A stretch of 59,992 bases of DNA, the filler included. It is 9 parts of 9 records of this genome, joined end to end, with 100 filler letters (N's around TTAATTAATTAA, not from the genome) between each part and the next. Parts side by side here need not be neighbours in the genome. Positions count along the whole stretch, not along the records: positions 47,044 to 54,147 come from SRR31147125_82956; 8 more parts are not named here. The stretch is one strand, 5' to 3'. Made by a program: the position numbers and the translations under genes. Positions 1 through 59,992 of this stretch are shown here, one piece after another. Numbering within the stretch: the first letter of the stretch is position 1; each line of letters opens with the position of its first letter. The notes under the pieces are model-generated. The model saw only the letters and a program-made list of their open reading frames with translations. It had not been told where the DNA came from and searched no databases.

Positions 1-1
1 A

Positions 2-2410
2 ACCGTCTCGTTTCCATTGATAACTTAAAGTCCCTGTGTTATTGTCTTCAGTAACATTTGCAGATAATACTTCACCATATTTTAATGAACCTGTAATATT
101 TACATTGCCTGTTAGCGGACTTATCCATTTTGCATATAGCACAACATTTGTATCCGTTCCTATGGCTATATTTTCAATTTTATTCTGTTGTGCATCGTAC
201 CATCCTTTAAAAATATGGTCGTCTTTAGTTGCTTCGAAGAAACTTGTTACACCATCATTGTGTATGAAGTAAGTAGGATTATCGGTTGAGTTTTCTCCTC
301 CGTCTAATTCATAAGTAATTGTGCCGAACTCCTTAGGTATATTATAAGATCGGTCAGTTGTTCTGGAAATTATTTCGCCACAATTATAAGAATCGCCAGT
401 GTTACTTATCCAGCCAAGTGAGCTGAGTTCAGGATGAGTAGGGAAGACAATGTCACCATTTTCAGTAGTAGCATAATAGAAACAACGTCGACCTAAACTC
501 AATAAACTATTAGGTAAAGTAATTGATTTAAATTTACAATATGAAAATGCATAATCTTCCATGTGTATAATGCCTTCCAGAATAGAATCAATATCGACAT
601 CAACCTGTATTTTACCAAACGACACAAGCGTGTCTCTACACTCTTCTCCATTGGCATTGCGGGCATAAAAAACACCGTTAAAGCTTTTATTATTTAGTGT
701 GTCTATTTGGTTTCTTGTAAAAGCAGCACAACCTATATAGATAAGGTTATCTTCAGGTAAGCTCATCTTTTCAATATCATTCCGGTAAAAAGCGAAATCA
801 CCTATTTTACGAATTGATTCAGGGAAGTTTAGCGCAGTCAGCCTATTGTCATTGAATGCATGATGTCCTATTTCTTCAATAGATTCTGATAGTGTTAAGG
901 ATTTAATTTGGGAACCATAAAAACTGCGTTCTCCTATGCTTATTACATTATTTGGAATAATTAAAGTATCGATTGGGCAATTGTAAAATGCATACGAACC
1001 AATTTTCATCACTTGTTCGGGCATAAAATCCACCTTGGTGTCGTTACCACCATACGATAGTACTACAGTAGAATCAGTTGTGCCGTCTGTATTACGTTTA
1101 AATATTAAACCGTTACTGGTTTTTTCGTTAACTTCTTTAATTTTATTAATGTTAAATACTCCTTCTCCCAAAAATGTAACACTGGTCGGTATTGTTAAAG
1201 TATCTATTTCATTTTCACTGAAAGCATAAACATCTATATGCTCAAGGTTTTCGGGTAATTCCAGTTTCGATATTTTATTGTCATAAAATGCTCTTTCACC
1301 TATTTTTATTAGTGATGTAGGCAATTCAATTTCCTCTAAATTATTTTGATAAAATGTATAGTCGTTTATTGTAGTTATCCCCTCAGGTATTTTCACTGCT
1401 TCAAAATTATTATTTCGAAATGCAGAATTTCCAATGTAGGTAACACTTTCAGGTATTTCAACTGTTTTTAAATAGTTACTTGCGAAGGAATAAGATTTAA
1501 TCTCGGTTAAGGTGTTCGGAAACACGATGGTTCCAAGGCCTTTGCCATAAAAAGTATTAGACTCAACAATTTTCACCTCTACATCTTGTCCGTCTACATT
1601 AAAAGAGGAAGGAATAATAATGTCATCCTGCTCGTTGTTTGTGAAATTGGATATGGCTCCATTTGTTGCATCAAATTCAATATCGTTTAAGGTTAACACG
1701 TAGGGATTATACCATTTGGCAGTGTAAGAATCTAAGTAATTTGTTATTTCAGCTCCTCCTTCAAATTCATCTGTCCCGTAATTAGAAAACCATCTGTAGT
1801 CGATTAATCCAGGAGGATTAGGCAATGTTATAGATGGTAAATTGTCGTTGTAATAAAATGCAGCATAACCTATTTGTTCAACGCTTTGTGAAAGTGTAAC
1901 ACTGGTAAGCTTGTTGCTATAGAAAGCATAACTTCCAATTTCTTTTACTCCGTTTGGAATCTCAAGCGTAGTTAAAAGGTTGAATCTGAAAGTTCTGAAT
2001 TCAATAATAGGAAGATTCTCTGAAATGGTCAAATTGGTTAATTTATTGTTGTAGAATGCTTCTTGCCCCAATTTAACCACAGAATTTGGGATTACTAAAG
2101 ACGATATCAGATTGTTCTTAAATGCTCCGTTCAAAATGGTGTCAACTGAATTGGGAATAACAACAGCAGTTAAGTTTTTATCCGCGAATGCATTTTCACC
2201 AATTTGTTTTACATCATAGGTGATACCCCCTATAGTAATTGAGGAGGGTATTATTATATCCTTCTCTGTACTATTATTATAGGCTGTAATTGTGTTTGTG
2301 GCGGTGTTAAAAGTAATATCGCCCGATTGAATAACATAAGCTGCCTTTGCACCGACTGTAGTGCCTAAAAGCAAGGTAAATAATACCAATAAATGTAAAG
2401 TTTTGTTCAT
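2..2410 (-). CDS. BspA/TpLRR-type leucine-rich repeat surface protein with InlB B-repeat and Ig-like domain (3' partial, runs off window)
   Basis: Not in the ORF track because no stop lies inside the window. Manual translation from ATG 2410 gives signal peptide MNKTLHLLVLFTLLLGTTVGAKA, many IPNSVxxIGxxAF repeats, TITYELDGGENSTDNP...FKGWY...VVLYAKW (InlB B-repeat-like) and LTGNVNITGSLKYGEVLSA...YQWKRDG. The frame matches at several spot-checked positions. Confidence 0.9.
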   Translation of the reverse strand, partial: MNKTLHLLVLFTLLLGTTVGAKAAYVIQSGDITFNTATNTITAYNNSTEKDIIIPSSITIGGITYDVKQIGENAFADKNLTAVVIPNSVDTILNGAFKNNLISSLVIPNSVVKLGQEAFYNNKLTNLTISENLPIIEFRTFRFNLLTTLEIPNGVKEIGSYAFYSNKLTSVTLSQSVEQIGYAAFYYNDNLPSITLPNPPGLIDYRWFSNYGTDEFEGGAEITNYLDSYTAKWYNPYVLTLNDIEFDATNGAISNFTNNEQDDIIIPSSFNVDGQDVEVKIVESNTFYGKGLGTIVFPNTLTEIKSYSFASNYLKTVEIPESVTYIGNSAFRNNNFEAVKIPEGITTINDYTFYQNNLEEIELPTSLIKIGERAFYDNKISKLELPENLEHIDVYAFSENEIDTLTIPTSVTFLGEGVFNINKIKEVNEKTSNGLIFKRNTDGTTDSTVVLSYGGNDTKVDFMPEQVMKIGSYAFYNCPIDTLIIPNNVISIGERSFYGSQIKSLTLSESIEEIGHHAFNDNRLTALNFPESIRKIGDFAFYRNDIEKMSLPEDNLIYIGCAAFTRNQIDTLNNKSFNGVFYARNANGEECRDTLVSFGKIQVDVDIDSILEGIIHMEDYAFSYCKFKSITLPNSLLSLGRRCFYYATTENGDIVFPTHPELSSLGWISNTGDSYNCGEIISRTTDRSYNIPKEFGTITYELDGGENSTDNPTYFIHNDGVTSFFEATKDDHIFKGWYDAQQNKIENIAIGTDTNVVLYAKWISPLTGNVNITGSLKYGEVLSANVTEDNNTGTLSYQWKRDG

Positions 2411-2564
2411 CTTTTAATTGTTTAAATTTATTAATTTGACATGGCTATCGCTTATAGAGCAAGAAAAGCCATATTAAAAAGCATGTTTGAATATTTATTA
2501 TGTATTGATATTTAATAAGGTAGGGCTAAGACCCCCGTTTTATAAAAATTAGGAGTCACAAGGA

Positions 2565-2921
2565 TTAACCATCCCAGATATAATGATGCGGCACAGGCTG
2601 TGAAAAATGTTTTCTAACAGGAAAAATCTTTTCTAGTCTAACGCGATCGTGATCGAGGATATAGTGGATGGTGCCAATGCGATCTATAGTTTCTGAAAGC
2701 ACATTGAAACCTGATATTAACATAAGCACTAGCGTAGTTCCGCTTATTATATGAGTGTTTTGAGCAAAGGTTCCTTTAAACTTCTCAGTTTCTTTTAAGA
2801 AAAATGGTGTGTCAAAATCTTCATTTATAAAGTACTTGTAAATCTCACAGACTTTGTTATAAAGTAGCAACTTATTAAAGGTATTTGCTGTAGTTATTGA
2901 AATCCTTATTTTATTACTCAT
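2565..2921 (-). CDS. hypothetical protein (uncertain)
   Basis: 118-aa ORF co-oriented with its neighbours; no recognisable motif. Confidence 0.35.
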   Translation of the reverse strand: MSNKIRISITTANTFNKLLLYNKVCEIYKYFINEDFDTPFFLKETEKFKGTFAQNTHIISGTTLVLMLISGFNVLSETIDRIGTIHYILDHDRVRLEKIFPVRKHFSQPVPHHYIWDG

Positions 2922-3035
2922 TTCAGATTTATCTTATCTCATTAACTATGGTTGTTCATATAAAAAATCACTTTGCAAAAATGTCTATGTAATTATTATT
3001 ACACAATTGACATTTAAAACAATCTTTAGCACAAA

Positions 3036-3953
3036 TCAAACATTTGGTTTTCTGTATTCAACAGGTGTACAGCCAACCACGGATTTAAACTTTCGACTAA
3101 AGTAGTTCGAGTCGCTAAAACCAAGTTCGAAAGCAATTTGTTTTATGGATATTTTTGTGTTGACTAACAGGTATTTAGATTCGTAATAAATACGATTCTG
3201 CAAATATGCTTTCGCGGATAGCTCTGTATGTTGTTTAACAATTCTGTTTAAATGATTGGGGTGGATGGTCAACAGGTCGGCATAATTCTGAATTTCTTTC
3301 TCTGTTCTAAAATTAGCCTCAACCATAGCAGAAAAGCGATCAAAAAGTTCATCTTGCTCGTCTTGATTGTTGATTGAGGTAATATAAAGCCTTGACGTTT
3401 GCATTACTAACTCGGCTATTTTTAAGATAAATAGCTTCTTGTCCATATTTTCTTTACAATCTTTTAGTGAAAAAATATCGATAAAAAGATTCACGAAAGT
3501 TTTAAGTGAGGTCTTTCCTATACTTCGGTATGGTTTCATTGAAAGTTTAAACAACTGATTAAGTTGAAGAAAAGAATAAGGGAATCGCATCTCTTCAAAT
3601 AAATCTTCAGAAAATGAAATCATATATCCATCGCAATCTTTCGAAAAAGTGTTTGTATGAATTACGTTTTTGGGGATAATAATAATAGTCATTGGCTTTA
3701 GATTGAAAGAAAAGTTCCCAATGGTAATATGTCCTGTCCCTTTTGTAATTAGACAAATAACAAAGTGAGCCAATCTGCTGGGAGGCATTATCCCTTTAAA
3801 TTCTATAACAAAATCACGGACATGTAAAAATTGAAAGTTAAAGTCTACTTTTGCTTTTTCAGTAAAATCAACAATTTTTTCATTGCCATCTTCAGATAAT
3901 GCCTTGCTGTATTTTTTCACTATCCCGTTTTGAGCTACTTTTATTTTTTTCAT
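3036..3953 (-). CDS. AraC-family transcriptional regulator (cupin N-terminus)
   Basis: C-terminal SIKQIAFELGFSDSNYFSRKFK...TPVEYR HTH; N-terminal cupin-like ITKGTGHITI. Confidence 0.92.
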   Translation of the reverse strand: MKKIKVAQNGIVKKYSKALSEDGNEKIVDFTEKAKVDFNFQFLHVRDFVIEFKGIMPPSRLAHFVICLITKGTGHITIGNFSFNLKPMTIIIIPKNVIHTNTFSKDCDGYMISFSEDLFEEMRFPYSFLQLNQLFKLSMKPYRSIGKTSLKTFVNLFIDIFSLKDCKENMDKKLFILKIAELVMQTSRLYITSINNQDEQDELFDRFSAMVEANFRTEKEIQNYADLLTIHPNHLNRIVKQHTELSAKAYLQNRIYYESKYLLVNTKISIKQIAFELGFSDSNYFSRKFKSVVGCTPVEYRKPNV

Positions 3954-4555
3954 TATAAAGAATTCTTATGCTTAGGAATGAATCTATTTGTCCGCTTCAT
4001 ATAATCTAAGTATGATTGTCCGTACCTGATCTTTAGATCTTTTTCTTCCACAAAAACAATGGCGTAATTTATTGGAATCCAGAGAAGGGCAATTATTAAA
4101 AGAAATGTTGAATTGAACAGGAAGGCAAATGCAAACCAGTAGCTCACATCTGCAATGGCTTGTGGATGACGGATGCGATCGTAAATCCCACCAAACATTT
4201 CGTTTTTCTTTTTTGGGGCAAAACTGTCCGGAGCGACCTTCGAAACTCTTTTGATAATGATGGTAGCAAATACAGTACAAAACACGCCAATGGCAATGCT
4301 GATAATCCAACCCGGAATTCCTGGTAATAATCTTGTGGGGAATTTTGCTTCGAGTGGAAAGAAAAAGTATAACACTTCGAGAAGCATAGCAGCGCCCATT
4401 CCTATAAATGAAATTCTGCGTAACATGGCACATTTTTTATAGGCTTTTTCACCTATTTTAATTTCAAGTTGAGCCGGGCGTACACTTAACATGTAAAATA
4501 CGGTGTACCATAGCATACTTGCAAAAATTCCGTAAACAATACTTTTTTCAATCAT
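3953..4555 (-). CDS. Isoprenylcysteine carboxyl methyltransferase / PEMT-family membrane protein
   Basis: Hydrophobic helices plus GIYDRIRHPQ and EEKDLKIRYGQSYLDYMKRTNRFIP motifs. Confidence 0.85.
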   Translation of the reverse strand: MIEKSIVYGIFASMLWYTVFYMLSVRPAQLEIKIGEKAYKKCAMLRRISFIGMGAAMLLEVLYFFFPLEAKFPTRLLPGIPGWIISIAIGVFCTVFATIIIKRVSKVAPDSFAPKKKNEMFGGIYDRIRHPQAIADVSYWFAFAFLFNSTFLLIIALLWIPINYAIVFVEEKDLKIRYGQSYLDYMKRTNRFIPKHKNSL

Positions 4556-4560
4556 GACTT

Positions 4561-4956
4561 TTAATTTTTAGTTGTTGTATAATTCCCTGTTAGTATTAAG
4601 ACTATTAGAATACTGCATATTAAAAAATCGAATACGCTAATGGGTAGCATAAATGGCATAAGGATAAATGTTACACCTATGCTACTTAACGCCATTGGGA
4701 TTTTCCATGATGTACCGGTTAGAAGTCCCACAGCGGAAAAAATCCTTAGTAAGGTTATGCCTGAAAACAAAGGAATAAGATAGCCCGGGTGGGATGCAAA
4801 CAGTAGGTTCATGGGGATATAATACATCTCGGGATATTGATTTTCACATCTCCCGAGTGTCATCAGAATTGCCGTTACGCAATCGACAATTTCAATTAAC
4901 GAATACAATACAAAAATGTATCCTGCAATTGTAAGTAATATGTTTTTCTGTGTCAT
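4561..4956 (-). CDS. hypothetical membrane protein (about 4 TM)
   Basis: 131-aa hydrophobic ORF ending 5 bp upstream of the next gene. Confidence 0.7.
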   Translation of the reverse strand: MTQKNILLTIAGYIFVLYSLIEIVDCVTAILMTLGRCENQYPEMYYIPMNLLFASHPGYLIPLFSGITLLRIFSAVGLLTGTSWKIPMALSSIGVTFILMPFMLPISVFDFLICSILIVLILTGNYTTTKN

Positions 4957-5010
4957 TTTCGATTTGAATTATTTTCGAAAGCAAAAATGAACAATAGGTC
5001 AATACTGATC

Positions 5011-5099
5011 GTCTCAATAAAATCAGGGGAGGAATATTCAGCGTCTCAAGAAACTATTAACACCTAACAATCTGTATTTTACACTCATTTTATTGAGAC
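5011..5099. promoter_or_regulatory. 13-bp perfect inverted repeat GTCTCAATAAAAT/ATTTTATTGAGAC plus an extra CGTCTCAA copy; candidate operator
   Basis: Arms at 5011-5023 and 5087-5099, third motif at 5042-5049; lies between a membrane-anchored AraC gene and the downstream operon. Confidence 0.5.
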
Positions 5100-5104
5100 A
5101 GTTG

Positions 5105-6211
5105 TTAGCCTGATATCCTTTTATGAAGCACATATTCCGTTGGGGTAAATTCTGTGATTTGTTTAAAAATGCGGTTAAAAGATGCTTTTGAATTAAACCC
5201 GCTATCGAGGGCAATGGCCAAAACTGTGAATTTATCGCTATCGGTTTCGAGACGCTTCTTAACTTCCCGTACACGATACCTGTTTACAAATTCATAAAAA
5301 TTCATGCTCATTTCGTGATTTAGCAGGTTGGATAGCTCTCGTGTTGGAATATTCACCGCTTTGGATAAATCATATAAGGTTAGTTCGGGGTTAAGAAAGG
5401 GTTTTTCGGTTTCCATATAACCCTGCAACAGATTTTGGGGTGTTGTTTGGGGCTTCTCTTTCGGTGTCTTTGGTTTATTTGAAAGGTTATAATTAGCTTC
5501 CAACTGGGGATGAAAAATACGACCTTGTTTGTAACCCCAATAACCAATGTAAAAAACTAATAGCACCAATACTGCATACATAATATAATCGGTGTTGGCC
5601 ACAGATAATTTTCCTGTAACCATAAAAACTACCGCCAGCAAATTGACTACAAACAATCCCACGAATCCCCATACAATGCGTTGCACCCAAACCAAATCGA
5701 TTTTTTCCTGGTAAGAAAATATATTTTTAATTTTTGCTTTATGGGTTTGGATTATCAGAAAGGTTTTAGACAGATAAAGTACTATTATAAATAAAACAAG
5801 TGTTGCTATAAATATTTTCAGCCACAGGAATCCTGACACTTCGTAAGAAAATTTGTAGAGCTGTTGCTTATGTATTTTAAAAAACAAGCCGGTTGCAAAA
5901 GCAATCATTACAATAAACACTACAAAAAACAAGTATTTTCTTTTGAAAGGTAATCTTGGTGTAGTTAATGCCTTTGCGTAAATAAACAGAATGGGGAAGT
6001 GGGTGATAAATGAAACGGATGCAATACCAAACCAGAAATATTCGCCCGGCACACATTTCCATGTCCCTAACAAGACAAACAAGAAATTTAGCCCAAATAT
6101 CAACATCCAACAAGATAAAATCTTATCCGGTAGTTGCTTCCCTTTCTTTGTAAACAAGATAAGGGCAAAAACAAAGGCGGTAAAACTACCTATTGATAAA
6201 ATGATTTCCAT
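5105..6211 (-). CDS. Membrane-anchored AraC-family regulator (multi-TM sensor plus HTH)
   Basis: About 7 TM segments, then KPFLNPELTL...NFYEFVNRYRV...IALDSGFNSKASFNRIFK. Confidence 0.92.
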   Translation of the reverse strand: MEIILSIGSFTAFVFALILFTKKGKQLPDKILSCWMLIFGLNFLFVLLGTWKCVPGEYFWFGIASVSFITHFPILFIYAKALTTPRLPFKRKYLFFVVFIVMIAFATGLFFKIHKQQLYKFSYEVSGFLWLKIFIATLVLFIIVLYLSKTFLIIQTHKAKIKNIFSYQEKIDLVWVQRIVWGFVGLFVVNLLAVVFMVTGKLSVANTDYIMYAVLVLLVFYIGYWGYKQGRIFHPQLEANYNLSNKPKTPKEKPQTTPQNLLQGYMETEKPFLNPELTLYDLSKAVNIPTRELSNLLNHEMSMNFYEFVNRYRVREVKKRLETDSDKFTVLAIALDSGFNSKASFNRIFKQITEFTPTEYVLHKRISG

Positions 6212-6591
6212 ATTCTTACTACAGTAACTTTATAAGACAAAAAAAGCACATAATTACCAAAACTACAAAAGCGTTAAAAAGTAAGATATTTTTTCTTTTG
6301 CTTTAAAAATATTCTTCAGCAACTGCAAACAAATTGCCAATCGTGCGATATCAGGAAAAACAACTCTTTTGCAAGTTTTGGTCGCGGGGTGGCGCGTGCG
6401 ATATGCAAATGTGCTGTTTTGTGCAGTGGGGATTCTGTGACTTTGTGTGGGAGGAGAAAAAACAATTTAAATTCTCATCTAATTGCACCACCCCATCAAC
6501 GGAGCACAGATCCAGTCAATCCTTTTATTGTAATTATTTCAATTTTCTTATATCGTATCAATGTGTCGAGTTGGTGGTTCTAAACACTTGC

Positions 6592-6716
6592 TTACAACGA
6601 ATGGGTATAAAATGCGTGCCGCTTTTACCACATCCGTTCCTTGCACCAAGCTATTAAATTTTCATGTATTTTACAAAAAGCTCTGGCGGCATGAAATTTA
6701 TACCGTGTTGGCGGTA
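6592..6716 (-). mobile_element. attC-like recombination hairpin (integron-cassette type)
   Basis: Minus strand reads TACCGCCAAC-AC-GGTATAAATTTCATGCCGC...GCGGCACGCATTTTATACC-CATTC-GTTGTAA; inner arms 6604-6622 and 6686-6704 pair at 16/19; lies just downstream of the AraC stop. Confidence 0.7.
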
Positions 6717-6781
6717 TGTGGCTTTCTGTTGTCCGCTATCCGCTGTGTTTGGTCGTGTGTCTGCTTGTGTGGTTGGCTTTG

Positions 6782-7693
6782 TCAGTTAAATGATTGTCTA
6801 TACTTCAAAGGCGACATTTCGGTTTTCTTTTTGAAAAGTCGGTTGAATGATTGCGGTTGCTCAAAACCTAATTGATAGGCAATTTCATTTACGGATAAAT
6901 TTGTCGTTAAAAGTTTTTCTTTTGCTTTTTCAATCAGTTTTTCGTGAATGTGTAGTTGGGTATTTTGTCCTGTTAGCGAACGCAACATGTCGCTTAGATA
7001 ATTTGCGGAATAATTGAGCTTACTGGCTACATATTCAACTGTTGGCAATCCGTTTTTAAGTGATTCTGCGCTATCAAAATAATCTTTTAGCAAGTACTCC
7101 ATCCTGGAAAGCAAATCATTGTTTACAGCTTTTCGGGTAATGAATTGGCGTTCGTAAAAACGATTGCAATAATTCAATAGTAAATCAATTTGCGACAGGA
7201 TAATGTCTTGTGTGTGCTTGTCTATATGCTGATATTCCTTTTCTATTTTTTGAAAAATCTCAACAACATTTTGCTCTTCCTGCTCAGAAAGGTGCAACGC
7301 TTCATTTAAGGAATATGAAAAGAAGCCGTAATCTTTGATTGTGCTCTGAAGTTGGTGTTTTTGAAGAAAATCAGAATGAAAAATCAATACATACCCTGTC
7401 CCAATCGTTTCGTTAAAAACATTGGTTTCGGCTACTTCAACAGATTGAATTTGTTTGGGTGCAATAAACGTCATTGTCCCTTTGTCAAAATCATAATACT
7501 GTTGCCCGTATTTTACTTTGGATTGAATGTTGTTTTTTAACGATATGGTATAAAAATCGGTAGAAAAGCGTTGCCACAAGTCAGAATTTACAGCATGTAT
7601 TTCAGAAACCATCACCACACCTACCAACGGATGTAAGGGCGGTGAAATGGATAATAAGCGATGAAATTCGGATAAAGACTTAATTGTTCGCAT
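6782..7693 (-). CDS. AraC-family transcriptional regulator (Bacteroidota type)
   Basis: KYGQQYYDFDKG, YSLNEALHLS and SVNEIAYQLGFEQPQSFNRLFK motifs; likely start MRTIKS at 7693. Confidence 0.93.
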   Translation of the reverse strand: MRTIKSLSEFHRLLSISPPLHPLVGVVMVSEIHAVNSDLWQRFSTDFYTISLKNNIQSKVKYGQQYYDFDKGTMTFIAPKQIQSVEVAETNVFNETIGTGYVLIFHSDFLQKHQLQSTIKDYGFFSYSLNEALHLSEQEEQNVVEIFQKIEKEYQHIDKHTQDIILSQIDLLLNYCNRFYERQFITRKAVNNDLLSRMEYLLKDYFDSAESLKNGLPTVEYVASKLNYSANYLSDMLRSLTGQNTQLHIHEKLIEKAKEKLLTTNLSVNEIAYQLGFEQPQSFNRLFKKKTEMSPLKYRQSFN

Positions 7694-8039
7694 ATCTATA
7701 TAAAAATCCAAAGAAGATTAAAGCAACAATTTCTATAGTTAACCAAAGTAATTGTTTTGGAAAATAACCGTCTAAAACAAACCCGAATAAACGGGCTATA
7801 ACAATCCCCAAAGTTAGAAAAAACAATACAGCACACACCAATAGTTTCAAATTGTCCCATTGATTGTAAAAAGTGAGCAAAATGCCCAACCCAATTAAAA
7901 AACCCCATATGACCCGCATTTCAATCCTCTGATATGGATCTTCGGGCATAGGGATTTTGCTAACCAGGTTTGGTTTGTATGTGAGAATACATCCTACCGC
8001 AAGCAATACTGCTCCTATTATTTTCAATACCAAATTCAT
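7680..8039 (-). CDS. small membrane protein (DUF4345-like)
   Basis: 4 hydrophobic segments with ARLFGFVLDG; overlaps both neighbours. Confidence 0.65.
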   Translation of the reverse strand: MNLVLKIIGAVLLAVGCILTYKPNLVSKIPMPEDPYQRIEMRVIWGFLIGLGILLTFYNQWDNLKLLVCAVLFFLTLGIVIARLFGFVLDGYFPKQLLWLTIEIVALIFFGFLYRYANN

Positions 8040-8953
8040 TAACTCAGAGAAAGATTTTCCTGAAAGAATGGCACCAAATTATGCAACGCTTCTGCTGTTG
8101 CTTCGGGTTTGTCGTATAAATCATAATGTCCTGCGCCATTTACAATATGGATTTTCTTGTTTTTGGAAACGGCTTTTTTGTGCAAATCGAAACCATCTCT
8201 GTATGAACCAAAAGAACCAACTTTGTCCCCTACAATAATTAATAAAGGTTGTGCAAGCAAAACTTCGGCAAGATGAAAAGCATCAAACACTATTAAGTTT
8301 GCCATACTTGACAAAAGCAATTTATTGTTTGAAGTAGGATATTCGCCTCTTGGCGTTCTGTAATAATCGATAGCCTCCAACATATCCATGTCGCTTAATC
8401 CAGCTTGTTTTGCTTCTTCGGCTGACTTTGGTGTCCAATTGGTAATAATCTGTTCTGCTCCGTTGGCTTCTGCGGTTCGTTGAGAAGAAACAGCTTCTAA
8501 TGTTTCTAAAAAATTAGATTCTCTAAATGCTCTTCCTATGTTTACTCCCGAAACTGTAGCCACTGCTTTTATGCGTCTTTCTTTCAAAGCTGCATTTACA
8601 GCATAGCCACCACCTGCACAAATGCCTAATAAACCAATGCAGTTTTTATCTACAAAATTTAATGTACTAAGATAATCTACAGCATAGCGAATGTCTTCTA
8701 CTCGATGGGCAGGATCTTCCCAATATCTTGGTTCACCACCGCTTTCGCCTTGAAAAGAAGTGTCATAGGCCAAAGCAATGAGCCCTTTTTTAGCGAGGTT
8801 TTCTGCATATAAACCGGCAGTTTGTTCTTTTACGCTTCCTCCTGGGTGAACACAGACAATTGCCTGGTATTTTTTTGTTTCATCAAAATTATCGGGCAAA
8901 TGAAGATGGGCTGCTGTGTCCCAATTTCTGTTTTTGAATTTTACTTTTTGCAT
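8039..8953 (-). CDS. alpha/beta hydrolase (YcjY/dienelactone hydrolase-like)
   Basis: HPGGSVKEQTAGLYA, GICAGGGY nucleophile elbow (Cys), GAGHYDLYD. Confidence 0.9.
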   Translation of the reverse strand: MQKVKFKNRNWDTAAHLHLPDNFDETKKYQAIVCVHPGGSVKEQTAGLYAENLAKKGLIALAYDTSFQGESGGEPRYWEDPAHRVEDIRYAVDYLSTLNFVDKNCIGLLGICAGGGYAVNAALKERRIKAVATVSGVNIGRAFRESNFLETLEAVSSQRTAEANGAEQIITNWTPKSAEEAKQAGLSDMDMLEAIDYYRTPRGEYPTSNNKLLLSSMANLIVFDAFHLAEVLLAQPLLIIVGDKVGSFGSYRDGFDLHKKAVSKNKKIHIVNGAGHYDLYDKPEATAEALHNLVPFFQENLSLS

Positions 8954-9013
8954 TGTTTTATTCTTTTAAGTTTTACAATGCAAAATTCGTCTTCCTTTAA
9001 AAAGTAAATGTTT

Positions 9014-9041
9014 CCAAATCAAGGTTGTTTGTAACCAAATC
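9014..9041. promoter_or_regulatory. CCAAATC direct repeat, 21-bp period; candidate AraC binding site
   Basis: Copies at 9014-9020 and 9035-9041, upstream of the hydrolase-AraC operon. Confidence 0.45.
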
Positions 9042-9095
9042 GGGGTTGAAATGTCGGGTTATGTATCTCGTGTCGTTTGGTTGGGTATCCGCCAT

Positions 9096-9105
9096 TACCG
9101 CCAAC
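9096..9105 (-). mobile_element. Cassette 5' core site GTTGGCGGTA
   Basis: Forms an exact 10-bp inverted repeat with 6707-6716, the inverse core of the attC-like site. Confidence 0.65.
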
Positions 9106-9527
9106 TTCTAATACAGCGCTCCCAAACCCTCCAAAAGTTCGCGTTATTATTCCAAATTAAGAGCAATAGCAGTAACATTCAGTTACCACAACACATTTTT
9201 ATATCTCATCTTACTCCCCATTATCCTTCCTGGTTCTCCTGGCAGCTACCTGTGCCATAACCATGTCGGTTTTTTCAGGGTGTCAATCCAGTTAAAATCG
9301 GTCATATCTGCTGTGGTGAGGGCAACCATTGCTATATATAAATGTGTTCTCAGGAAAATTTGTTTCCAGTGTGGTTGAATAAAATTCTGTTGCTTCTACT
9401 AATTCCGAATGTGTGGCTTGTGATACACTTAAACCTCTTAAATTGTTCATAAACTAATGAGTTTTGGTTTAACAATGAAATAAATTTAGGAAAAAAATAT
9501 TTAATACCAACGGGTATCATTTAGCAT

Positions 9528-9627
9528 NNNNNNNNNNNNNNNNNNNNNNNNNNNNNNNNNNNNNNNNNNNNTTAATTAATTAANNNNNNNNNNNNNNNNN
9601 NNNNNNNNNNNNNNNNNNNNNNNNNNN
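9528..9627. other. artificial contig spacer
   Basis: N44-TTAATTAATTAA-N44 (stop codons in all six frames). Confidence 0.99.
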
Positions 9628-10494
9628 GAGCGAAAAGCTGAGTTATATTCCACCTTACTTTATTACCAGGTATTTTTATTCTCGTTTTTAATATATAGCG
9701 TTTGGGGAAACCTGGCACTTCGAATAGTTATTAGCGACTTAGATTTAAGCGAAGCATTATCGGCCAAACTTGCTTTTTTCTTTCCGGTAATTGGTATTCC
9801 GTTTATGATTTTAAGTTGGTTTATGTTACTGAAATTTGCTTTCAACATTAACGGTTTCAGATTAACGAAAGCGTTTGTAATTACCTACTTCACTACTTTT
9901 GTAGTCCTTGTTTTTTCACTTACCACACTCATTCATCAAAAGGTAATAATAATTCCGGCTGATGCAGATCTGTTTATCATCCGAATTCTGCTTGCTATAA
10001 ATTTGCTTGTTCATCTTATTTTTGCGATTTCGTTTACGCGCTCAAAACGTAATGCTTCCTTGTTAAAAGAATCGGGATTCGAGAAAAAATGGGCCTTTCT
10101 GTTTTTTGTTGTGGTTCTTGCCTATTCGTTGGCAATGTGTTTTTTCAATGTATTCGGATATATTTCGATTACACTGAATATTGCAATTATTTTTGGGGCC
10201 TGCATTTTTATTCCGGGAGTTATAAAAATAAGAGCACTATCGGTTGAAGCCGAAAAGAATATGGATTTCGATGCATTTTGTAAATTCTACGAAATATCGA
10301 AACGCGAGGCTGAAATTATTATTGAAATATGCAGTGGAAAATCGAACAAAGAAATATCGGAAAAACTGTTTATCACCCTACAAACAGTAAAAGATCATAA
10401 CCACCGAATTTATACCAAAACAGGTGTAAAAAGCCGTGTTCAGCTGGCAAACCTGGTTCGCGAAAAAACAGGTTCCGGGCCTACAACGAATTAA
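9628..10494 (+). CDS. Membrane-bound LuxR-family HTH regulator (5' partial)
   Basis: Frame is open from the contig edge; TM segments then ISKREAEII...GKSNKEISEKLFITLQTVKDH. Confidence 0.9.
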   Translation, partial: ERKAELYSTLLYYQVFLFSFLIYSVWGNLALRIVISDLDLSEALSAKLAFFFPVIGIPFMILSWFMLLKFAFNINGFRLTKAFVITYFTTFVVLVFSLTTLIHQKVIIIPADADLFIIRILLAINLLVHLIFAISFTRSKRNASLLKESGFEKKWAFLFFVVVLAYSLAMCFFNVFGYISITLNIAIIFGACIFIPGVIKIRALSVEAEKNMDFDAFCKFYEISKREAEIIIEICSGKSNKEISEKLFITLQTVKDHNHRIYTKTGVKSRVQLANLVREKTGSGPTTN

Positions 10495-10501
10495 AATTGT
10501 A

Positions 10502-12067
10502 TTACTCTTTCTTTTTTTCGATTAGAACTGTGGTTGGATGTTCAAACAAATCTTTCTGAATAAAAAAGATCTCATGTTCTGGCGAAAGTTCAATCTTGTC
10601 AATATCTCTTGTACTCGAAATAATAACGCCATCGGGATTTTGTTTGAAAAACTCATCAAATTCGTCGGCAGCAATTTTCTTGATTGGCTTTTGTAAATAA
10701 AAAACATACGACGGACTAAAACGCCAGTAAGAAACCACTTCCCTGTCTTTTAAAAATTGCAAACTCTGCTGCACCTGGTTTTGTCCATCGATTGCCGGAA
10801 AAACAATACTAAAAAATACAAGTGATGTTATTATTGATGTTGCACCTGTTATTAAAAAGAATTTTTGCAGTTCTTTTCTCCATTTAAAAGCAAATAAAAT
10901 TCCTGCAGGCAAAACCAAAAACCAAAGAGCACTTGCATTTATATCAGCCAGCGAAGGGTCGTATTTCATTCCTACAAAACCACCAATCGGAATAATAAAA
11001 GCCAAGGCCAACAAAACAAAATAGTTAATCCGAATTTGCCTGAAAGAACTGACAGAATTGGAAATATAGTGAGCAAAAATTACCGCTAAAAATGGATAAG
11101 CCGGCACGGTGTAATTAATAAGTTTTGTTTCGGAAACCGTAAAAAAGCCGATAATTGTTAATGCAGCAATTAGACAAAACAACAAGAAATGGTTTTTACG
11201 ATTTTTAAATGCAGAGCGAAAAGCCTGCGGAAAGAAAACGGTAAATGGAAACATTCCTGCAAGTACAAAAATAATTGTAAGCATAAAGTTTCCTCCATGA
11301 CTTTCCATTGAATCTGAGAACCGCTTTAAATTGTGCTTAAATAAAAATCCTTCTGTCCATTCCCAATTGGTTTGAATTCCATTAATAAGGTACCAGGGTA
11401 ATGCCACGGCCAATACAATAAATACTCCCCAAAAAGGTTTAAGTGCTAAAATATTTTTCCAGGTAAATTGTTTCGAAAAAATTAGAAACAGTAAAAAGAT
11501 AAGTCCGGGCAGCAATATGGCTACCGGCCCCTTCGAAAGAGTTCCCAGTCCCAGTGCCACATACATTAACACAGCGTCAGTTGCGCTTTTTCTTTTCAAT
11601 GCCGAATAAAACAAAAAAGCAGCACTGGTGAAAAAGAATACCAAATACGGATCGGGCACCGACATATGAAACTGGAAAGACAAATGAATGGATGCCAGCA
11701 TAATAAACGCCGACCAGAATGCAGTTTTCTCATTCAGGAACCTGCGTGTAGATAAAAAAGTAACTAAAACAGTAAGAGCTCCAAATACACCGGAAAAGAA
11801 CCGAGCTGCAAAACCATTAACTCCAAAAACTTTGTACGACAAAATCATAAAGAAATAGTGCAATGGCGGTTTATCTGTTCGCATATTCCCGTTAAAAGTT
11901 GGAACCACAAAATCGTTGTTTTTATACATTTCGTAGGCACAGCTTGCATTTTTTGCTTCGTCGAGAATATAAATGCTTACACCCCATGTAAAAAAGGTAT
12001 ATACAACAAGTGAAAACAGGAACAAATACAGCGGAAAATATTTCCGGGATACAATTTTATCTATCAT
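10502..12067 (-). CDS. ArnT/PMT-like GT-C glycosyltransferase
   Basis: LDEAKNA, DKPPLHY, LSKGPVA motifs; multi-TM; likely start MIDKIV. Confidence 0.88.
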   Translation of the reverse strand: MIDKIVSRKYFPLYLFLFSLVVYTFFTWGVSIYILDEAKNASCAYEMYKNNDFVVPTFNGNMRTDKPPLHYFFMILSYKVFGVNGFAARFFSGVFGALTVLVTFLSTRRFLNEKTAFWSAFIMLASIHLSFQFHMSVPDPYLVFFFTSAAFLFYSALKRKSATDAVLMYVALGLGTLSKGPVAILLPGLIFLLFLIFSKQFTWKNILALKPFWGVFIVLAVALPWYLINGIQTNWEWTEGFLFKHNLKRFSDSMESHGGNFMLTIIFVLAGMFPFTVFFPQAFRSAFKNRKNHFLLFCLIAALTIIGFFTVSETKLINYTVPAYPFLAVIFAHYISNSVSSFRQIRINYFVLLALAFIIPIGGFVGMKYDPSLADINASALWFLVLPAGILFAFKWRKELQKFFLITGATSIITSLVFFSIVFPAIDGQNQVQQSLQFLKDREVVSYWRFSPSYVFYLQKPIKKIAADEFDEFFKQNPDGVIISSTRDIDKIELSPEHEIFFIQKDLFEHPTTVLIEKKKE

Positions 12068-12239
12068 TTTTCTTTCTACTAAAACGGGGCGCAAGTTATA
12101 AAATTCCGATGGTGATCTTTAATTCCAAAATAAAAATTGCTTGAATATAAACTTAACCTGTGCTACCAATAATAAATCACTATTTTTGGCACATAAATAC
12201 CAACGTTTTTCAGACATATTTATAAAAAGAAACACCGAA

Positions 12240-12893
12240 ATGAAACAGTTTTTTCGCACCAATATCTCATTTTTTATACCTCATATTCTGTTCCTGATAA
12301 TTAGTGCATTTTTTTTAATTGGCTACAGCAAAGCAGAAATACACATTTGGCTTAATTCTTTTAACTCAGCGTTTTTCGACGATTTTTTCAGATTAATAAC
12401 CGAGTTGGGGAATGGCCTTATTTATTTATTTGTACTGGTACTTCTACTGTTAACCCGAAGTTATAAATGGTCGGTAATGTTTATTGTTGCCGTTGTGGTT
12501 AGCAACATTATTGTGCACCTTTTTAAAAACGTATTAATGCCCGATGTTTACCGGCCATCGAAGTATTTCGAATTATTTGAAACATATAAACTACATTTTG
12601 TTGAAGGTGTAAAATTGCGAAACATCCACAGCTTCCCATCGGGGCACACTACCACGGCTTTTACCATATTTTTTATGCTGGCGGTACTAACTAAAAAGCA
12701 TGGCCTAAAACTATTGTGTTTTATAGTTGCACTTTTAACCGCTTACTCGCGCATTTATTTATCGCAGCATTTCCTTATCGATGTTTTTGTGGGCTCTATT
12801 CTTGGCGTTGGCTCGGTAATCTTTGGAATTTGGATTATTGAGCGTTATAAAAAAGGATGGATGGAGAAAAGATTATTTCGATCTAACAAATAG
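12240..12893 (+). CDS. PAP2-family membrane phosphatase
   Basis: K...RP, SFPSGH and SRIYLSQHFLIDV motifs; likely start MKQFF. Confidence 0.92.
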   Translation: MKQFFRTNISFFIPHILFLIISAFFLIGYSKAEIHIWLNSFNSAFFDDFFRLITELGNGLIYLFVLVLLLLTRSYKWSVMFIVAVVVSNIIVHLFKNVLMPDVYRPSKYFELFETYKLHFVEGVKLRNIHSFPSGHTTTAFTIFFMLAVLTKKHGLKLLCFIVALLTAYSRIYLSQHFLIDVFVGSILGVGSVIFGIWIIERYKKGWMEKRLFRSNK

Positions 12894-12967
12894 AATTTTT
12901 GCATTTCTTAATCAATCAGGAATTTAAGCGATATTGCCAATTCTCTGTAGCTTATTATTATAAAGAG

Positions 12968-13078
12968 CCAGCGGCATCACATATTTATATCAACAATGCA
13001 ATATGAAAAAATTCGACTCCGGCTGGAGTCTTATCATATTTTCAATATAAATATTCTATAAACATGTAAATCCTCTGG
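12968..13078. repeat. REP/MITE-like palindromic element
   Basis: Outer arms CCAGCGGCATCACATATTTATA / TATAAACATGTAAATCCTCTGG pair at 17/22; central hairpin GACTCC-GGCT-GGAGTC at 13015-13030. Confidence 0.55.
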
Positions 13079-13110
13079 ATTTAAAATACAAAACGTTGTA
13101 TCTATTAAGC

Positions 13111-14361
13111 TCAATTATCAAAAAACAAATCTTCTTTCAACCTTTCTATTCTATCCAGCGCGTAGTTTACATTCTTTGCCGCTTCTCCTGCTTCTTTCAA
13201 ATAAATACGATAATAATTCAAGGCCAGCGTTTTATTCGAATTAAACTCTTCGTAGGTAGTAGCTATTTCAAAAAGAATTTCGTGTTTGTTAGGATTTAAT
13301 TCGTGTGCTTTTTCCAGAGCTTGAATCGATTCGGCAAATTTTCGCTGCTGTCCATAAATCTGTCCTAAATGATGATACATTTCGGCCACATAATTCGGAA
13401 TTGAAGCATCGATTGCCCATTGCATTAGTTCTTCCGACTTTTCGAAATCTTTTAATTTTTTGTAACACAAACTTTGATAGTACATTACTAGCGGATCGTT
13501 CGGATTTTGTTTAAACATATCATTGAAAATCGTCAGAGCTTTTTCTTCTTTTTCGGCAAAATACGTACTAATTCCATAGTTCATTAAAATTTCGTATGGA
13601 GGTTGTTGTTCTACGTCAAGGTACTTTTCAAAATGAATCATGGCCGGACCATAACGTTTGGTTTTGTACAGAAACATTGCTTTTTCAAGCATTAATTCGA
13701 CATCGTTCGGAAACTGTTGCAATCCTTTTTCAATGGTTGCCATAATCTCATTTCCCTGTTTTTTCCAGTTGTAAGCATGAATTAGGTTAGTGTACGAAGT
13801 ATAGTCGCGTGGATTTGCTTCAATAATTTTTTCGTATAAATAAACTGCTTGTTTGCGGTCGAAAACCCGAAATGCACAATATGCCAGTTGTTTATTCCAA
13901 AATACGTTTGTAGAATCGTTTTGGTAAATATTCGAAAACACTTTGTAGCCTTTTTTATAGTTCTTCAGATTAATATAAACACGCCCTAATTTCGAGGCCA
14001 AAGTGAGATTGTCCAGAGCCAGGCTCGTTGCTTTTTCGTAAAAATGAATGGCATCGTGATTATTTCCGAGAATAGAAAAACTTTCGGCTGCTTCGCTGAG
14101 AAGGACAATGTTTTTAGGTTCGTACTGAAGTCCTTCGGCAAAAGCCTGCAAGGCATTCTGGTAATCTTGTTGATTTTGGTAAACCATTCCCTTTTTTAAG
14201 AAAAGTTGTGCCGAAGGATTAGTAACCAGCTCTTTATCAATCTCGTTTAATGCCGAAGAGTAATCTTTATTCAGAATTAACAGATCGATTTTATTTTGGG
14301 CAGATGCAATACCCAGAGTAAAAATAATCAATACAAATGTGAGTGATTGTTTCATTTTCAT
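13111..14361 (-). CDS. Secreted tetratricopeptide-repeat protein
   Basis: Signal peptide plus multiple TPR-like helical repeats. Confidence 0.88.
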   Translation of the reverse strand: MKMKQSLTFVLIIFTLGIASAQNKIDLLILNKDYSSALNEIDKELVTNPSAQLFLKKGMVYQNQQDYQNALQAFAEGLQYEPKNIVLLSEAAESFSILGNNHDAIHFYEKATSLALDNLTLASKLGRVYINLKNYKKGYKVFSNIYQNDSTNVFWNKQLAYCAFRVFDRKQAVYLYEKIIEANPRDYTSYTNLIHAYNWKKQGNEIMATIEKGLQQFPNDVELMLEKAMFLYKTKRYGPAMIHFEKYLDVEQQPPYEILMNYGISTYFAEKEEKALTIFNDMFKQNPNDPLVMYYQSLCYKKLKDFEKSEELMQWAIDASIPNYVAEMYHHLGQIYGQQRKFAESIQALEKAHELNPNKHEILFEIATTYEEFNSNKTLALNYYRIYLKEAGEAAKNVNYALDRIERLKEDLFFDN

Positions 14362-14465
14362 GGCAAAAAAAATAAGGTTGTTAACAATTGGTGAGGCGCT
14401 AAATTATTGCTCAAATCTCGTGCTTCACCGTTTTCATAAAAAGTGAAAATATTTCTAATTAATTG

Positions 14466-15890
14466 TTACTGCAAAACAAAATTTATAGGTACAGTATAAG
14501 CAACATTAACAGGTTTCCCTTTTTGGTAGCCGGGCTTCCATTTAGGTAAGGTATTTACAACGCGCATTGCTTCTTTATCCAGAACAGGATCGACACCACG
14601 TGCAATTGTTACGTTGGCAACATCACCATTTTTATCAACCACAAAGGTTACATAAACTTTTCCTTGTATTTCATTTTCCTGGGCCAGCCCGGGGTACCTA
14701 ATACTGTTGGCAATATATTTTCTTAAAGCCAGGTCGCCTCCAGGGAATTCGGGCATTTTTTCAACAATAAAAAACACCTGCTCATCTTCTTCAAGTTTCT
14801 TAAGCACAGGCTCTTTACTTTTCACAAGGTACATGTCGCCCAAGCTGTCGGTTTCAAATTCGTACTTGCTTCTTTTATTGATTAAATCGTACAAATACTC
14901 CAAATCTTCCTTCTCCCCTTCAATTTTTAATTTCTCGTCGAGTAACGATAATTTTATTGTGCGTTCGTTGTTTTCTACTGTCTTTATCTGTTCGCCGCTA
15001 ATTACATCCTTTTGTTCGCAGGCAAACACAACCATTAAACCAATAAGGGGAAGTATACCAAACAAATATTTCAGGTTAGCTTTTTTCGACGATTGTATTT
15101 TTGAAAGCATTTTAATCCTCTTTTTAATCAAGGAAGAGTTGAAGTTATTGGCAATTTCCAACTGATATCCGACTGCTTGTTCGAGCAACAATTTTTTGTA
15201 GTGGGCTGCATTTGTTCCGGTTTCCAGCACTGCGCGATCGGCCAAAAACTCATGATTTTCGCGAATTACGCGTTTTAATATCCACATAAACGGATTAAAC
15301 CACTGGAATACAGTCATAATTTCGAGAATTAGCACATCAAAACTATGACCTTGTTTAATATGTTCCATTTCGTGAGCCACCATTTTTTCATAACCCGGTT
15401 GGTTTTTCAATTCGGGATTAATAAAAATGTAGCTTAAAAACGAAAAAGGACTGCTGGTACGCGAAACAGATACAAATTTTATGGCCCCGTTTTTATGCAC
15501 CGAATTTCCATAAATAATCATCATTATTTGAACAAGGCGAACGATTAATCGGGTTAGGAAAATCAACAAACCAATAAAATAGGCAATTATAATTAGTTTG
15601 CTGGAACTGATGCTTTGTACCACTGCCCCCGATAAATCCTGCCCGTAAATGGTAACCGACTCTAAAACATTGCGGTATGGAGTTACGGTAACTTCGGCCA
15701 GCATTGTAGATTGTGGTGCGTAAACCCTAAATTTCAGAAACGGCAGTAAAACTGAAAATACTGCTGAAATAAGCAGAAATATTCGGTTTAACCTCAAAAA
15801 AGTTTCCTTGCGTAAAAACAGAATATAGATTAACGAGAGCAGCGAAAGGCTAACTCCCGATTCCAGAATAAAGTTAATTGCCTGATTCAT
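14466..15890 (-). CDS. BlaR1/M56 peptidase-TonB C-terminal fusion
   Basis: HEMEHIKQGHS, WFNPF, ENHEFLAD; C-terminal EKMPEFPGG...YTVPINF. Confidence 0.92.
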   Translation of the reverse strand: MNQAINFILESGVSLSLLSLIYILFLRKETFLRLNRIFLLISAVFSVLLPFLKFRVYAPQSTMLAEVTVTPYRNVLESVTIYGQDLSGAVVQSISSSKLIIIAYFIGLLIFLTRLIVRLVQIMMIIYGNSVHKNGAIKFVSVSRTSSPFSFLSYIFINPELKNQPGYEKMVAHEMEHIKQGHSFDVLILEIMTVFQWFNPFMWILKRVIRENHEFLADRAVLETGTNAAHYKKLLLEQAVGYQLEIANNFNSSLIKKRIKMLSKIQSSKKANLKYLFGILPLIGLMVVFACEQKDVISGEQIKTVENNERTIKLSLLDEKLKIEGEKEDLEYLYDLINKRSKYEFETDSLGDMYLVKSKEPVLKKLEEDEQVFFIVEKMPEFPGGDLALRKYIANSIRYPGLAQENEIQGKVYVTFVVDKNGDVANVTIARGVDPVLDKEAMRVVNTLPKWKPGYQKGKPVNVAYTVPINFVLQ

Positions 15891-16269
15891 TGGTATCGGT
15901 ATTATCGTTTTCCAAATCGCGCTTTACATCATCCATAAGTTCGTCTAAATCCGACAGGCTCATATTATCTTCTTTGGCAAAAAATGAAACCATTTCGTGG
16001 AATGAGCCGCTAAAATAGTTTCCCATAAAATTTTTCAGGAACGAGCGCGTGTACTCTTTTCGTGAAACAGCAGGAAAATACTGATGGGTTTTCCCGTAAG
16101 CTTTGTGTCCCACAAAACCTTTCTTCTCCAGAATGCGAATAATTGTAGAAACCGTATTATACGCAGGTTTCGGTTCTGGCATTTGCTCTATAATATCCTT
16201 CACAAAACCTTTTTCCAACTTCCACAGAAATTGCATTACTTGTTCTTCTGCCTTTGTAAGTTCCTTCAT
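15874..16269 (-). CDS. BlaI/MecI/CopY-family repressor
   Basis: MKELTKAEEQVMQFLW...PAYNTVSTIIRILEKKGFV. Confidence 0.95.
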   Translation of the reverse strand: MKELTKAEEQVMQFLWKLEKGFVKDIIEQMPEPKPAYNTVSTIIRILEKKGFVGHKAYGKTHQYFPAVSRKEYTRSFLKNFMGNYFSGSFHEMVSFFAKEDNMSLSDLDELMDDVKRDLENDNTDTNESGN

Positions 16270-16305
16270 TTTCCTGTTTTTATGAGACTTCGATTATACA
16301 AAAAC

Positions 16306-16347
16306 CATACCTAAATTATTAGTTATTGAACTATTAATTTAGGTATG
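16306..16347. promoter_or_regulatory. 42-bp near-perfect palindrome upstream of the BlaI-family gene; probable autoregulatory operator
   Basis: CATACCTAAATTA-T-TAGTT-ATTG-AACTA-T-TAATTTAGGTATG. Confidence 0.7.
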
Positions 16348-16372
16348 ATATAACTTGCTTACATTTTTTTGT

Positions 16373-16642
16373 CTATTCCAATGCAAAATTAATGGGAACG
16401 GTGTAACAAACTTTTACCGGTTCTCCTTTTTCTTTTCCTGGTTTCCACTTTGGCAACGAACTAACAACGCGAAGCGATTCTTTATCGAGAGATGGATCAA
16501 CACCGCGGGCAATTCTTGTGTCGGTTACCGAGCCATCAACATCAACCACAAAGGTTACGTATACTTTTCCTTTAATACCATTTTTCTTGGCAACTTCAGG
16601 ATATTTAACTGATTGTGCAATAAACTCGCGTAAGGCCGAGTC
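16373..16642 (-). CDS. TonB C-terminal domain protein (5' partial)
   Basis: Manual translation: DSALREFIAQSVKYPEVAKKNGIKGKVYVTFVV...KWKPG...YTVPINFALE*; absent from the ORF track. Confidence 0.9.
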   Translation of the reverse strand, partial: DSALREFIAQSVKYPEVAKKNGIKGKVYVTFVVDVDGSVTDTRIARGVDPSLDKESLRVVSSLPKWKPGKEKGEPVKVCYTVPINFALE

Positions 16643-16742
16643 NNNNNNNNNNNNNNNNNNNNNNNNNNNNNNNNNNNNNNNNNNNNTTAATTAATTAANN
16701 NNNNNNNNNNNNNNNNNNNNNNNNNNNNNNNNNNNNNNNNNN
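16643..16742. other. artificial contig spacer
   Basis: N44-TTAATTAATTAA-N44. Confidence 0.99.
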
Positions 16743-18823
16743 TTTTTATAGTCGTTTTTGTCAAATGTCTCTCTGAAAAGTGCCAGGAAAGTAGCAGCTT
16801 TTATTTTGTGCGCATAATGTTTTCCCAGGTAAGCAATGGATTGAATATCGTTTTTAGTTTGCCCTAATTCGCCGCTAAAATTGTTAACGGTAAAAGTCCA
16901 CGCCAATGCGTCGTCGGCATTTGCAATTACCTGGTCGGCTAAATTAAACGGCGAAGTGCCATTTAGTGTTTCACCCGAGAGTTTTGCCTCTACAAATTTT
17001 GGGATGGAAATATTATCGGTTCCGGGATGAACGGGCAGCGAAATAAAGTTATCCAAATCGTTGTAACCGGTTGGTGTTTTTGCATAAAATGGGCGCGCTT
17101 GCCCCGATTCTATGTACCACTGAAAATCGAGCGAGCCCCAGTGAAAGCCTGTAACCAACGGATAAATCATGGATGCTTTTTGCCATGCTTCAAAAAGTTT
17201 TTCAGAGTTGGTTTGTGGGAAACGACTGGCTAAAATGCTTTCAAAGCGTTCGTTGCTCATTTCCGGATTATAGCCCAAACGACCCCATATCATCCAGTGG
17301 TACCAGTGTTTTGCCAATTCCAATTGTCGCTCGCCTTCCACATCTTTTTGTAAGAATTCGCGGCCCCAAACATATTGGTCCGAGCCATAGTAATAACCAT
17401 CGGAAACATGGTGGGGAATGCCTTTTATAAATTCGCGCACAAAATCGGGAGCTCCCCAGCGGAAATAGAAAATATCGTCGTTACGCAGTGTCCAAATGGT
17501 TTTCAGCTCTGCATCCTGCTGAATATCTTCTACAAATTTGGTATGATAAGGCTGCGAAGTTGAACTGTAAACATGTGCTTTTGCATATTTAAAACTGAAA
17601 ATAAAGTTGATGTTTGGATTATCGACCAGCGGCTGGAAACGACTGGCAATTTCGCGCGCTCCGGCCATGTGCTGCCGGTGAATAAAAGTGATTTTCCGGT
17701 TGGGCAATTCTTTGGCCGCATCTAAAACTCCTTGTCCGTAAGTATCGTATGCCCAATCTTCTTTTGCTTCGGTTGAAACACCATACATATTTTCTCCGGT
17801 GGTTAAGCCAATTCCCGCTAAATCAGGATACGTCAGAAACATTTGTTTTACACTTTTTCTGAAATAATCGCGCGTTGTTGGATTCTCAACATTATCATCA
17901 ATTCCATATTTACCATCAACTCCGTATGTGAAAATATTCCAGGTAACGAAATAAATATCTACGTTTCGTTCTTTTCCATAGCGCATTACCTTTTTCCAGA
18001 ATTCTATCTTTTCATCAATACTCATGCTTTTTATAACACGCGTATTTTCAAACATTTCCGGTTCGGTAAAAAAATGGCCGTTTAAAGAATAGTGTTCTTT
18101 CCAGTTTATGGTTGATTGACGAACATCATCCAACGCAACATCGGGATATTCCGGAACTTTTACCAACGACGGAAAAGGATGTAAACTCCACAACGAAATG
18201 TAATTGTAACGGTAGCGCGCAAGGCTATCTATATATTCGGTCCAAAAATCAAAGTTCCACATTTCGACAATATTATTTTGGGCTGCGTCGCTAACATCGG
18301 TGTAACTTGGTGTGCGCACATCAAGCGGAATATTAAACTTGGTTCCCCGCATTTTCATGTACGGATTCTGAAAGGTTTCTTCCACTTTTGCAAAATCTTT
18401 AATTTGAATTTGCTCGGCCAATTCAAAAGCGCCATACATAAGCCCGGCATCGTCGGAAGCAATAAGGGCAATGGTGTTTTTATTGTCAGCAATTTTAATC
18501 TGAAAACCTTCTGGCTCGATATTATTTAGAGGTTTAATTCCGGCTTTTCGTAAAAGTTTTGCTGTGCTTTTATTTTTTTGATTTACGAGAATTATCTGTT
18601 TTGCATCGGCAACAGAATTTTCTGCCAGTTCAATTGTATAATTTTTTTGAATTAGGACCTTTTTAAGTTCAGTAACTCCAAATGCCACCTGTGGCGAGTC
18701 TTCGCTACAAATAATGTTTAGCTGCTTGTTTTGCGCAAAAACAGAGCTTGAAAACAGGAGTGCAAAAAAGAAAATACCAAAGCGAATAAGAGATTGATTC
18801 TTGAGTCTTTTCATACCAGACAT
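16743..18823 (-). CDS. Large secreted putative carbohydrate-active protein (3' partial)
   Basis: Signal peptide; N-terminal PEGFQI...IASDDAGLMYGAFEL resembles the N-domain of GH20/GH67/GH115-like proteins; Trp/Tyr-rich core. Confidence 0.6.
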
Positions 18824-18928
18824 ATTAGGTTTAAATTGGTTTAATTTTACACCTTCAATATACTGAATATGTTAAAGATAAAAAGAGGTATTTCTTTATA
18901 TTTTTTAGGGGGTATATAGTTGTCGCTG

Positions 18929-21412
18929 TTATTTTTTCCTCTTCACTCCCCGCAAAGGCTCAGCTTCCAGTGGATTATCGGGCCAGTAATGTTTTGGGTA
19001 GCGGGCTTTTAATTCCTTTTTTACTTCGAAATAGGCATTGTTCCAAAAGCTGTTTAAATCGCCGGTAATTTGTACCGGTTTATAACCGGGCGATTGCAAA
19101 TGGAGCAGTACTTTTTGCTGACCATTGTTTACGGTTGGGGTTTCCAACATGCCAAAAACTTCCTGCAAACGAACAGCCAGAATCGGAGCCTCTCCGTTTG
19201 CCTGGTAATTCAGTTTAATATTCGAGCCACTTGGAACTTTTATACGTTCAGGTGCAAATTTATCTACCAGATTTTGCAATTGGTAATCAAGATGATGTTG
19301 GAGGATTGTTTTTAGGTCGATTTTTTTTAAGTCTTCCGGCTTTTTTATGGTTGAAAGATAAGGAGAAAGCCACTCTGCATTTGTTGCCAGAAGTTGTTTT
19401 GTACTAACATCGGACCAGTTATTTTGTTTGTCCCAAATGCGAAGGCAATTCACCCTGTTTTGCCATTGCTCCACCTCTTTATTAAAATCTAAAAGCCAGG
19501 CGCCTTCCTTTTTTATGGCATCGGAAATGGCTTTTATTTTTAGTTCTTCATCGTAATCGCGTAAAGGTTTGCTTTGCAGAATTATGCTGCCAATTCGCAT
19601 TTCGCTTTGTGCCGAAAAACCGCCACGTTTTGTATCCCAACTTACCGATTCTATTGTTTTTACAAGTGGTGCCAAATCTTGTGGATTAAGCGGCGATGCC
19701 AGAAAAATGCGTCCTAAGCCATCGCGGGCATTTACACTTGCAATGGCCAGCCAGTCTTCGTGTGCCAAATCGTCCTGGTGTCCGGCGGCGGCAATGTTTC
19801 CGTTGGCTAGTTTAAATTGTGCATTGTTTCCGGGCACTGCAAATGCAATGCGTTCGGGGTAAGCAAATACCAAAAGTAGCCCTGTTTCAAACGGATCAAC
19901 AGCCCCGTTGTCTTCTTTTACCGATAGCATTCTCTGGTATTGTTCCGAGATTTTTGCAATGTGTTTCAGTCGTTTGTTTTTCAGGTCGCCCGTACGATAC
20001 CGGCGCAGCGCTTCAATTCGCAAATTAATGTCAATTCCGGCATCTTTGGCAAGCGGGTCGCGTTCTTCCAAAATTGCTGCCACATCGCAGGCCAAGGCTG
20101 TCAATCCTTCGCCTTGTGCCATAATTAGCATGTGTGCCAAACGCGGATGACAAGGAAGTTTATGTATTTCTTTTCCGTGCGGAGTAATTCTTCCGTCTTC
20201 CAAAGCATCCAGTTGATTCAGCAATTCGTTGGCTTGTTCAACATGACCTTTTGGAGGGGGAGTGAGCCAGGTTAATTGGTTAATATCATCAACTCCCCAC
20301 TGCGCCATTTCCAGTGCCAGCGAGGCCAAATCGGCTTCTTCAATTTCGGGTGTTCGGTGTTTATTCAGGCGGTTGTGCGTTGCCTTTGTCCACATGCGGT
20401 AACAAATTCCCGGGCCAAGTCGCCCTGCTCGTCCGGCGCGCTGGTCGGCCGAATCGATGGTAACGTCAATGGTTTCAAGCCGCGATAATCCGGTATTAGG
20501 ATTGAATTTCATCGTTCGGCCAAAGCCACTGTCTACAACCACTTTTACGCCTTCAATGGTTAAGCTGGTTTCGGCAATAGAAGTTGCCAGTATTATTTTT
20601 CTGCGTCCTTCTCGGCTGGGCATTATGGCGGCAAACTGTTTTTGTGGCGGCAGTTGTCCGTAAAGCGGATGAATGGAAATGCCTTTATGTTTGGGCCGTA
20701 AAATGGCTTCACATTTCTTAATTTCTCCTTCTCCCGGAAGGAAAACCAAAATATCTCCGTCTTGCTCTTTTACGGCCTTGCTTACTACGCGGCTCGTTAA
20801 TTCCGGTAGCATTTGCCGGTCATTCTCGCCTTCGTAAAAAACTTCGATGGGGTGTTGCCGGCCTTTGCTTACTACCGATGGCGCGTCCAAAAGTTTTGTC
20901 AATTCCGGCATATTCAATGTTGCCGACATAATCATTATACGCAAATCGGGGCGTAAAACCTGTTGGGCTTCGCGCGAAAGTGCCAGCGCCACATCGGCAA
21001 ATAAACTACGCTCGTGAAACTCGTCGAAAATTACCATGCCAACTCCTTCCAAAGCATTGTCGGATTGTAACATACGGGTGAGGATCCCTTCGGTAACCAC
21101 TTCTAATTGAGTGTTCTCGCCAATACAATTATCGAAACGAATGCGGTAACCAACCGTGTTGCCCACTTTTTCACCCAAAAGTTCGGCTAAACGCATAGCA
21201 ATGGTTCTGGCTGCCAAACGACGAGGTTCGAGCATAATTATTTTTTGTCCTTTTAACCACGTTTCTCCCAACAAGGCAATGGGTAAAATTGTACTCTTTC
21301 CCGCTCCCGGAGGCGCATTTACAATAAGTGTATTCGAATTTGTGAGATGATTTTTTACTTCATCAATAACCTCAGTAATGGGTAAGTCTATGTTGTATGG
21401 ATTGAATTTCAA
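18929..21412 (-). CDS. hrpB: ATP-dependent RNA helicase HrpB
   Basis: APPGAGKST, DEFHER, MSAT, QRAGRAGR and HrpB C-terminus (RLQEVFG...RYPKHYWPDNP). Confidence 0.96.
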   Translation of the reverse strand: MKFNPYNIDLPITEVIDEVKNHLTNSNTLIVNAPPGAGKSTILPIALLGETWLKGQKIIMLEPRRLAARTIAMRLAELLGEKVGNTVGYRIRFDNCIGENTQLEVVTEGILTRMLQSDNALEGVGMVIFDEFHERSLFADVALALSREAQQVLRPDLRIMIMSATLNMPELTKLLDAPSVVSKGRQHPIEVFYEGENDRQMLPELTSRVVSKAVKEQDGDILVFLPGEGEIKKCEAILRPKHKGISIHPLYGQLPPQKQFAAIMPSREGRRKIILATSIAETSLTIEGVKVVVDSGFGRTMKFNPNTGLSRLETIDVTIDSADQRAGRAGRLGPGICYRMWTKATHNRLNKHRTPEIEEADLASLALEMAQWGVDDINQLTWLTPPPKGHVEQANELLNQLDALEDGRITPHGKEIHKLPCHPRLAHMLIMAQGEGLTALACDVAAILEERDPLAKDAGIDINLRIEALRRYRTGDLKNKRLKHIAKISEQYQRMLSVKEDNGAVDPFETGLLLVFAYPERIAFAVPGNNAQFKLANGNIAAAGHQDDLAHEDWLAIASVNARDGLGRIFLASPLNPQDLAPLVKTIESVSWDTKRGGFSAQSEMRIGSIILQSKPLRDYDEELKIKAISDAIKKEGAWLLDFNKEVEQWQNRVNCLRIWDKQNNWSDVSTKQLLATNAEWLSPYLSTIKKPEDLKKIDLKTILQHHLDYQLQNLVDKFAPERIKVPSGSNIKLNYQANGEAPILAVRLQEVFGMLETPTVNNGQQKVLLHLQSPGYKPVQITGDLNSFWNNAYFEVKKELKARYPKHYWPDNPLEAEPLRGVKRKK

Positions 21413-21503
21413 CTTGCTTCTGTTTTTGTGGCTGCAAAATTAGCGAATAGTTATTTAACCTTTTTCAGGTTTGTAATTATTATTCGTCTATTTTTGTTTT
21501 CTC

Positions 21504-22316
21504 ATGTTAGACATTCAATTAATATTGCTGCTGTTGGCAGCTGGAAGCATAGCCGGTTTTATTGCCGGATTGTTCGGTGTTGGAGGCGGAATAGTCGTTG
21601 TTCCGGTTACGTTGTGGGTACTAAATATTCAACATGTCGAATCGGAGTACATTCAACATATTGCTGTTGGAACCTCGCTCTCGGTAATGGTATTTACCAC
21701 TTTTGTTAGCTCGTTTGGACACTATCGAAAGAACGCTATTCATATTGATGTTTTTAAAAGTATGGCTCCCGGAATTATTATTGGTTCTGTTACCGGTTCT
21801 TTGCTGGCAAGTTCAATTCCGAGTACAAGTTTGCAGATTGTTTTTATTGTATTTGCCTACCTGGTTTCCATAAAAACTTTAGTTGGATTTAACCCTAATT
21901 CATCGTGGAACCTACCAAAGCCAATGGCAATTTTTGGTATCGGGAGTTTGTTCGGGGGTATTTCCGGGTTACTGGGAATTGGTGGTGGCGTATTTAATGT
22001 GCCTTTTTTGCTGGCTTGCAAAGTACCTATAAAAAAAGCTGTTGGTACTTCGGCTGCATTAAGTTGGAGTGTTGCCATTTCGGGCACAATAGGTTATATG
22101 TGGTCGGGTTTACAGCTTAGCGATTTGCCTGAAGGAACCTTTGGCTTTTGTTATTACCCCGTTGCCATTACCTTAATAATTACTACCAGCATTTTTGCTC
22201 CACTCGGAGTGCGCTTAACACATAAACTTCCTCCAAAATTAATGCGAATAATTTTTGGAGTTTTATTGCTGGTAATTTCTACACAAATATTGTTTAAGTG
22301 GGTGATTTTGAGGTGA
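21504..22316 (+). CDS. Sulfite exporter TauE/SafE family protein
   Basis: GLFGVGGGIVVVP and GLLGIGGGVFNVP repeats; AVGTS motifs. Confidence 0.93.
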   Translation: MLDIQLILLLLAAGSIAGFIAGLFGVGGGIVVVPVTLWVLNIQHVESEYIQHIAVGTSLSVMVFTTFVSSFGHYRKNAIHIDVFKSMAPGIIIGSVTGSLLASSIPSTSLQIVFIVFAYLVSIKTLVGFNPNSSWNLPKPMAIFGIGSLFGGISGLLGIGGGVFNVPFLLACKVPIKKAVGTSAALSWSVAISGTIGYMWSGLQLSDLPEGTFGFCYYPVAITLIITTSIFAPLGVRLTHKLPPKLMRIIFGVLLLVISTQILFKWVILR

Positions 22317-22465
22317 GTTCAATATTGATGTTTAATAGGATTCGGAAAATGACTCCGCAAAAAAAGCTTTTTAAAACCTAATACATTTATTCGAGTCCAC
22401 CCAAAGTTTCAGGCATAATGAGATAATGACAGATGGAGACACGTTTGTCTTTTGAGGAAAGTAAA

Positions 22466-22616
22466 TTGTTTCAGCTCCCGTAAAGACGGGACAGGCATTT
22501 CAGGCTGAGATGATGGAATGGTGACCATTAGCCCAACGCGATGCATTGGGTTGCGCTGTGAAAGGCTTTCAGCCTTAGGTATGCCAACAAAACAGGCTGA
22601 AAAGTCTGAAATACAA
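22466..22616. repeat. Cluster of REP-like hairpins
   Basis: TCCCGT-AAAG-ACGGGA (22476-22491), CCCAACGC-GAT-GCATTGGG (22532-22550), AAGGCT-TTC-AGCCTT (22562-22576), CAGGCTGAAAAGTCTG. Confidence 0.5.
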
Positions 22617-22755
22617 TGAAACATAAGATTATAAAACAAAAATCTCCAGCATGCTCAGATTAAGATGATTATGGGATATTGTTGAGAGTAGCAAAGAATC
22701 CTTATCGCATAAAAGGATTACTAAACTGTAGAAATTAATAATACGCGAAAAATAG

Positions 22756-22817
22756 CACGCAGATAACGCTGATTTTCGCAGATTCGTATTTCTGCGGTAT
22801 TCTGCGTTATCTGCGTG
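22756..22817. repeat. Long hairpin downstream of xth
   Basis: 14-bp perfect arms CACGCAGATAACGC / GCGTTATCTGCGTG, with an inner CGCAGA/TCTGCG pair. Confidence 0.6.
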
Positions 22818-22825
22818 AAATAATT

Positions 22826-23170
22826 TTATTTCAACTCAATTCCCACCGGACAGTGGTCAGAGCCCATAACTTCGTTTAAAATATATGCCTTTTCAACTTG
22901 CGGCATAAAATTTTCGCTTACCAAAAAGTAGTCGATTCTCCAGCCTACGTTTTTGCCACGAGCTCCGGCGCGGTAGCTCCACCACGAATATTTGTCGGTT
23001 TCTTCGGGGTAAAAATGCCTGAAAGTATCTGTTAATCCACCTTGAGTAAAGCGGTCCATTCCGTCGATTTCTTCCTGCATAAAACCTGCCGATTTGTTGT
23101 AATTCGGTTTTGGGCGTGCCAGGTCGATGGCTTTATGAGCTACATTAAAATCGCCACAAACAATTACCGG
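22826..23170 (-). CDS. xth: Exodeoxyribonuclease III (5' partial)
   Basis: PVIVCGDFNVAH...YSWWSYR...GWRIDYF...GSDHCPV. Confidence 0.95.
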   Translation of the reverse strand, partial: PVIVCGDFNVAHKAIDLARPKPNYNKSAGFMQEEIDGMDRFTQGGLTDTFRHFYPEETDKYSWWSYRAGARGKNVGWRIDYFLVSENFMPQVEKAYILNEVMGSDHCPVGIELK

Positions 23171-23171
23171 T

Positions 23172-23271
23172 NNNNNNNNNNNNNNNNNNNNNNNNNNNNN
23201 NNNNNNNNNNNNNNNTTAATTAATTAANNNNNNNNNNNNNNNNNNNNNNNNNNNNNNNNNNNNNNNNNNNN
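23172..23271. other. artificial contig spacer
   Basis: N44-TTAATTAATTAA-N44. Confidence 0.99.
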
Positions 23272-23921
23272 GGGTCCATTCGGGATTCCGCAGTATCGTC
23301 CAGGTCCATACCACTTGCCATATCCAGCACATCATCCGTGGTGACGCCGTCCCAGTCGGTGCCTTTCCAATCTTTAAGGTATTTGGTGATTGGTTTGTCT
23401 TCATCGATTTTGCCTTCGCTGATCAGCATGTCGATGATCAGACTTGCGGTCGGTTTCGCGCAGGACATCCAAAGATGCGCTTCTTCGGGGCGTAACCGTG
23501 GATACTTTTCGTAGACAATCTCGCCCTTGTGAACGACCAGATAGGCCTGCGAATAGGTATCGTCTCGCGCCAGGAACTGATCGAGTGTCATCTTTCCGTC
23601 GTGCATCGTTTCGGCTTTTATCCTGCCGATTTCCGGCATGGGGCGACTTGCTAACAGCATGACGGGCTGTCGCGAAGGCAGCACGGCCGTATTCATGAAT
23701 TCAGCCGCGCGGACATTGAAGTAGGCGGAGACATCTCCTCCTTTGAACAATTCCTCGTAACCGGCTTCACGTGTCTGCTTCTCAAGCTCCATAGGAAAGC
23801 CGTTTTTGAACGCTTCGAGGGGCGTCCGTTCTTGCGCCGCAATAGGCGTCGCCGAGAGCAAAACAGCGACCAGCAGGAGGCGCAGGTAGCCCCTCCTAAC
23901 CTGGTTGATTTCAACTTGCAT
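23272..23921 (-). CDS. Secreted serine hydrolase, beta-lactamase-like (NylB-type), 3' partial
   Basis: Signal peptide, LVVHKGEIVYEKY, SxxK motif (SCAK), LDMASG; AGGAG RBS before ATG 23921. Confidence 0.85.
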
Positions 23922-23985
23922 TATTGGCTCCTGGTTCTGGGTAAAGGGTATGTCCCGAATCCTGACACTTGGCCTTTGAATCCTT

Positions 23986-24762
23986 TCAATATTTCTTGAA
24001 ATTCGGTTTGCGCTTTTCGGCAAAGGCGGCCATACCTTCTTTCTGATCCGGTGTACTGAACAGCCCGTGGAACAGGCGGCGCTCGACTTTTAGTCCGGGA
24101 ATCAGCGGAATTTCCGCTTGCTGGTTGATGGCTTCCTTGCCTGCCAGAACGGACAGTCGCGGATTGTTTGCGATGACCGTTGCAATTTCCATCGCTTTAT
24201 CCAGGTGCTTTCCGTCCTCTACAACCTCGGTAATCATACCGATCCGCTCTGCTTCTTTGGCATTGATCCATTTTCCGGTCAGAACGTAGTACATCGCTTT
24301 GGCCTTGCCCACGGCGCGCGTCAAGCGGGCAGGACCGCCGGCGCCGGGGATAACACCCAGGGTCACCTCGGTCAGGCCGAAATTGGCCGTCGTATCGGCA
24401 ATGATGATATCGCACATCAGTGAGATCTCGGTGCCGCCGCCGAATGCAAACCCTCTCACCGCAGCGATGATCGGCTTGCGCAGTTCAGCAACTTTGTCCA
24501 TGTAGGCGACCAGATCGGTGCGGTAGGCACTCTCGAAATCCTGGGAAGCAATCCATTTCAGGTCGGCGCCGGCACAGAACGCCTTGTCACCTCCCGCAAG
24601 GATCATGCAGCCGATGCCGTCGTCGGCGTCAAATTCCATCAATGCATCCGTGACTTCGGTTGCCACGTCCTCGTTCAGGGCATTCATTGCCTCGGGACGA
24701 TTGAAGGTGACGATGCCAATGTTTCCCTTACGTTCGGTTTTCATAAATTTATACTCACCCAT
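23986..24762 (-). CDS. Enoyl-CoA hydratase (crotonase family)
   Basis: NRPEAMNAL, AFCAGADL, GGGTE, LTEVTLGVIPGAGG; GAGGAG RBS before ATG 24762. Confidence 0.95.
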   Translation of the reverse strand: MGEYKFMKTERKGNIGIVTFNRPEAMNALNEDVATEVTDALMEFDADDGIGCMILAGGDKAFCAGADLKWIASQDFESAYRTDLVAYMDKVAELRKPIIAAVRGFAFGGGTEISLMCDIIIADTTANFGLTEVTLGVIPGAGGPARLTRAVGKAKAMYYVLTGKWINAKEAERIGMITEVVEDGKHLDKAMEIATVIANNPRLSVLAGKEAINQQAEIPLIPGLKVERRLFHGLFSTPDQKEGMAAFAEKRKPNFKKY

Positions 24763-24814
24763 TGTAGTCGCTCCTCTCGTTGGTAGGTTGTGAACGTTGG
24801 ATGCAAAATGGTGT

Positions 24815-25465
24815 CTAATTGTTGATGTTGATTTCGGGGTTTGGAATGAGACCCAAACCATCAAAGCCGAATATGATCAACTGCACCGCCAGCGCGCAGA
24901 GCAACAGCCCCACAATGCGCAATACGACTTTGAGAACTGCGGGCGGAATCTTTGCAAATATGCGATCGGCGGCCAACAGGAAAACAAGGTTGATGGCCAT
25001 GACACCCAGAATGAGCCCAACGAAGACCCCGACCTCGACGATTGCGCCTGTCGTCATACCCTGTTGAAGCGTCGCCTCAATAGCCACGATGGCGACAAGA
25101 CCCTGGGGCGAGGCCATAAGCGGCACGGCAAGTGGAAAGGCCGCAACGTCCATTGATGGCGCCGGCGGCGGGCCATCCGACGTTGCCTCTTTTTCGTCAC
25201 CAAGTATCAAATTAAGTGCGAAGATGAACAGAATCGCACCGCCGGCGATCAGCAACGCCTCGACACTGACCTTCAGGCCCGCCAGAATGCCGGCCCCGAC
25301 CAGCGCAAATATCACACAAACCACAGCCGATATGGAGACGGTTCGGACGGCGATGGCACGTTTCAAGCCGGCATCGGCAGACTTCGTCAGTCCAAGATAG
25401 ACAATCGAAGCCCGAACCGGACCTACCGTGACGAACAGAAGAACGAAAATCTCTATCCAGCCCAT
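24815..25465 (-). CDS. MarC-family membrane protein
   Basis: FPLAVPLMASP and RIVGLLLCALAVQ motifs; about 6 TM. Confidence 0.92.
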   Translation of the reverse strand: MGWIEIFVLLFVTVGPVRASIVYLGLTKSADAGLKRAIAVRTVSISAVVCVIFALVGAGILAGLKVSVEALLIAGGAILFIFALNLILGDEKEATSDGPPPAPSMDVAAFPLAVPLMASPQGLVAIVAIEATLQQGMTTGAIVEVGVFVGLILGVMAINLVFLLAADRIFAKIPPAVLKVVLRIVGLLLCALAVQLIIFGFDGLGLIPNPEININN

Positions 25466-25531
25466 TGTTTGAACTCCTTTTATTGAAAGTGATCGTGATG
25501 ATTAATATGATGCATCTTACCCCTGCCGCGG

Positions 25532-27117
25532 TTAGCCGGTTTCAATCGGCGGCAAGCGGTCGCGCAGTTTGTTCTTCGCAATCCGGTCCAACGTTGACCG
25601 GGGAAGTCCTCGACGATGTGCACGGATCTTGGCACCTTGAAGTCCGCCAGCCGCTTTCGGCAATGCGCGACAATCCGGTTGCTCACTTCCTCTTCCGTGA
25701 GGTCCATACCGGCGTCGCTCAACGTGACGAAGGCGGCCGGCACATCGCCCAGCATGTGGTGTTTCTGTGCGACCACCGCGCATTCCATCGCCAGGCCGGT
25801 TTCGCTGATGGCGGTTTCAATCTCCAGGGCCGCCACATTCTCCCCGCCGACCCGGAGCATGTCCTTGTCGCGGGTGACGAAGTACATCCAGCCCTCCTCG
25901 TCGATGCGGACCACATCGCCGGTATCCAGGGCACCACTCTCATCGAATGCCTTTTCGGTGGCCTCGGGGTTCCGGTAGTACTCCTTGAAGAGCGAGACGC
26001 CTCTCTCTCCACGGATGAAAAGAAGGCCCTCTTCTCCCGGTCCCGCAACCGAGCCACCCTTCTTGCGGACCTCGACCCCATAGAGTGGTGACGGCCGCCC
26101 CATCGTACCGGCGGGTCCCGGATGATCGGCGTCCGTGACAATGCAGGCCGACGCCGTCTCCGTCATCCCCCAGAGCGCCATGGTCTGAACACCGAACTCC
26201 TTCTCGGCATCCGGCAGACGCGCCAGTCCCATCATCACGCGAACCTTGTGGTCCGGCACGGGCCGTCCTGACAGCGCCTTGAACGCAAAGGGGATCATCG
26301 ACACCCAGGTGACCCCATGAGTGGTACAGGTATCCCAGAACCGCGACGCCGAGAACTTGGGATGCACGACAGCCGTACCGCCCGACCACAGGGCGCTGAG
26401 CAAAGTGATCTGGGCATTGGCATGGAACAGCGGCATGTAGATCAGGGTGACGTCCTCACACTGCAGGCGCATGTACATCGACATGGACTTGCCGCCCCAC
26501 AGGGCGTTGGCGTTCGTCCAAACCGTGGGTTTGGGACGGGACGTGGTGCCTGACGTAAACTGGACCGCGAAGTTCCGTTCAGGGTCCCGAGGCAGTGCCG
26601 GAAGGGGCGCATCGGCAAAGACCGCTGCAAAGGGATCAGCCCCGAGTACTTCGGCATCGCCATCCGTGGTCGGATCGCCGGTGACTATCATCGTCGTGGC
26701 CTCGCCGCAGGCGTCGCGCACCATCTTCGCAAAGGACGGCTGCGTAATCGCACAAACGGGTTTCATCACGTCGGCGAAATACCTGACGTTTTCGGCCGCC
26801 GACCGGGTGTTGGTCGTCACGGGAACGGCGCCGAGATAGGCGCAGCCGAACCAGGCGGTCAGGAAGTCGGGGGAGTTGTCGAGATGCATGAGGACGAAAT
26901 CCCCGGCCCCGACGCCCCGGGCATGCAATCCTGCCGCGAACCGCCTGGCGTCACCCGCCAGTTCCGCATAGCTCCAGCGGCGCTCCGCGCCGTCGAAAGG
27001 CGCCCAGACGACAAAGATCTTGTCCGGCCGGCGCTCGACCCATTGGTCGAGCAGCCAGGTCACGTCCATGCTGCGAAACGCGTCAAGTTTCGAATGGCGG
27101 TTTTTGTTTGTTTCCAT
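25532..27117 (-). CDS. CaiC-like acyl-CoA ligase (AMP-binding); apparent 1-nt frameshift near 25600
   Basis: FTSGTTSRPK, WGMTE, TGD, RDKDMLRVGGENV; the expected C-terminus PRSTLDRIAKNKLR is in another frame (ORF 25532..25783). Confidence 0.9.
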
Positions 27118-27174
27118 CAAATACTTATCCTTTTATTAATACCTGAACCTTGCACGCATCGGAGGGCATCAGTG

Positions 27175-27646
27175 TCAGGGATTTCGTTTTTCAACGTAGA
27201 TCACGTGTTCGGCGTAACAGACCACGTCATCCCTTTGGTTGAGCGTTTCTTTCGCTTCCACGATCAGTCCATGGGTAGTATTCTTGGGGAGGTCCTCCTT
27301 CGATTTAACGGTTACCCTGACTCTAATCGTATCCCCCGCAAAAACCAGATTCGGATAGCGCATTTTGTGATACCCATAGCACATCCCGTGGGGGTTCAAC
27401 GGCTCGCCTTGAATACACAACCCGGTACTAATGCTGAAGGTCGCATTGCCATGGATGATCGGCTCTTTGAAGGGCTGTGTCTTGCACCACTCCGCATCCA
27501 TATGGTTGGGCATCCAGTCACCGGAATGCATGGCATGCATGATGAAATCGACTTCGGTAATCGTCCTGCCGGCCGTCGTCCGGATCTCCCCGATCTCGAA
27601 GTCTTAAAAAAATCGCGACTTCTTTGTATTTTGTGGCTTCAGTCAT
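27175..27646 (-). CDS. MaoC-family (R)-hydratase, copy 2 (5' end has a frameshift and an in-frame TAA; error or pseudogene)
   Basis: FF*DFEIGE...RTITEVDFIMHAMHSGDWMPNH...HGNATF; ATG at 27646. Confidence 0.8.
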
Positions 27647-27810
27647 TTCGTTTCCCTGTCTGATTGTCTTGTGTCCCTGATCGTCAGGGGGCGTTGTTCT
27701 CAGGCGCCCGTTTCCGGGACGCCGCGTGTGTTCATGTTTTTTCGCGGCCGTGTGATCGTGACCAAACGGCAACAGCAACGACCAACGTCTTGCGCCGCGA
27801 AATCCCTCAA

Positions 27811-28270
27811 TCAGGCAGAGGGATTTTTTAGTCGCGAAGAGAACGTGCTCGACGAAAGCCACGGTCTCGCCCCTTTGATTGGTCGTCGTCTCTGTTTGCG
27901 TCAGCAGACCATGGGTTTTTTGCTTGGGATGGTCCTGCTTGTCGGTGACTTTCACTTCGACCTTGATCGTATCGCCTGCAAAGACGGGGGCAGGATAACG
28001 GATTTTATTGTAGCCATACGCCATGATGTTCGGGTTCTCCGATGAAGACTGAAAGATCAGGCCCGTGCTGATGCAGAAGGTCATGTTCCCATGCGCAAGC
28101 CGAGTCTTGAACGGTTGCTCTTTGGCAAATTCCTCATTCGTATGATGGGGCTGCCAGTCACCCGAATGCATGGCATGCATCACGATGTCCGTTTCGGTAA
28201 TGGTCCGGGCGGCGGTCGTGAACGACTCGCCGATCTCGAAGTCCTCGAAGAATTTGTGTTCGTCTGTCAT
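27811..28270 (-). CDS. MaoC-family (R)-hydratase, copy 1 (3' homopolymer frameshift)
   Basis: MTDEHKFFEDFEIGE...SGDWQPHH...AHGNMTF; removing one base from the T6 run at 27824-27829 gives ...ATKNPSA*. Confidence 0.85.
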
Positions 28271-28327
28271 GCTATTTCCTAACTTGATAAGAATTGAAAG
28301 TTTTAGGGTCTTTGGCAACGCGGGCAT

Positions 28328-29290
28328 CTATCGCGGCAAACCGACCGCCTTCGCCTCTGCCATCGCGTTGATCTCCTCTTCGCTGTAACCCAGGGCCGTC
28401 AGTTCAGACATGGTGTGTTCGCCGATGCCCGGCGGGTTTTGCGGTTTAACCTTGTCAATACCCTCACCCTGGACCTGGATCGGGCTGTCGACGGTGCGAA
28501 TGCCCTCCGCGCCCTCGACTTCAGGAAAGCACCCGTTGGCGATCATGTGTTCGTCACGGGTGCACTCCTCAGTGGTCTGTACCACGCTGAAGTTCACACC
28601 AAAATTCTTCAGACGCTCCTTGACGACGGAGAGGTCATGCGTACCGACGATCTTCTGCATCTCCTCGAACAGCGCCTGGTGGTTCTTGAGCCGCAACTGA
28701 GGCGTCGCGAAGCGTTCGTCGCCCTTGAGGTGGTCCGCGCCGAAGGCGTCGCGCAGATTGCCGATATTGTCGGGATTGAGCTCCACAATGATCACGTAAC
28801 GGCCGTCTTTGGTTTTGAACCGGCCGCCGGTAACCGGATTTGGCCACTCCTCAAGGTGGAACTTCGGCATCGGTCGCGTGCCGACCAGCGCCGCCTGCAT
28901 CATGCACGCGTTCGCCCAGAGTCCGTTGCCCATCAACGAGGTTGAAACCTCGCATCCCTTACCCGTGCGCTCCCGGTGAAACAGACCGGCCATAACAGCG
29001 CCGGCCAACGTCGATGCGGTGCCCAGGTCGCCCAATCCTACCGGCAGCGCGACAGGATCGCCGTCTTTGGGGCGCAGTTCCTCCATCACGCCGGTCCGGG
29101 CATACCATGCGGTCGCGTCGAAGCCCGGCGCGTCCTTGTCGGGGCCAGTCAAACCGAAGCCGTTGATCGAGGCGTAGACGATCTTGGGGTTAACCGCCTT
29201 GATGTCCTCGTAGGTGTGGTTGAGCGCTTTCTGCACAGGGCGCGGTGAGTTGGTCAGGAAGACATCGGCGGTCGCCGCCAGCTTGTTCAG
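28328..29290 (-). CDS. Family III CoA-transferase (CaiB/BaiF), 5' partial
   Basis: ADVFLTN, INGFGLTGPDKDAPGFD, GLGDL, PPGIGEHT. Confidence 0.93.
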   Translation of the reverse strand: MNKLAATADVFLTNSPRPVQKALNHTYEDIKAVNPKIVYASINGFGLTGPDKDAPGFDATAWYARTGVMEELRPKDGDPVALPVGLGDLGTASTLAGAVMAGLFHRERTGKGCEVSTSLMGNGLWANACMMQAALVGTRPMPKFHLEEWPNPVTGGRFKTKDGRYVIIVELNPDNIGNLRDAFGADHLKGDERFATPQLRLKNHQALFEEMQKIVGTHDLSVVKERLKNFGVNFSVVQTTEECTRDEHMIANGCFPEVEGAEGIRTVDSPIQVQGEGIDKVKPQNPPGIGEHTMSELTALGYSEEEINAMAEAKAVGLPR

Positions 29291-29291
29291 G

Positions 29292-29391
29292 NNNNNNNNN
29301 NNNNNNNNNNNNNNNNNNNNNNNNNNNNNNNNNNNTTAATTAATTAANNNNNNNNNNNNNNNNNNNNNNNNNNNNNNNNNNNNNNNNNNNN
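29292..29391. other. artificial contig spacer
   Basis: N44-TTAATTAATTAA-N44. Confidence 0.99.
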
Positions 29392-29602
29392 TTTTATGTA
29401 TTGTGATATGAAAATTAGGCTGATATTAATTATTTTAATAAACAGTGCTTAACAATTATACATATGTGCTAGATATCGAACAAAAGTCCATTTGAAAAAA
29501 ACAGCACATAAGGTAGTATTATAATAATCTTGAATAATAACAATATTATACAGTTAATTCTCTTCATATTCTGTTGTTCCGTAACCTGTATCAGCAAAAG
29601 CG

Positions 29603-31336
29603 ATGAATTCCATGAATCATATAAAAATTATACAACATATATTCCGCATAATACTGATACTGGCATCTTGTGGGTGTTTGAGTGCTTTTAACGACTATAA
29701 AAGTGAAGTACAGAATTTAAAATTACTTGAAAGAGAGATAAAAGAGCGGGAGGAGATCGATGCATACACTGAAGAGATTGCCAGTGGGGCTGATCTAGCT
29801 CGTATAAGTAGTGTAGGGGAAAATAGTAATACTACAAGTCGTAGTGGTATAGAAATTAGTGTTATTAAAATTGTCTTTACTGATTCTGTAGTTTTGAGTA
29901 AGGAAGAACTACAGAATGTGTCTTCTGAGTATACTGGCAGAACTGTTGCACTTGAAGAATTATATGAATTATGCGATAAGATTAATCTGCTCTATCAGAA
30001 GCATAACGTATTGAATGCTCAAGCACAGCTCTTACCTCAGGAGGTCACAGACGGAATTATTGAAATAACCCTTACCGAAGGAAAGCTGGGTAAGGTTAAT
30101 CTGACGACTCAGCGATTTACCCGTTCCAGTATGATTTTAGGCGCTATACCAGAGTTACAGAATTCAGGTTCATATCTTGACTTGAATCAACTTGAAGATG
30201 AAATTATTGTCTATAATAAGCTTTATAATAATGATCTAAGTATAAGTATCAAACCAGGAGTGGAATCCGGCACGACTGATGTTGAGGTAAGTTCTCCTGA
30301 TGAGAATGGTTTCTTTGATCACTTTGATGTCTACGCTTTTGCAGATAATGGAGGGCAGTATACAACTGGTGAGTACCGTTCGGGATTGGGGTTTACTGTT
30401 GATAGTCTGTTCGGGCGCAGAGATCAGTTGCAGGTTACCGGAATTCTTACTGAAGGAAGCAAGGCTATTATGGGGTTATACGATATACCCTTATGGGAGA
30501 CTAAGACTTCATTTGGAGTATCAGGGGCTTATAGCGAATCTGAAGTAGTCAATGGAGCATATAAAGATCTGAATATATCAGGTTCCTCATATTACTTTGG
30601 AGGCCATGTGACTCAGGAGATATTTGTTAACAGAAGACACCGTTTGAACACTACACTAAGTTTAAATTACAAAAACACCAGAAGCTTTGTTATTGGTTTT
30701 GATCTTGCTAATTCTAATGCGATCATGGGTGACCTGGGGATGAGCTATGAACTGATTGACAGGCTGGGTGTGACCAGTGCAAATGTGGCAGTGCATGCAG
30801 GGAGAAATAATGATCTTTATCTTGAGAATATCACTTCTCCTGTATATTTTACTGCCGGGCTAAACAGACTATTTTTCATTTATAAAAACAGAATTTTCAT
30901 GAATGCCAGAATTAACGGGCAGATTGCAACAGACACTCTTCCGGCTACGGAGCAGTATCAGTTGGGCGGCATGTCTACAGTGAGAGGTTTTCCGGAACTG
31001 GCGGTACTTGGAGATCAGGGATATTCAACCAGCCTAGAGCTTCATGTTCCAATATTTTTTATGTTTAAACACCTTAATAATGAAAAATTTAATAAGACAA
31101 CACTAGATCAGTATAGTCGGTTATTTGCCTTTGTTGATAATGGTGGGGTCTACCTGAAAGATAATGATGACCTCTATTATTCAAACAATCTGACAAGTGT
31201 GGGTATTGGTGCAAATATACAGACCAAGAAATTAATAAATATGCGAATGAGTCTTGGTTTTCCTTTGGGTGAATATCATGGTATAGAACACATGAGTGAC
31301 TATCGATTTAACTTCACTGCTATGATTAAATTTTAA
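29603..31336 (+). CDS. TpsB (ShlB/FhaC/HecB) two-partner secretion transporter
   Basis: POTRA-like LLPQEVTDGIIEI, DNGGQYTTGEYR, loop-6 motif GGMSTVRGF, terminal Phe. Confidence 0.93.
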   Translation: MNSMNHIKIIQHIFRIILILASCGCLSAFNDYKSEVQNLKLLEREIKEREEIDAYTEEIASGADLARISSVGENSNTTSRSGIEISVIKIVFTDSVVLSKEELQNVSSEYTGRTVALEELYELCDKINLLYQKHNVLNAQAQLLPQEVTDGIIEITLTEGKLGKVNLTTQRFTRSSMILGAIPELQNSGSYLDLNQLEDEIIVYNKLYNNDLSISIKPGVESGTTDVEVSSPDENGFFDHFDVYAFADNGGQYTTGEYRSGLGFTVDSLFGRRDQLQVTGILTEGSKAIMGLYDIPLWETKTSFGVSGAYSESEVVNGAYKDLNISGSSYYFGGHVTQEIFVNRRHRLNTTLSLNYKNTRSFVIGFDLANSNAIMGDLGMSYELIDRLGVTSANVAVHAGRNNDLYLENITSPVYFTAGLNRLFFIYKNRIFMNARINGQIATDTLPATEQYQLGGMSTVRGFPELAVLGDQGYSTSLELHVPIFFMFKHLNNEKFNKTTLDQYSRLFAFVDNGGVYLKDNDDLYYSNNLTSVGIGANIQTKKLINMRMSLGFPLGEYHGIEHMSDYRFNFTAMIKF

Positions 31337-31364
31337 CAAGTCCCATTTATAAGGGTGCGCAGGC

Positions 31365-34300
31365 ATGAAAAAATCAGCTAACAGTAATATGCAGAAAAGT
31401 AATAAAAGGTATACGCCTCCACACTTTATTGTGTTGCGACTTTTGCTTGTCGGGATATTGACATTCTTTACCCCACTTGTCAATGCCTATAGTGCTGATA
31501 TTGTAACTGACGGATCAACTGCAACAACACTTTCAGACATGGGAAATAATACGACGCAGATCACGACCAGTACGACAAATGGGGTAAACGCATACAACTC
31601 CTTTAAAAAATTTAATATTGCTACTGCTGAGACGGTCAATATGATTTTACCGGGAGGGACTGAAAATCTACTTAATTTTGTGCGTGATGAAAAGTCTACA
31701 ATCAATGGTGTGTTAAATTCATTTAAAAATGGCAAAATTGGAGGTAATGTGTTTTTTGCCAATCCTCATGGATTTGTTATTGGTTCAACAGGAGTTATCA
31801 ATGTCGGTTCGCTTAATCTCTCTACTACAAGTTCAGATGCAATTGATAATATTCTAAAAGGGAATGCAGTTGACTTTGTCAAGGCTCAAGCAATCATTGA
31901 TGGTACTGCGCCACTTCAGCCAGGATCAAATATAACCATCGAAGGAAAAATTAATGCTACAGGAGCAGACAGAGATAACGGAAGTATAAAAATCATTTCT
32001 GATGCTATAGAGATTAAGAATGGAGCTCGGGTTGCTGCCGGGCATGGAACAATTGTAGACTCAATAGTAAGTCAGTCACATAGCAGTCTTACTGCAGATA
32101 AAATTGAACGTAAAGATGATGGCAGAATATTTATTGTGGCAACGGGTGGAGATGCCAGGGTTTCAGGAGAGGTGACTACTGCGACTGCTGACACAGACCT
32201 GTATGGGACAGTAAGTATACAGAGTAATGGCGGAAATACCAAGGCTGGCGGAAATACAATTATTGACAATACTGCGGTGATTGATGGAGGCCGTGCTGGC
32301 GAAGTAGAACTCACTGCTTCAAGGGATGTAACTATCAACGGCAGGATAAATGTGGCGACTGCGACTTCGGATACTGCAGGAACTGTAAGAGTAACAGCAC
32401 TCCGGAACTATTTGGGCTCAGCAAAGATTGACGGCAGTCTCTTTCTTGATGCCGGAACAAATGCAAATTTTGATACTGGTACAGTTCTAAATGCCTATGG
32501 CGGAAAAGCCAGCAATTCTGCAGGAAAAATTGTTGCTAAAGCAGGTTATGGTTTTGGAGTAAATGGCGATGTCAGCATGAATGCTGATGCGCCAGACCTA
32601 AACACTGGTAATACTGGGGATGCTGGTGATATTGTTCTGTTGAGTGGAGAGGCGGGACTGAGTACTTCTGCTGACACAAAAATTAGTGCGCAGGGAAAGA
32701 ACGGGCTTGTTAATATTCAGTCAGGTGCTGGTGTTAATATAGATGCTGGGACGACTGTCACTGTTGACACAGCCAAAGGGGAGAGTATGTGCAGCAGAAA
32801 GCAGTTGAGAATATTGAATTTGTTAATCAGACAATAAATACTGCTGGTAAATCCAAAGTGATATTTGCAAGAGATTCTGTCAAACTGACAGGTACTACAG
32901 TTGATACCTCGGCTACTAATAGTAATGCCGGTTCTATTTATATTATTGGTGACAAAATTGAAATTACAGGCTCTACACTGACGACCTCGGCGGGCACTGC
33001 ACATAAAAGCGGTGATATTGCGATTGCGAATATCAATAATTCTAAACAGAATACCATTACTCTCAGCAATACAAATTTGAAAAGTGTAGATACTGACCCA
33101 AGTGCTGCAGCTCTAGGTGGTAACATTTCTATTATTTCAATTGGGATAGAGGATCTTGTACGCACACCAAATATTCAGGTCACAAATGTCTCATCAATGA
33201 TTGATATTTCAGGTGGTTCGATAAGTGGACTCAATGTCGGGATATATTCACTTGCGTCAACATCTGCAGATTTTAAGCTGGATAATCCGGCAGCAGCTAC
33301 CCCTGGATCAAGCAGCTATGAGACCAAGATAACATCTGGTGACCTTGGAGGTGCAGAATTATTTGCCGCTGTAGCAGTTGCGACAGCTAAGGCTAGTATT
33401 AAGTTTGATAAAAATAGTACAACAACTATTGATTCAATAAATAACCTGACAATAAATGCTAATACTGTTGCCGGTGCTAAGAATTTGACAGTCGGGTATC
33501 TTGTCGGGGCGACGGTTGCGAGTGCGACTGCGCAAACCAATGTTGATCTTGCTAATGCTACTCTGAGTGCCGGCAATACCGCCGATATTTCTGCACGAGT
33601 GAATAATCAGGTGCAGGCGATCGGGATGGTTGCTTCCAATACAAAAGCTAAACAGGCTGGTTTTGGAGTAGCTATCGCTAATGGGCATTCTGTAGCTGAT
33701 CTTGTAGCTGATGGTGCAGCAATCACTGCAGCTTTTTCTCAAGTTCAGGCCTCAGTGGAGCAGGTGACTGTTGCTAATATGGAGAACATGCCTCTTGCTG
33801 GAGGTACTGAGACTTCTGCTGCCGGGGCATTGAGTGTAACCAATAGTTATTCGACAGCATCTGTAGACTATAAGGGTAGCATTATCAGCCCATATGGCGT
33901 TGTCATAGGAGCGCAGGCTGTAAACATCCCGCAAATATCTTCAAAATCCTCTGCAGCAAGCAGTGCGATATTTCCAGCAATAGAAGGAACGAAAAAACTA
34001 ATAGATTCTATTCGTGGTAAGACTCCGGAAGTGAGCAGTCAGAAATTTGCTCTGGCTACATCACTGGGGATTGGAACTTCTTACAATAAAGCACTGGTTA
34101 ATGTTCATGACTCAACACTTACTGCGACTTCGGGTGATATAACACAATATGCGGCAGCAGTAATAAACCCGACCGGAGTTGCAACTGGAAGCTCTGGAAG
34201 TGCCAAGTTATCAATTGGTGGAGCGTTGAGTATTCAGAATGCTATCAATATTGCTGAGAATGTTTCGTTGAATAACACTGTAACTGCGGGGGGCGGCTAT

Positions 34301-34478
34301 ACAGTAATGGCAAATGCCAGTTCTGTGCCTGTGAGTACTAAATGGAAGGACTGGGTCAACAACGCATTTGATTCATTTACAAATATTGGTGCTTATGACT
34401 GGGACACTGGCACACAGGTTCTACATAGTGGTGAGAATGCATTGTTGAATATTGTATCTGGGACACTTGATCTTATTG
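31365..34478 (+). CDS. TpsA filamentous exoprotein (LktA/haemagglutinin-like); frameshift at about 32778-32781; 3' partial
   Basis: TPS domain YNSFKKFN...NLLNFV...FFANPHGFVIG...INVGSL; G/A/T/S/N-rich beta-helix-like repeats continue in ORF 32789..34534. Confidence 0.9.
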
Positions 34479-34578
34479 NNNNNNNNNNNNNNNNNNNNNN
34501 NNNNNNNNNNNNNNNNNNNNNNTTAATTAATTAANNNNNNNNNNNNNNNNNNNNNNNNNNNNNNNNNNNNNNNNNNNN
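34479..34578. other. artificial contig spacer
   Basis: N44-TTAATTAATTAA-N44. Confidence 0.99.
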
Positions 34579-34579
34579 C

Positions 34580-34885
34580 GCACGGGATTCCATTGATATC
34601 AGCAAGGAATTCTATATCACTCGCCGGCCGATAGTATCTTCGCTGTTCATGACCCTCGTACTCTTCCCCGTGATCTTCTTCCTGCTGCTGTATTCGCTGT
34701 TCCTCGGTTCGGGATTCTATTTCGCGGGGGGAGTGTACCTCATGTGGTTCCTCCAGAGCGTCGCCCAGTTCATCATCACCATGATCCTCATCAACTTCGC
34801 CCGCAATACCTTCATCCAGGCAGAGGAGACTTCCGGCGTGGCAGGGGATGATATTCCCGGAGAAGCCGTGGAAGTGGGCGACTAG
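34580..34885 (+). CDS. hypothetical membrane protein (5' partial)
   Basis: Frame open from the contig edge; two hydrophobic helices. Confidence 0.6.
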   Translation, partial: ARDSIDISKEFYITRRPIVSSLFMTLVLFPVIFFLLLYSLFLGSGFYFAGGVYLMWFLQSVAQFIITMILINFARNTFIQAEETSGVAGDDIPGEAVEVGD

Positions 34886-34893
34886 AATACCTC

Positions 34894-34922
34894 TTGACTA
34901 TATTTTATATATATAATATTAT
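34894..34922 (+). promoter_or_regulatory. sigma70-like promoter TTGACT-N17-TATTAT
   Basis: AT-rich patch in a GC-rich contig, upstream of GAGGAG RBS and ATG 34998. Confidence 0.55.
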
Positions 34923-34997
34923 TAATATATAGTTATTAAAGCCCCATGTGGGGCGGGAATCGAACGGTCGAATCGCCGGTTCCCAGAGGAGTTCGAA

Positions 34998-37010
34998 ATG
35001 CACAAGATGGTGATAGTAGGCGGAGTCGCCGCCGGAGCCACCGCAGCCGCCCGGGCCCGCCGTATTTCCGGCGACGCCGAGATTACCGTCCTTGAGGCCG
35101 GTCCCGACGTCAGTTTCGCCAACTGCGGTCTTCCCTATTACATCGGCGGCGACATAGACAGCCGTTCCAAGCTCATCCTTCAGAGCCCCGAGAGTTTCAA
35201 GGACCAGTACAACGTCACCGTGAAGACGATGCACGAAGTGGTGTCCGTAGACAAAGACGCCCGGACCATCGAGGTCCTGAACAGGGAATCGGGTGAGGTT
35301 TCGTCCCTTCCCTATGATTCACTCATTCTCGCCCAGGGCGGCAAACCCATCGTCCCACCGCTTCCCGGCGTGGATAACGGCCATGTCTTCTCCCTCTGGA
35401 CCCTGGCCGACATGGACGCCATCCACGACTTCATCGAACAGTCCTCCCCCGAGAATGCTGTGGTAGTCGGCGGAGGATTTATCGGTTTGGAGATGGTGGA
35501 AGCCCTCAGGAAGCGCGGATTGAACGTCACCGTCGTCGAACGCCTGCCCCAGGTGATGCCCAATCTCGAGGCCGAAATCGCCGGCTATCTGACCGCCGAA
35601 CTCGAGTCCTATGGCGTGGATGTACTCACAAATCGCGCCGTTGCCTCCATCGCCGATTCCTCCGTGATTCTTGATAATGGCGACGAAGTGGCTGCCGATA
35701 TGGTTCTGATGTCCGTCGGTGTCCGTCCCACCCTGAAACTGGCCGAAAAGACCGGCCTGGCCCTCGGTGAAGCCGGAGGTCTCCTGGTGGACGAGTTCAT
35801 GCGCACCAGCGATGAGCATATCTGGGCCGCCGGCGACATGGTGGAGATCGAGCACCGCAGCCATGGAAAGAAGGTGCGGATTCCTCTGGCCGGTCCTGCC
35901 AACAGGCAAGGGCGCATCGCCGCCACCAACGCCCTTGGGGTGAAGAAGAGCTACGTCGGATCCCTGGGTACGTCCATCGTGAGGGTGTTTGAAGCCGTAG
36001 CCGGTTCCACTGGCCTGAGCCTCTCCCGAGCACGGGACGCCGGTATCCCCGCCGATGCGGTGGTGATCCACAAGGAACATCACACCTCCTACTACCCCGG
36101 CTCCGAACAGGTAACCGTGATGGTCATCTACAACCGGGAAACCGGTGAAATCCTCGGCGGGCAGACCGCCGGCTACGCCGGTGCCGACCGACGCCTGGAT
36201 GTCCTGGCCACCGCCGCCGCCGGTAAGCTCACCCTTGCCGACCTCGCCGATCTGGACCTGGCATATTCACCGCCGCTGGGCACCGCCAACGATCCGGTGA
36301 ACATGGCCGCCTTCGCCGCCGAGAACCGGATCAGCGGTCACAGTCCCGCCCTCACCGCCGCTGAGCTGGACGAGTGGATCGGCGCGAACAATCCCCGGAT
36401 CATCGACATCCGCGATACCTTCGCCCGGGACAAGGGGCATATCGCCGACTCGGTCCATATTCCCCTTGGCTACCTTGGTGAGAACATGGATTCCCTGGAC
36501 AAAACCCGGCCGGTTCTGATTGTCGGTGAGAACGGCAAGAAAGGACATCAGGCCCTGCGTCGGCTGATGCAGGCCGGTTTCACCCAGGTGGTGAATGCCT
36601 CCGGCGGTTACACGAGCCTGGAGCGTTTCCAGCGCGCCATCGGTTTCGGCAACATGGATGTGGGGCTGTTCGAACTGGAAGAGCAAAGCCTGGATGCTTC
36701 TGTCGAATCCGCGGAAACGGCGACAGCCGACATCGAAGCTGCTCCGGCAGCCGCCGTCGACGGCCCCATCGTGGTGGACGTCCGGACTCCCGGCGAGTAC
36801 ATGTCCGGCGCCTACCCCGACGCCGTGAACATTCCGCTGGACGAACTCGGCGACCGACTGGAGGAGTTCGGCGCCTTCGATAGGGAAATCACCGTCTACT
36901 GCGCCTCCGGTGCGCGTTCCGCCTACGCCCAGCGCATCCTGATGCAGGTCGGCTACACCAATGTGCAGAACGGCGGCGGCGTCATGGATATGATGTACAA
37001 CCGATCCTAG
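34998..37010 (+). CDS. CoA-disulfide/persulfide reductase with two rhodanese domains
   Basis: GGVAAG, SFANCGLPY, GGGFIGLE, LAYSPP; rhodanese 1 (IIDIRD), rhodanese 2 (VDVRTPGEY...VYCASGARS). Confidence 0.92.
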   Translation: MHKMVIVGGVAAGATAAARARRISGDAEITVLEAGPDVSFANCGLPYYIGGDIDSRSKLILQSPESFKDQYNVTVKTMHEVVSVDKDARTIEVLNRESGEVSSLPYDSLILAQGGKPIVPPLPGVDNGHVFSLWTLADMDAIHDFIEQSSPENAVVVGGGFIGLEMVEALRKRGLNVTVVERLPQVMPNLEAEIAGYLTAELESYGVDVLTNRAVASIADSSVILDNGDEVAADMVLMSVGVRPTLKLAEKTGLALGEAGGLLVDEFMRTSDEHIWAAGDMVEIEHRSHGKKVRIPLAGPANRQGRIAATNALGVKKSYVGSLGTSIVRVFEAVAGSTGLSLSRARDAGIPADAVVIHKEHHTSYYPGSEQVTVMVIYNRETGEILGGQTAGYAGADRRLDVLATAAAGKLTLADLADLDLAYSPPLGTANDPVNMAAFAAENRISGHSPALTAAELDEWIGANNPRIIDIRDTFARDKGHIADSVHIPLGYLGENMDSLDKTRPVLIVGENGKKGHQALRRLMQAGFTQVVNASGGYTSLERFQRAIGFGNMDVGLFELEEQSLDASVESAETATADIEAAPAAAVDGPIVVDVRTPGEYMSGAYPDAVNIPLDELGDRLEEFGAFDREITVYCASGARSAYAQRILMQVGYTNVQNGGGVMDMMYNRS

Positions 37011-37033
37011 AGCGACAATCTCGCAGTCGACAC

Positions 37034-37061
37034 AGCCGGTTCCGGGAGGGACCGGCTTTTT
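37034..37061 (+). terminator. intrinsic terminator
   Basis: AGCCGGTTCC-GGGA-GGGACCGGCT followed by TTTT. Confidence 0.7.
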
Positions 37062-37091
37062 AGTGTCCGCAGGACAGTCCGGCGTTCCTGA

Positions 37092-38741
37092 TCAGGAACC
37101 GGTGTCCCTGCTTTCCTCCACCGCCCGGATAATCTCCGGCAGCAGCTGTTTCTTGCGGGAGAGGATTCCCGGAAGGCTCATGATTCCTTTACCGAGTTGT
37201 TCGTAAGGCAGGGCCCCGGCGGCGTTTTCCAATCCGGAGAGGAGCAGAGCGCTGTTGCCGCTGATCACGTCGGTCACCAGCAGCATGGTGCCGTCCAGCT
37301 TCTCCCTCCGCGCTTTCGCTTCCAGCGCCTCCAGGAAGGGCGGGGAGACTTCCATGATGTCTGAGAGAGTCTGGACTTCCACCTGACCGATGCCGAAGTG
37401 CAACCCTTCGGCGTCGTAGGACTTGAAGTCGGCTCCAACCACTTCACCGGCGTCGGCATCGGCGAGTCGGTTGCCGTTGGCGAACATCTCGGCACCCCAT
37501 TCCTTCCAGTCCACGCCGGCATGCCGGGCCAGTCCCTCCACCGTGTTCCGGTCCTCATCGGTAGTGGTGGGGGATTTCAGCAGAACGGTATCGGACAGGA
37601 TGGCTGAGAGCATCAACAACGCGATGTCAGTGGGAATCGCCACCCCATGCTGCCGATACAGCTGCCGGATGATGGTGCAGGTGCATCCCACCGGTCTGGT
37701 ATACAGACTGAAGGGTTCCCGGGACATGACGGCACCGACTCTGTGGTGGTCGATGATTTCGACGATCTCCGCGTCCCTGGCTCCGGGAATGCTCTGGTCC
37801 ACTTCGTTGTGGTCCACCAGGATCAGTTTCTTTCGCGGCTTGTCCAGGAAAGACGCCCGGGACACGATCCCTTCGAACTGCCCGTTATCGAATACCGGCA
37901 GTCCCCGGAGGCCCGAATCGGCCAGCGCTTTCTTGGATTCGTCGAAATCGTCGGTCACATCCAGTCTGGCGATCCCGGCATTGATAATGCCCTCCAGGGG
38001 AGTGGAGAACCGGAGGAGGCGGATCGTCTCGGCAGTGTCGACATCCGAGAGGTACACCGAGCCTTTGTAGAGGGAGAAATCCAGTTCCGCAGCTTCCTCT
38101 TCGGTGGCGCCGGTGAGGATAACCGCCGGAAAATCGTGGGTGATGGCATAATCCACGAGATCGCGCCTGAGGCCGACGATCAGCAGCGGCCTGTTGGTTT
38201 CCAGAGCCGTGATGCGTTCCACCGAACGCTCGAAGGGCATCGCGCCGATCATGATGGGAGCGGTGAATCCTTCGTCGCTGCCCCGGGTGAGCATCCGGCC
38301 GGGCACCACCTTGGAGAGGTTGTCGATACGGAAGCGGTAGGTGGGCCGCACCCCGAAGGTTTCCTGCATGAGGAAATGGCTGACTTCCACACTGCTGATG
38401 GTTCCACGGAAGTCTCCGTCCTGATCGAAGACCGGCAGCAGGCTCAGGGCCGACTCATCCAGGACGCCGATGGCGGTCTGCAGCGGATCGGTGGCTTCCA
38501 GCCGGGGTACATCGTGGTTCACTACGTCGTTGACGGTGGCTTTCACGTCTTTCATGTAGACCGGAGGATCCAGATTCAGTTTGGAGAAGACCGCTCTGGT
38601 CTGGGCATTGAGGTTCCCGCAGCGGACCGGCAGGTAGTCATTTTCAGTGTCCACACGGCTCTTCAGATGGGCATAGACATAGGCGGATGCCACCGAGTCG
38701 AAATCGGGATTGCGGTGGCCGGTGATGATGATCTGGCTCAT
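37092..38741 (-). CDS. ppaC: Mn-dependent family II inorganic pyrophosphatase with CBS/DRTGG insert
   Basis: GHRNPDFDS, LVDHNE, IIDHH, AILSDT, SRKKQLLP; likely start MSQIII. Confidence 0.93.
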   Translation of the reverse strand: MSQIIITGHRNPDFDSVASAYVYAHLKSRVDTENDYLPVRCGNLNAQTRAVFSKLNLDPPVYMKDVKATVNDVVNHDVPRLEATDPLQTAIGVLDESALSLLPVFDQDGDFRGTISSVEVSHFLMQETFGVRPTYRFRIDNLSKVVPGRMLTRGSDEGFTAPIMIGAMPFERSVERITALETNRPLLIVGLRRDLVDYAITHDFPAVILTGATEEEAAELDFSLYKGSVYLSDVDTAETIRLLRFSTPLEGIINAGIARLDVTDDFDESKKALADSGLRGLPVFDNGQFEGIVSRASFLDKPRKKLILVDHNEVDQSIPGARDAEIVEIIDHHRVGAVMSREPFSLYTRPVGCTCTIIRQLYRQHGVAIPTDIALLMLSAILSDTVLLKSPTTTDEDRNTVEGLARHAGVDWKEWGAEMFANGNRLADADAGEVVGADFKSYDAEGLHFGIGQVEVQTLSDIMEVSPPFLEALEAKARREKLDGTMLLVTDVISGNSALLLSGLENAAGALPYEQLGKGIMSLPGILSRKKQLLPEIIRAVEESRDTGS

Positions 38742-38805
38742 GGCCTTGAGTGTAACAGATCGGATGGTATTGTTCCTGCTGTCCCGGGGAAAGCCGGAAA
38801 GGAAT

Positions 38806-40152
38806 CTAGGAAACAATCACTTCGTTCTTCCACATTTCCGGCCCCGGCTTCTCACCTGACAGCAGGCGGTCCTTGAGGGCAATCGTCAGTTCATCGGGTT
38901 CAAGGTCGTAGGATTCCTCCAATCGTTTGGCCAGGTCGTCACAGATCCGGGGTATGCGGTTCCGGCTCCCCAGCAATGCACTGGCAATCATCAGCAGCCT
39001 GATAGCCGGCTCGCAGATAGGATCCTTCTCCAGAAGACGCTTTAGGACGTCCAGGGCCTGGAGGTAGTCGCCGCCGCTGAGGTACAGAATGGCCAGGCGG
39101 AAGAGAACGTTGATGTATTTCTGAACCAGTCCCTGGCGTTCGTCCCTGATGTAGTCCGAATAGAGATCGCCTTCCAGGAAGTCTCCGCCGTAGGTGTCTA
39201 CCGCCTGGGAATACATCTCGATGGCCGGTCCGGTTTCTCCCTGGGCTTCCAGGGCGTCACCGGCCTTCAGGGCCTGGAGGAACCGGTCTATATCGGTGTC
39301 GAGGATACCCTCTTTGAAACTGATGGTTGTAGAGTCGGCTTCGAAGAAATCCCTGTCTTTCCCGAGGACGTTCCGCAGACGGTAGAAAATGGTATTCAGA
39401 TTGTCCCGGGCGTTCTTGGCCGAGTACTTGGGCCAGAAAAGATCGTAGATGAGTTCTTTTCGGACACCGTTTTCGCGGAAGATGATCAGGAGCTTGAGGA
39501 GGTCGGCGACTCGTTTCTTGCTGATCATCCCGCTGACCGGTATTTCATCGCCTCCGGTGAATATGCGGAACGATCCCAGAGTGCGGATTTCCAGTTGAGT
39601 GGACTTCGCCTGGAGCTGGTGGGTCGCCGCCAGAGATTTTATCCGGGGGAAGGTCTCCGCGGGATCCGATCCGAGCATGGTTGCGATTTCCAGCAGCAGT
39701 TCCGGATTGCAGATATCCAGGTTCCGGTACCCGTGCAGTTTCATGATGTTCCGCGTTATCTTCAACGATTCTTTTGCCGTGTCATTCTGGTTCGTCCGAC
39801 GGTACCAGCAGGCCTGAAGGGCATGATAGGTGGCGGCGGGATAGGGATGGTTTTCGGCGTCCACTTCGTCTTCCAGCCTGGTTAGGACATTCGCAATCAG
39901 TTCGCTGTCCCCGAGCCAGATGGCCGTCTCAAGAATGGACAGGAGGCCGAAAGGAAAGTCCGTGGCCAGAAGAATGTCGTTTTCCGGTTCCAGGAGACGT
40001 TTGCAGTAGTAGGAGGCCCGGCGACGGTTCTCGTTCCTGTAGGCCATCAGCATCTGCAGCAGGTAGGCGGTGAAATAGCGCAGGTAGAGGTTGTCTCCAA
40101 CACTCATGTCCCGCACGGACTCGTACAGGGTTTCGGCGTTCTGGAACTTCTG
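38806..40152 (-). CDS. BTAD/SARP-domain transcriptional regulator (5' partial)
   Basis: IRTLGSF, LFWPKY, YGGDFLEGD, LLEKDPICE. Confidence 0.88.
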   Translation of the reverse strand, partial: QKFQNAETLYESVRDMSVGDNLYLRYFTAYLLQMLMAYRNENRRRASYYCKRLLEPENDILLATDFPFGLLSILETAIWLGDSELIANVLTRLEDEVDAENHPYPAATYHALQACWYRRTNQNDTAKESLKITRNIMKLHGYRNLDICNPELLLEIATMLGSDPAETFPRIKSLAATHQLQAKSTQLEIRTLGSFRIFTGGDEIPVSGMISKKRVADLLKLLIIFRENGVRKELIYDLFWPKYSAKNARDNLNTIFYRLRNVLGKDRDFFEADSTTISFKEGILDTDIDRFLQALKAGDALEAQGETGPAIEMYSQAVDTYGGDFLEGDLYSDYIRDERQGLVQKYINVLFRLAILYLSGGDYLQALDVLKRLLEKDPICEPAIRLLMIASALLGSRNRIPRICDDLAKRLEESYDLEPDELTIALKDRLLSGEKPGPEMWKNEVIVS

Positions 40153-40153
40153 C

Positions 40154-40253
40154 NNNNNNNNNNNNNNNNNNNNNNNNNNNNNNNNNNNNNNNNNNNNTTA
40201 ATTAATTAANNNNNNNNNNNNNNNNNNNNNNNNNNNNNNNNNNNNNNNNNNNN
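40154..40253. other. artificial contig spacer
   Basis: N44-TTAATTAATTAA-N44. Confidence 0.99.
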
Positions 40254-40333
40254 GGGGGTACCCTGGTTTTTTATCATGGTTTTTCCTCAACCTTTGACAA
40301 CAACACAGATCTGATCTATAGATCCGCAATATT

Positions 40334-41531
40334 ATGACAATCGCACACACGTCAACGTCTAAAAATTCTCAACCTCATCCCAAAAAACAATGTGCATTGG
40401 GAAGACTCATTTTATTTTTCCTGTTTTCAACATTGATTGGGGTGGGATGTATATTGGGTGGCATCGCATATTTTCAATATTATAAAAGGACACCGGTCGA
40501 TTCGAAAATACCATTTCTGAAAATGACCACCTTATACCGTGTTACTGAAGACATTCTGACCTACGCCGATGCACCAAACTTTAATAAAGACCTTTTGGCA
40601 CCCCCAAAGCAAAGCGATTTTCCCAATGGCACTCTTTTCAAAATAACTTCGGGAGAGCGCCTGACAACCATATCTCAGCGACTTGAAAATGAGGGACTCA
40701 CCACCAGTAAAGAGCTGTTTCGACTTTTGGCCAAAGTCACGCGAACCGCAACAAAAATTCAAGCGGGTGAGTATCTGATCTCCCCATCACTTTCTCCGGA
40801 AAACATCCTTTATCTATTTGTTTCAGGAAAAGTGAACATGCATAAGCTCACCATTCCGGAAGGGCTCACCATCAGGGAGATCTCTGTCTTGGTGGAGCAG
40901 GCCGGATTTGGAAAAAGGGGTGACTTTATTTTACAGGCAACAGATCCGTCACGGATCGCCGATATGGATCCGGTGTTTGCCCTGCCCTCCCGGGCACCAT
41001 CCCTTGAAGGTTACCTTTTCCCCGACACGTACCTCTTTCCAGCTCATGCCAATATCCCTGAAGTCATCAATGCCATGACCAACCGGTTCAATGCGGTGTT
41101 TACCCAAAAATGGAAAAGAAGAAGTCGCGCCTTGGGGTTATCCCCACACGAAGTGGTGACCCTGGCTTCCATCATAGAAAAAGAGACCGGCGCCGCCCCT
41201 GAGCGTCCCCTGATCTCTTCCGTTTTCCATAACAGACTAAAAAAGGGATGCGCTTACAGAGCGATCCCACCGTTATTTACGGCATCCCCGATTTCAATGG
41301 CAATATCACCAAAAAGGATCTCAGGCGGCCGACGCCCTATAATACCTATACCATTTCCGGGCTTCCCCCGGTCCCATTGCCAATCCCGGGAAAGATGCCC
41401 TCCATGCGGCCCTATATCCTGAGGATAGCAGCTACATCTATTTTGTATCGAAAAATGACCGCACCCACTACTTCTCAAAAAACTTGAATGAGCATAATCG
41501 GGCCGTTAGAAAATATCAGTTAAAAAAATAA
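40334..41531 (+). CDS. mltG: Endolytic transglycosylase MltG (two homopolymer frameshifts near 41245 and 41366)
   Basis: [18 protein letters not shown]; continues in other frames as MRLQSDPT...PYNTY...GLP and PIANPG...YFVSK...[12 protein letters not shown]. Confidence 0.92.
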
Positions 41532-41540
41532 TTCCACGCA

Positions 41541-42550
41541 TCAATCAAACTGCTTTAGGTAGGCAACAAGTGCACCGCTTTTGCTTTTATGCTTTCCATC
41601 CCACTCAAACCAGAGCACCACGCCATCCCGCTTCAATTGGGTCAGCAACTCTTCGACCACATCGGGAAGAACAGCACCGAACTCCGAGTGCAGCCCTCTA
41701 CCCACCACAATTCGAACGGTAAAAAAACCGTTCCGCCAAAGCCTTCTGAGCCAGGATTCCGTTCGGGAGCGTGCCTCCGTTGAAGTGAAGCCGTGAAGGT
41801 CGAGTTCCTGTTGAGGCGGTGGATAGCGCTTCAATCTTTTTTTGAGAGGAATGGGTGTCGGAAGCGTTTTATCACTCTTTTCTCTTAATAGTGTCGCCTC
41901 CCCCTTTCCTTTGAGAGACGTTTCCAACAATTTCGGAAAGTTCTCTTTCTTTTCCGGTTCCTTCCGATCCCTAAAAATCGGAACAAGCTTCCCACACCAT
42001 CTAAAAAGGGTATTCCGTGTTTGTCTTTTTTCAAGCGGGAAAGTTCATCGTTGACGTCATCGGATCCATTGTCGGATCTACTCATATATTTCGCGTTATC
42101 GCCAGCTCTCTTTACACTCGATTTCTCAATAGAAGCAGCTTCTTCAGGTGCAATGGAAGCGTCCGAGGCAATCATCGCTTCCCACTTGGTTACGTCAAAT
42201 TCTTTGACTTTCCGGACCTTTTGTTTTTTCGAGCGCCCTTTTCTATTTGATCCCTCCACAGCATCTAATGTCCATGGAGAGCCCGACGCGGTTGAGGATG
42301 TCCTTTTTAGATCTTTTCTGGATAACCGAACAGATGGCTCTTTCGTTCGTTTATGGTCGGATATTTCGGGGGACTCTTGCCCCTCCGATTCTTGATCATA
42401 CGGCAGCTGCTCTCTATTCGAATTCCCTCCGGAAAAGAGTTGATAGAAATCCGTCTCCCCGTAAAACACATCAATCCCATTCTTATTTTTTTGTGTGGCC
42501 CCCCCAGGATGTGGTGCGCCTTTTTTTCTATGTTTTGTTTTTCTACCCAT
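41541..42550 (-). CDS. Smr/MutS2-domain protein with long charged N-terminus (frameshift at about 41970-41990)
   Basis: ELDLHG, IVVGRGLHS, SGAL; the two overlapping minus-strand ORFs appear to be one gene. Confidence 0.8.
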
Positions 42551-42643
42551 GGGGTCGAGTTTACTTCAGAGCCCCCACTTTTTCAAGGAGAATGCGCTTC
42601 TCCCAATTGACTTTAGCGGTACATACTGATATTATATCCCGTT

Positions 42644-44622
42644 ATGAATATAGGAAATATTGTAGAATACATAGACCAGCAAAAGATCATTTGCGCCGTT
42701 GTGCTGCAAGTCAAAAAGCAGCGGCTAAGGCTTCTGACGGAGTATAATCGAGAGGTCAATCTGTCGGCAGGCCGATTGTCCCATTTCTCTTCTGAAGCGA
42801 TGGATACAACGGTGTCGAGGGATGCCCTTGTCCGCACCCTGAAGCAGACCGCTGTTTCTCGGCGTAAGCTGTCGGAGCGGATCAATGTGGAAGAGTTGTG
42901 GGAGCTTCTCCATGAAGAAGAAGACACCATCGATCTTGAAACGATGGCATCCTTTTGTTTCGATCCTCCGGTCTTGCCCGACCATGAAGCAGCCGTTATC
43001 CGGGCCTTCTTCAATGACAAACTCTATTTCAAATTTAACAAAGAAGAGTTCACGCCCAACACACCGGAACAGATCGAGCTGAAGCTCAATCAGCTGAAGG
43101 AAGCGGAGCGCAAGGAAAAACTCATTGAGCAAGCAGCCGCCTGGCTCAAGGAACTTGACACCAGTCCTCTCCGCCCCCAGACCCACCGGATCCGGAAATC
43201 ATTTCCATTCTAAAGGACTTCTATATTCACGATAAGGATAGCTCCACAGCTGCCGATGCCAGAGCCATCATGGCTAAAAACGGCACAGACTCTCCCCATC
43301 AAATATTCCATCTGCTGGTCAAGGCGGGTATCTGGAACACCCATGAGAATATCGATCTGATCCGCATGGATATCCCAAACCGCTTTCCGGACGGCGTTCA
43401 GAAAGCGGCTGAAGCACTCATCCAAACCCATGACGACTTTCTCAGCGATCCCAACAGAAGAGATTTAAGGGATCTGCCGCTGATCACCATTGACGGGCAA
43501 TCCACATTGGACTACGATGATGCCGTCAGTCTTCAAAAAAATGATGATGGGTACATCCTGGGCATCCACATCATCGATGTGGGCTTTTTCATCAAAGATG
43601 GTGATCCCATCGATCGTCATGCCCGGCTTCGGGGTAGTTCCATCTACATGCCCGATGATAAAATCCCCATGCTTCCGGCCAACCTTTCCGAAGATTTGTG
43701 CAGTTTGATGGAAGGCAAGACAAGACCGGCCATCAGTACGCTTGTGCGACTGAATCGATTTTTCGAGATTATTGACTACGAGATTGTTCCCAGTGTCATC
43801 GAGGTGCATCAGCAGATGACTTACACCGAAGCCAACATGCTCAATGGGGAAGACGATCCCATCACCACGTTGCACAAAATAGCCACCGTGCTGCGGGACA
43901 GACGGATGAAGGCCGGGGCCGTTCAAATTACCCTGCCGGAGGTGAATCTCTGGATTGAGGACAACGGAGAAATCGGAATTGTCCGGATCGACCGGGAAAA
44001 CCCGTCTCGTATGCTGATCTCGGAGTTGATGATCCTGGCCAACGCCCTGATGGCGGAATTCCTGAAGAAAAATGATGTGCCGGCCATTTTCAGGTCCCAG
44101 CCCGATCCCAAACAGCGGTTGTTTCACGGGATTGAATCCTCCCTGTTTCTGAACTGCATGCAGCGAAGACACCTCAACCGCGCCATCATCGGCACCCGTG
44201 CCGAGCACCACTCCGGGTTGGGTGTGGATGCCTATGTCACGGCCACCTCTCCCATTCGACGGTATTACGATCTGTTGACCCAGCGCCAGCTCAGGGGAAT
44301 TATGGGGTATGAACCCGCCTATACAGAGGATGAATTGCAACAGATTCTTCATACCATTGAGACACCCGTGGGCAATACGGGGCGGACGCAATTTTTAAGG
44401 CGCAGATACTGGCTGCTCAAATATCTGGAAGGAATGAAGGGGCGCAGTGAAGAAGCATTGGTGCTGGATGCACGGCGGGATAATTTCACGGTATTGCTGA
44501 AAGAGTACATGCTGGAATGGCGGCTTCCATCCAGTGGACTCAATCTCAAACCCGGCGACCTTCTGAGGGTGACGATTCAGCATGCCGATGCCCGGAGAGA
44601 TCAACTTTCGTTATTTGCTTAG
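42644..44622 (+). CDS. RNB-domain exoribonuclease (RNase II/R family); frameshift near 43175
   Basis: TIDGQSTLDYDDA, HSGLG...TSPIRRYYDL; one extra C in the C-run joins the two ORFs. Confidence 0.92.
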
Positions 44623-44659
44623 AATCAATCCGAAAATCACTATTTGAAAACAAATCAGC

Positions 44660-44691
44660 CGCCCTTCAAGCAATTGAAGGGCGTTTTTTTT
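44660..44691. terminator. intrinsic terminator between convergent genes
   Basis: CGCCCTTCAA-GCAA-TTGAAGGGCG followed by a T-run. Confidence 0.8.
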
Positions 44692-44768
44692 GCGATTTCT
44701 CAGTCAATCGTTTCCGTTATCCGGATAGCCCATCGACATCTGATTGATCAATTGATGATTACTTTGCA

Positions 44769-46019
44769 TCAATGTTTGAAGCTACGCTGCCCTGTATAGA
44801 CCATGGTCGCTCCATTTTCGTTACAGGCTTCGATCACCTCGAAATCATTCATGGACCCACCGGGCTGAATGATGGATTTCACCCCCTGCCGCAGTCCCAC
44901 ATCGATCCCGTCTCTGAACGGAAAGAAGGCATCGCTCACCATGGTGCTGCCAATGAGACCGCCCTTTTCTTTATCCACATCCGCCTTGATTTCAGCGATC
45001 TTGTCGGCATCTTCCAGAAGATTGAACGGGGTATTGTATCGCTCGAAGGAATAGCGATCCATCAGCTTTCGATAGGCCTTGTCCACTGCAATTTCAGCCA
45101 CACCGACGCGATCCTGCTCACCGGTTCCGATACCCACGGTGACGTTATCCTTCACATAGATGACTGAGTTGGATGTAATCCCCGACTCTACCAGCCACCC
45201 GAAAAGCATATCCTTGTACTCTTGCTCTGTGGGCTCTCGGTCAACTTTGTAGCTTTTACCTTTATATTCGGTTTCACCCAACTTGAGATCTTCTTTGATC
45301 AATGTCGTGGGAGCAAATGACCATTGCGCAACCAGGCCACCGTCCATCAAACTTTTGAAATCCACCACTCGCTCGCCGATGAAGGATTCGAGTTTATGGA
45401 TGTTGTTGATACGAATCACCCGCAGATTCTTTCTACGTCCCAGAATTTCCACAACGCCCTCATCGAACTCCGGAGCCACAACCACTTCGGCGTATTGATC
45501 GGCAATGGCTTCAGCCGTAGCCCGATCAACCGATCGGTTCAAGGCAATGCATCCGCCAAATGCAGCCACCCGATCCGCCATGTAGGCTTTGGTATAGGCG
45601 TCTTCCAGAGAATCGGCAATGGCAGCTCCGCAAGGGTTGTTGTGTTTGACGATCACGGCCCCCGGGGATGCGGAGAAATAGCGCAGGATATTGAGGGCAT
45701 TGTCTGCATCGGTGAGATTGGTTTTCCCGGGATGTTTCCCGGACTGAAGCAGCTCGATATCAGACACGATATATTTGCCGGGGGCGATGGTCTGGGTATC
45801 CCCCAAAACCAAATTACCGTTGATCAGTCGATAAAGGGCGGCTTCCTGACCGGGGTTTTCTCCGTATCGAAGCCCTTTTTGAACCCCATCAATGGTCCAG
45901 GCCACCTTTTCATAAAACAGGGTTTGACGCTTGTCCCCATCGACAAACGAAATTTCCATGGTAGGGGTAAAGTGATCATCCATGACGGTTTTGTACATCT
46001 GTTTTAAATCTTCAGCCAT
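44769..46019 (-). CDS. purH: Stand-alone AICAR transformylase domain (C-terminal half of PurH)
   Basis: LRYGENPGQ, VKHNNPCG, AFGG, SN, SDAFFPF, QPGGS, GQRSFKH. Confidence 0.9.
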   Translation of the reverse strand: MAEDLKQMYKTVMDDHFTPTMEISFVDGDKRQTLFYEKVAWTIDGVQKGLRYGENPGQEAALYRLINGNLVLGDTQTIAPGKYIVSDIELLQSGKHPGKTNLTDADNALNILRYFSASPGAVIVKHNNPCGAAIADSLEDAYTKAYMADRVAAFGGCIALNRSVDRATAEAIADQYAEVVVAPEFDEGVVEILGRRKNLRVIRINNIHKLESFIGERVVDFKSLMDGGLVAQWSFAPTTLIKEDLKLGETEYKGKSYKVDREPTEQEYKDMLFGWLVESGITSNSVIYVKDNVTVGIGTGEQDRVGVAEIAVDKAYRKLMDRYSFERYNTPFNLLEDADKIAEIKADVDKEKGGLIGSTMVSDAFFPFRDGIDVGLRQGVKSIIQPGGSMNDFEVIEACNENGATMVYTGQRSFKH

Positions 46020-46082
46020 ATCCTTGTCTCCTCAAAGTAAGTCCATAATAATTGTTTTATTCTAAAGAATTGCATAAGGATT

Positions 46083-46183
46083 CGTCAGTCGGCAATTTAC
46101 CACAGCCGATCACCCCTTCTCCATTCATGGAGAAGGGGATGGGGGTGAGGTAGGCCAAAACAGTAAATTAATCGTCACTGACG
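46083..46183. repeat. Nested inverted-repeat (MITE-like) element between the purH halves
   Basis: CGTCAGT/ACTGACG ends, AATTTAC/GTAAATT inner pair, and CCCCTTCTCCAT-TC-ATGGAGAAGGGG hairpin (46113-46138). Confidence 0.55.
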
Positions 46184-46203
46184 CCCTAAGTAAAACTCAT
46201 GAA

Positions 46204-46881
46204 TCAACAGGTATAACACCCTTTGACCTGATCGAATGCACGCTTTGCCAAATAGTCGGCAATGGTTCGATCGTATACGGCAGTGTGATCAAATGCCTTT
46301 GTTGCCAGCTCAAACCGTTTTTCAAGGCTCAACGCCCCATTTCCCTCTGCCATTGCGTTAAGAATGCCTTCATAATCCCCCGGATCCACAACCGAAGCCA
46401 CCCGAATGAAATTTTTGGCAGAGGCCCGGATCATGGTGGGACCGCCGATATCGATATTTCCCCTGGCATTTTCACAGGTGACGTCAGGCTTGGAAATGGT
46501 CTCTTTGAATGGATAGAGATTCACCACCACCATATCGATGGGAAGGGCTTGGGTTCTTTTCAAATCGTCCTGATGAGACGTGTTGTAGGTTTCCGTCAAT
46601 AGCCCCAAATAAATTTTAAAATCCAGGGTTTTGACAAGTCCGCCCTGGGTTTCGGGCTGACCGGTGTAATCCGATACCTGCTCCAGACATCCATCGGCCC
46701 GGCTGCCGAGAATCTCTTTGATTTTGGCAAACGTCCCGCCGGTGGAAAGAATCTTGATATCGGGGGTTAGATCCACAAGCCCTGGAATGAACGTCTCAAG
46801 GCCGGTCTTATCCGACACACTGACAAGGATGGTGTTGATTTTTACGGCATCATCAATTTTTTGGACAACATTTTTACTCAT
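46204..46881 (-). CDS. purH: Stand-alone IMP cyclohydrolase (MGS-like N-terminal half of PurH)
   Basis: SVSDKTGL, STGGT, GLVKTL, VVNLYPF, IDIGGPTMIRASAKN, HTAVYD. Confidence 0.92.
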   Translation of the reverse strand: MSKNVVQKIDDAVKINTILVSVSDKTGLETFIPGLVDLTPDIKILSTGGTFAKIKEILGSRADGCLEQVSDYTGQPETQGGLVKTLDFKIYLGLLTETYNTSHQDDLKRTQALPIDMVVVNLYPFKETISKPDVTCENARGNIDIGGPTMIRASAKNFIRVASVVDPGDYEGILNAMAEGNGALSLEKRFELATKAFDHTAVYDRTIADYLAKRAFDQVKGCYTC

Positions 46882-46943
46882 ATTCAGCTACCTCATGGCG
46901 ATCTTATTCTTAAATTTTTATATGAAAAACCTCACGCTCATTG

Positions 46944-47043
46944 NNNNNNNNNNNNNNNNNNNNNNNNNNNNNNNNNNNNNNNNNNNNTTAATTAATTAAN
47001 NNNNNNNNNNNNNNNNNNNNNNNNNNNNNNNNNNNNNNNNNNN
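46944..47043. other. artificial contig spacer
   Basis: N44-TTAATTAATTAA-N44. Confidence 0.99.
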
Positions 47044-47348
47044 CCCAAATCTGACTTGAGCGGGAAACCTGTAGTTATTGATTTGAAAAAGGTAGATGAT
47101 TTACTTGCTGCTCAAAGTAAATTGAAGGGGTCATTAAATCCTTCAGCCGGAGAAAGCGGTATATATTACCGAATGCCTGGGAAAGCAGAAATTCGTATAA
47201 TGAATGGATTGGCACTAATGGTAACATCAAGGGCAACAATAGCTCAGTTTGGTTCGGTAGCACCTTTACCCGAAAGGATACTGATGGAAACTATCGGGTG
47301 CAATTTCATCCAAAAACAGGAGCAATTAAAAGTATTATAGATAAGTAA
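47044..47348 (+). CDS. DUF4831-like Bacteroidota protein, C-terminal fragment (5' partial, frameshift near 47278)
   Basis: GIYYRMPGKA, IAQFG; alternative frame ends FHPKTGAIKSIIDK*. Confidence 0.6.
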
Positions 47349-47353
47349 ACAGG

Positions 47354-47376
47354 AGCAGCCACAAGGCTGCTTTTTT
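47354..47376 (+). terminator. intrinsic terminator
   Basis: AGCAGCC-ACAA-GGCTGCT followed by TTTTT. Confidence 0.7.
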
Positions 47377-47459
47377 GTTGTGTGACATATTTATGCCCTC
47401 TTTTATTTTCTTACTTTTATCGGGCTGAAAACTTACAACTATTTGAAGATATTATTATT

Positions 47460-48845
47460 ATGAATGCAATTAAACAAACATTAAGAGATTCAAAATCTGC
47501 AAGATGGACTGCATTGGTTATTCTCTCATTTACCATGTTTGCTGGGTATATGTTTACCGAGGTAATATCTCCGATGAAGCCTATTCTAGAACGTACCTAC
47601 GGCTGGGATAGTACTGATTTTGGGGCTGTAACCAGTGCATATGGAATATTCAATGTATTCTTTTTCATGCTGATTATTGTTGGAATTTTACTTGATAAAT
47701 TTGGTATACGATTTTCAACAATTTCGTCAGTGGTGATTATGATTATTGGTGGCGGATTAAAATGGTATGCTTTTAAAGGAGGATTTTCTACAACCGAAGA
47801 GATTGACCTTTTTGGTCTTGTTCAATTAAAAGAACAGGTGTTTTTCGCAGCACTCGGATTTGCCATATTTGGAGTGGGGGTTGAATATGCTGGAATTACG
47901 GTGTCTAAAGCCGTAGTGAAATGGTTTAAAGGGAAGGAACTTGCCTTAGCTATGGGAATGCAGGTTGCAATAGCCCGATTAGGATCATTTGCGCCTCTCG
48001 CTTTTGGGGCTTTGGTAGCTACTACTTTTAACGTTCCTTTTACCATTTTGTTAGTCGTTTTGTTTCTGATTGCAGGACTCATTGCATTCTTTTATTATAA
48101 CTTGATGGATGCAAAGCTGGATAAGCAAATTGGAGCTAATGAAACCGAATCATCAAACGAAGATGAGTTTAAAATATCAGACATAAGTGTTATTATCTCC
48201 AATAAAGGGTTTTGGCTTATTGCTATCCTTTGTGTATTGTTTTACTCTGCTGTTTTCCCATTTTACAAATACGGTCCAGATTTAATGGTAAATAAGTTTG
48301 GTGTATCCGAAAGATGGGCCGGTTTATTACCGAGCCTTGTGCCTTTTGGAACCATGCTGCTTACTCCATTTTTTGGAAGCCTTTATGATCGGAAAGGGAA
48401 AGGTGCAAGCATTATGATTTTAGGAGCTATACTTTTAATTGTTGTTCACACCATATTCTATCTTCCATTTGTTACAAGCGTTGTGGCAGCCTTTTTCAAT
48501 GTAATTCTTTTGGGTATTGCATTCTCTTTGGTTCCATCAGCCATGTGGCCATCAGTTCCAAAAATTATTCCTGAAAAACAGTTAGGAAGTGCTTATGCGT
48601 TAATATTCTGGATTCAGAATATTGGACTTTGGGGAATACCTTTATTAGTTGGTATTGTGCTTGATAGAACAAATCCGGGTGTTGCTGCAGCTAAAAAAGC
48701 AGGTGAGAATGTAACGTATGATTATTCTGTTACCTGGATCATTTTTGTATCACTTACATTGGTTGCACTTATTACTGCATTTTTGTTAAAACTTGAGGAT
48801 AAGAAAAAGGGTTATGGTCTTGAAAGCCCAAATATTGAAAAATAG
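47460..48845 (+). CDS. MFS transporter
   Basis: About 12 TM; GILLDKFGIR (motif A); likely start MNAIKQ. Confidence 0.93.
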   Translation: MNAIKQTLRDSKSARWTALVILSFTMFAGYMFTEVISPMKPILERTYGWDSTDFGAVTSAYGIFNVFFFMLIIVGILLDKFGIRFSTISSVVIMIIGGGLKWYAFKGGFSTTEEIDLFGLVQLKEQVFFAALGFAIFGVGVEYAGITVSKAVVKWFKGKELALAMGMQVAIARLGSFAPLAFGALVATTFNVPFTILLVVLFLIAGLIAFFYYNLMDAKLDKQIGANETESSNEDEFKISDISVIISNKGFWLIAILCVLFYSAVFPFYKYGPDLMVNKFGVSERWAGLLPSLVPFGTMLLTPFFGSLYDRKGKGASIMILGAILLIVVHTIFYLPFVTSVVAAFFNVILLGIAFSLVPSAMWPSVPKIIPEKQLGSAYALIFWIQNIGLWGIPLLVGIVLDRTNPGVAAAKKAGENVTYDYSVTWIIFVSLTLVALITAFLLKLEDKKKGYGLESPNIEK

Positions 48846-48871
48846 GATTTATTGAAATATAAATACATATT

Positions 48872-48898
48872 AGCCCTGCTTATTGCGGGGCTTTTTTT
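48872..48898 (+). terminator. intrinsic terminator
   Basis: AGCCCTGC-TTATT-GCGGGGCT followed by a T-run. Confidence 0.7.
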
Positions 48899-48992
48899 AG
48901 ATGTCTGACAAATCTCAGAACAAGTTGGCAGCTTTAATTGTATTTTTAAAAATGTTTCATTCAATAAGAATAATCAAATTAAAAACGATAAA

Positions 48993-50456
48993 ATGAGTAA
49001 CGAAATTAAAAACCTTGAACCCAAAGTTCTTTGGGAAAACTTTTATAGCTTGACACAAATCCCACGTCCTTCAAATCATGAAGAGCAAATCCAGGATTTT
49101 ATATTTGAATTTGGAACAAACCTTGGCTTGGAAACCATTAAAGACGAGATTGGCAATATCATCATTAAAAAACCAGCAACTCCAGGATTTGAGAAATGTC
49201 AGGGTGTAATTATGCAGGGGCATTTAGATATGGTTCCACAGAAGAATAGCGACAAAGTGCATGATTTTGAAAATGACCCAATTGAAACTTTAATTGATGG
49301 TGAATGGGTAACAGCAAATGGCACAACACTTGGAGCCGACAATGGAATTGGAGTGGCAGCAACTATGGCTGTTTTGGCTTCAAAAGATATTGAGCATGGA
49401 CCTTTCGAGGCGTTGTTTACTGCAACAGAAGAAACTGGGATGGATGGAGCCGAAGGATTAAAAGCTGGTGTTGTTGATGGAGATATCCTAATAAATACGG
49501 ATACGGAAGATGAAGGTACATTTAGCGTTGGTTGTGCTGGAGGAATAGATGTGGTTGCTACTTTTAAAGCAAAACGTAAGAAGCTGAAAGCTAAAAATAA
49601 CAAAGCCTTTAAGCTTAGTATCACTGGGTTGAAAGGTGGTCATTCTGGTGTGGATATTCATTTGGGAAGAGGAAATGCAAATAAAATATTCTTCCGAATT
49701 CTTATTGAATTGAATCGTAGAATCAAAGTTTCACTGGGTGATATTCAAGGAGGAAGTTTGAGGAATGCTATTCCACGTGAGGCTTTTGGTGTGGTAGTTG
49801 TTAAAGATGCGAGCATCGATAAACTAAATGAAAAACTAGGGCAGATTGTTAGTGTTATTAAAACGGAGCTTATAAATGTTGAGCCTGATCTTTCGATTGA
49901 ACTTGTAGAAACGGAAATGCCAGAAGGCGTTTTTGAAAGAGATTTTCAACAAAAACTGGCTAGTGCTGTATGGGCTGCACCAAATGATGTGGTTCGTATG
50001 AGTGATACCATGGTGAATACTGTTGAAACGTCAAGTAATTTAGCTATTGTTAAAGCTGGCGAGAAATCGGTCGAGATCAGCTGTCTGGTACGTAGTTTTT
50101 CAGAAACAGCTAAACTGGCTCTCGCTTCAAGATTACAATCGGTTTTTAAATTGGCTGAAGCTAAAGTTTTATTTGAAGGAAGCTATCCAGGATGGAAGCC
50201 AAATATGGATTCAGCTATTCTGGAAGTAATGAAAAACCTATATGCAAAGCAATTTGGGAAAGAACCGGAATTATTGGCCATGCATGCTGGTTTGGAATGT
50301 GGTATACTTGGAGCTACTTACCCGAATTGGGATATGATATCAATCGGTCCAACGATTAGTTTCCCACATTCACCGGATGAGAAAGTTAACATTGAAACGG
50401 TTAAGAAATTCTGGGATTTCCTTTTGGAGACCTTAAAGAACATTCCGAAGAAATAA
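48993..50456 (+). CDS. pepD: Aminoacyl-histidine dipeptidase (M20C)
   Basis: QGHLDMV, TTLGADNGIG, EETGMDGA, GGHSG, HAGLECG, HSPDE. Confidence 0.96.
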   Translation: MSNEIKNLEPKVLWENFYSLTQIPRPSNHEEQIQDFIFEFGTNLGLETIKDEIGNIIIKKPATPGFEKCQGVIMQGHLDMVPQKNSDKVHDFENDPIETLIDGEWVTANGTTLGADNGIGVAATMAVLASKDIEHGPFEALFTATEETGMDGAEGLKAGVVDGDILINTDTEDEGTFSVGCAGGIDVVATFKAKRKKLKAKNNKAFKLSITGLKGGHSGVDIHLGRGNANKIFFRILIELNRRIKVSLGDIQGGSLRNAIPREAFGVVVVKDASIDKLNEKLGQIVSVIKTELINVEPDLSIELVETEMPEGVFERDFQQKLASAVWAAPNDVVRMSDTMVNTVETSSNLAIVKAGEKSVEISCLVRSFSETAKLALASRLQSVFKLAEAKVLFEGSYPGWKPNMDSAILEVMKNLYAKQFGKEPELLAMHAGLECGILGATYPNWDMISIGPTISFPHSPDEKVNIETVKKFWDFLLETLKNIPKK

Positions 50457-50471
50457 GATGAAGATATAAAT

Positions 50472-50500
50472 GAAACCCTTACTTAACGTGAGGGTTTCTT
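50472..50500 (+). terminator. probable intrinsic terminator
   Basis: GAAACCCTTAC-TTAAC-GTGAGGGTTTC followed by TT. Confidence 0.6.
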
Positions 50501-50702
50501 TGCTTTTATATTCTTTGCATTTCCCCGCCTCAACCTGAAGAAGCTTAAGTAGATATCTTTCAAAATAGAATAGAAAGTCGAATGTAGGTTGAAGTTACTA
50601 GCCATTAAAATTGTAAATACTTGTTAATGTTGCCATATAACTGTCTTTTGCATTTTCCTTTTGGACATATTTTAATTTATTTAGCTTTTCGAATAATAAG
50701 CT

Positions 50703-51473
50703 ATGAGCAAAAAATCATGCATTTTATTTTGTAAATGTGGAGCAGGTGTAATTTCTCAAGGGAAAATAGACCAATTGTTAAATGCGATACAGCAGCTGGA
50801 TTCAGATATTTTTGAATTGCAGGATTTGTGCGCTATTTCTGTAAATGAAAAACATGTTCTAACAAATATTGCAGATAAATACCAGCAAAAAATAATTATT
50901 GCCTGCTATCCACGAGCTGTAAAAAATATGCTTCTACAGGCAGGTGTTAGTTTGGATGGATTTGAAGTATTGAGCTTTAAAGAGCTTTCATCTGATGAAA
51001 TTAGTTCAGCTTTAAAAACAAATTTTCAGTTTGAAGAAGGTGAGTCAAATTATCAGGTGGAAACTACTGAACTGAAAGTTCCGGCATGGTTTCCTGTGAT
51101 TGATGAATCGCGTTGTTCGCTTTGTGGAAAATGTGCCCGGTTCTGCCTTTTTGGTGTTTATGCATATAACAAGAAGAGCTTGACTGTTATAAATCCGCTG
51201 TCGTGCAAAAACAATTGTCCCGCCTGTGGTCGAACCTGTCCGGAATCTGCAATTATGTTTCCTCGTTTGGTTGAAGACTCAGTGCTTGCAGGCGCAAACC
51301 CAGATGAAAAGACAGATAAACCGATAGAGAATAAGGATAGTTTGTTTGTTTTATTGAATGAGCGCAATCGGGCAAGAAAGAGTATTTTTAAGCAAGGAGT
51401 AGTCCAAATAGCTGAAGAAGAACGGAAAAAGGCGTTAGAAGAATTTAAAGCAAGTATTAAAAAAGAGAAATGA
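50703..51473 (+). CDS. Fe-S protein: HdrA-N-like Cys domain plus 2x[4Fe-4S] ferredoxin
   Basis: FCKCG...DLC...IIACYPR; CSLCGKCARFC and CKNNCPACGRTCP. Confidence 0.85.
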   Translation: MSKKSCILFCKCGAGVISQGKIDQLLNAIQQLDSDIFELQDLCAISVNEKHVLTNIADKYQQKIIIACYPRAVKNMLLQAGVSLDGFEVLSFKELSSDEISSALKTNFQFEEGESNYQVETTELKVPAWFPVIDESRCSLCGKCARFCLFGVYAYNKKSLTVINPLSCKNNCPACGRTCPESAIMFPRLVEDSVLAGANPDEKTDKPIENKDSLFVLLNERNRARKSIFKQGVVQIAEEERKKALEEFKASIKKEK

Positions 51474-51474
51474 C

Positions 51475-52650
51475 ATGCTAAAGCAATTGCTATTTAATAC
51501 TGATAAACGGTGCCTTTATAAGTTTGGATATAACATGGGGGTTAAAGGTGCGCTTGGCTTTAACCGCTTTCAGAAACGATTAAAAAAGGGAGAGTTCTTC
51601 CCCGCATTTCATTTTATTTCGGTAACCGATGATTGTAACCTGAATTGCCAGGGGTGCTGGGTTATGGGTAAAAAGAAAAACAATAGGTTGTCGGCTGAAC
51701 AGTTGGATCAGATAATTACCGAAACAAAAGCTCAGGGATCTTATTTCTTTGGTATTTTGGGAGGAGAGCCCTTGTTGTATAAACCCTTGTTTGATATTTT
51801 CAAAAAACATAATGACTGCTATTTTCAGTTATTTACCAACGGGACTTTGCTAACTCCTGAAATTGCAGAACGTATAAGGCAATGTGCTAATGTATCGCCT
51901 TTAATCAGTTTTGAAGGAGATGAAGAAGTGGCTGACGTAAGACGTGGAGGGCAGAATGTGTATCAACTTACTCAGCAGGCTATTGATTCTGCTACACAGG
52001 CAGGCTTGGTAACAGGTGTTGCGATGAGTGTTTGCAAGTCGAATCTTGAGTTGGCTTTGTCTGAGTCATTTATTCAGTCGTTGGTTGATCGTGGTGTCCT
52101 TTATTTATGGTATTACATTTACCGGCCAGTAGGTGAGAACGCTACTACTGAACTAAGTTTAAGTGCAGAAGAAATTAAAAAACTAAGAGAGCATATTGTT
52201 GAAGCTCGTTCAAAATATAGCATTGCTATAATTGATGCATATTGGGATGCAGAAGGTAAAGGACTTTGTCCCGCAGCATCTGGTTTAAGCCATCATATTA
52301 ATGCTTCGGGCTATATAGAGCCTTGTCCGGTTATCCAGTTTGCGACCGATCGTGTTGGTGATAAATCGTTAGCTGATATTTATCGAACATCAACATTTTT
52401 GAATGATCTAAAAATTGAAATTCCAGCAAAAACAAGTGGATGTATTGTTATGGATGATCCTCAGTGGCTGGTTGATTTTGTTGAGAAACATGGAGCCATG
52501 GACACATCCGGACGAGAAACTGAAGCAGCTCGGCTGCGAGCCATGCAGAAAGTTTGTAGTCATGGTTCAGGTGATCCCATTCCTGAGAAAAGATGGGTAT
52601 ATAAATTTGCAAAAAAACGCGCCTTTTTTGGATTTGGTGCATACGGATAG
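51475..52650 (+). CDS. Radical SAM protein with twitch/SPASM-like C-terminal region
   Basis: CNLNCQGC, LGGEP, FTNGT; CPAASGLSHHINASGYIEPCP. Confidence 0.92.
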   Translation: MLKQLLFNTDKRCLYKFGYNMGVKGALGFNRFQKRLKKGEFFPAFHFISVTDDCNLNCQGCWVMGKKKNNRLSAEQLDQIITETKAQGSYFFGILGGEPLLYKPLFDIFKKHNDCYFQLFTNGTLLTPEIAERIRQCANVSPLISFEGDEEVADVRRGGQNVYQLTQQAIDSATQAGLVTGVAMSVCKSNLELALSESFIQSLVDRGVLYLWYYIYRPVGENATTELSLSAEEIKKLREHIVEARSKYSIAIIDAYWDAEGKGLCPAASGLSHHINASGYIEPCPVIQFATDRVGDKSLADIYRTSTFLNDLKIEIPAKTSGCIVMDDPQWLVDFVEKHGAMDTSGRETEAARLRAMQKVCSHGSGDPIPEKRWVYKFAKKRAFFGFGAYG

Positions 52651-52653
52651 GCT

Positions 52654-54147
52654 ATGATTAAAACAGAAAGTTTGTTGAAAGTGCCTGATAATGTGAAGTT
52701 TCGAAATTTATTGCGAAGGGAAGCTCATGCGTTGGTTGTTGAAAAGAATCTGCAGCCTCCTGCTGATATTGAGCTTTTGGAAGAACTCGCTCTGGAACTT
52801 TTAACAAAACTGGGCTTAGATAAGGAATACCTCGATTTTACCATCGTTTTGTGTGGAAATGAGTTGTGGCGTGATATTATTGCAGCAACCCCTTTTCAAC
52901 GTCGATTATTGTTGTTGCCTCAATGTTTAAAAAATACACAATCTTGCAAGGCAGATATGGATTCGTTGGGGCTGATTTGTGCAGGTTGTAAAGGTTGCCA
53001 GATCGATAGTGTCCTTACGAAAGCGGAAGCTTTGGGTTATACCACTTTGGTTGCTGAGGGAACTACTGTTGCTGTGGGTTTAGTTGCTGAAGGTGCAATT
53101 GATGCCGTAATTGGAGTTAGTTGTATGCCTGTGCTGCAACGTTCTTTTGAGCCTGTATCCAGGGCTGCTGTGCCAGTAATGGGCTTACCTCTTTTATACA
53201 ATGGTTGTGAGAATACAAATGTTGATTATGGTTGGTTATTTGAAGAAATGCATCAACTGAAACCAAATGCTGAGATACAGCCTTTATCTGTTTCCTTGTT
53301 GAAAAATCAGGTTCAGGATTATTTCACCGAGTTTTACTTGAATCGTTATTTTCAGTCTCATGACGATACGGAAAAACTTGCAAAGCAAATGTTGGTAATG
53401 GGGGGGCAGCGTGTTCGTCCATTATTGGCAGTGTTGGCGTATCGATCGTATTGTCAGGAAATTGATGAAAATATTCAGACATCACTAGCCATTATTATTG
53501 AATGTTTTCATAAGGCTTCGCTTATTCACGATGATATTGAAGATGGTGATGATTATCGATATGAGCAAGAGACTATGCATAAAACCCATGGGATTCCAAT
53601 TGCCCTTAACGTAGGGGATTATCTTATTGGGAAAGGCTATCATATTTTATCGAATTTGCCTGTAGATGCTCCTGTTTTGGCTTCATCACTTAAAGTGGTT
53701 TCATCTTCTCATTTAAATCTTTCCGCAGGTCAGGGTGCAGATTTAATGCTGACTGATAAGTTGCATGATATTTCAGTTGACCAGCTATTGCAAATATTTG
53801 TTCAAAAGACAGGTGAAGCTATAAAAGTGGCCTTGTTGCTTGGTGCTATTAATGGAGGAGCCGATGAATCTGAATTGAAAATATTGCAAACTTTTGCAGA
53901 TTGGTTTGGCATCGCATATCAGATTCGTGATGATTTAAGTGAGTTTAGACAAGATCAGCCAGAGCACCTTCATCAATTCCCATTCTTGATAGCGTTACTA
54001 AATGAAAAGTATTCTAAGTCAGATGTAAAGAATGGATTCCATGCAATGAAAGACTTAAGTTTACAACAATTACATCAGCTTATTTTGAAAGAACAAATTG
54101 ATGTACATGCAGATGCATTCCTTGATTTGTACATTGATAAATGTTAT
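52654..54147 (+). CDS. DUF116-like Cys-rich domain fused to trans-polyprenyl diphosphate synthase (3' partial)
   Basis: LLLPQCL...C...ICAGCKGC...GVSC...NGC; then GGQRVRP, FARM HDDIEDGD, GQGADL, KTG, SARM QIRDDLSE. Confidence 0.88.
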
Positions 54148-54247
54148 NNNNNNNNNNNNNNNNNNNNNNNNNNNNNNNNNNNNNNNNNNNNTTAATTAAT
54201 TAANNNNNNNNNNNNNNNNNNNNNNNNNNNNNNNNNNNNNNNNNNNN
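54148..54247. other. artificial contig spacer
   Basis: N44-TTAATTAATTAA-N44. Confidence 0.99.
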
Positions 54248-54571
54248 GTCTCTTTACTCAGTGGCGGTAATCAGCAGAAGGTGGTTATTTCCAAAGGACT
54301 ATACACTGATTCGGATGTCTATATCTTTTCTGAACCAACTGTCGGAGTAGATGTAGGTGCTAAAGCGGGGATATACAAAGTGATTCGTGAGCTTTCTGAA
54401 GAGGGCAAGGGGACAATTGTAATCGGGTCGGATTGTGAAGAAGTGTATGGTGTGTGCGATAGAATTATTGTTATTTATAATGGTAGCATGGTAGCAAACA
54501 AACCTGTTTCAGAGATTAAGCTGGACGAAGTGCTGGTATATGGTTTGACAGGAGGGCAGGACAATGGTTGA
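54248..54571 (+). CDS. Sugar ABC transporter ATP-binding protein (CUT2), 5' partial
   Basis: LSGGNQQKVVI...EPTVGVDVGAK...CDRI. Confidence 0.93.
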   Translation, partial: VSLLSGGNQQKVVISKGLYTDSDVYIFSEPTVGVDVGAKAGIYKVIRELSEEGKGTIVIGSDCEEVYGVCDRIIVIYNGSMVANKPVSEIKLDEVLVYGLTGGQDNG

Positions 54572-55550
54572 ATTGAAAAAACACTTCTCGCTGATTTCAT
54601 TTATGGTGTTGATTGCAGTTGTGCTGATAGTATTCAGTAGTCTGAATCAACATTTTATGACACTCAATAATATGTCCAAAGCATTTAGAGCTCTTTCAAT
54701 AACTGCGCTGGCTGCTTTGGGGTTGACCTTTGTTGTTGCTATTGGTTATAGTGATATGTCGTTTCATTTCTTTAGTTGTTTTGCAGCTATGGCGATGAGT
54801 TATTGTATCTCACTCAAGATGAATCCAGTGCTGGCAATTTTGATTGGACTTGTCTCGGCAGGTTTGTTTGGGGTTGTCAACGGCGTTGCTATTGGTAGGT
54901 ATAAACTCCCGGATATGATTGTTACTATTGGACTTGGTACAGCGGTATATGGGCTTGCTTATCTCTTTAGCGATGGGGCATATATTTATAGAAATTTTCT
55001 GGATAGTGGTATTATGGAGCTTAATAATGGTGTGATTGCAGGGGTTCCATTACCAGTAATATTCCTTATTGGTCTGTATTTTGTTGCATGGTTGATACTG
55101 CATAAGTCGATTTATGGAAGACGATTTTATGCGATTGGTGGTAATGAAGTTGCAGCGTTGTACTCCGGTATCAGAGTTAGGAGATATATTATTGCTGCAT
55201 TTGTTATTTGTGCAGTGCTCAGCGCATTTCCAAACATGATACAGATTGCTGCGCAGGGTAAAGGATATTTAAAAGGTGGCTTGACTCTGCTTATGCCAGC
55301 ATGGTCGGCAGTATTTGTTGGGATTTCAATTTTTAAAAAGCCTACAGTTTATGGGACATTCCTTGGGGCTTTTCTGGTGTCAATAATGCAAAATGGTTTT
55401 ACAATGCTCTCTGTGCCTTTCTACTATATGGATGGGGTTATAGCGATTGTCTTGATACTTTCAATCTTGATCTCTGGTGTCAAACTATCTAGCTTTATTA
55501 AAAAAGATAGTAAGAATAGTAAAGAAAGGAGCTCGGCAAATGTCGCATAA
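54564..55550 (+). CDS. Sugar ABC permease (RbsC family)
   Basis: GRRFYAIGGNEVAALYSGI; multi-TM. Confidence 0.92.
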   Translation: MVELKKHFSLISFMVLIAVVLIVFSSLNQHFMTLNNMSKAFRALSITALAALGLTFVVAIGYSDMSFHFFSCFAAMAMSYCISLKMNPVLAILIGLVSAGLFGVVNGVAIGRYKLPDMIVTIGLGTAVYGLAYLFSDGAYIYRNFLDSGIMELNNGVIAGVPLPVIFLIGLYFVAWLILHKSIYGRRFYAIGGNEVAALYSGIRVRRYIIAAFVICAVLSAFPNMIQIAAQGKGYLKGGLTLLMPAWSAVFVGISIFKKPTVYGTFLGAFLVSIMQNGFTMLSVPFYYMDGVIAIVLILSILISGVKLSSFIKKDSKNSKERSSANVA

Positions 55551-56499
55551 TATCTCTATAAAGAGTGTGTTTCGTCCAAATGTAATACTTCTCTGGTTAC
55601 TCGCTGTTATGGTTTTGTTCTTCTCCGCTCAGTCTGAAACATTTCGTTCTGGTGAGAATCTTATGGAAATTTTGCGCTCATGCGGAATTATTGCTCTTAT
55701 GGTAATGGGAGCTACATGGATTATTGCCAGTGGAGAGATGGATATCAGTTTTCCAGATATTGCCGCTTTTGCAAGTATGGTGCTGGCAATACTGATAAAG
55801 AATAATTTCTCATGGCCTGTAGCTATCTTGATTTCTATCTTGCTGGGTTCGCTTTATGGGGTCTTGAATGGCACTCTGGTGACAAAATTCAAGTTTCCGG
55901 CGTTGATCGCCTCAATAGCTGTTGGGGGTCTGGCAAAGGCTGTTGCTAATCTTATAAATAAAGGTCAGCCACTATATCTTATGAGTATTGATGATACAAT
56001 TCAATATCTTGTATATGGAAAGATTGTTGGATTTCCTGTTCTGATTATTGTCGTGATTGCTGTATATTTTGTAGCGTCATGGATTCAGGATCGCACTCTG
56101 ACCGGGCAGCATCTATATGCTCTTGGTGAGAATAGAAGTGCATCCCTTGAAGCCGGTATCAAGCAAGGAAGAATTATCTTTAGTTTTTACATTCTTTCTG
56201 CTCTTCTTGCATCGTTTAGCGGAGTTTTATTAGCAGCGTCATTCAACTCCGGTCAGCCACGTATCGGGAATTCATTCTTTATTGATGGGCTTACATCGAT
56301 ATTCCTGGGAGCTATGGTAATCAAAGCTGGTAAACCAAATGTCATCGGTACCTTATTTGGAGCAATTATAATATCAGTTCTTACTAATGGGCTTACTCTG
56401 ATGGGTATTCCGTATTATGTCGGGTCAATTATAAAAGGTATATTGATGGTTTTAGGTGTTGCAGTTATTGCTCTGGCAAGAAAAGGGATAATCAAATAG
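55540..56499 (+). CDS. Sugar ABC permease (RbsC family)
   Basis: GQHLYALGENRSASLEAGI; AGGAG RBS before ATG 55540. Confidence 0.92.
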   Translation: MSHNISIKSVFRPNVILLWLLAVMVLFFSAQSETFRSGENLMEILRSCGIIALMVMGATWIIASGEMDISFPDIAAFASMVLAILIKNNFSWPVAILISILLGSLYGVLNGTLVTKFKFPALIASIAVGGLAKAVANLINKGQPLYLMSIDDTIQYLVYGKIVGFPVLIIVVIAVYFVASWIQDRTLTGQHLYALGENRSASLEAGIKQGRIIFSFYILSALLASFSGVLLAASFNSGQPRIGNSFFIDGLTSIFLGAMVIKAGKPNVIGTLFGAIIISVLTNGLTLMGIPYYVGSIIKGILMVLGVAVIALARKGIIK

Positions 56500-56542
56500 T
56501 TTACATTTGAAATAGTTAAGACTTTGTCTGTTAATTGATAAT

Positions 56543-56566
56543 CAGCCAGCAAACATTTGCTGGCTG
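56543..56566 (+). terminator. hairpin / probable terminator
   Basis: CAGCCAGCAAA-CA-TTTGCTGGCTG. Confidence 0.6.
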
Positions 56567-56787
56567 TTGTTTTGCATGTGAAATTGTATAGCGTTGTGGA
56601 TTTGGTGATTATGTTGCTTTACGAGTTGGTCTGTGTTTCACTGCGGATATCATCTCAGATTCTTCAGAAATAGTTCCTCTAGAAGAGGTATTGTCTCTTT
56701 CGGCTCTTTTGAGTGCTAAAATTATTTACTATACCACTACCATACCATACCATGCTATCTTTTTTTTGTGAATAATTGTAATTGGGT

Positions 56788-56835
56788 TTGACTAAGTATC
56801 TCTTCTGGTGTAAGATGATTATGTAAGTACTTGTA
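56788..56835 (+). promoter_or_regulatory. uxaC promoter (TTGACT-N17-TAAGAT) followed by a degenerate LacI-type operator
   Basis: -35 at 56788-56793, -10 at 56811-56816; TGTAAGTACTTGTA at 56822-56835 matches the palindrome at 59728 at 10/14. Confidence 0.6.
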
Positions 56836-56903
56836 AGTAATTGGTTATTACGTGAGAAATTAGTCTCTTCGTAGTAGCTTAATATATCGTTTCAGGAGAA
56901 AAA

Positions 56904-58310
56904 ATGGCTTTTATAAATGACAATTTCTGTCTGCAGAGTGATGCTGCGGTACGTCTCTTTCATGAGTATGCTAAGGATATGCCGATCATAGATTATCACT
57001 GTCACCTCATTCCGGAGCAGATCGAGGAGGATACTAAGTGGGAGAATCTTACGCAGGTCTGGCTCTACGGAGATCACTATAAATGGCGGGCTATGCGCAG
57101 TAATGGTGTGGCTGAGAAGTATTGTACCGGCGATGCAACTGACCGGGAAAAGTTTGATAAATGGGCTGAAACAATGCCTGCTGCACTGCGTAATCCGCTA
57201 TATCACTGGACACACCTTGAGCTTGCCCGTTACTTTGATTGTGATGAATTGCTCAGCCCTGCTACTGCTGATAAGATTTGGGATATCGGTGTTGAGAGGC
57301 TGGGGTCAGAGGGTTTCTCAGCTAGAGGTTTGATGGAGAAGAGTAATGTCAGGCTTGTATGTACTACTGATGATCCGATGGATTCACTTGCTGCTCACCT
57401 GAGGATTAAAGAGGAAAAAGACTTTTCAGTGAAAGTGCTTCCAGCGTGGAGACCGGATAAGGGGCTAGCTGTTGAAAATCCAGCACTCTTCAATAACTGG
57501 GTTGACCGACTAGCTGCAGCAGCGGATATGGATATTACCGATTTTAAAACTTATCTCAGTGCTCTGCAGAAGAGGCATGATTTCTTTCATGAAGCAGGTT
57601 GCAGAATCTCTGATTATGGTATTGAAACAGCTTATGCAGAGGAATATACAGAGCAGGAAGTGGATAATATTTTTGCTAAAGTACGTGTAGGCAAAGAGCT
57701 TAGCCAGCTGGAAATACTCAAGTTCAAGTCTGCTATGCTGTATCACTTCGGGTTGATGGATGCTGAGAGTAACTGGACTCAGCAGTATCACTTCGGAGCA
57801 TTACGCAGTGCCAATACTCGCATGGTCAAGCAGATCAGTACTGATAGCGGCTTTGACTCAATCGGAGATTTTGAGGTGGCAAGACCGCTGGCGAAATTAC
57901 TGGATAGGCTGGATACGAAGGGTAGATTAGCGAAGACAATTCTTTATAATCTCAATCCACGTGATAATGAACTTCTGGCGACTATGCTAGGGAACTTTCA
58001 GGACGGGAGTGTTGCTGGTAAGATGCAGTTTGGTAGTGGCTGGTGGTTCCTTGATCAGAAAGATGGAATGGAGAAACAGATAGAAGCGCTATCTCAGTTG
58101 GGGCTGCTCTCACGCTTTGTCGGTATGCTTACCGATTCACGTTCATTTCTCAGTTATACCCGTCATGAGTATTTCAGAAGAATTCTCTGTAATATTCTTG
58201 GTGCTGATATTGAAGCAGGTCTCATTCCGGCTGATTATGAGCTTGTCGGCAATATGGTAAAAGATATCAGCTTTAATAATGCCAATAAATATTTCGGATT
58301 TGATCTCTAA
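56904..58310 (+). CDS. uxaC: Uronate isomerase
   Basis: IIDYHCHL, GDHYKWRAMR, CTTDDP, GSGWWFLDQ, GMLTDSRSFLSY. Confidence 0.97.
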   Translation: MAFINDNFCLQSDAAVRLFHEYAKDMPIIDYHCHLIPEQIEEDTKWENLTQVWLYGDHYKWRAMRSNGVAEKYCTGDATDREKFDKWAETMPAALRNPLYHWTHLELARYFDCDELLSPATADKIWDIGVERLGSEGFSARGLMEKSNVRLVCTTDDPMDSLAAHLRIKEEKDFSVKVLPAWRPDKGLAVENPALFNNWVDRLAAAADMDITDFKTYLSALQKRHDFFHEAGCRISDYGIETAYAEEYTEQEVDNIFAKVRVGKELSQLEILKFKSAMLYHFGLMDAESNWTQQYHFGALRSANTRMVKQISTDSGFDSIGDFEVARPLAKLLDRLDTKGRLAKTILYNLNPRDNELLATMLGNFQDGSVAGKMQFGSGWWFLDQKDGMEKQIEALSQLGLLSRFVGMLTDSRSFLSYTRHEYFRRILCNILGADIEAGLIPADYELVGNMVKDISFNNANKYFGFDL

Positions 58311-58337
58311 ATTAGTACTAATAAGTTATATAATATT

Positions 58338-58371
58338 AAAGTGAAGCCTCTATACAGGCTTCACTTTTTTT
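58338..58371. terminator. bidirectional intrinsic terminator
   Basis: AAAGTGAAGCCT-CTATAC-AGGCTTCACTTT followed by a T-run. Confidence 0.8.
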
Positions 58372-58399
58372 AGTTGAATCTGGGGTAATACTCAGAAGT

Positions 58400-59400
58400 C
58401 TATTCAGGCTGGAGAAATGATTCTCTATAAACAATATTTGCCGAAATCTTTTTACCTGACTGACATCTTTTTCATTGAAGACATCAAAGAGAGTGCGTAC
58501 CGCATCGGTGCAGAGAGCTTCAACCTTATTATCTATCGATGTTATAGAAGGATTTGTGCAGTTGGCTATGATTGAGTTATTCATGCCTATCACAGCGACT
58601 TCTTCTGGAATTTTCTTTCCTCTCAACTGGAGAGCTTTTATCGCACCGGCAGCAACAACATCATCAGAAGTGATAAGTGCTGAGAAGTCTGTCTTGGAAT
58701 CAAGCAGATGGTATATTGCTCCCAGATAGCTGTCAAAATCTCTCTCACATTTGACAATACGTTTCTTATTGAGTTTTATCCCGTGCTTTTTCATGGATTT
58801 TTTAAAGCCGGAGACCTTGTGCAACCCACTGAAAGAATCCATATCGTAGAGGTAGATAATGTTTTCATGGCCTTGTTCTATCAGTAGATCGGCTGCTTTT
58901 TCTGTTGCCGCCTCTTCGTCGCAGTATATAGAATAAGTATTATCAAATTCAAACTCTCCATTGATAATAATAATAGGTACTTTCTCCGCCGCTTCCTTGA
59001 TATGGCTGTTATCGGTAAGTTCGTGGAAGATTGAACCTACAAGGATTATGGCATCTACCTGATTTGAGAGCAGGGATTTGATTGCTTTCTTTTTGTGAGT
59101 ATATTCAAGACCTGTACAGTGCAGGGTTACGTCATATCCTTCATGTCGCAGATCATTCTCGATAACAGATACTGCTTTTGCATAGTATATATCCGATACA
59201 TCCGAGCATAACACTCCAACAGCTTTGATAGAGTTGAGCCCGAGAGCTCTGGCAAAAGCATTAGGCTTGTAGCCGTAATCTTTCATTACTGCAAGAACTT
59301 TCTGGCGTGTCGCTTCCTTGACGTTGCCTTTGTTATTGATTATTCTCGATACAGTTGCAATCGAAACTTCTGCTTTTTCTGCAATGTCATAAATATTCAT
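58400..59400 (-). CDS. LacI-family transcriptional regulator (frameshift in T-run 58449-58453)
   Basis: IYDIAEKAEVSIATVSRII; corrected C-terminus KKISANIVYRESFLQPE* stops before the terminator. Confidence 0.93.
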
Positions 59401-59565
59401 ATTATTCCTGTTAAAACTACATTATAGCAAAACTATTGCTGTTATTGTGGAATTGGGAGATTTCCCTAAGAATAACGGGGAAATATTCCAGTAGGGGCAA
59501 TTAGTAAATCTTTATTTAATATTAACACATTACGCTGCTTAGTCCAGTAAATACTTGGAAAAAAA

Positions 59566-59579
59566 TGTAAGCACTTACA
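59566..59579. promoter_or_regulatory. LacI-type operator TGTAAGCACTTACA
   Basis: 13/14 match to the perfect palindrome at 59728. Confidence 0.8.
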
Positions 59580-59727
59580 AGTATTTGTGTGTGTAGAAGT
59601 TTTTAGTAGTGCTTAGGTTTACCCTTTTGTTTGGATTTTATGATTATTTTACGTAAATAGTGAAAAATATATCTACTTATTGCCTCTAAAGTTAGAGAAT
59701 TGCAGAGAGAAAATGTTTGCGAAAAGA

Positions 59728-59741
59728 TGTAAGCGCTTACA
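59728..59741. promoter_or_regulatory. LacI-type operator TGTAAGCGCTTACA
   Basis: Perfect palindrome with central CG, typical of LacI-family sites. Confidence 0.85.
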
Positions 59742-59927
59742 GAATTAAATTGACTAACTTGGATTATGGTGTATCCTGAATTATGTAAGAAGATGAAAGA
59801 ACGTTTTGCATTAAGCAGGGGTTCTTGCCTGATACAGCTATGAATTACATACAAAAGATGTACTTGTTTCATATAATTTGGTTTTGTTATTTTGTTTTTT
59901 CGTGTTATTATTCTGGAGATTTATGTT

Positions 59928-59992
59928 ATGAGGAAATTTACTCTACTTGCTGCTTTGTTTGCTCTTGTCTTTTCTGTAAGCTCTGCATTTGC
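59928..59992 (+). CDS. Secreted protein, signal peptide only (3' partial; possibly a solute-binding protein)
   Basis: GGAG RBS then MRKFTLLAALFALVFSVSSAF. Confidence 0.7.
   Translation, partial: MRKFTLLAALFALVFSVSSAF

What the first reader, a model, noticed from the sequence alone, without database searches (positions are those of the whole stretch)
6592..9105. Integron-like gene cassette in a Bacteroidota-like contig, with no integrase in view
Seen: on the minus strand the unit starts at G|TTGGCGGTA (9105-9096) and carries hydrolase, membrane protein and AraC genes. It ends in TACCGCCAAC (6716-6707), the exact 10-bp complement of the start, followed by an imperfect hairpin of about 120 bp closing at G|TTGTAAGC (6598). 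Established: in integrated integron cassettes the inverse core matches the core at the cassette's own 5' end rather than the core closing the attC, which is the pattern here. Unusual: the core is not canonical GTTRRRY, the spacers are asymmetric (2 nt and 5 nt), and the 2.5-kb three-gene cassette seems to carry its own regulator and operator. Inference: a cassette of a poorly described Bacteroidota integron-like system mobilised in trans.
Basis: partly seen in the sequence, partly recalled or inferred. Interest (0 to 1): 0.75.

Follow-up and report, generated by a model that had tools for sequence, protein, structure and literature searches.

The report
Integron-like gene cassette, Bacteroidota rAID type
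A three-gene, self-regulated operon in a marine Bacteroidota contig is a mobile gene cassette of an integron-like gene-capture system that uses folding DNA hairpins and probably a Xer-like recombinase rather than a true integron integrase.

Summary
The hydrolase-DUF4345-AraC unit recurs at 76-91% protein identity in 8 metagenome loci. None of them shares a flanking gene with the window. In 4 of those loci and in contigs of 4 of 4 sequencing runs, similarity to the window stops exactly at the GTT at 9105.

The hairpin at 6588-6718 is the window's only match to a covariance model of a ~139-nt element family. That family occurs in 100 of 151 sampled genomes of the order and shows strong compensatory base-pair changes. 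One complete genome carries 35 co-oriented copies in 140 kb. There, the bases after each GTT are the reverse complement of the next element's inverse core in 17 of 34 neighbour pairs, against 0 of 35 within-element pairs. The window cassette follows the same rule.

Related arrays start with a co-oriented Xer-like recombinase that lacks the integron-specific insertion. True IntI was found in only 5 of 301 genomes. The closest published system is rAID-1 of Bacteroidales (Ross et al. 2019), described as "reminiscent of integrons". No recombinase, circular form or empty site was seen for this cassette. Three different hairpins follow the same cassette body, which is not integron-like. This scan has noted the same system before on other DNA.

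The parts
9096..9105 (-). 5' core box of the cassette (G|TTGGCGGTA). Similarity to other contexts starts here.
9042..9095 (-). T-poor (C/A-rich) leader behind the core box, variable in length between copies
9009..9041 (-). Two direct repeats (GATTTGG-type, starts 21 bp apart) upstream of the hydrolase gene, conserved in the related loci. Inferred to be the AraC operator and promoter region.
   Evidence: function inferred
8039..8953 (-). Alpha/beta hydrolase gene (Hydrolase_4 / DLH / Abhydrolase_6)
7680..8039 (-). DUF4345 small membrane protein gene
6782..7711 (-). AraC-family regulator gene (HTH_18). The likely ATG is at 7693.
6717..6781 (-). T-poor 3' tract between the AraC stop codon and the inverse core
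6707..6716 (-). Inverse core (R''-like box, TACCGCCAAC), the exact complement of the 5' core box. Contigs from two runs stop matching at 6706/6708.
6588..6718 (-). attC-like hairpin element: AAC, 2-nt spacer, arm 6704-6686, loop, arm 6622-6604, 5-nt spacer, GTT at 6598-6596. It is the only covariance-model match in the window.

Best explanation
Window 6596-9105 (minus strand) is a mobile gene cassette of the integron-like gene-capture system of Bacteroidota. That system has been published, for gut Bacteroidales, as recombinase-associated arrays (rAID-1). The cassette body carries a hydrolase, a DUF4345 membrane protein and an AraC regulator with its own operator. It is bounded by a cassette-specific 10-bp inverted pair (GTT-N7 ... 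N7'-AAC) and followed by a conserved-architecture imperfect hairpin that ends in GTT.

Inferred mechanism: in single-stranded DNA the hairpin folds, on family average better on the non-coding strand, and the two end boxes pair. A Xer/XerA-like tyrosine recombinase encoded elsewhere then cuts at the GTT, and possibly at the AAC, excises the unit and re-inserts it at another such site or at a secondary GTT site. Here the cassette sits alone rather than in an array, and is expressed from its own regulated promoter.

Shown: the family, its base pairing, the junctions, the end-box rule, and the physical linkage of related arrays to the recombinase. Inferred: folding in vivo, which recombinase acts, the cleavage points, and present-day mobility.
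For: 1. The unit recurs in unrelated contexts. 8 of 9 metagenome loci carry the hydrolase at 76-91% identity. 6 of those 8 carry the whole trio, and 0 of 8 carry any of the window's flank genes.
2. The 5' junction is exact. blastn alignments to L003 and L005 start at 9105. In alignment A1 the window, L003, L004, L005 and L006 become alike at GTT-RGCGGTAATGG and are unrelated upstream. In 4 of 4 runs laid, from 3 studies, contigs match up to 9105 and then continue with unlike sequence.
3. The hairpin belongs to a family. A pattern search in 5 IntI-bearing genomes found 6 clearly related elements of about 139 nt. Model R1 then matched 100 of 151 sampled genomes of the order.
4. The pairing is real. 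On 52 members, 92.6% of cells pair, against 26-36% when the partner columns are slid. 15 of 17 stem pairs show compensatory changes. There are 205 double-change cells against 54 +/- 6 in shuffles (this alignment was fitted to the model). An unfitted MAFFT alignment of 9 members gave compensatory changes at 10 of 17 pairs.
5. There is a strand bias. The bottom strand is more stable in 40 of 52 members, mean -17.2 against -15.1 kcal/mol. Two conserved positions are G-T on the bottom strand and A-C on the top.
6. Arrays exist. The complete genome G117 has 35 matches in 140 kb, all on one strand.
7. The cassette rule holds. In 17 of 34 consecutive element pairs, at least 6 of the 7 variable bases after one element's GTT are complementary to the next element's inverse core. 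The figures are 0 of 35 for boxes of the same element and 17 of 1156 for all other pairs. The window (10 of 10 bases), L042 and L010 follow the rule.
8. A recombinase is linked. A 381-aa Xer/IntI-like gene lies upstream of, and co-oriented with, elements in G117 and G002. Comparing the coordinates shows the same arrangement in 7 further genomes. Homologs occur in 28 of 151 genomes, and 25 of those 28 carry the element, against 75 of the other 123 (lists compared by eye; Fisher p 0.004).
Against: No recombinase of this kind lies in any piece of the window or in loci L003-L011. No whole genome is held for the window.

The contigs laid showed no empty site, circle junction or joint skipping 6598-9105. 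Contigs cannot show rare forms.

The window holds only one element, so this is not an array. Upstream of 9105 there is no recognisable element.

The window's own hairpin is a weak member. About 22 loop positions are missing, several pairs are non-standard, it shows no strand bias (-19.8 top, -19.0 bottom), and its minimum-energy fold ignores the family stem.

The 3' boundary is not uniform. L004, L009 and L010 lose similarity at the AraC stop codon, and L003 at 6736. X8 and X6 lose it at 6706/6708.

The window, L005 and X8 each carry a different hairpin behind the same body. A classical attC travels with its cassette.

75 element-bearing genomes had no close homolog of the 381-aa recombinase at E <= 1e-70.

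Identity with published rAID-1 was not tested directly, because the B. fragilis reference could not be fetched.
Confidence: 0.75

Rival explanations
1. The mobile unit is only 6707-9105, bounded by terminal inverted repeats. It is a non-autonomous transposon-like module moved by a transposase or by double-strand Xer-type recombination. The hairpin is a target or scaffold, not part of the unit.
For: A 2,964-nt contig from run X8 matches the window at 98.9% over exactly 6706-9105, then continues into a different hairpin variant. A contig from X6 stops matching at 6708. The window, L005 and X8 carry three different hairpins behind the same body.
Against: The end boxes differ between cassettes while staying complementary within each cassette. 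That fits base pairing, not recognition of a fixed terminal repeat by a protein. No target-site duplication flanks the unit. The arrays are linked to a tyrosine recombinase. The IS91 and IS110 transposases found in the G117 array belong to separate insertion sequences that target the sites.
Confidence: 0.13
2. It is a classical integron cassette with a divergent attC, moved by a true integron integrase (IntI) present elsewhere in the genome.
For: True IntI (TIGR02249 above its cut-off) occurs in 5 of 301 sampled genomes of the order. 4 of those 5 also hold the element. The site architecture and the cassette rule are those of an integron.
Against: The element occurs in 100 of 151 genomes, far more often than IntI. 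In G117 no ORF reaches the IntI cut-off, yet the genome has a 35-element array. The arrays seen with an adjacent recombinase start with the Xer-like type. The intI contigs end, or run into an insertion sequence, right beside intI, so no IntI-linked array of these elements was seen.
Confidence: 0.06
3. It is an ordinary chromosomal operon. The 10-bp inverted match is chance, and the hairpin is a terminator-like or REP-like intergenic repeat with no role in mobility.
For: The 10-bp match alone is at chance level. The fold z-scores are about -1.8. There is no Rfam match. Only one element lies in the window.
Against: The junction at 9105 is exact in 4 other loci and in 4 of 4 runs. The loci share no synteny with the window. 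The cassette rule holds in 17 of 34 against 0 of 35. Related genomes carry co-oriented arrays that start with a recombinase.
Confidence: 0.04

Closest known systems
rAID-1 (recombinase-associated acquired interbacterial defence) clusters of Bacteroidales. Ross et al. 2019, preprint 10.1101/471110 (passages read); 2025 preprint PMC12247911 (passages read).
   Same: [quoted passage not shown] The window cassette's G+C is 37.3%.
   Different: The papers describe short immunity genes. In the passages I read they do not mention folding of the repeats, complementary end boxes, or circular or excised forms ('excision' and 'circular' occur 0 times). Here the cargo is a regulated three-gene hydrolase operon, the host is a marine organism, and the cassette is solitary. 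In G117 the cargo is anti-phage defence systems and restriction-modification systems in an array of about 130 kb. Direct identity with the B. fragilis system was not tested. The paper's figure S4 motifs and supplementary tables were not visible to me.
Integrons (IntI, attI, attC cassette arrays; sedentary chromosomal integrons and CALINs)
   Same: The site is an imperfect palindrome with outer AAC/GTT boxes, unpaired spacers and an inner stem. The junction lies at G|TT. The inverse core is complementary to the cassette's own 5' end. Arrays are co-oriented. The non-coding strand folds better. Insertion sequences parasitise the sites, IS110 family here, as IS1111-attC elements do in integrons (recalled).
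   Different: The linked recombinase lacks the IntI-specific insertion and scores below the IntI cut-off, 207.5 against 265 bits. It is co-oriented with the array. The outer boxes pair over about 10 nt rather than 7. Two conserved mismatch positions take the place of bulged extrahelical bases. The spacers are asymmetric, 3 and 6 nt. The hairpin is not cassette-specific. This cassette has its own regulator. IntegronFinder 2.0 reported only In0 and one complete integron (Salinibacter ruber) in Bacteroidetes (PMC9024848, passage read).
pdif / Xer-dependent modules of Acinetobacter plasmids (recalled; not tested here)
   Same: Gene modules that move between contexts, bounded by inversely oriented sites and dependent on Xer-type recombinases supplied in trans.
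   Different: pdif sites are fixed 28-bp double-stranded XerC/XerD binding sites. Here the end boxes vary between cassettes and a long hairpin accompanies them.

Membership tests
Classical integron | Integron integrase: a tyrosine recombinase with the IntI-specific additional domain | tested here: not met
   There is none in the window. The recombinase that starts related arrays scores 207.5 bits on TIGR02249 against a cut-off of 265, in two stretches. It lacks about 44 residues where a true IntI of the same order carries the insertion. G117 has no ORF over the cut-off.
Classical integron | attC-type site: imperfect palindrome with R''-L''...L'-R' boxes, AAC...GTT conserved, structure conserved more than sequence | tested here: met
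   AAC and GTT are in register in 35 of 35 G117 elements. 15 of 17 stem pairs show compensatory changes and 92.6% of cells pair. The window element matches the model.
Classical integron | Inverse core complementary to the core at the cassette's own 5' end | tested here: met
   The window matches at 10 of 10 bases. In G117 the rule holds in 17 of 34 neighbour pairs, 0 of 35 same-element pairs and 17 of 1156 other pairs. L042 matches at 10 of 12.
Classical integron | Extrahelical bases that set strand choice; the bottom strand is the recombinogenic one | tested here: inconclusive
   The consensus shows no single-base bulges. Two conserved 1x1 positions are A-C on the top strand and G-T on the bottom. 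The bottom strand is more stable in 40 of 52 members, but not in the window's own copy.
Classical integron | Recognition by the IntegronFinder attC covariance model | not testable with these tools
   That model is not held here. Rfam has no match.
Classical integron | attC travels with its cassette | tested here: not met
   The same trio body is followed by three different hairpin variants in the window, L005 and run X8. X8 is 98.9% identical over 6706-9105.
rAID-1 cluster | 5' XerD-like tyrosine recombinase at least 44% identical to BF9343_RS08045 | not testable with these tools
   The reference protein could not be fetched. Related arrays do have a co-oriented 5' Xer/XerA-like recombinase. 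The window has none.
rAID-1 cluster | Two or more co-oriented downstream genes with G+C of 41% or lower | tested here: met
   The three genes are co-oriented and the cassette's G+C is 37.3%. However, no recombinase lies upstream on this contig piece.
rAID-1 cluster | Repetitive intergenic sequences between the genes | tested here: inconclusive
   The window has one element. Related genomes have dense arrays. Whether the published MEME motifs are this element could not be checked, because figures are not held.
rAID-1 cluster | Cargo of orphan immunity genes | tested here: not met
   The cargo is an alpha/beta hydrolase, a DUF4345 protein and an AraC regulator.
TIR transposon / MITE | Conserved terminal inverted repeats and a target-site duplication | tested here: not met
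   The end boxes differ between cassettes. No duplication flanks the unit.

The most novel reading that the evidence does not exclude
Bacteroidota have their own integron analogue, run by Xer-like recombinases, in which both strands of the hairpin site can be recombined. Cassette bodies (GTT-N7...N7'-AAC) and hairpins would then be exchanged independently, by crossover at the GTT or at the AAC. The system would move whole regulated operons and multi-gene defence systems, not only small immunity genes, and can drop single cassettes at secondary GTT sites outside arrays, as in this window.
Probability: 0.3. Interest if true: 0.8.

Novelty: new variant of a known kind. Interest (0 to 1): 0.62.

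Why it matters
Integrons are the textbook gene-capture platform, and IntegronFinder surveys find them nearly absent from Bacteroidota. If these Xer-linked hairpin cassettes work as inferred, one of the most abundant phyla of gut and sea has a parallel cassette system. It is present in about two thirds of the sampled genomes of this order. It builds arrays of more than 100 kb of defence genes, and it also moves ordinary regulated metabolic operons like this one.

The cassette-specific complementary end boxes give a simple computable rule for delimiting such cassettes in metagenomes. The case also makes a concrete question testable: does a Xer-type recombinase without the IntI insertion recombine folded single-stranded sites?

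Tried and rejected
- Synteny through a flanking gene. The PMT_2 gene used for the single genome-contig scan turned out to lie on a different contig of the chained window, so L001 and L002 say nothing about the finding's synteny.
- Rfam. No family matched the window, the region, or canonical copies of the element.
- Promoter and terminator scan. The counts equalled those of shuffled sequence.
- Pattern GTTRGCGGTAAT in 301 genomes. The hits were mostly chance matches inside genes. The 2-mismatch hits are also at chance level.
- Arrays next to true intI. The contigs end, or carry an insertion sequence, beside intI.
- Hydrolase homologs at E <= 1e-90 in 301 genomes of the order. None were found, so no array context for this particular cassette was obtained.
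- A matching inverse core for the sequence after 6598. None was found on the contig.
- Laying of run contigs. No joint skips the cassette and no circle junction appears. The parts of 4500-6500 left uncovered prove nothing.
- The idea that the multi-copy 300-aa recombinase of G117 is the array's integrase. Rejected: it belongs to a 2,392-nt IS91-family element.
- The L003-type 87-nt repeat, which also precedes the cassette in X8 and L042. It folds no better than shuffled sequence and was not recognised by R2. Its role remains unexplained.
Full report
**Observation.** On the minus strand GTTGGCGGTA lies at 9105-9096 and its exact complement at 6716-6707. An imperfect inverted repeat follows, with 19-nt arms at 6604-6622 and 6686-6704 that are 84% complementary. 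It closes 5 nt before GTT at 6598-6596. Between the two boxes lie an alpha/beta hydrolase, a DUF4345 protein and an AraC regulator.

Taken alone these features are weak. Three other exact 10-nt inverted pairs occur in the same 3.1 kb. The hairpin's DNA fold z-scores are only -1.76 and -1.80, and its minimum-energy fold ignores the long stem. The window is also a chain of short contigs joined by N linkers. The finding lies on piece 1-9527, and no whole genome is held.

**The unit moves.** One metagenome scan with the hydrolase returned 9 loci, 8 of them at 76-91% identity.
- 6 of the 8 hold the whole trio. L007 lacks DUF4345, and the L006 contig ends inside the hydrolase gene.
- None of the 8 holds any of the six other genes of the window's contig.
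- blastn similarity to L003 and L005 begins exactly at 9105.
- In alignment A1 the window, L003, L004, L005 and L006 become alike at GTT-RGCGGTAATGG and are unrelated upstream. L010 has a variant box, and L008 and L009 do not share the boundary.

Public runs gave independent support. Contigs of 4 of 4 runs, from 3 studies, match up to 9105 and then run on with unlike sequence. The window's left flank is hardly covered in those runs, but uncovered parts prove nothing.

**The hairpin is a member of a family.** A loose pattern taken from the window and L005 was searched in five IntI-bearing genomes. It hit six obviously related elements of about 139 nt. Their architecture is: a variable box ending in AAC, a 3-nt spacer, an 18-nt arm, a loop, the matching arm, a 5-6-nt spacer, then GTT. 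A nine-sequence MAFFT alignment gave a consensus stem with compensatory changes at 10 of 17 pairs. The bottom strand was more stable (-16.6 against -13.1 kcal/mol), because two conserved positions are G-T there and A-C on the top strand.

Covariance model R1 found the window element at 6588-6718 as the window's only match. Model R2, built from 52 matches, confirmed this with filters off (46.2 bits, E 1.7e-8). On those 52:
- 92.6% of cells pair, against 26-36% with slid partners.
- 15 of 17 stem pairs show double changes (this alignment was fitted to the model).
- The bottom strand is more stable in 40 of 52.

The window's own copy is a poor member. It lacks about 22 loop positions, has several non-standard pairs, and shows no strand bias.

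**Distribution and arrays.** R1 matched 100 of 151 sampled genomes of the order at E <= 1e-5. True IntI (TIGR02249 above its cut-off) was found in 5 of 301. In the complete genome G117, 35 matches lie in 140 kb, all on one strand. They sit among co-oriented genes that are largely defence systems: restriction-modification, Abi, a Wadjet-like operon and others.

**The cassette rule.** I ordered the 35 G117 elements and compared the seven variable bases after each GTT with the inverse core of the next element downstream. These are the two ends of the same cassette. At least 6 of 7 are complementary in 17 of 34 pairs. The figure is 0 of 35 for the two boxes of one element, and 17 of 1156 for all other pairs. 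The boxes differ from cassette to cassette. The window cassette obeys it (10 of 10 bases), as do cassettes in L042 and L010. Pairs that fail the rule probably include missed elements and insertion-sequence insertions.

**The recombinase.** No tyrosine recombinase of this type lies in the window or in L003-L011. In G117 a 381-aa gene lies directly upstream of, and co-oriented with, four elements. The Prolixibacteraceae genome G002 shows the same arrangement.
- Its best NCBIfam match is the XerA-type 'tyrosine recombinase/integron integrase' model (230.9 bits).
- It scores 207.5 bits on the IntI model, below the 265 cut-off.
- Aligned with a true IntI of the same order, it lacks about 44 residues where the IntI insertion lies.
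- Homologs (38-56% identity) occur in 28 of 151 genomes.
- By my comparison of the lists, 25 of these 28 carry the element, against 75 of the other 123 (p 0.004).
- In seven of them the gene lies 1-8 kb upstream of an element on the same strand.

**Comparison with the literature.** Ross et al. 2019 (preprint 10.1101/471110, passages read) defined rAID-1 clusters of Bacteroidales. [quoted passage not shown] They report these clusters in 226 of 423 genomes. A 2025 preprint (PMC12247911, passages read) still describes only those features.

In the passages I read I found no mention of folding, end-box complementarity or excised forms. Figure S4 and the supplements were not visible to me. IntegronFinder 2.0 (PMC9024848, passage read) reports only In0 and one complete integron in Bacteroidetes. 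Searches found no other description.

The finding therefore belongs to a published but mechanistically undescribed kind. Earlier notes of this scan reached the same assignment on other DNA. I treat those as leads, not as support.

**What does not fit an integron.**
- The linked recombinase lacks the IntI domain and is co-oriented with the array.
- The spacers are asymmetric (3 and 6 nt in the family, 2 and 5 nt here).
- There are no bulged bases.
- This cassette has three genes with its own regulator and a pair of direct repeats 21 bp apart in front of the first gene.
- The hairpin is not cassette-specific. A 2,964-nt contig of run X8 is 98.9% identical to the window over exactly 6706-9105, then continues into another hairpin variant. 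X6 stops matching at 6708, and L005 carries a third variant.
- L004, L009 and L010 lose similarity at the AraC stop codon, and L003 at 6736.

A crossover at the AAC as well as at the GTT (top-strand recombination), or gene conversion between hairpins, would explain the hairpin swapping. Neither was tested.

**Verdict.** Present mobility, the acting enzyme and the cleavage points remain inferred.

Noticed in passing
window 9528-9623, 16643-16740, 23172-23270, 29292-29388, 34479-34575, 40154-40250, 46944-47040, 54148-54244: The window is a chain of nine short contigs joined by N...TTAATTAATTAA...N linkers. The pieces have G+C from 0.35 to 0.59, so they may not all come from one organism.
   Followed up: partly
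window 9190-9527: The contig end upstream of the cassette is multi-copy in marine metagenomes (summed contig depth up to 188). It holds a 15-nt inverted repeat (9190-9204 / 9334-9348) that ends in GTT on the minus strand, with AAC...GTT framing like the element family. Model R2 does not recognise it.
   Followed up: partly
G117:C1:1865001-2005000 (loci L094-L100) and 2037000-2043600 (L101): A complete genome of the order carries an array of about 130 kb with at least 35 co-oriented elements. Its cassettes are largely defence systems. A second short array lies behind a 381-aa Xer-like recombinase.
   Followed up: partly
G117, e.g. L094 11642-14033; at least 8 full copies: A 2,392-nt IS91-family element (Y2 transposase plus a 300-aa tyrosine recombinase) sits between the inverse core plus spacer and the hairpin arm of host sites, flanked by AACAAT on both sides. 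In the one copy whose start I read (L102), the recombinase frame is out of register with its ATG across a run of eight A. All copies show the same 300-aa open frame, and I did not read their starts. The cause could be a frameshift, slippage or a sequencing error.
   Followed up: partly
G117 near 1954430 and 1958074 (L098): IS110-family copies follow directly after the box behind the GTT of two elements. This recalls the attC-targeting IS1111 group of integrons (the comparison is recalled).
   Followed up: no
L003 1301-1387, 3748-3834, about 6950-7013; L042 about 700-770; run X8 upstream of 9105: A different 87-nt repeat ending in ...ACTGCC-GTT precedes cassettes, including this trio in L003 and X8. 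It folds no better than shuffled sequence and is not matched by R2. Its role is unexplained.
   Followed up: partly
L010 2272-5740: Tandem paralogous units: an AraC-like gene, then the trio, then a second hydrolase start. A 750-nt stretch is duplicated at 77% identity, and the GTT box lies only about 40 nt after each AraC stop codon.
   Followed up: no
L020, L029 (G129:C40, G249:C50): In two genomes of the order, true integron integrase genes are followed within about 0.5-1 kb by a shared insertion-sequence-like stretch, and the contigs end there.
   Followed up: no

Follow-up and report, generated by a model that had tools for sequence, protein, structure and literature searches.

The locus at 50703–54147 carries three co-oriented genes, which encode a polyferredoxin, a radical SAM enzyme and a fusion of a DUF116 domain with a polyprenyl-diphosphate synthase. 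It lies in the window, i.e. the whole stretch of DNA that was analysed (59,992 nucleotides, nine contigs with N spacers between them). Judged by gene order in relatives, this trio is the first three genes of a five-gene operon, which continues with a small alpha/alpha-toroid protein and then a class II terpene cyclase resembling squalene-hopene cyclase (SHC-like). The operon is conserved from Bacteroidota to Planctomycetota. It probably builds a ring-bearing isoprenoid lipid without squalene synthase or O2. We consider it highly likely that the genes constitute one pathway towards a cyclised isoprenoid, with a radical reaction among its steps; calling this pathway anaerobic would follow from its Fe-S and radical SAM content.

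The three genes are tightly packed. The junction of genes 1 and 2 (TGA-c-ATG) leaves a gap of 1 bp and that of genes 2 and 3 (TAG-gct-ATG) a gap of 3 bp, such that ORF calls and junction reads bear out the arrangement given in a preliminary description of this DNA. This description had also let the locus start after a pepD terminator, in agreement with which a hairpin with T tail was found after the M20 peptidase gene, bounding the intergenic region upstream of gene 1 on its 5' side (Table 1). The cysteine clusters that it had noted in all three genes could be located and are largely invariant across the aligned relatives. The reading of gene 3 stops at the spacer because the contig ends there, and the window carries only three of the five operon genes.

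Table 1. Positions of the features at the three-gene locus, counted along the window
Feature	Position	Strand	Evidence or remark
M20 peptidase gene	48993–50456		upstream of the hairpin
Terminator-like hairpin with T tail	50472–50498	+	11 pairs, 5 G-C, tail TTTGCTTTTA; 3' of the M20 peptidase gene
Intergenic region	50499–50702		
Gene 1, 256-aa polyferredoxin-like protein	50703–51473	+	ORF, Cys motifs, alignment of relatives
Gene 1, 2x[4Fe-4S] core, C138–C179	51114–51239		
Gene 2, 391-aa radical SAM enzyme	51475–52650	+	Pfam, NCBIfam, alignment, PDB profile matches
Gene 2, CxxxCxxC motif	51634–51657		
Gene 3, DUF116::trans-polyprenyl diphosphate synthase fusion	52654–54147	+	498 of ~522 aa readable, 3' end missing
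DUF116 domain, gene 3 residues 48–198	52795–53247	+	Pfam PF01976, 108.5 bits against a cut-off of 25
Polyprenyl synthase domain, gene 3 residues 240–435	53371–53958	+	polyprenyl_synt (PF00348), 133.6 bits against a cut-off of 27
Assembly spacer	54148–54247	.	N run, TTAATTAATTAA, N run; beyond it a different contig, not the operon continuation

The product of gene 1 combines an N-terminal domain with four cysteines (C11, C13, C43 and C68), a 2x[4Fe-4S] core and a basic C-terminal helix. The core contains two four-cysteine ferredoxin motifs, C138-x2-C141-x2-C144-x3-C148 and C168-x3-C172-x2-C175-x3-C179, and none of these eight cysteines varies among the 27 relatives aligned. The protein stays narrowly below the Pfam ferredoxin cut-offs (Fer4_6, 21.7 against 25; Fer4, 19.3 against 21.1). 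In the PDB its sequence weakly matches ferredoxin domains, namely those of oxalate oxidoreductase delta, HdrA and RnfB.

Gene 2 encodes a radical SAM enzyme, with a score of 61.6 bits for the Pfam family Radical_SAM (PF04055, cut-off 29.5). The CxxxCxxC motif (C54-x3-C58-x2-C61) is invariant in all 27 aligned relatives, and the glycine-rich SAM motif GGEP (G96-G97-E98-P99) is likewise invariant. Four further cysteines, two of them within CP motifs, are the same in 27 of 27 sequences (C187, C265-P266, C284-P285 and C323) and suggest a twitch-like auxiliary cluster. A Pfam SPASM match is absent for the protein of the window; some sources call its relatives 'radical SAM/SPASM'. At the C-terminus an FGxGAYG tail is conserved, and the conserved basic and aromatic residues of this tail would fit an enzyme acting at the membrane surface. 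The nearest curated or solved relatives are SkfB, NirJ2, ScmF, mycofactocin maturase, SuiB and CteB, with SkfB being both the best NCBIfam match (74 bits against a cut-off of 300) and the nearest solved structure (PDB 6efn, E=9e-20). No curated NCBIfam family cut-off was reached, and the enzyme does not fall into a characterised family. Assignments as the adenosylhopane synthase HpnH (TIGR03470, 40.4 bits against 225) and as Tes/GDGT-MAS (7tol, match confined to profile positions 49–179, E=1.5e-6) were rejected.

Gene 3 joins two domains in one chain, for which full-length relatives measure 516–523 aa. The DUF116 part contains seven cysteines that are invariant in 30 of 30 and in 37 of 37 sequences. 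An AF2 model (pLDDT 83.4) predicts a charged helical bundle at the N-terminus of the protein, with the N-terminal part of the DUF116 domain being helical and followed by a flavodoxin-like alpha/beta part. This domain has no sequence match in the PDB, and a Foldseek comparison of the model with the PDB returned no match at E<=0.001; the best weak matches, corrinoid and B12-binding proteins at TM 0.23–0.28, may be taken as a sign only that a helical cap is combined with a Rossmann/flavodoxin-like layout.

The trans-prenyltransferase part had been described as intact-looking. This stands as far as the PF00348 score and the first Asp-rich motif, DDIED, are concerned, with H-D-D-x-E-D being invariant in 30 of 30 fusion sequences. 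It does not stand for the whole gene, which is cut at the contig end; the second Asp-rich motif reads DDLSE and not DDxxD. In Mangrovibacterium this second motif is DDLNE and the family consensus is DDLxD; only its second Asp (D427) is invariant (30 of 30), the first being conserved in less than 90% of the sequences. Positions -5/-4 of the first motif are occupied by A and S, without an insertion. Among solved structures FPP and GGPP synthases are closest, and scores against hexa-, hepta- and octaprenyl synthases (136–140 bits) are close to those against FPP synthases. No NCBIfam equivalog cut-off was reached, so no chain-length class is assigned; the best matches were the encapsulin cargo polyprenyl transferase (126 against 450), IdsA (115 against 468) and FPP synthase (112 against 275).

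In relatives the operon was found in its complete form, with identical gene order among the loci listed. Of 24 Prolixibacteraceae loci, 23 had the full set of five genes; among the 35 metagenome loci with at least 2.5 kb of upstream and at least 3 kb of downstream sequence, 27 did. Among 151 genomes of the family, 68 contained both the fusion and the radical SAM gene, 2 the fusion only, 1 the radical SAM gene only and 80 neither, giving 70 carriers; in a sample of the phylum the sole carrier among 201 genomes was the query genome. Conserved synteny and co-occurrence, which the preliminary description had proposed as checks, thus both hold, and the grouping of the trio goes beyond chance because many genomes keep both the order and the joint presence of these genes. 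Only five families recur in the neighbourhood when ORFs of 90 aa and above are clustered; beyond these, no family is widely shared around the module, and neither an HpnG-like gene nor another downstream gene is conserved there. The same set recurs in relatives whose fusion is as low as 35–40% identical to that of the query. The link to squalene-cyclase-repeat genes that had been suggested earlier is found again in the toroid and cyclase genes that follow the trio. All predictions of the preliminary description that lend themselves to computation were borne out.

Two kinds of variation were seen within this pattern. Gene 2 is the most conserved of the five proteins (53–90% identity, against 38–81% for the fusion), and in one subclade (tree calculated with FastTree) its slot is filled by a larger, unrelated radical SAM enzyme while the other four genes remain. 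Of 44 metagenome loci that extend far enough upstream, 40 had a radical SAM gene of one type or the other. Furthermore, four loci (L099, L106, L130 and L138) contain ferredoxin, radical SAM enzyme and fusion, with no cyclase after the toroid gene. At the place of the cyclase L138 and L099 contain large ORFs without Pfam match or mutual likeness, and that of L138 has no likeness to the cyclase profile either.

The cyclase encoded by the fifth gene is about 600 aa long, scores above the Pfam cut-offs for the N and C domains of SQHop_cyclase (PF13243 and PF13249) and retains the motif VPDxDDT in 64 of 64 full-length copies. An assignment as squalene-hopene cyclase (TIGR01507) was rejected at 93.3 and 116.2 bits against 431. 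It probably belongs to the published 'SHC-like' clade, as judged from taxon range, length and scores and not from a joint tree. In five of five carrier genomes checked it was the sole PF13243 match, and in none of these five did HpnH exceed its cut-off. A squalene/phytoene synthase (PF00494) match was found in 44 of the 70 carriers and not found in 26, in agreement with the earlier expectation of carriers without squalene synthase, an absence from draft genomes not being proof. Presence of PF00494 was not associated with carriage of the module (odds ratio 1.5, p=0.25). G001, the only carrier examined for the context of this gene, has its single PF00494 copy within a carotenoid cluster (crtI-crtB-lycopene cyclase). 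The canonical hopanoid pathway was rejected, the cyclase being far below the SHC cut-off and the five carriers checked having neither another cyclase nor an HpnH match above its cut-off. A menaquinone or futalosine role was also rejected; no such genes are conserved nearby and the link to the cyclase speaks against it.

From these sequences we infer all chemical steps of the following mechanism, as well as their order and the chain length. The synthase domain would form an all-trans prenyl diphosphate from DMAPP and IPP. The dedicated polyferredoxin would reduce the radical SAM enzyme, and the Fe-S DUF116 domain would keep the redox chemistry located at the synthase. By radical or reductive chemistry the radical SAM enzyme would then convert the prenyl diphosphate into the cyclase substrate, most likely by joining two chains to a C30–C40 polyene. 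Finally the DxDD cyclase, perhaps acting jointly with the toroid protein, would protonate a terminal double bond and cyclise the polyene. That the radical step builds the cyclase substrate in this way is quite conceivable and is put forward tentatively as the favoured version. Such a version is consistent with the fusion of the Fe-S domain to the synthase and not to the cyclase, with the four loci that keep the trio without adjacent cyclase, and with FPP and GGPP synthases as closest solved relatives of the synthase. Two published observations also count in its favour: a triterpenoid-type gamma domain in the SHC-like clade (PMC12414744; cited, like the other sources here, for its accessible parts) and the existence of SHC-bearing anaerobes that lack Trans-IPPS-HH enzymes (PMC7306690). 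A further point is a Bipolaricaulota cluster for which DUF116, IspH, SHC, HpnH and polyprenyl synthetase are listed, with no squalene synthase listed in the accessible part of the preprint (bioRxiv 10.1101/2025.11.21.689855).

The A and S at -5/-4 without insertion fit a synthase that makes a long regular chain alone, and in that case coupling would be unnecessary. Counting further against coupling, we know of no radical SAM/Fe-S enzyme that joins prenyl diphosphates head to head. Steps of radical SAM enzymes on isoprenoid lipids in a 2026 review are either tailoring or tail-to-tail coupling (HpnH, HpnJ, HpnP/R, Grs, Tes; PMC13459092), the hopanoid ones all being tailoring. The SHC-like clade moreover has as its sister group the epoxy-polyprenyl cyclases, which use regular, all-head-to-tail polyprenyl chains (PMC12414744). 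It is also conceivable, if somewhat less likely, that the synthase alone provides a regular C25–C35 polyprenyl diphosphate on which the SHC-like cyclase acts directly to form a tricyclopolyprenol-type lipid. The radical SAM enzyme would then tailor the chain or the cyclised product, e.g. by HpnH-like 5'-deoxyadenosyl addition at the terminal double bond, methylation or ring formation, with ferredoxin and DUF116 being an electron relay only. The A and S residues, the sister group and the tailoring steps on hopanoids agree with this, as do the similar scores for long-chain and FPP synthases and a weak HpnH-like match of gene 2 over residues 32–245; that two unrelated radical SAM classes can occupy the slot is also more readily imagined if the step is a simple addition or abstraction. 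However, the HpnH score remains far below its cut-off (40 bits against 225), the neighbourhood lacks a conserved HpnG-like or other downstream gene, and the radical SAM enzyme, the most conserved of the five proteins, is grouped upstream with the synthase instead of the cyclase. It would also stay unexplained why the synthase is fused to an Fe-S domain.

The relatedness of gene 2 to peptide and cofactor maturases (SkfB and its structure 6efn being nearest) would fit an enzyme that is fed by the ferredoxin and modifies another protein or builds a cofactor, as SPASM/twitch maturases do, and never acts on a lipid. We regard this as improbable: none of these maturase family cut-offs is reached, no short precursor-peptide gene is conserved among the recurring families (from ORFs of 90 aa upwards), the C-terminal tail would rather suit the membrane surface, and an unrelated radical SAM class substitutes while the other four genes stay. 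Patchy distribution, with 70 of 151 family genomes and only the query genome in the phylum sample, is what one would see for a dispensable secondary metabolite, i.e. a terpenoid or meroterpenoid natural product instead of a membrane lipid, and the preprint mentioned above classes a cluster of DUF116, SHC and polyprenyl synthetase as a terpenoid natural-product cluster (bioRxiv 10.1101/2025.11.21.689855). Against this, the same five genes recur without tailoring or export genes down to the lowest fusion identities and the proteins are strongly conserved. This pattern resembles that of a core lipid trait more closely than that of a variable biosynthetic cluster, and a secondary metabolite appears quite unlikely. 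That the three genes are adjacent by chance and have no joint function can hardly be credited; conserved order and co-occurrence contradict it and no supporting point was found.

Known systems share parts of the module. As in the hopanoid pathway (HpnCDE or Sqs, SHC/HpnF, HpnH), genes for the supply of an isoprenoid precursor are clustered with those for a radical SAM enzyme and for a DxDD-bearing class II cyclase from the SHC superfamily, and the product is presumably a polycyclic membrane lipid. In contrast to that pathway, the five genes include no squalene synthase gene, the cyclase (93–116 bits against 431) and the radical SAM enzyme (40 against 225) fall below the respective cut-offs, and a dedicated polyferredoxin, a synthase-fused DUF116 Fe-S domain and a single-toroid protein are added. 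The SHC-like clade occurs in PVC, FCB and Acidobacteriota (PMC7306690; PMC12414744), which matches the taxon range of the module (Bacteroidota, Planctomycetota, Acidobacteria), as do the length of about 600 aa and the retained catalytic motif. For its cyclase the genomic context in Planctomycetes suggests a non-squalene precursor (Santana-Molina et al. 2020, PMC7306690); ferredoxin, radical SAM enzyme and DUF116 fusion, however, are not named in the accessible parts of the published accounts (PMC7306690, PMC12414744).

In Bacillus the sporulenol pathway (heptaprenyl-PP synthase, YtpB, SqhC) supplies a non-squalene substrate, derived from a dedicated polyprenyl diphosphate, to a class II cyclase from the SHC superfamily (PMC7306690), a pairing that the module appears to share. 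Unlike this pathway, the module has radical SAM and Fe-S proteins instead of a YtpB-like gene, and the host phyla differ. Tes/GDGT-MAS and Mss are radical SAM enzymes with auxiliary Fe-S clusters that act on lipid chains and offer an O2-free precedent for joining two isoprenoid chains (PMC13459092). Their substrates, however, are saturated, glycerol-bound chains, and gene 2 matches only the core radical SAM region of Tes/GDGT-MAS and differs in size and cysteine pattern. Stand-alone archaeal DUF116 proteins (arCOG02078) are predicted to function in electron transfer, and a fusion with polyprenyl synthetase was noted in Pirellula staleyi (Makarova et al. 2015, PMC5898192). The domain of gene 3 belongs to the same Pfam family of Cys-rich flavodoxin-like domains. 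In the archaeal proteins two transmembrane helices are located at the N-terminus, and sulfite/nitrite reductase or ArsA-like genes lie nearby, whereas gene 3 has the charged helical bundle and a terpene cyclase operon as context. A literature search outside subscription journals and supplements found no description of the five-gene module.

Two papers single out substrate and product of the SHC-like clade as an unsolved problem in the interpretation of the lipid biomarker record (PMC7306690; PMC12414744). The module provides a handle on this orphan terpene cyclase family, and since the cyclase is tied to a compact cassette in cultured strains, the problem becomes directly testable. It also gives DUF116 its first functional context and points to radical SAM isoprenoid chemistry that is absent from the accessible parts of the 2026 review of lipid-modifying radical SAM enzymes (PMC13459092). 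If the trio makes a polyene, this would represent new enzymology and an O2-independent source of polycyclic lipids, with a bearing on pre-oxygenation biomarkers. In its furthest-reaching form, which we consider unlikely, the trio would be a third, Fe-S/radical route to a squalene-like C30–C40 polyene that requires neither squalene/phytoene-synthase-type enzymes nor NAD(P)H nor O2. From this polyene the SHC-like cyclase would make a new class of polycyclic lipids in anaerobic and facultative PVC, FCB and Acidobacteriota. Such a route would account for the substrate supply in some SHC-bearing anaerobes without Trans-IPPS-HH enzymes and could be a biological source of orphan sedimentary terpanes, e.g. 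tricyclic terpanes.

The fusion constitutes a large two-domain family with 343 representatives at E<=1e-30, whose source names include Planctomycetota, Phycisphaerae, Acidobacteria and Thermoanaerobaculia. Source names place relatives also in Acidobacteriota, with Verrucomicrobiota being a lead for the radical SAM enzyme only. Cultured carriers are Mangrovibacterium lignilyticum BM_7, Sunxiuqinia elliptica CGMCC 1.9156 and S. dokdonensis DH1. Among the members of the clusters of ten diverse fusion representatives one was named, as Bacteroidales.

The three genes under study close a contig of 7104 bp (47044-54147, G+C 0.377) and encode a polyferredoxin (gene 1), a radical SAM enzyme (gene 2) and a DUF116 domain joined to a polyprenyl-diphosphate synthase (gene 3, the fusion). 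The intergenic gaps within this trio are 1 base between genes 1 and 2 and 3 bases between genes 2 and 3. The fusion is cut by the contig end, intact relatives having 516-523 codons. The genes upstream of the trio are an MFS transporter and an M20 peptidase gene in the window (47382-50456) versus, e.g., DUF3857/DUF3858 proteins in L009, the locus of a relative; the relatives' stretches compared were L009:1-7636 and L003:1-7780.

Coordinates of features in the window and in loci of relatives (L-numbers)
Feature	Position	Remark
Spacers between contigs	9528-9627, 16643-16742, 23172-23271, 29292-29391, 34479-34578, 40154-40253, 46944-47043, 54148-54247	N/TTAATTAATTAA/N
Partial ORF		trio's contig, before MFS transporter gene
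MFS transporter gene	47382-48845	
M20 peptidase gene	48993-50456	
Hairpin and T tail	50472-50498	closes M20 peptidase gene
Gene 1, ferredoxin	50703-51473	256 aa
Gene 2, radical SAM	51475-52650	391 aa
Gene 3, DUF116::synthase fusion	from 52654 to contig end 54147	498 codons readable
Second radical SAM type (ALT), whole copies	L096:4817-6511, L108:8412-9950, L115:8096-9661, L122:8359-9960, L114:990-2540, L099:8305-9933	
Loci with extra ferredoxin ORF	L103:6327-7448 and 7445-7786; L141:4627-6054	

Nine loci in named genomes, all from Prolixibacteraceae (including Sunxiuqinia and Mangrovibacterium), encode near relatives of the fusion with 67-74% identity. Carriers available in culture are M. lignilyticum BM_7, S. 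elliptica and S. dokdonensis. In the nine loci the trio is followed by a gene for a protein of ~280 aa (the toroid gene, see below) and then by a gene for a cyclase of ~600 aa. All five genes were found in the same order in 23 of 24 Prolixibacteraceae genome loci, comprising 4 of the named-genome fusion loci and 20 further ones. The sole exception (L060 in G339:C14, 226-11670) contains ferredoxin and fusion only, the radical SAM, toroid and cyclase genes being absent within ~9 kb. In this locus the fusion is followed by a CobW-type GTPase gene and four PQQ-like beta-propeller genes, and the genome gave no radical SAM match at E<=1e-80. Searching metagenomes with an alignment of 30 diverse fusion sequences returned 566 relatives, the best 80 of which were kept. 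Among these best 80, 35 loci had flanks of no less than 2.5 kb upstream and 3 kb downstream, and 27 of the 35 contained the complete set. Counted singly in the same 80, a radical SAM gene of either type (see below) occurred in 40 of 44 loci with sufficient upstream sequence and the ferredoxin gene in 41 of 44; the corresponding figures were 60 of 64 for the toroid gene and 38 of 48 for the cyclase. When the flanking ORFs were all clustered, no widely shared family emerged beyond these five. The next-ranked families were lineage-specific: purA, relA/spoT, fur, beta-propellers, the CobW GTPase (9 loci) and a NifS-like gene (5 loci). Downstream of the operon, Prolixibacteraceae repeatedly have a D-serine-dehydratase-like gene as well as purA, fur and relA/spoT.

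Among 151 sampled genomes of the family, 70 carried the fusion (E<=1e-60) and 69 the radical SAM enzyme (E<=1e-80); 68 genomes had both and 80 had neither, 2 had only the fusion and 1 only the radical SAM enzyme. The corresponding Fisher test (p ~2e-39) has descriptive value only, because the sampled genomes are related. One in-frame TAA breaks the radical SAM match in two family genomes (G258:C16:46135-47121 and G299:C167:559-1732), which may reflect a broken copy or an assembly error. In a phylum sample of 201 genomes the two-domain fusion was found in the query genome only, the other 62 matches covering the synthase part alone. The fusion family is large all the same: clustering at 50% yields 343 representatives with E<=1e-30, and of the best 150 almost every one matches over both domains. 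Source names in a distant branch include Planctomycetes, Phycisphaerae, Acidobacteria and Thermoanaerobaculia. Clusters resembling the radical SAM enzyme were commonest in Bacteroidota, Planctomycetota and Verrucomicrobiota, which serves as a lead only.

Within the fusion, Pfam assigns residues 48-198 to DUF116 (108.5 bits) and residues 240-435 to a trans-polyprenyl diphosphate synthase (133.6 bits). An AlphaFold model of the DUF116 part (pLDDT 83.4) consists of three N-terminal helices and an alpha/beta domain. It matched no PDB fold at E<=0.001, and the DUF116 part matched no PDB sequence. Model and negative searches agree with the one paper found to treat this family, which predicts DUF116 to be a flavodoxin-like, metal-binding electron-transfer domain and mentions its fusion to a polyprenyl synthetase in Pirellula staleyi (PMC5898192). 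In the synthase part the first Asp-rich motif is DDIED, with A and S at positions -5/-4 and without an insertion, and the second is DDLSE. Among solved structures it is closest to FPP and GGPP synthases, medium-chain synthases following not far behind, and it reached no NCBIfam equivalog cut-off. Seven cysteines are invariant in the DUF116 part. IspH and IspG hold a cluster with three Cys ligands; one may speculate that the seven cysteines would likewise suit one such cluster besides a fully ligated one.

The ~600-aa protein contains the N and C domains of squalene-hopene cyclases (SHC). All 64 full-length copies carry the class II general-acid motif in the form VPDxDDT. Against the SHC model, whose cut-off is 431 bits, the protein scored only 93-116 bits. 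For the ~280-aa protein of Mangrovibacterium there was no Pfam match; a distant member of its family matches the prenyltransferase alpha/alpha toroid family. The AlphaFold model of the ~280-aa protein (pLDDT 93.6) is a single toroid resembling geranylgeranyltransferase beta subunits, single-domain class II cyclases (8pak, 8paj) and drimenyl diphosphate synthase. Invariant residues are D210, D258 and E260, while DxDD and conserved Cys or His are absent.

Gene 1 has a 2x[4Fe-4S] ferredoxin core, and 27 of 27 relatives retain all eight of its cysteines. Four more cysteines, which most but not all relatives keep, lie in the N-terminal domain of gene 1, and its C-terminus forms a basic helix. Pfam ferredoxin models scored slightly below their cut-offs, and the top NCBIfam and PDB matches were the ferredoxin domains of HdrA, oxalate oxidoreductase delta and RnfB. 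In part of the non-Bacteroidota branch (L103, L141 and similarly L094, L098, L106, L107, L133, L138) a separate ORF of 110-135 aa, also matching the ferredoxin model, precedes the ferredoxin gene, whose N-terminal domain there lacks the Cys present in other branches. Upstream in this sub-branch lie genes for a NifS-like class-V aminotransferase (5 loci) and a CobW/HypB-type GTPase (9 loci), which may help in metal-cluster assembly.

Gene 2 exceeded the Pfam radical SAM cut-off (61.6 versus 29.5 bits) and contains CxxxCxxC at residues 54-61 as well as GGEP. Four further cysteines (187, 265, 284 and 323) are invariant, two of them each within a CP motif, and the tail FGxGAYG is conserved. Among NCBIfam profiles no curated family cut-off was reached (SkfB 74 bits versus 300, NirJ2 67 versus 500, HpnH of the hopanoid pathway 40 versus 225). 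The closest solved structures were SkfB (E=9e-20), BlsE, SuiB and CteB; likeness to GDGT-MAS was confined to the core (E=1.5e-6). The best 120 homologues show 70-85% identity, are nearly all 390-397 aa long and bear generic names only. In 10 metagenome loci an unlike radical SAM enzyme (ALT) lies between ferredoxin and fusion. Six whole ALT copies measure 512-564 aa, the ORF of L139 has 747 aa, and contig ends truncate the other three. The radical SAM domain of ALT begins at about residue 226 after a conserved B12-binding-like N-terminal domain, and only one Cys outside CxxxCxxC is invariant. ALT weakly resembles the TIGR04013 B12-binding-domain/radical SAM family (71-79 bits versus 251) and MiaB-type enzymes. 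In a FastTree tree of the fusions 8 of 12 ALT-labelled rows fell into one 10-row clade (SH-like support 99), a clustering equalled in 0 of 500 label shuffles. Since ALT fills the slot of gene 2 while the other four module genes are retained, the module keeps a radical SAM step despite the swap of enzymes.

Synteny, co-occurrence and the self-contained gene set together make it quite probable that the five proteins act towards one cyclised isoprenoid, with one radical SAM step fed by a dedicated low-potential ferredoxin. This ferredoxin would pass its electrons to the radical SAM enzyme. Regarding the role of the trio we tentatively favour that it builds the substrate of the cyclase, in the simplest case by joining two prenyl chains to a C30-C40 polyene. 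This reading is suggested by the Fe-S domain, which is fused to the synthase and not to the cyclase, and by the arrangement of the trio as an upstream unit that certain loci hold without an adjoining cyclase. It is also suggested by the contrast between the synthase, which looks most like short-chain enzymes, and the triterpenoid-type gamma domain of the cyclase clade.

A further argument comes from the many carriers, i.e. genomes with the fusion, that lack a squalene synthase. The squalene/phytoene synthase family PF00494, which also takes in HpnC and HpnD, was matched in 3 of 5 carrier genomes. In Mangrovibacterium lignilyticum the only copy has two phytoene-desaturase-like genes on one side and lycopene cyclase on the other and is therefore crtB. 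This carotenoid cluster (L013, G001:C8:1402000-1418000, at 2855-9491) additionally holds a fatty-acid-desaturase-like gene and Caroten_synth. In the family sample PF00494 was present in 44 of the 70 carriers, compared with 43 of the 81 genomes lacking the fusion (odds ratio 1.5, p=0.25); it was absent from 26 of 70 carriers, where the draft state of the genomes can hide a gene. The module cyclase was the sole match to the SHC-type cyclase domain PF13243 in all 5 carriers, and none of the 5 had HpnH above cut-off. The main rival, in which the synthase makes a long regular chain that the cyclase uses directly and the radical SAM enzyme tailors, is only slightly less probable than the substrate-building role. 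It draws on the small residues that precede the first Asp-rich motif, the regular substrates of the cyclase's sister clade and the precedents of tailoring radical SAM enzymes in the accessible part of a review (PMC13459092). A maturase role for the radical SAM enzyme or a secondary-metabolite role for the module is less likely than these two readings.

Single parts of the module are already known, namely the fusion (2015) and the cyclase clade (2020, 2025). In their available text, Santana-Molina et al. 2020 define divergent 'SHC-like' cyclases that retain the catalytic residues in Planctomycetes, where the genomic context suggests a non-squalene precursor (with reference to Supplementary Fig. 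S10); they also mention SHC-bearing members of the anammox bacteria and Desulfuromonadales that lack Trans-IPPS-HH enzymes (PMC7306690). The function of the SHC-like clade is stated as not demonstrated in the accessible portion of a later paper (PMC12414744). By taxon range, length and scores the present cyclase would fit this clade. The accessible part of the 2026 review names as lipid-modifying radical SAM enzymes Tes, Mss, Gms, GrsA/B, Gmm, Cds, HpnH/J/P/R, Jaw5 and the ladderane enzymes, and nothing similar to the five-gene module is among these (PMC13459092). A Bipolaricaulota preprint, in the text available, places DUF116, IspH, SHC, HpnH and polyprenyl synthetase side by side (bioRxiv 10.1101/2025.11.21.689855). 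In the main texts of the freely accessible papers searched, we saw neither the five-gene module described nor its radical SAM enzyme and ferredoxin, nor any product. We regard the module as a kind of terpenoid lipid cluster that pairs a class II cyclase with a radical SAM enzyme, and there is a real chance that it holds new enzymology. Tricyclic terpanes are described as orphan biomarkers of unknown source in the accessible part of one study (PMC9247107), and the available text of a preprint counts cheilanthanes with the biomarkers whose pathway is not fully characterised (bioRxiv 10.64898/2026.01.29.702649). The module might possibly be linked to these compounds.

The window as a whole is composed of nine contigs of 5.1-9.5 kb with separators of the form N...TTAATTAATTAA...N, and genes from separate contigs are not to be taken as neighbours. 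Because the contig G+C spreads from 0.35 to 0.59, with two contigs at 0.57 and 0.59, the bin may mix several organisms. On the contig preceding that of the trio (G+C 0.485) two adjoining minus-strand ORFs (44769-46019 and 46204-46881) resemble by eye the separately encoded halves of a purH-type bifunctional enzyme.
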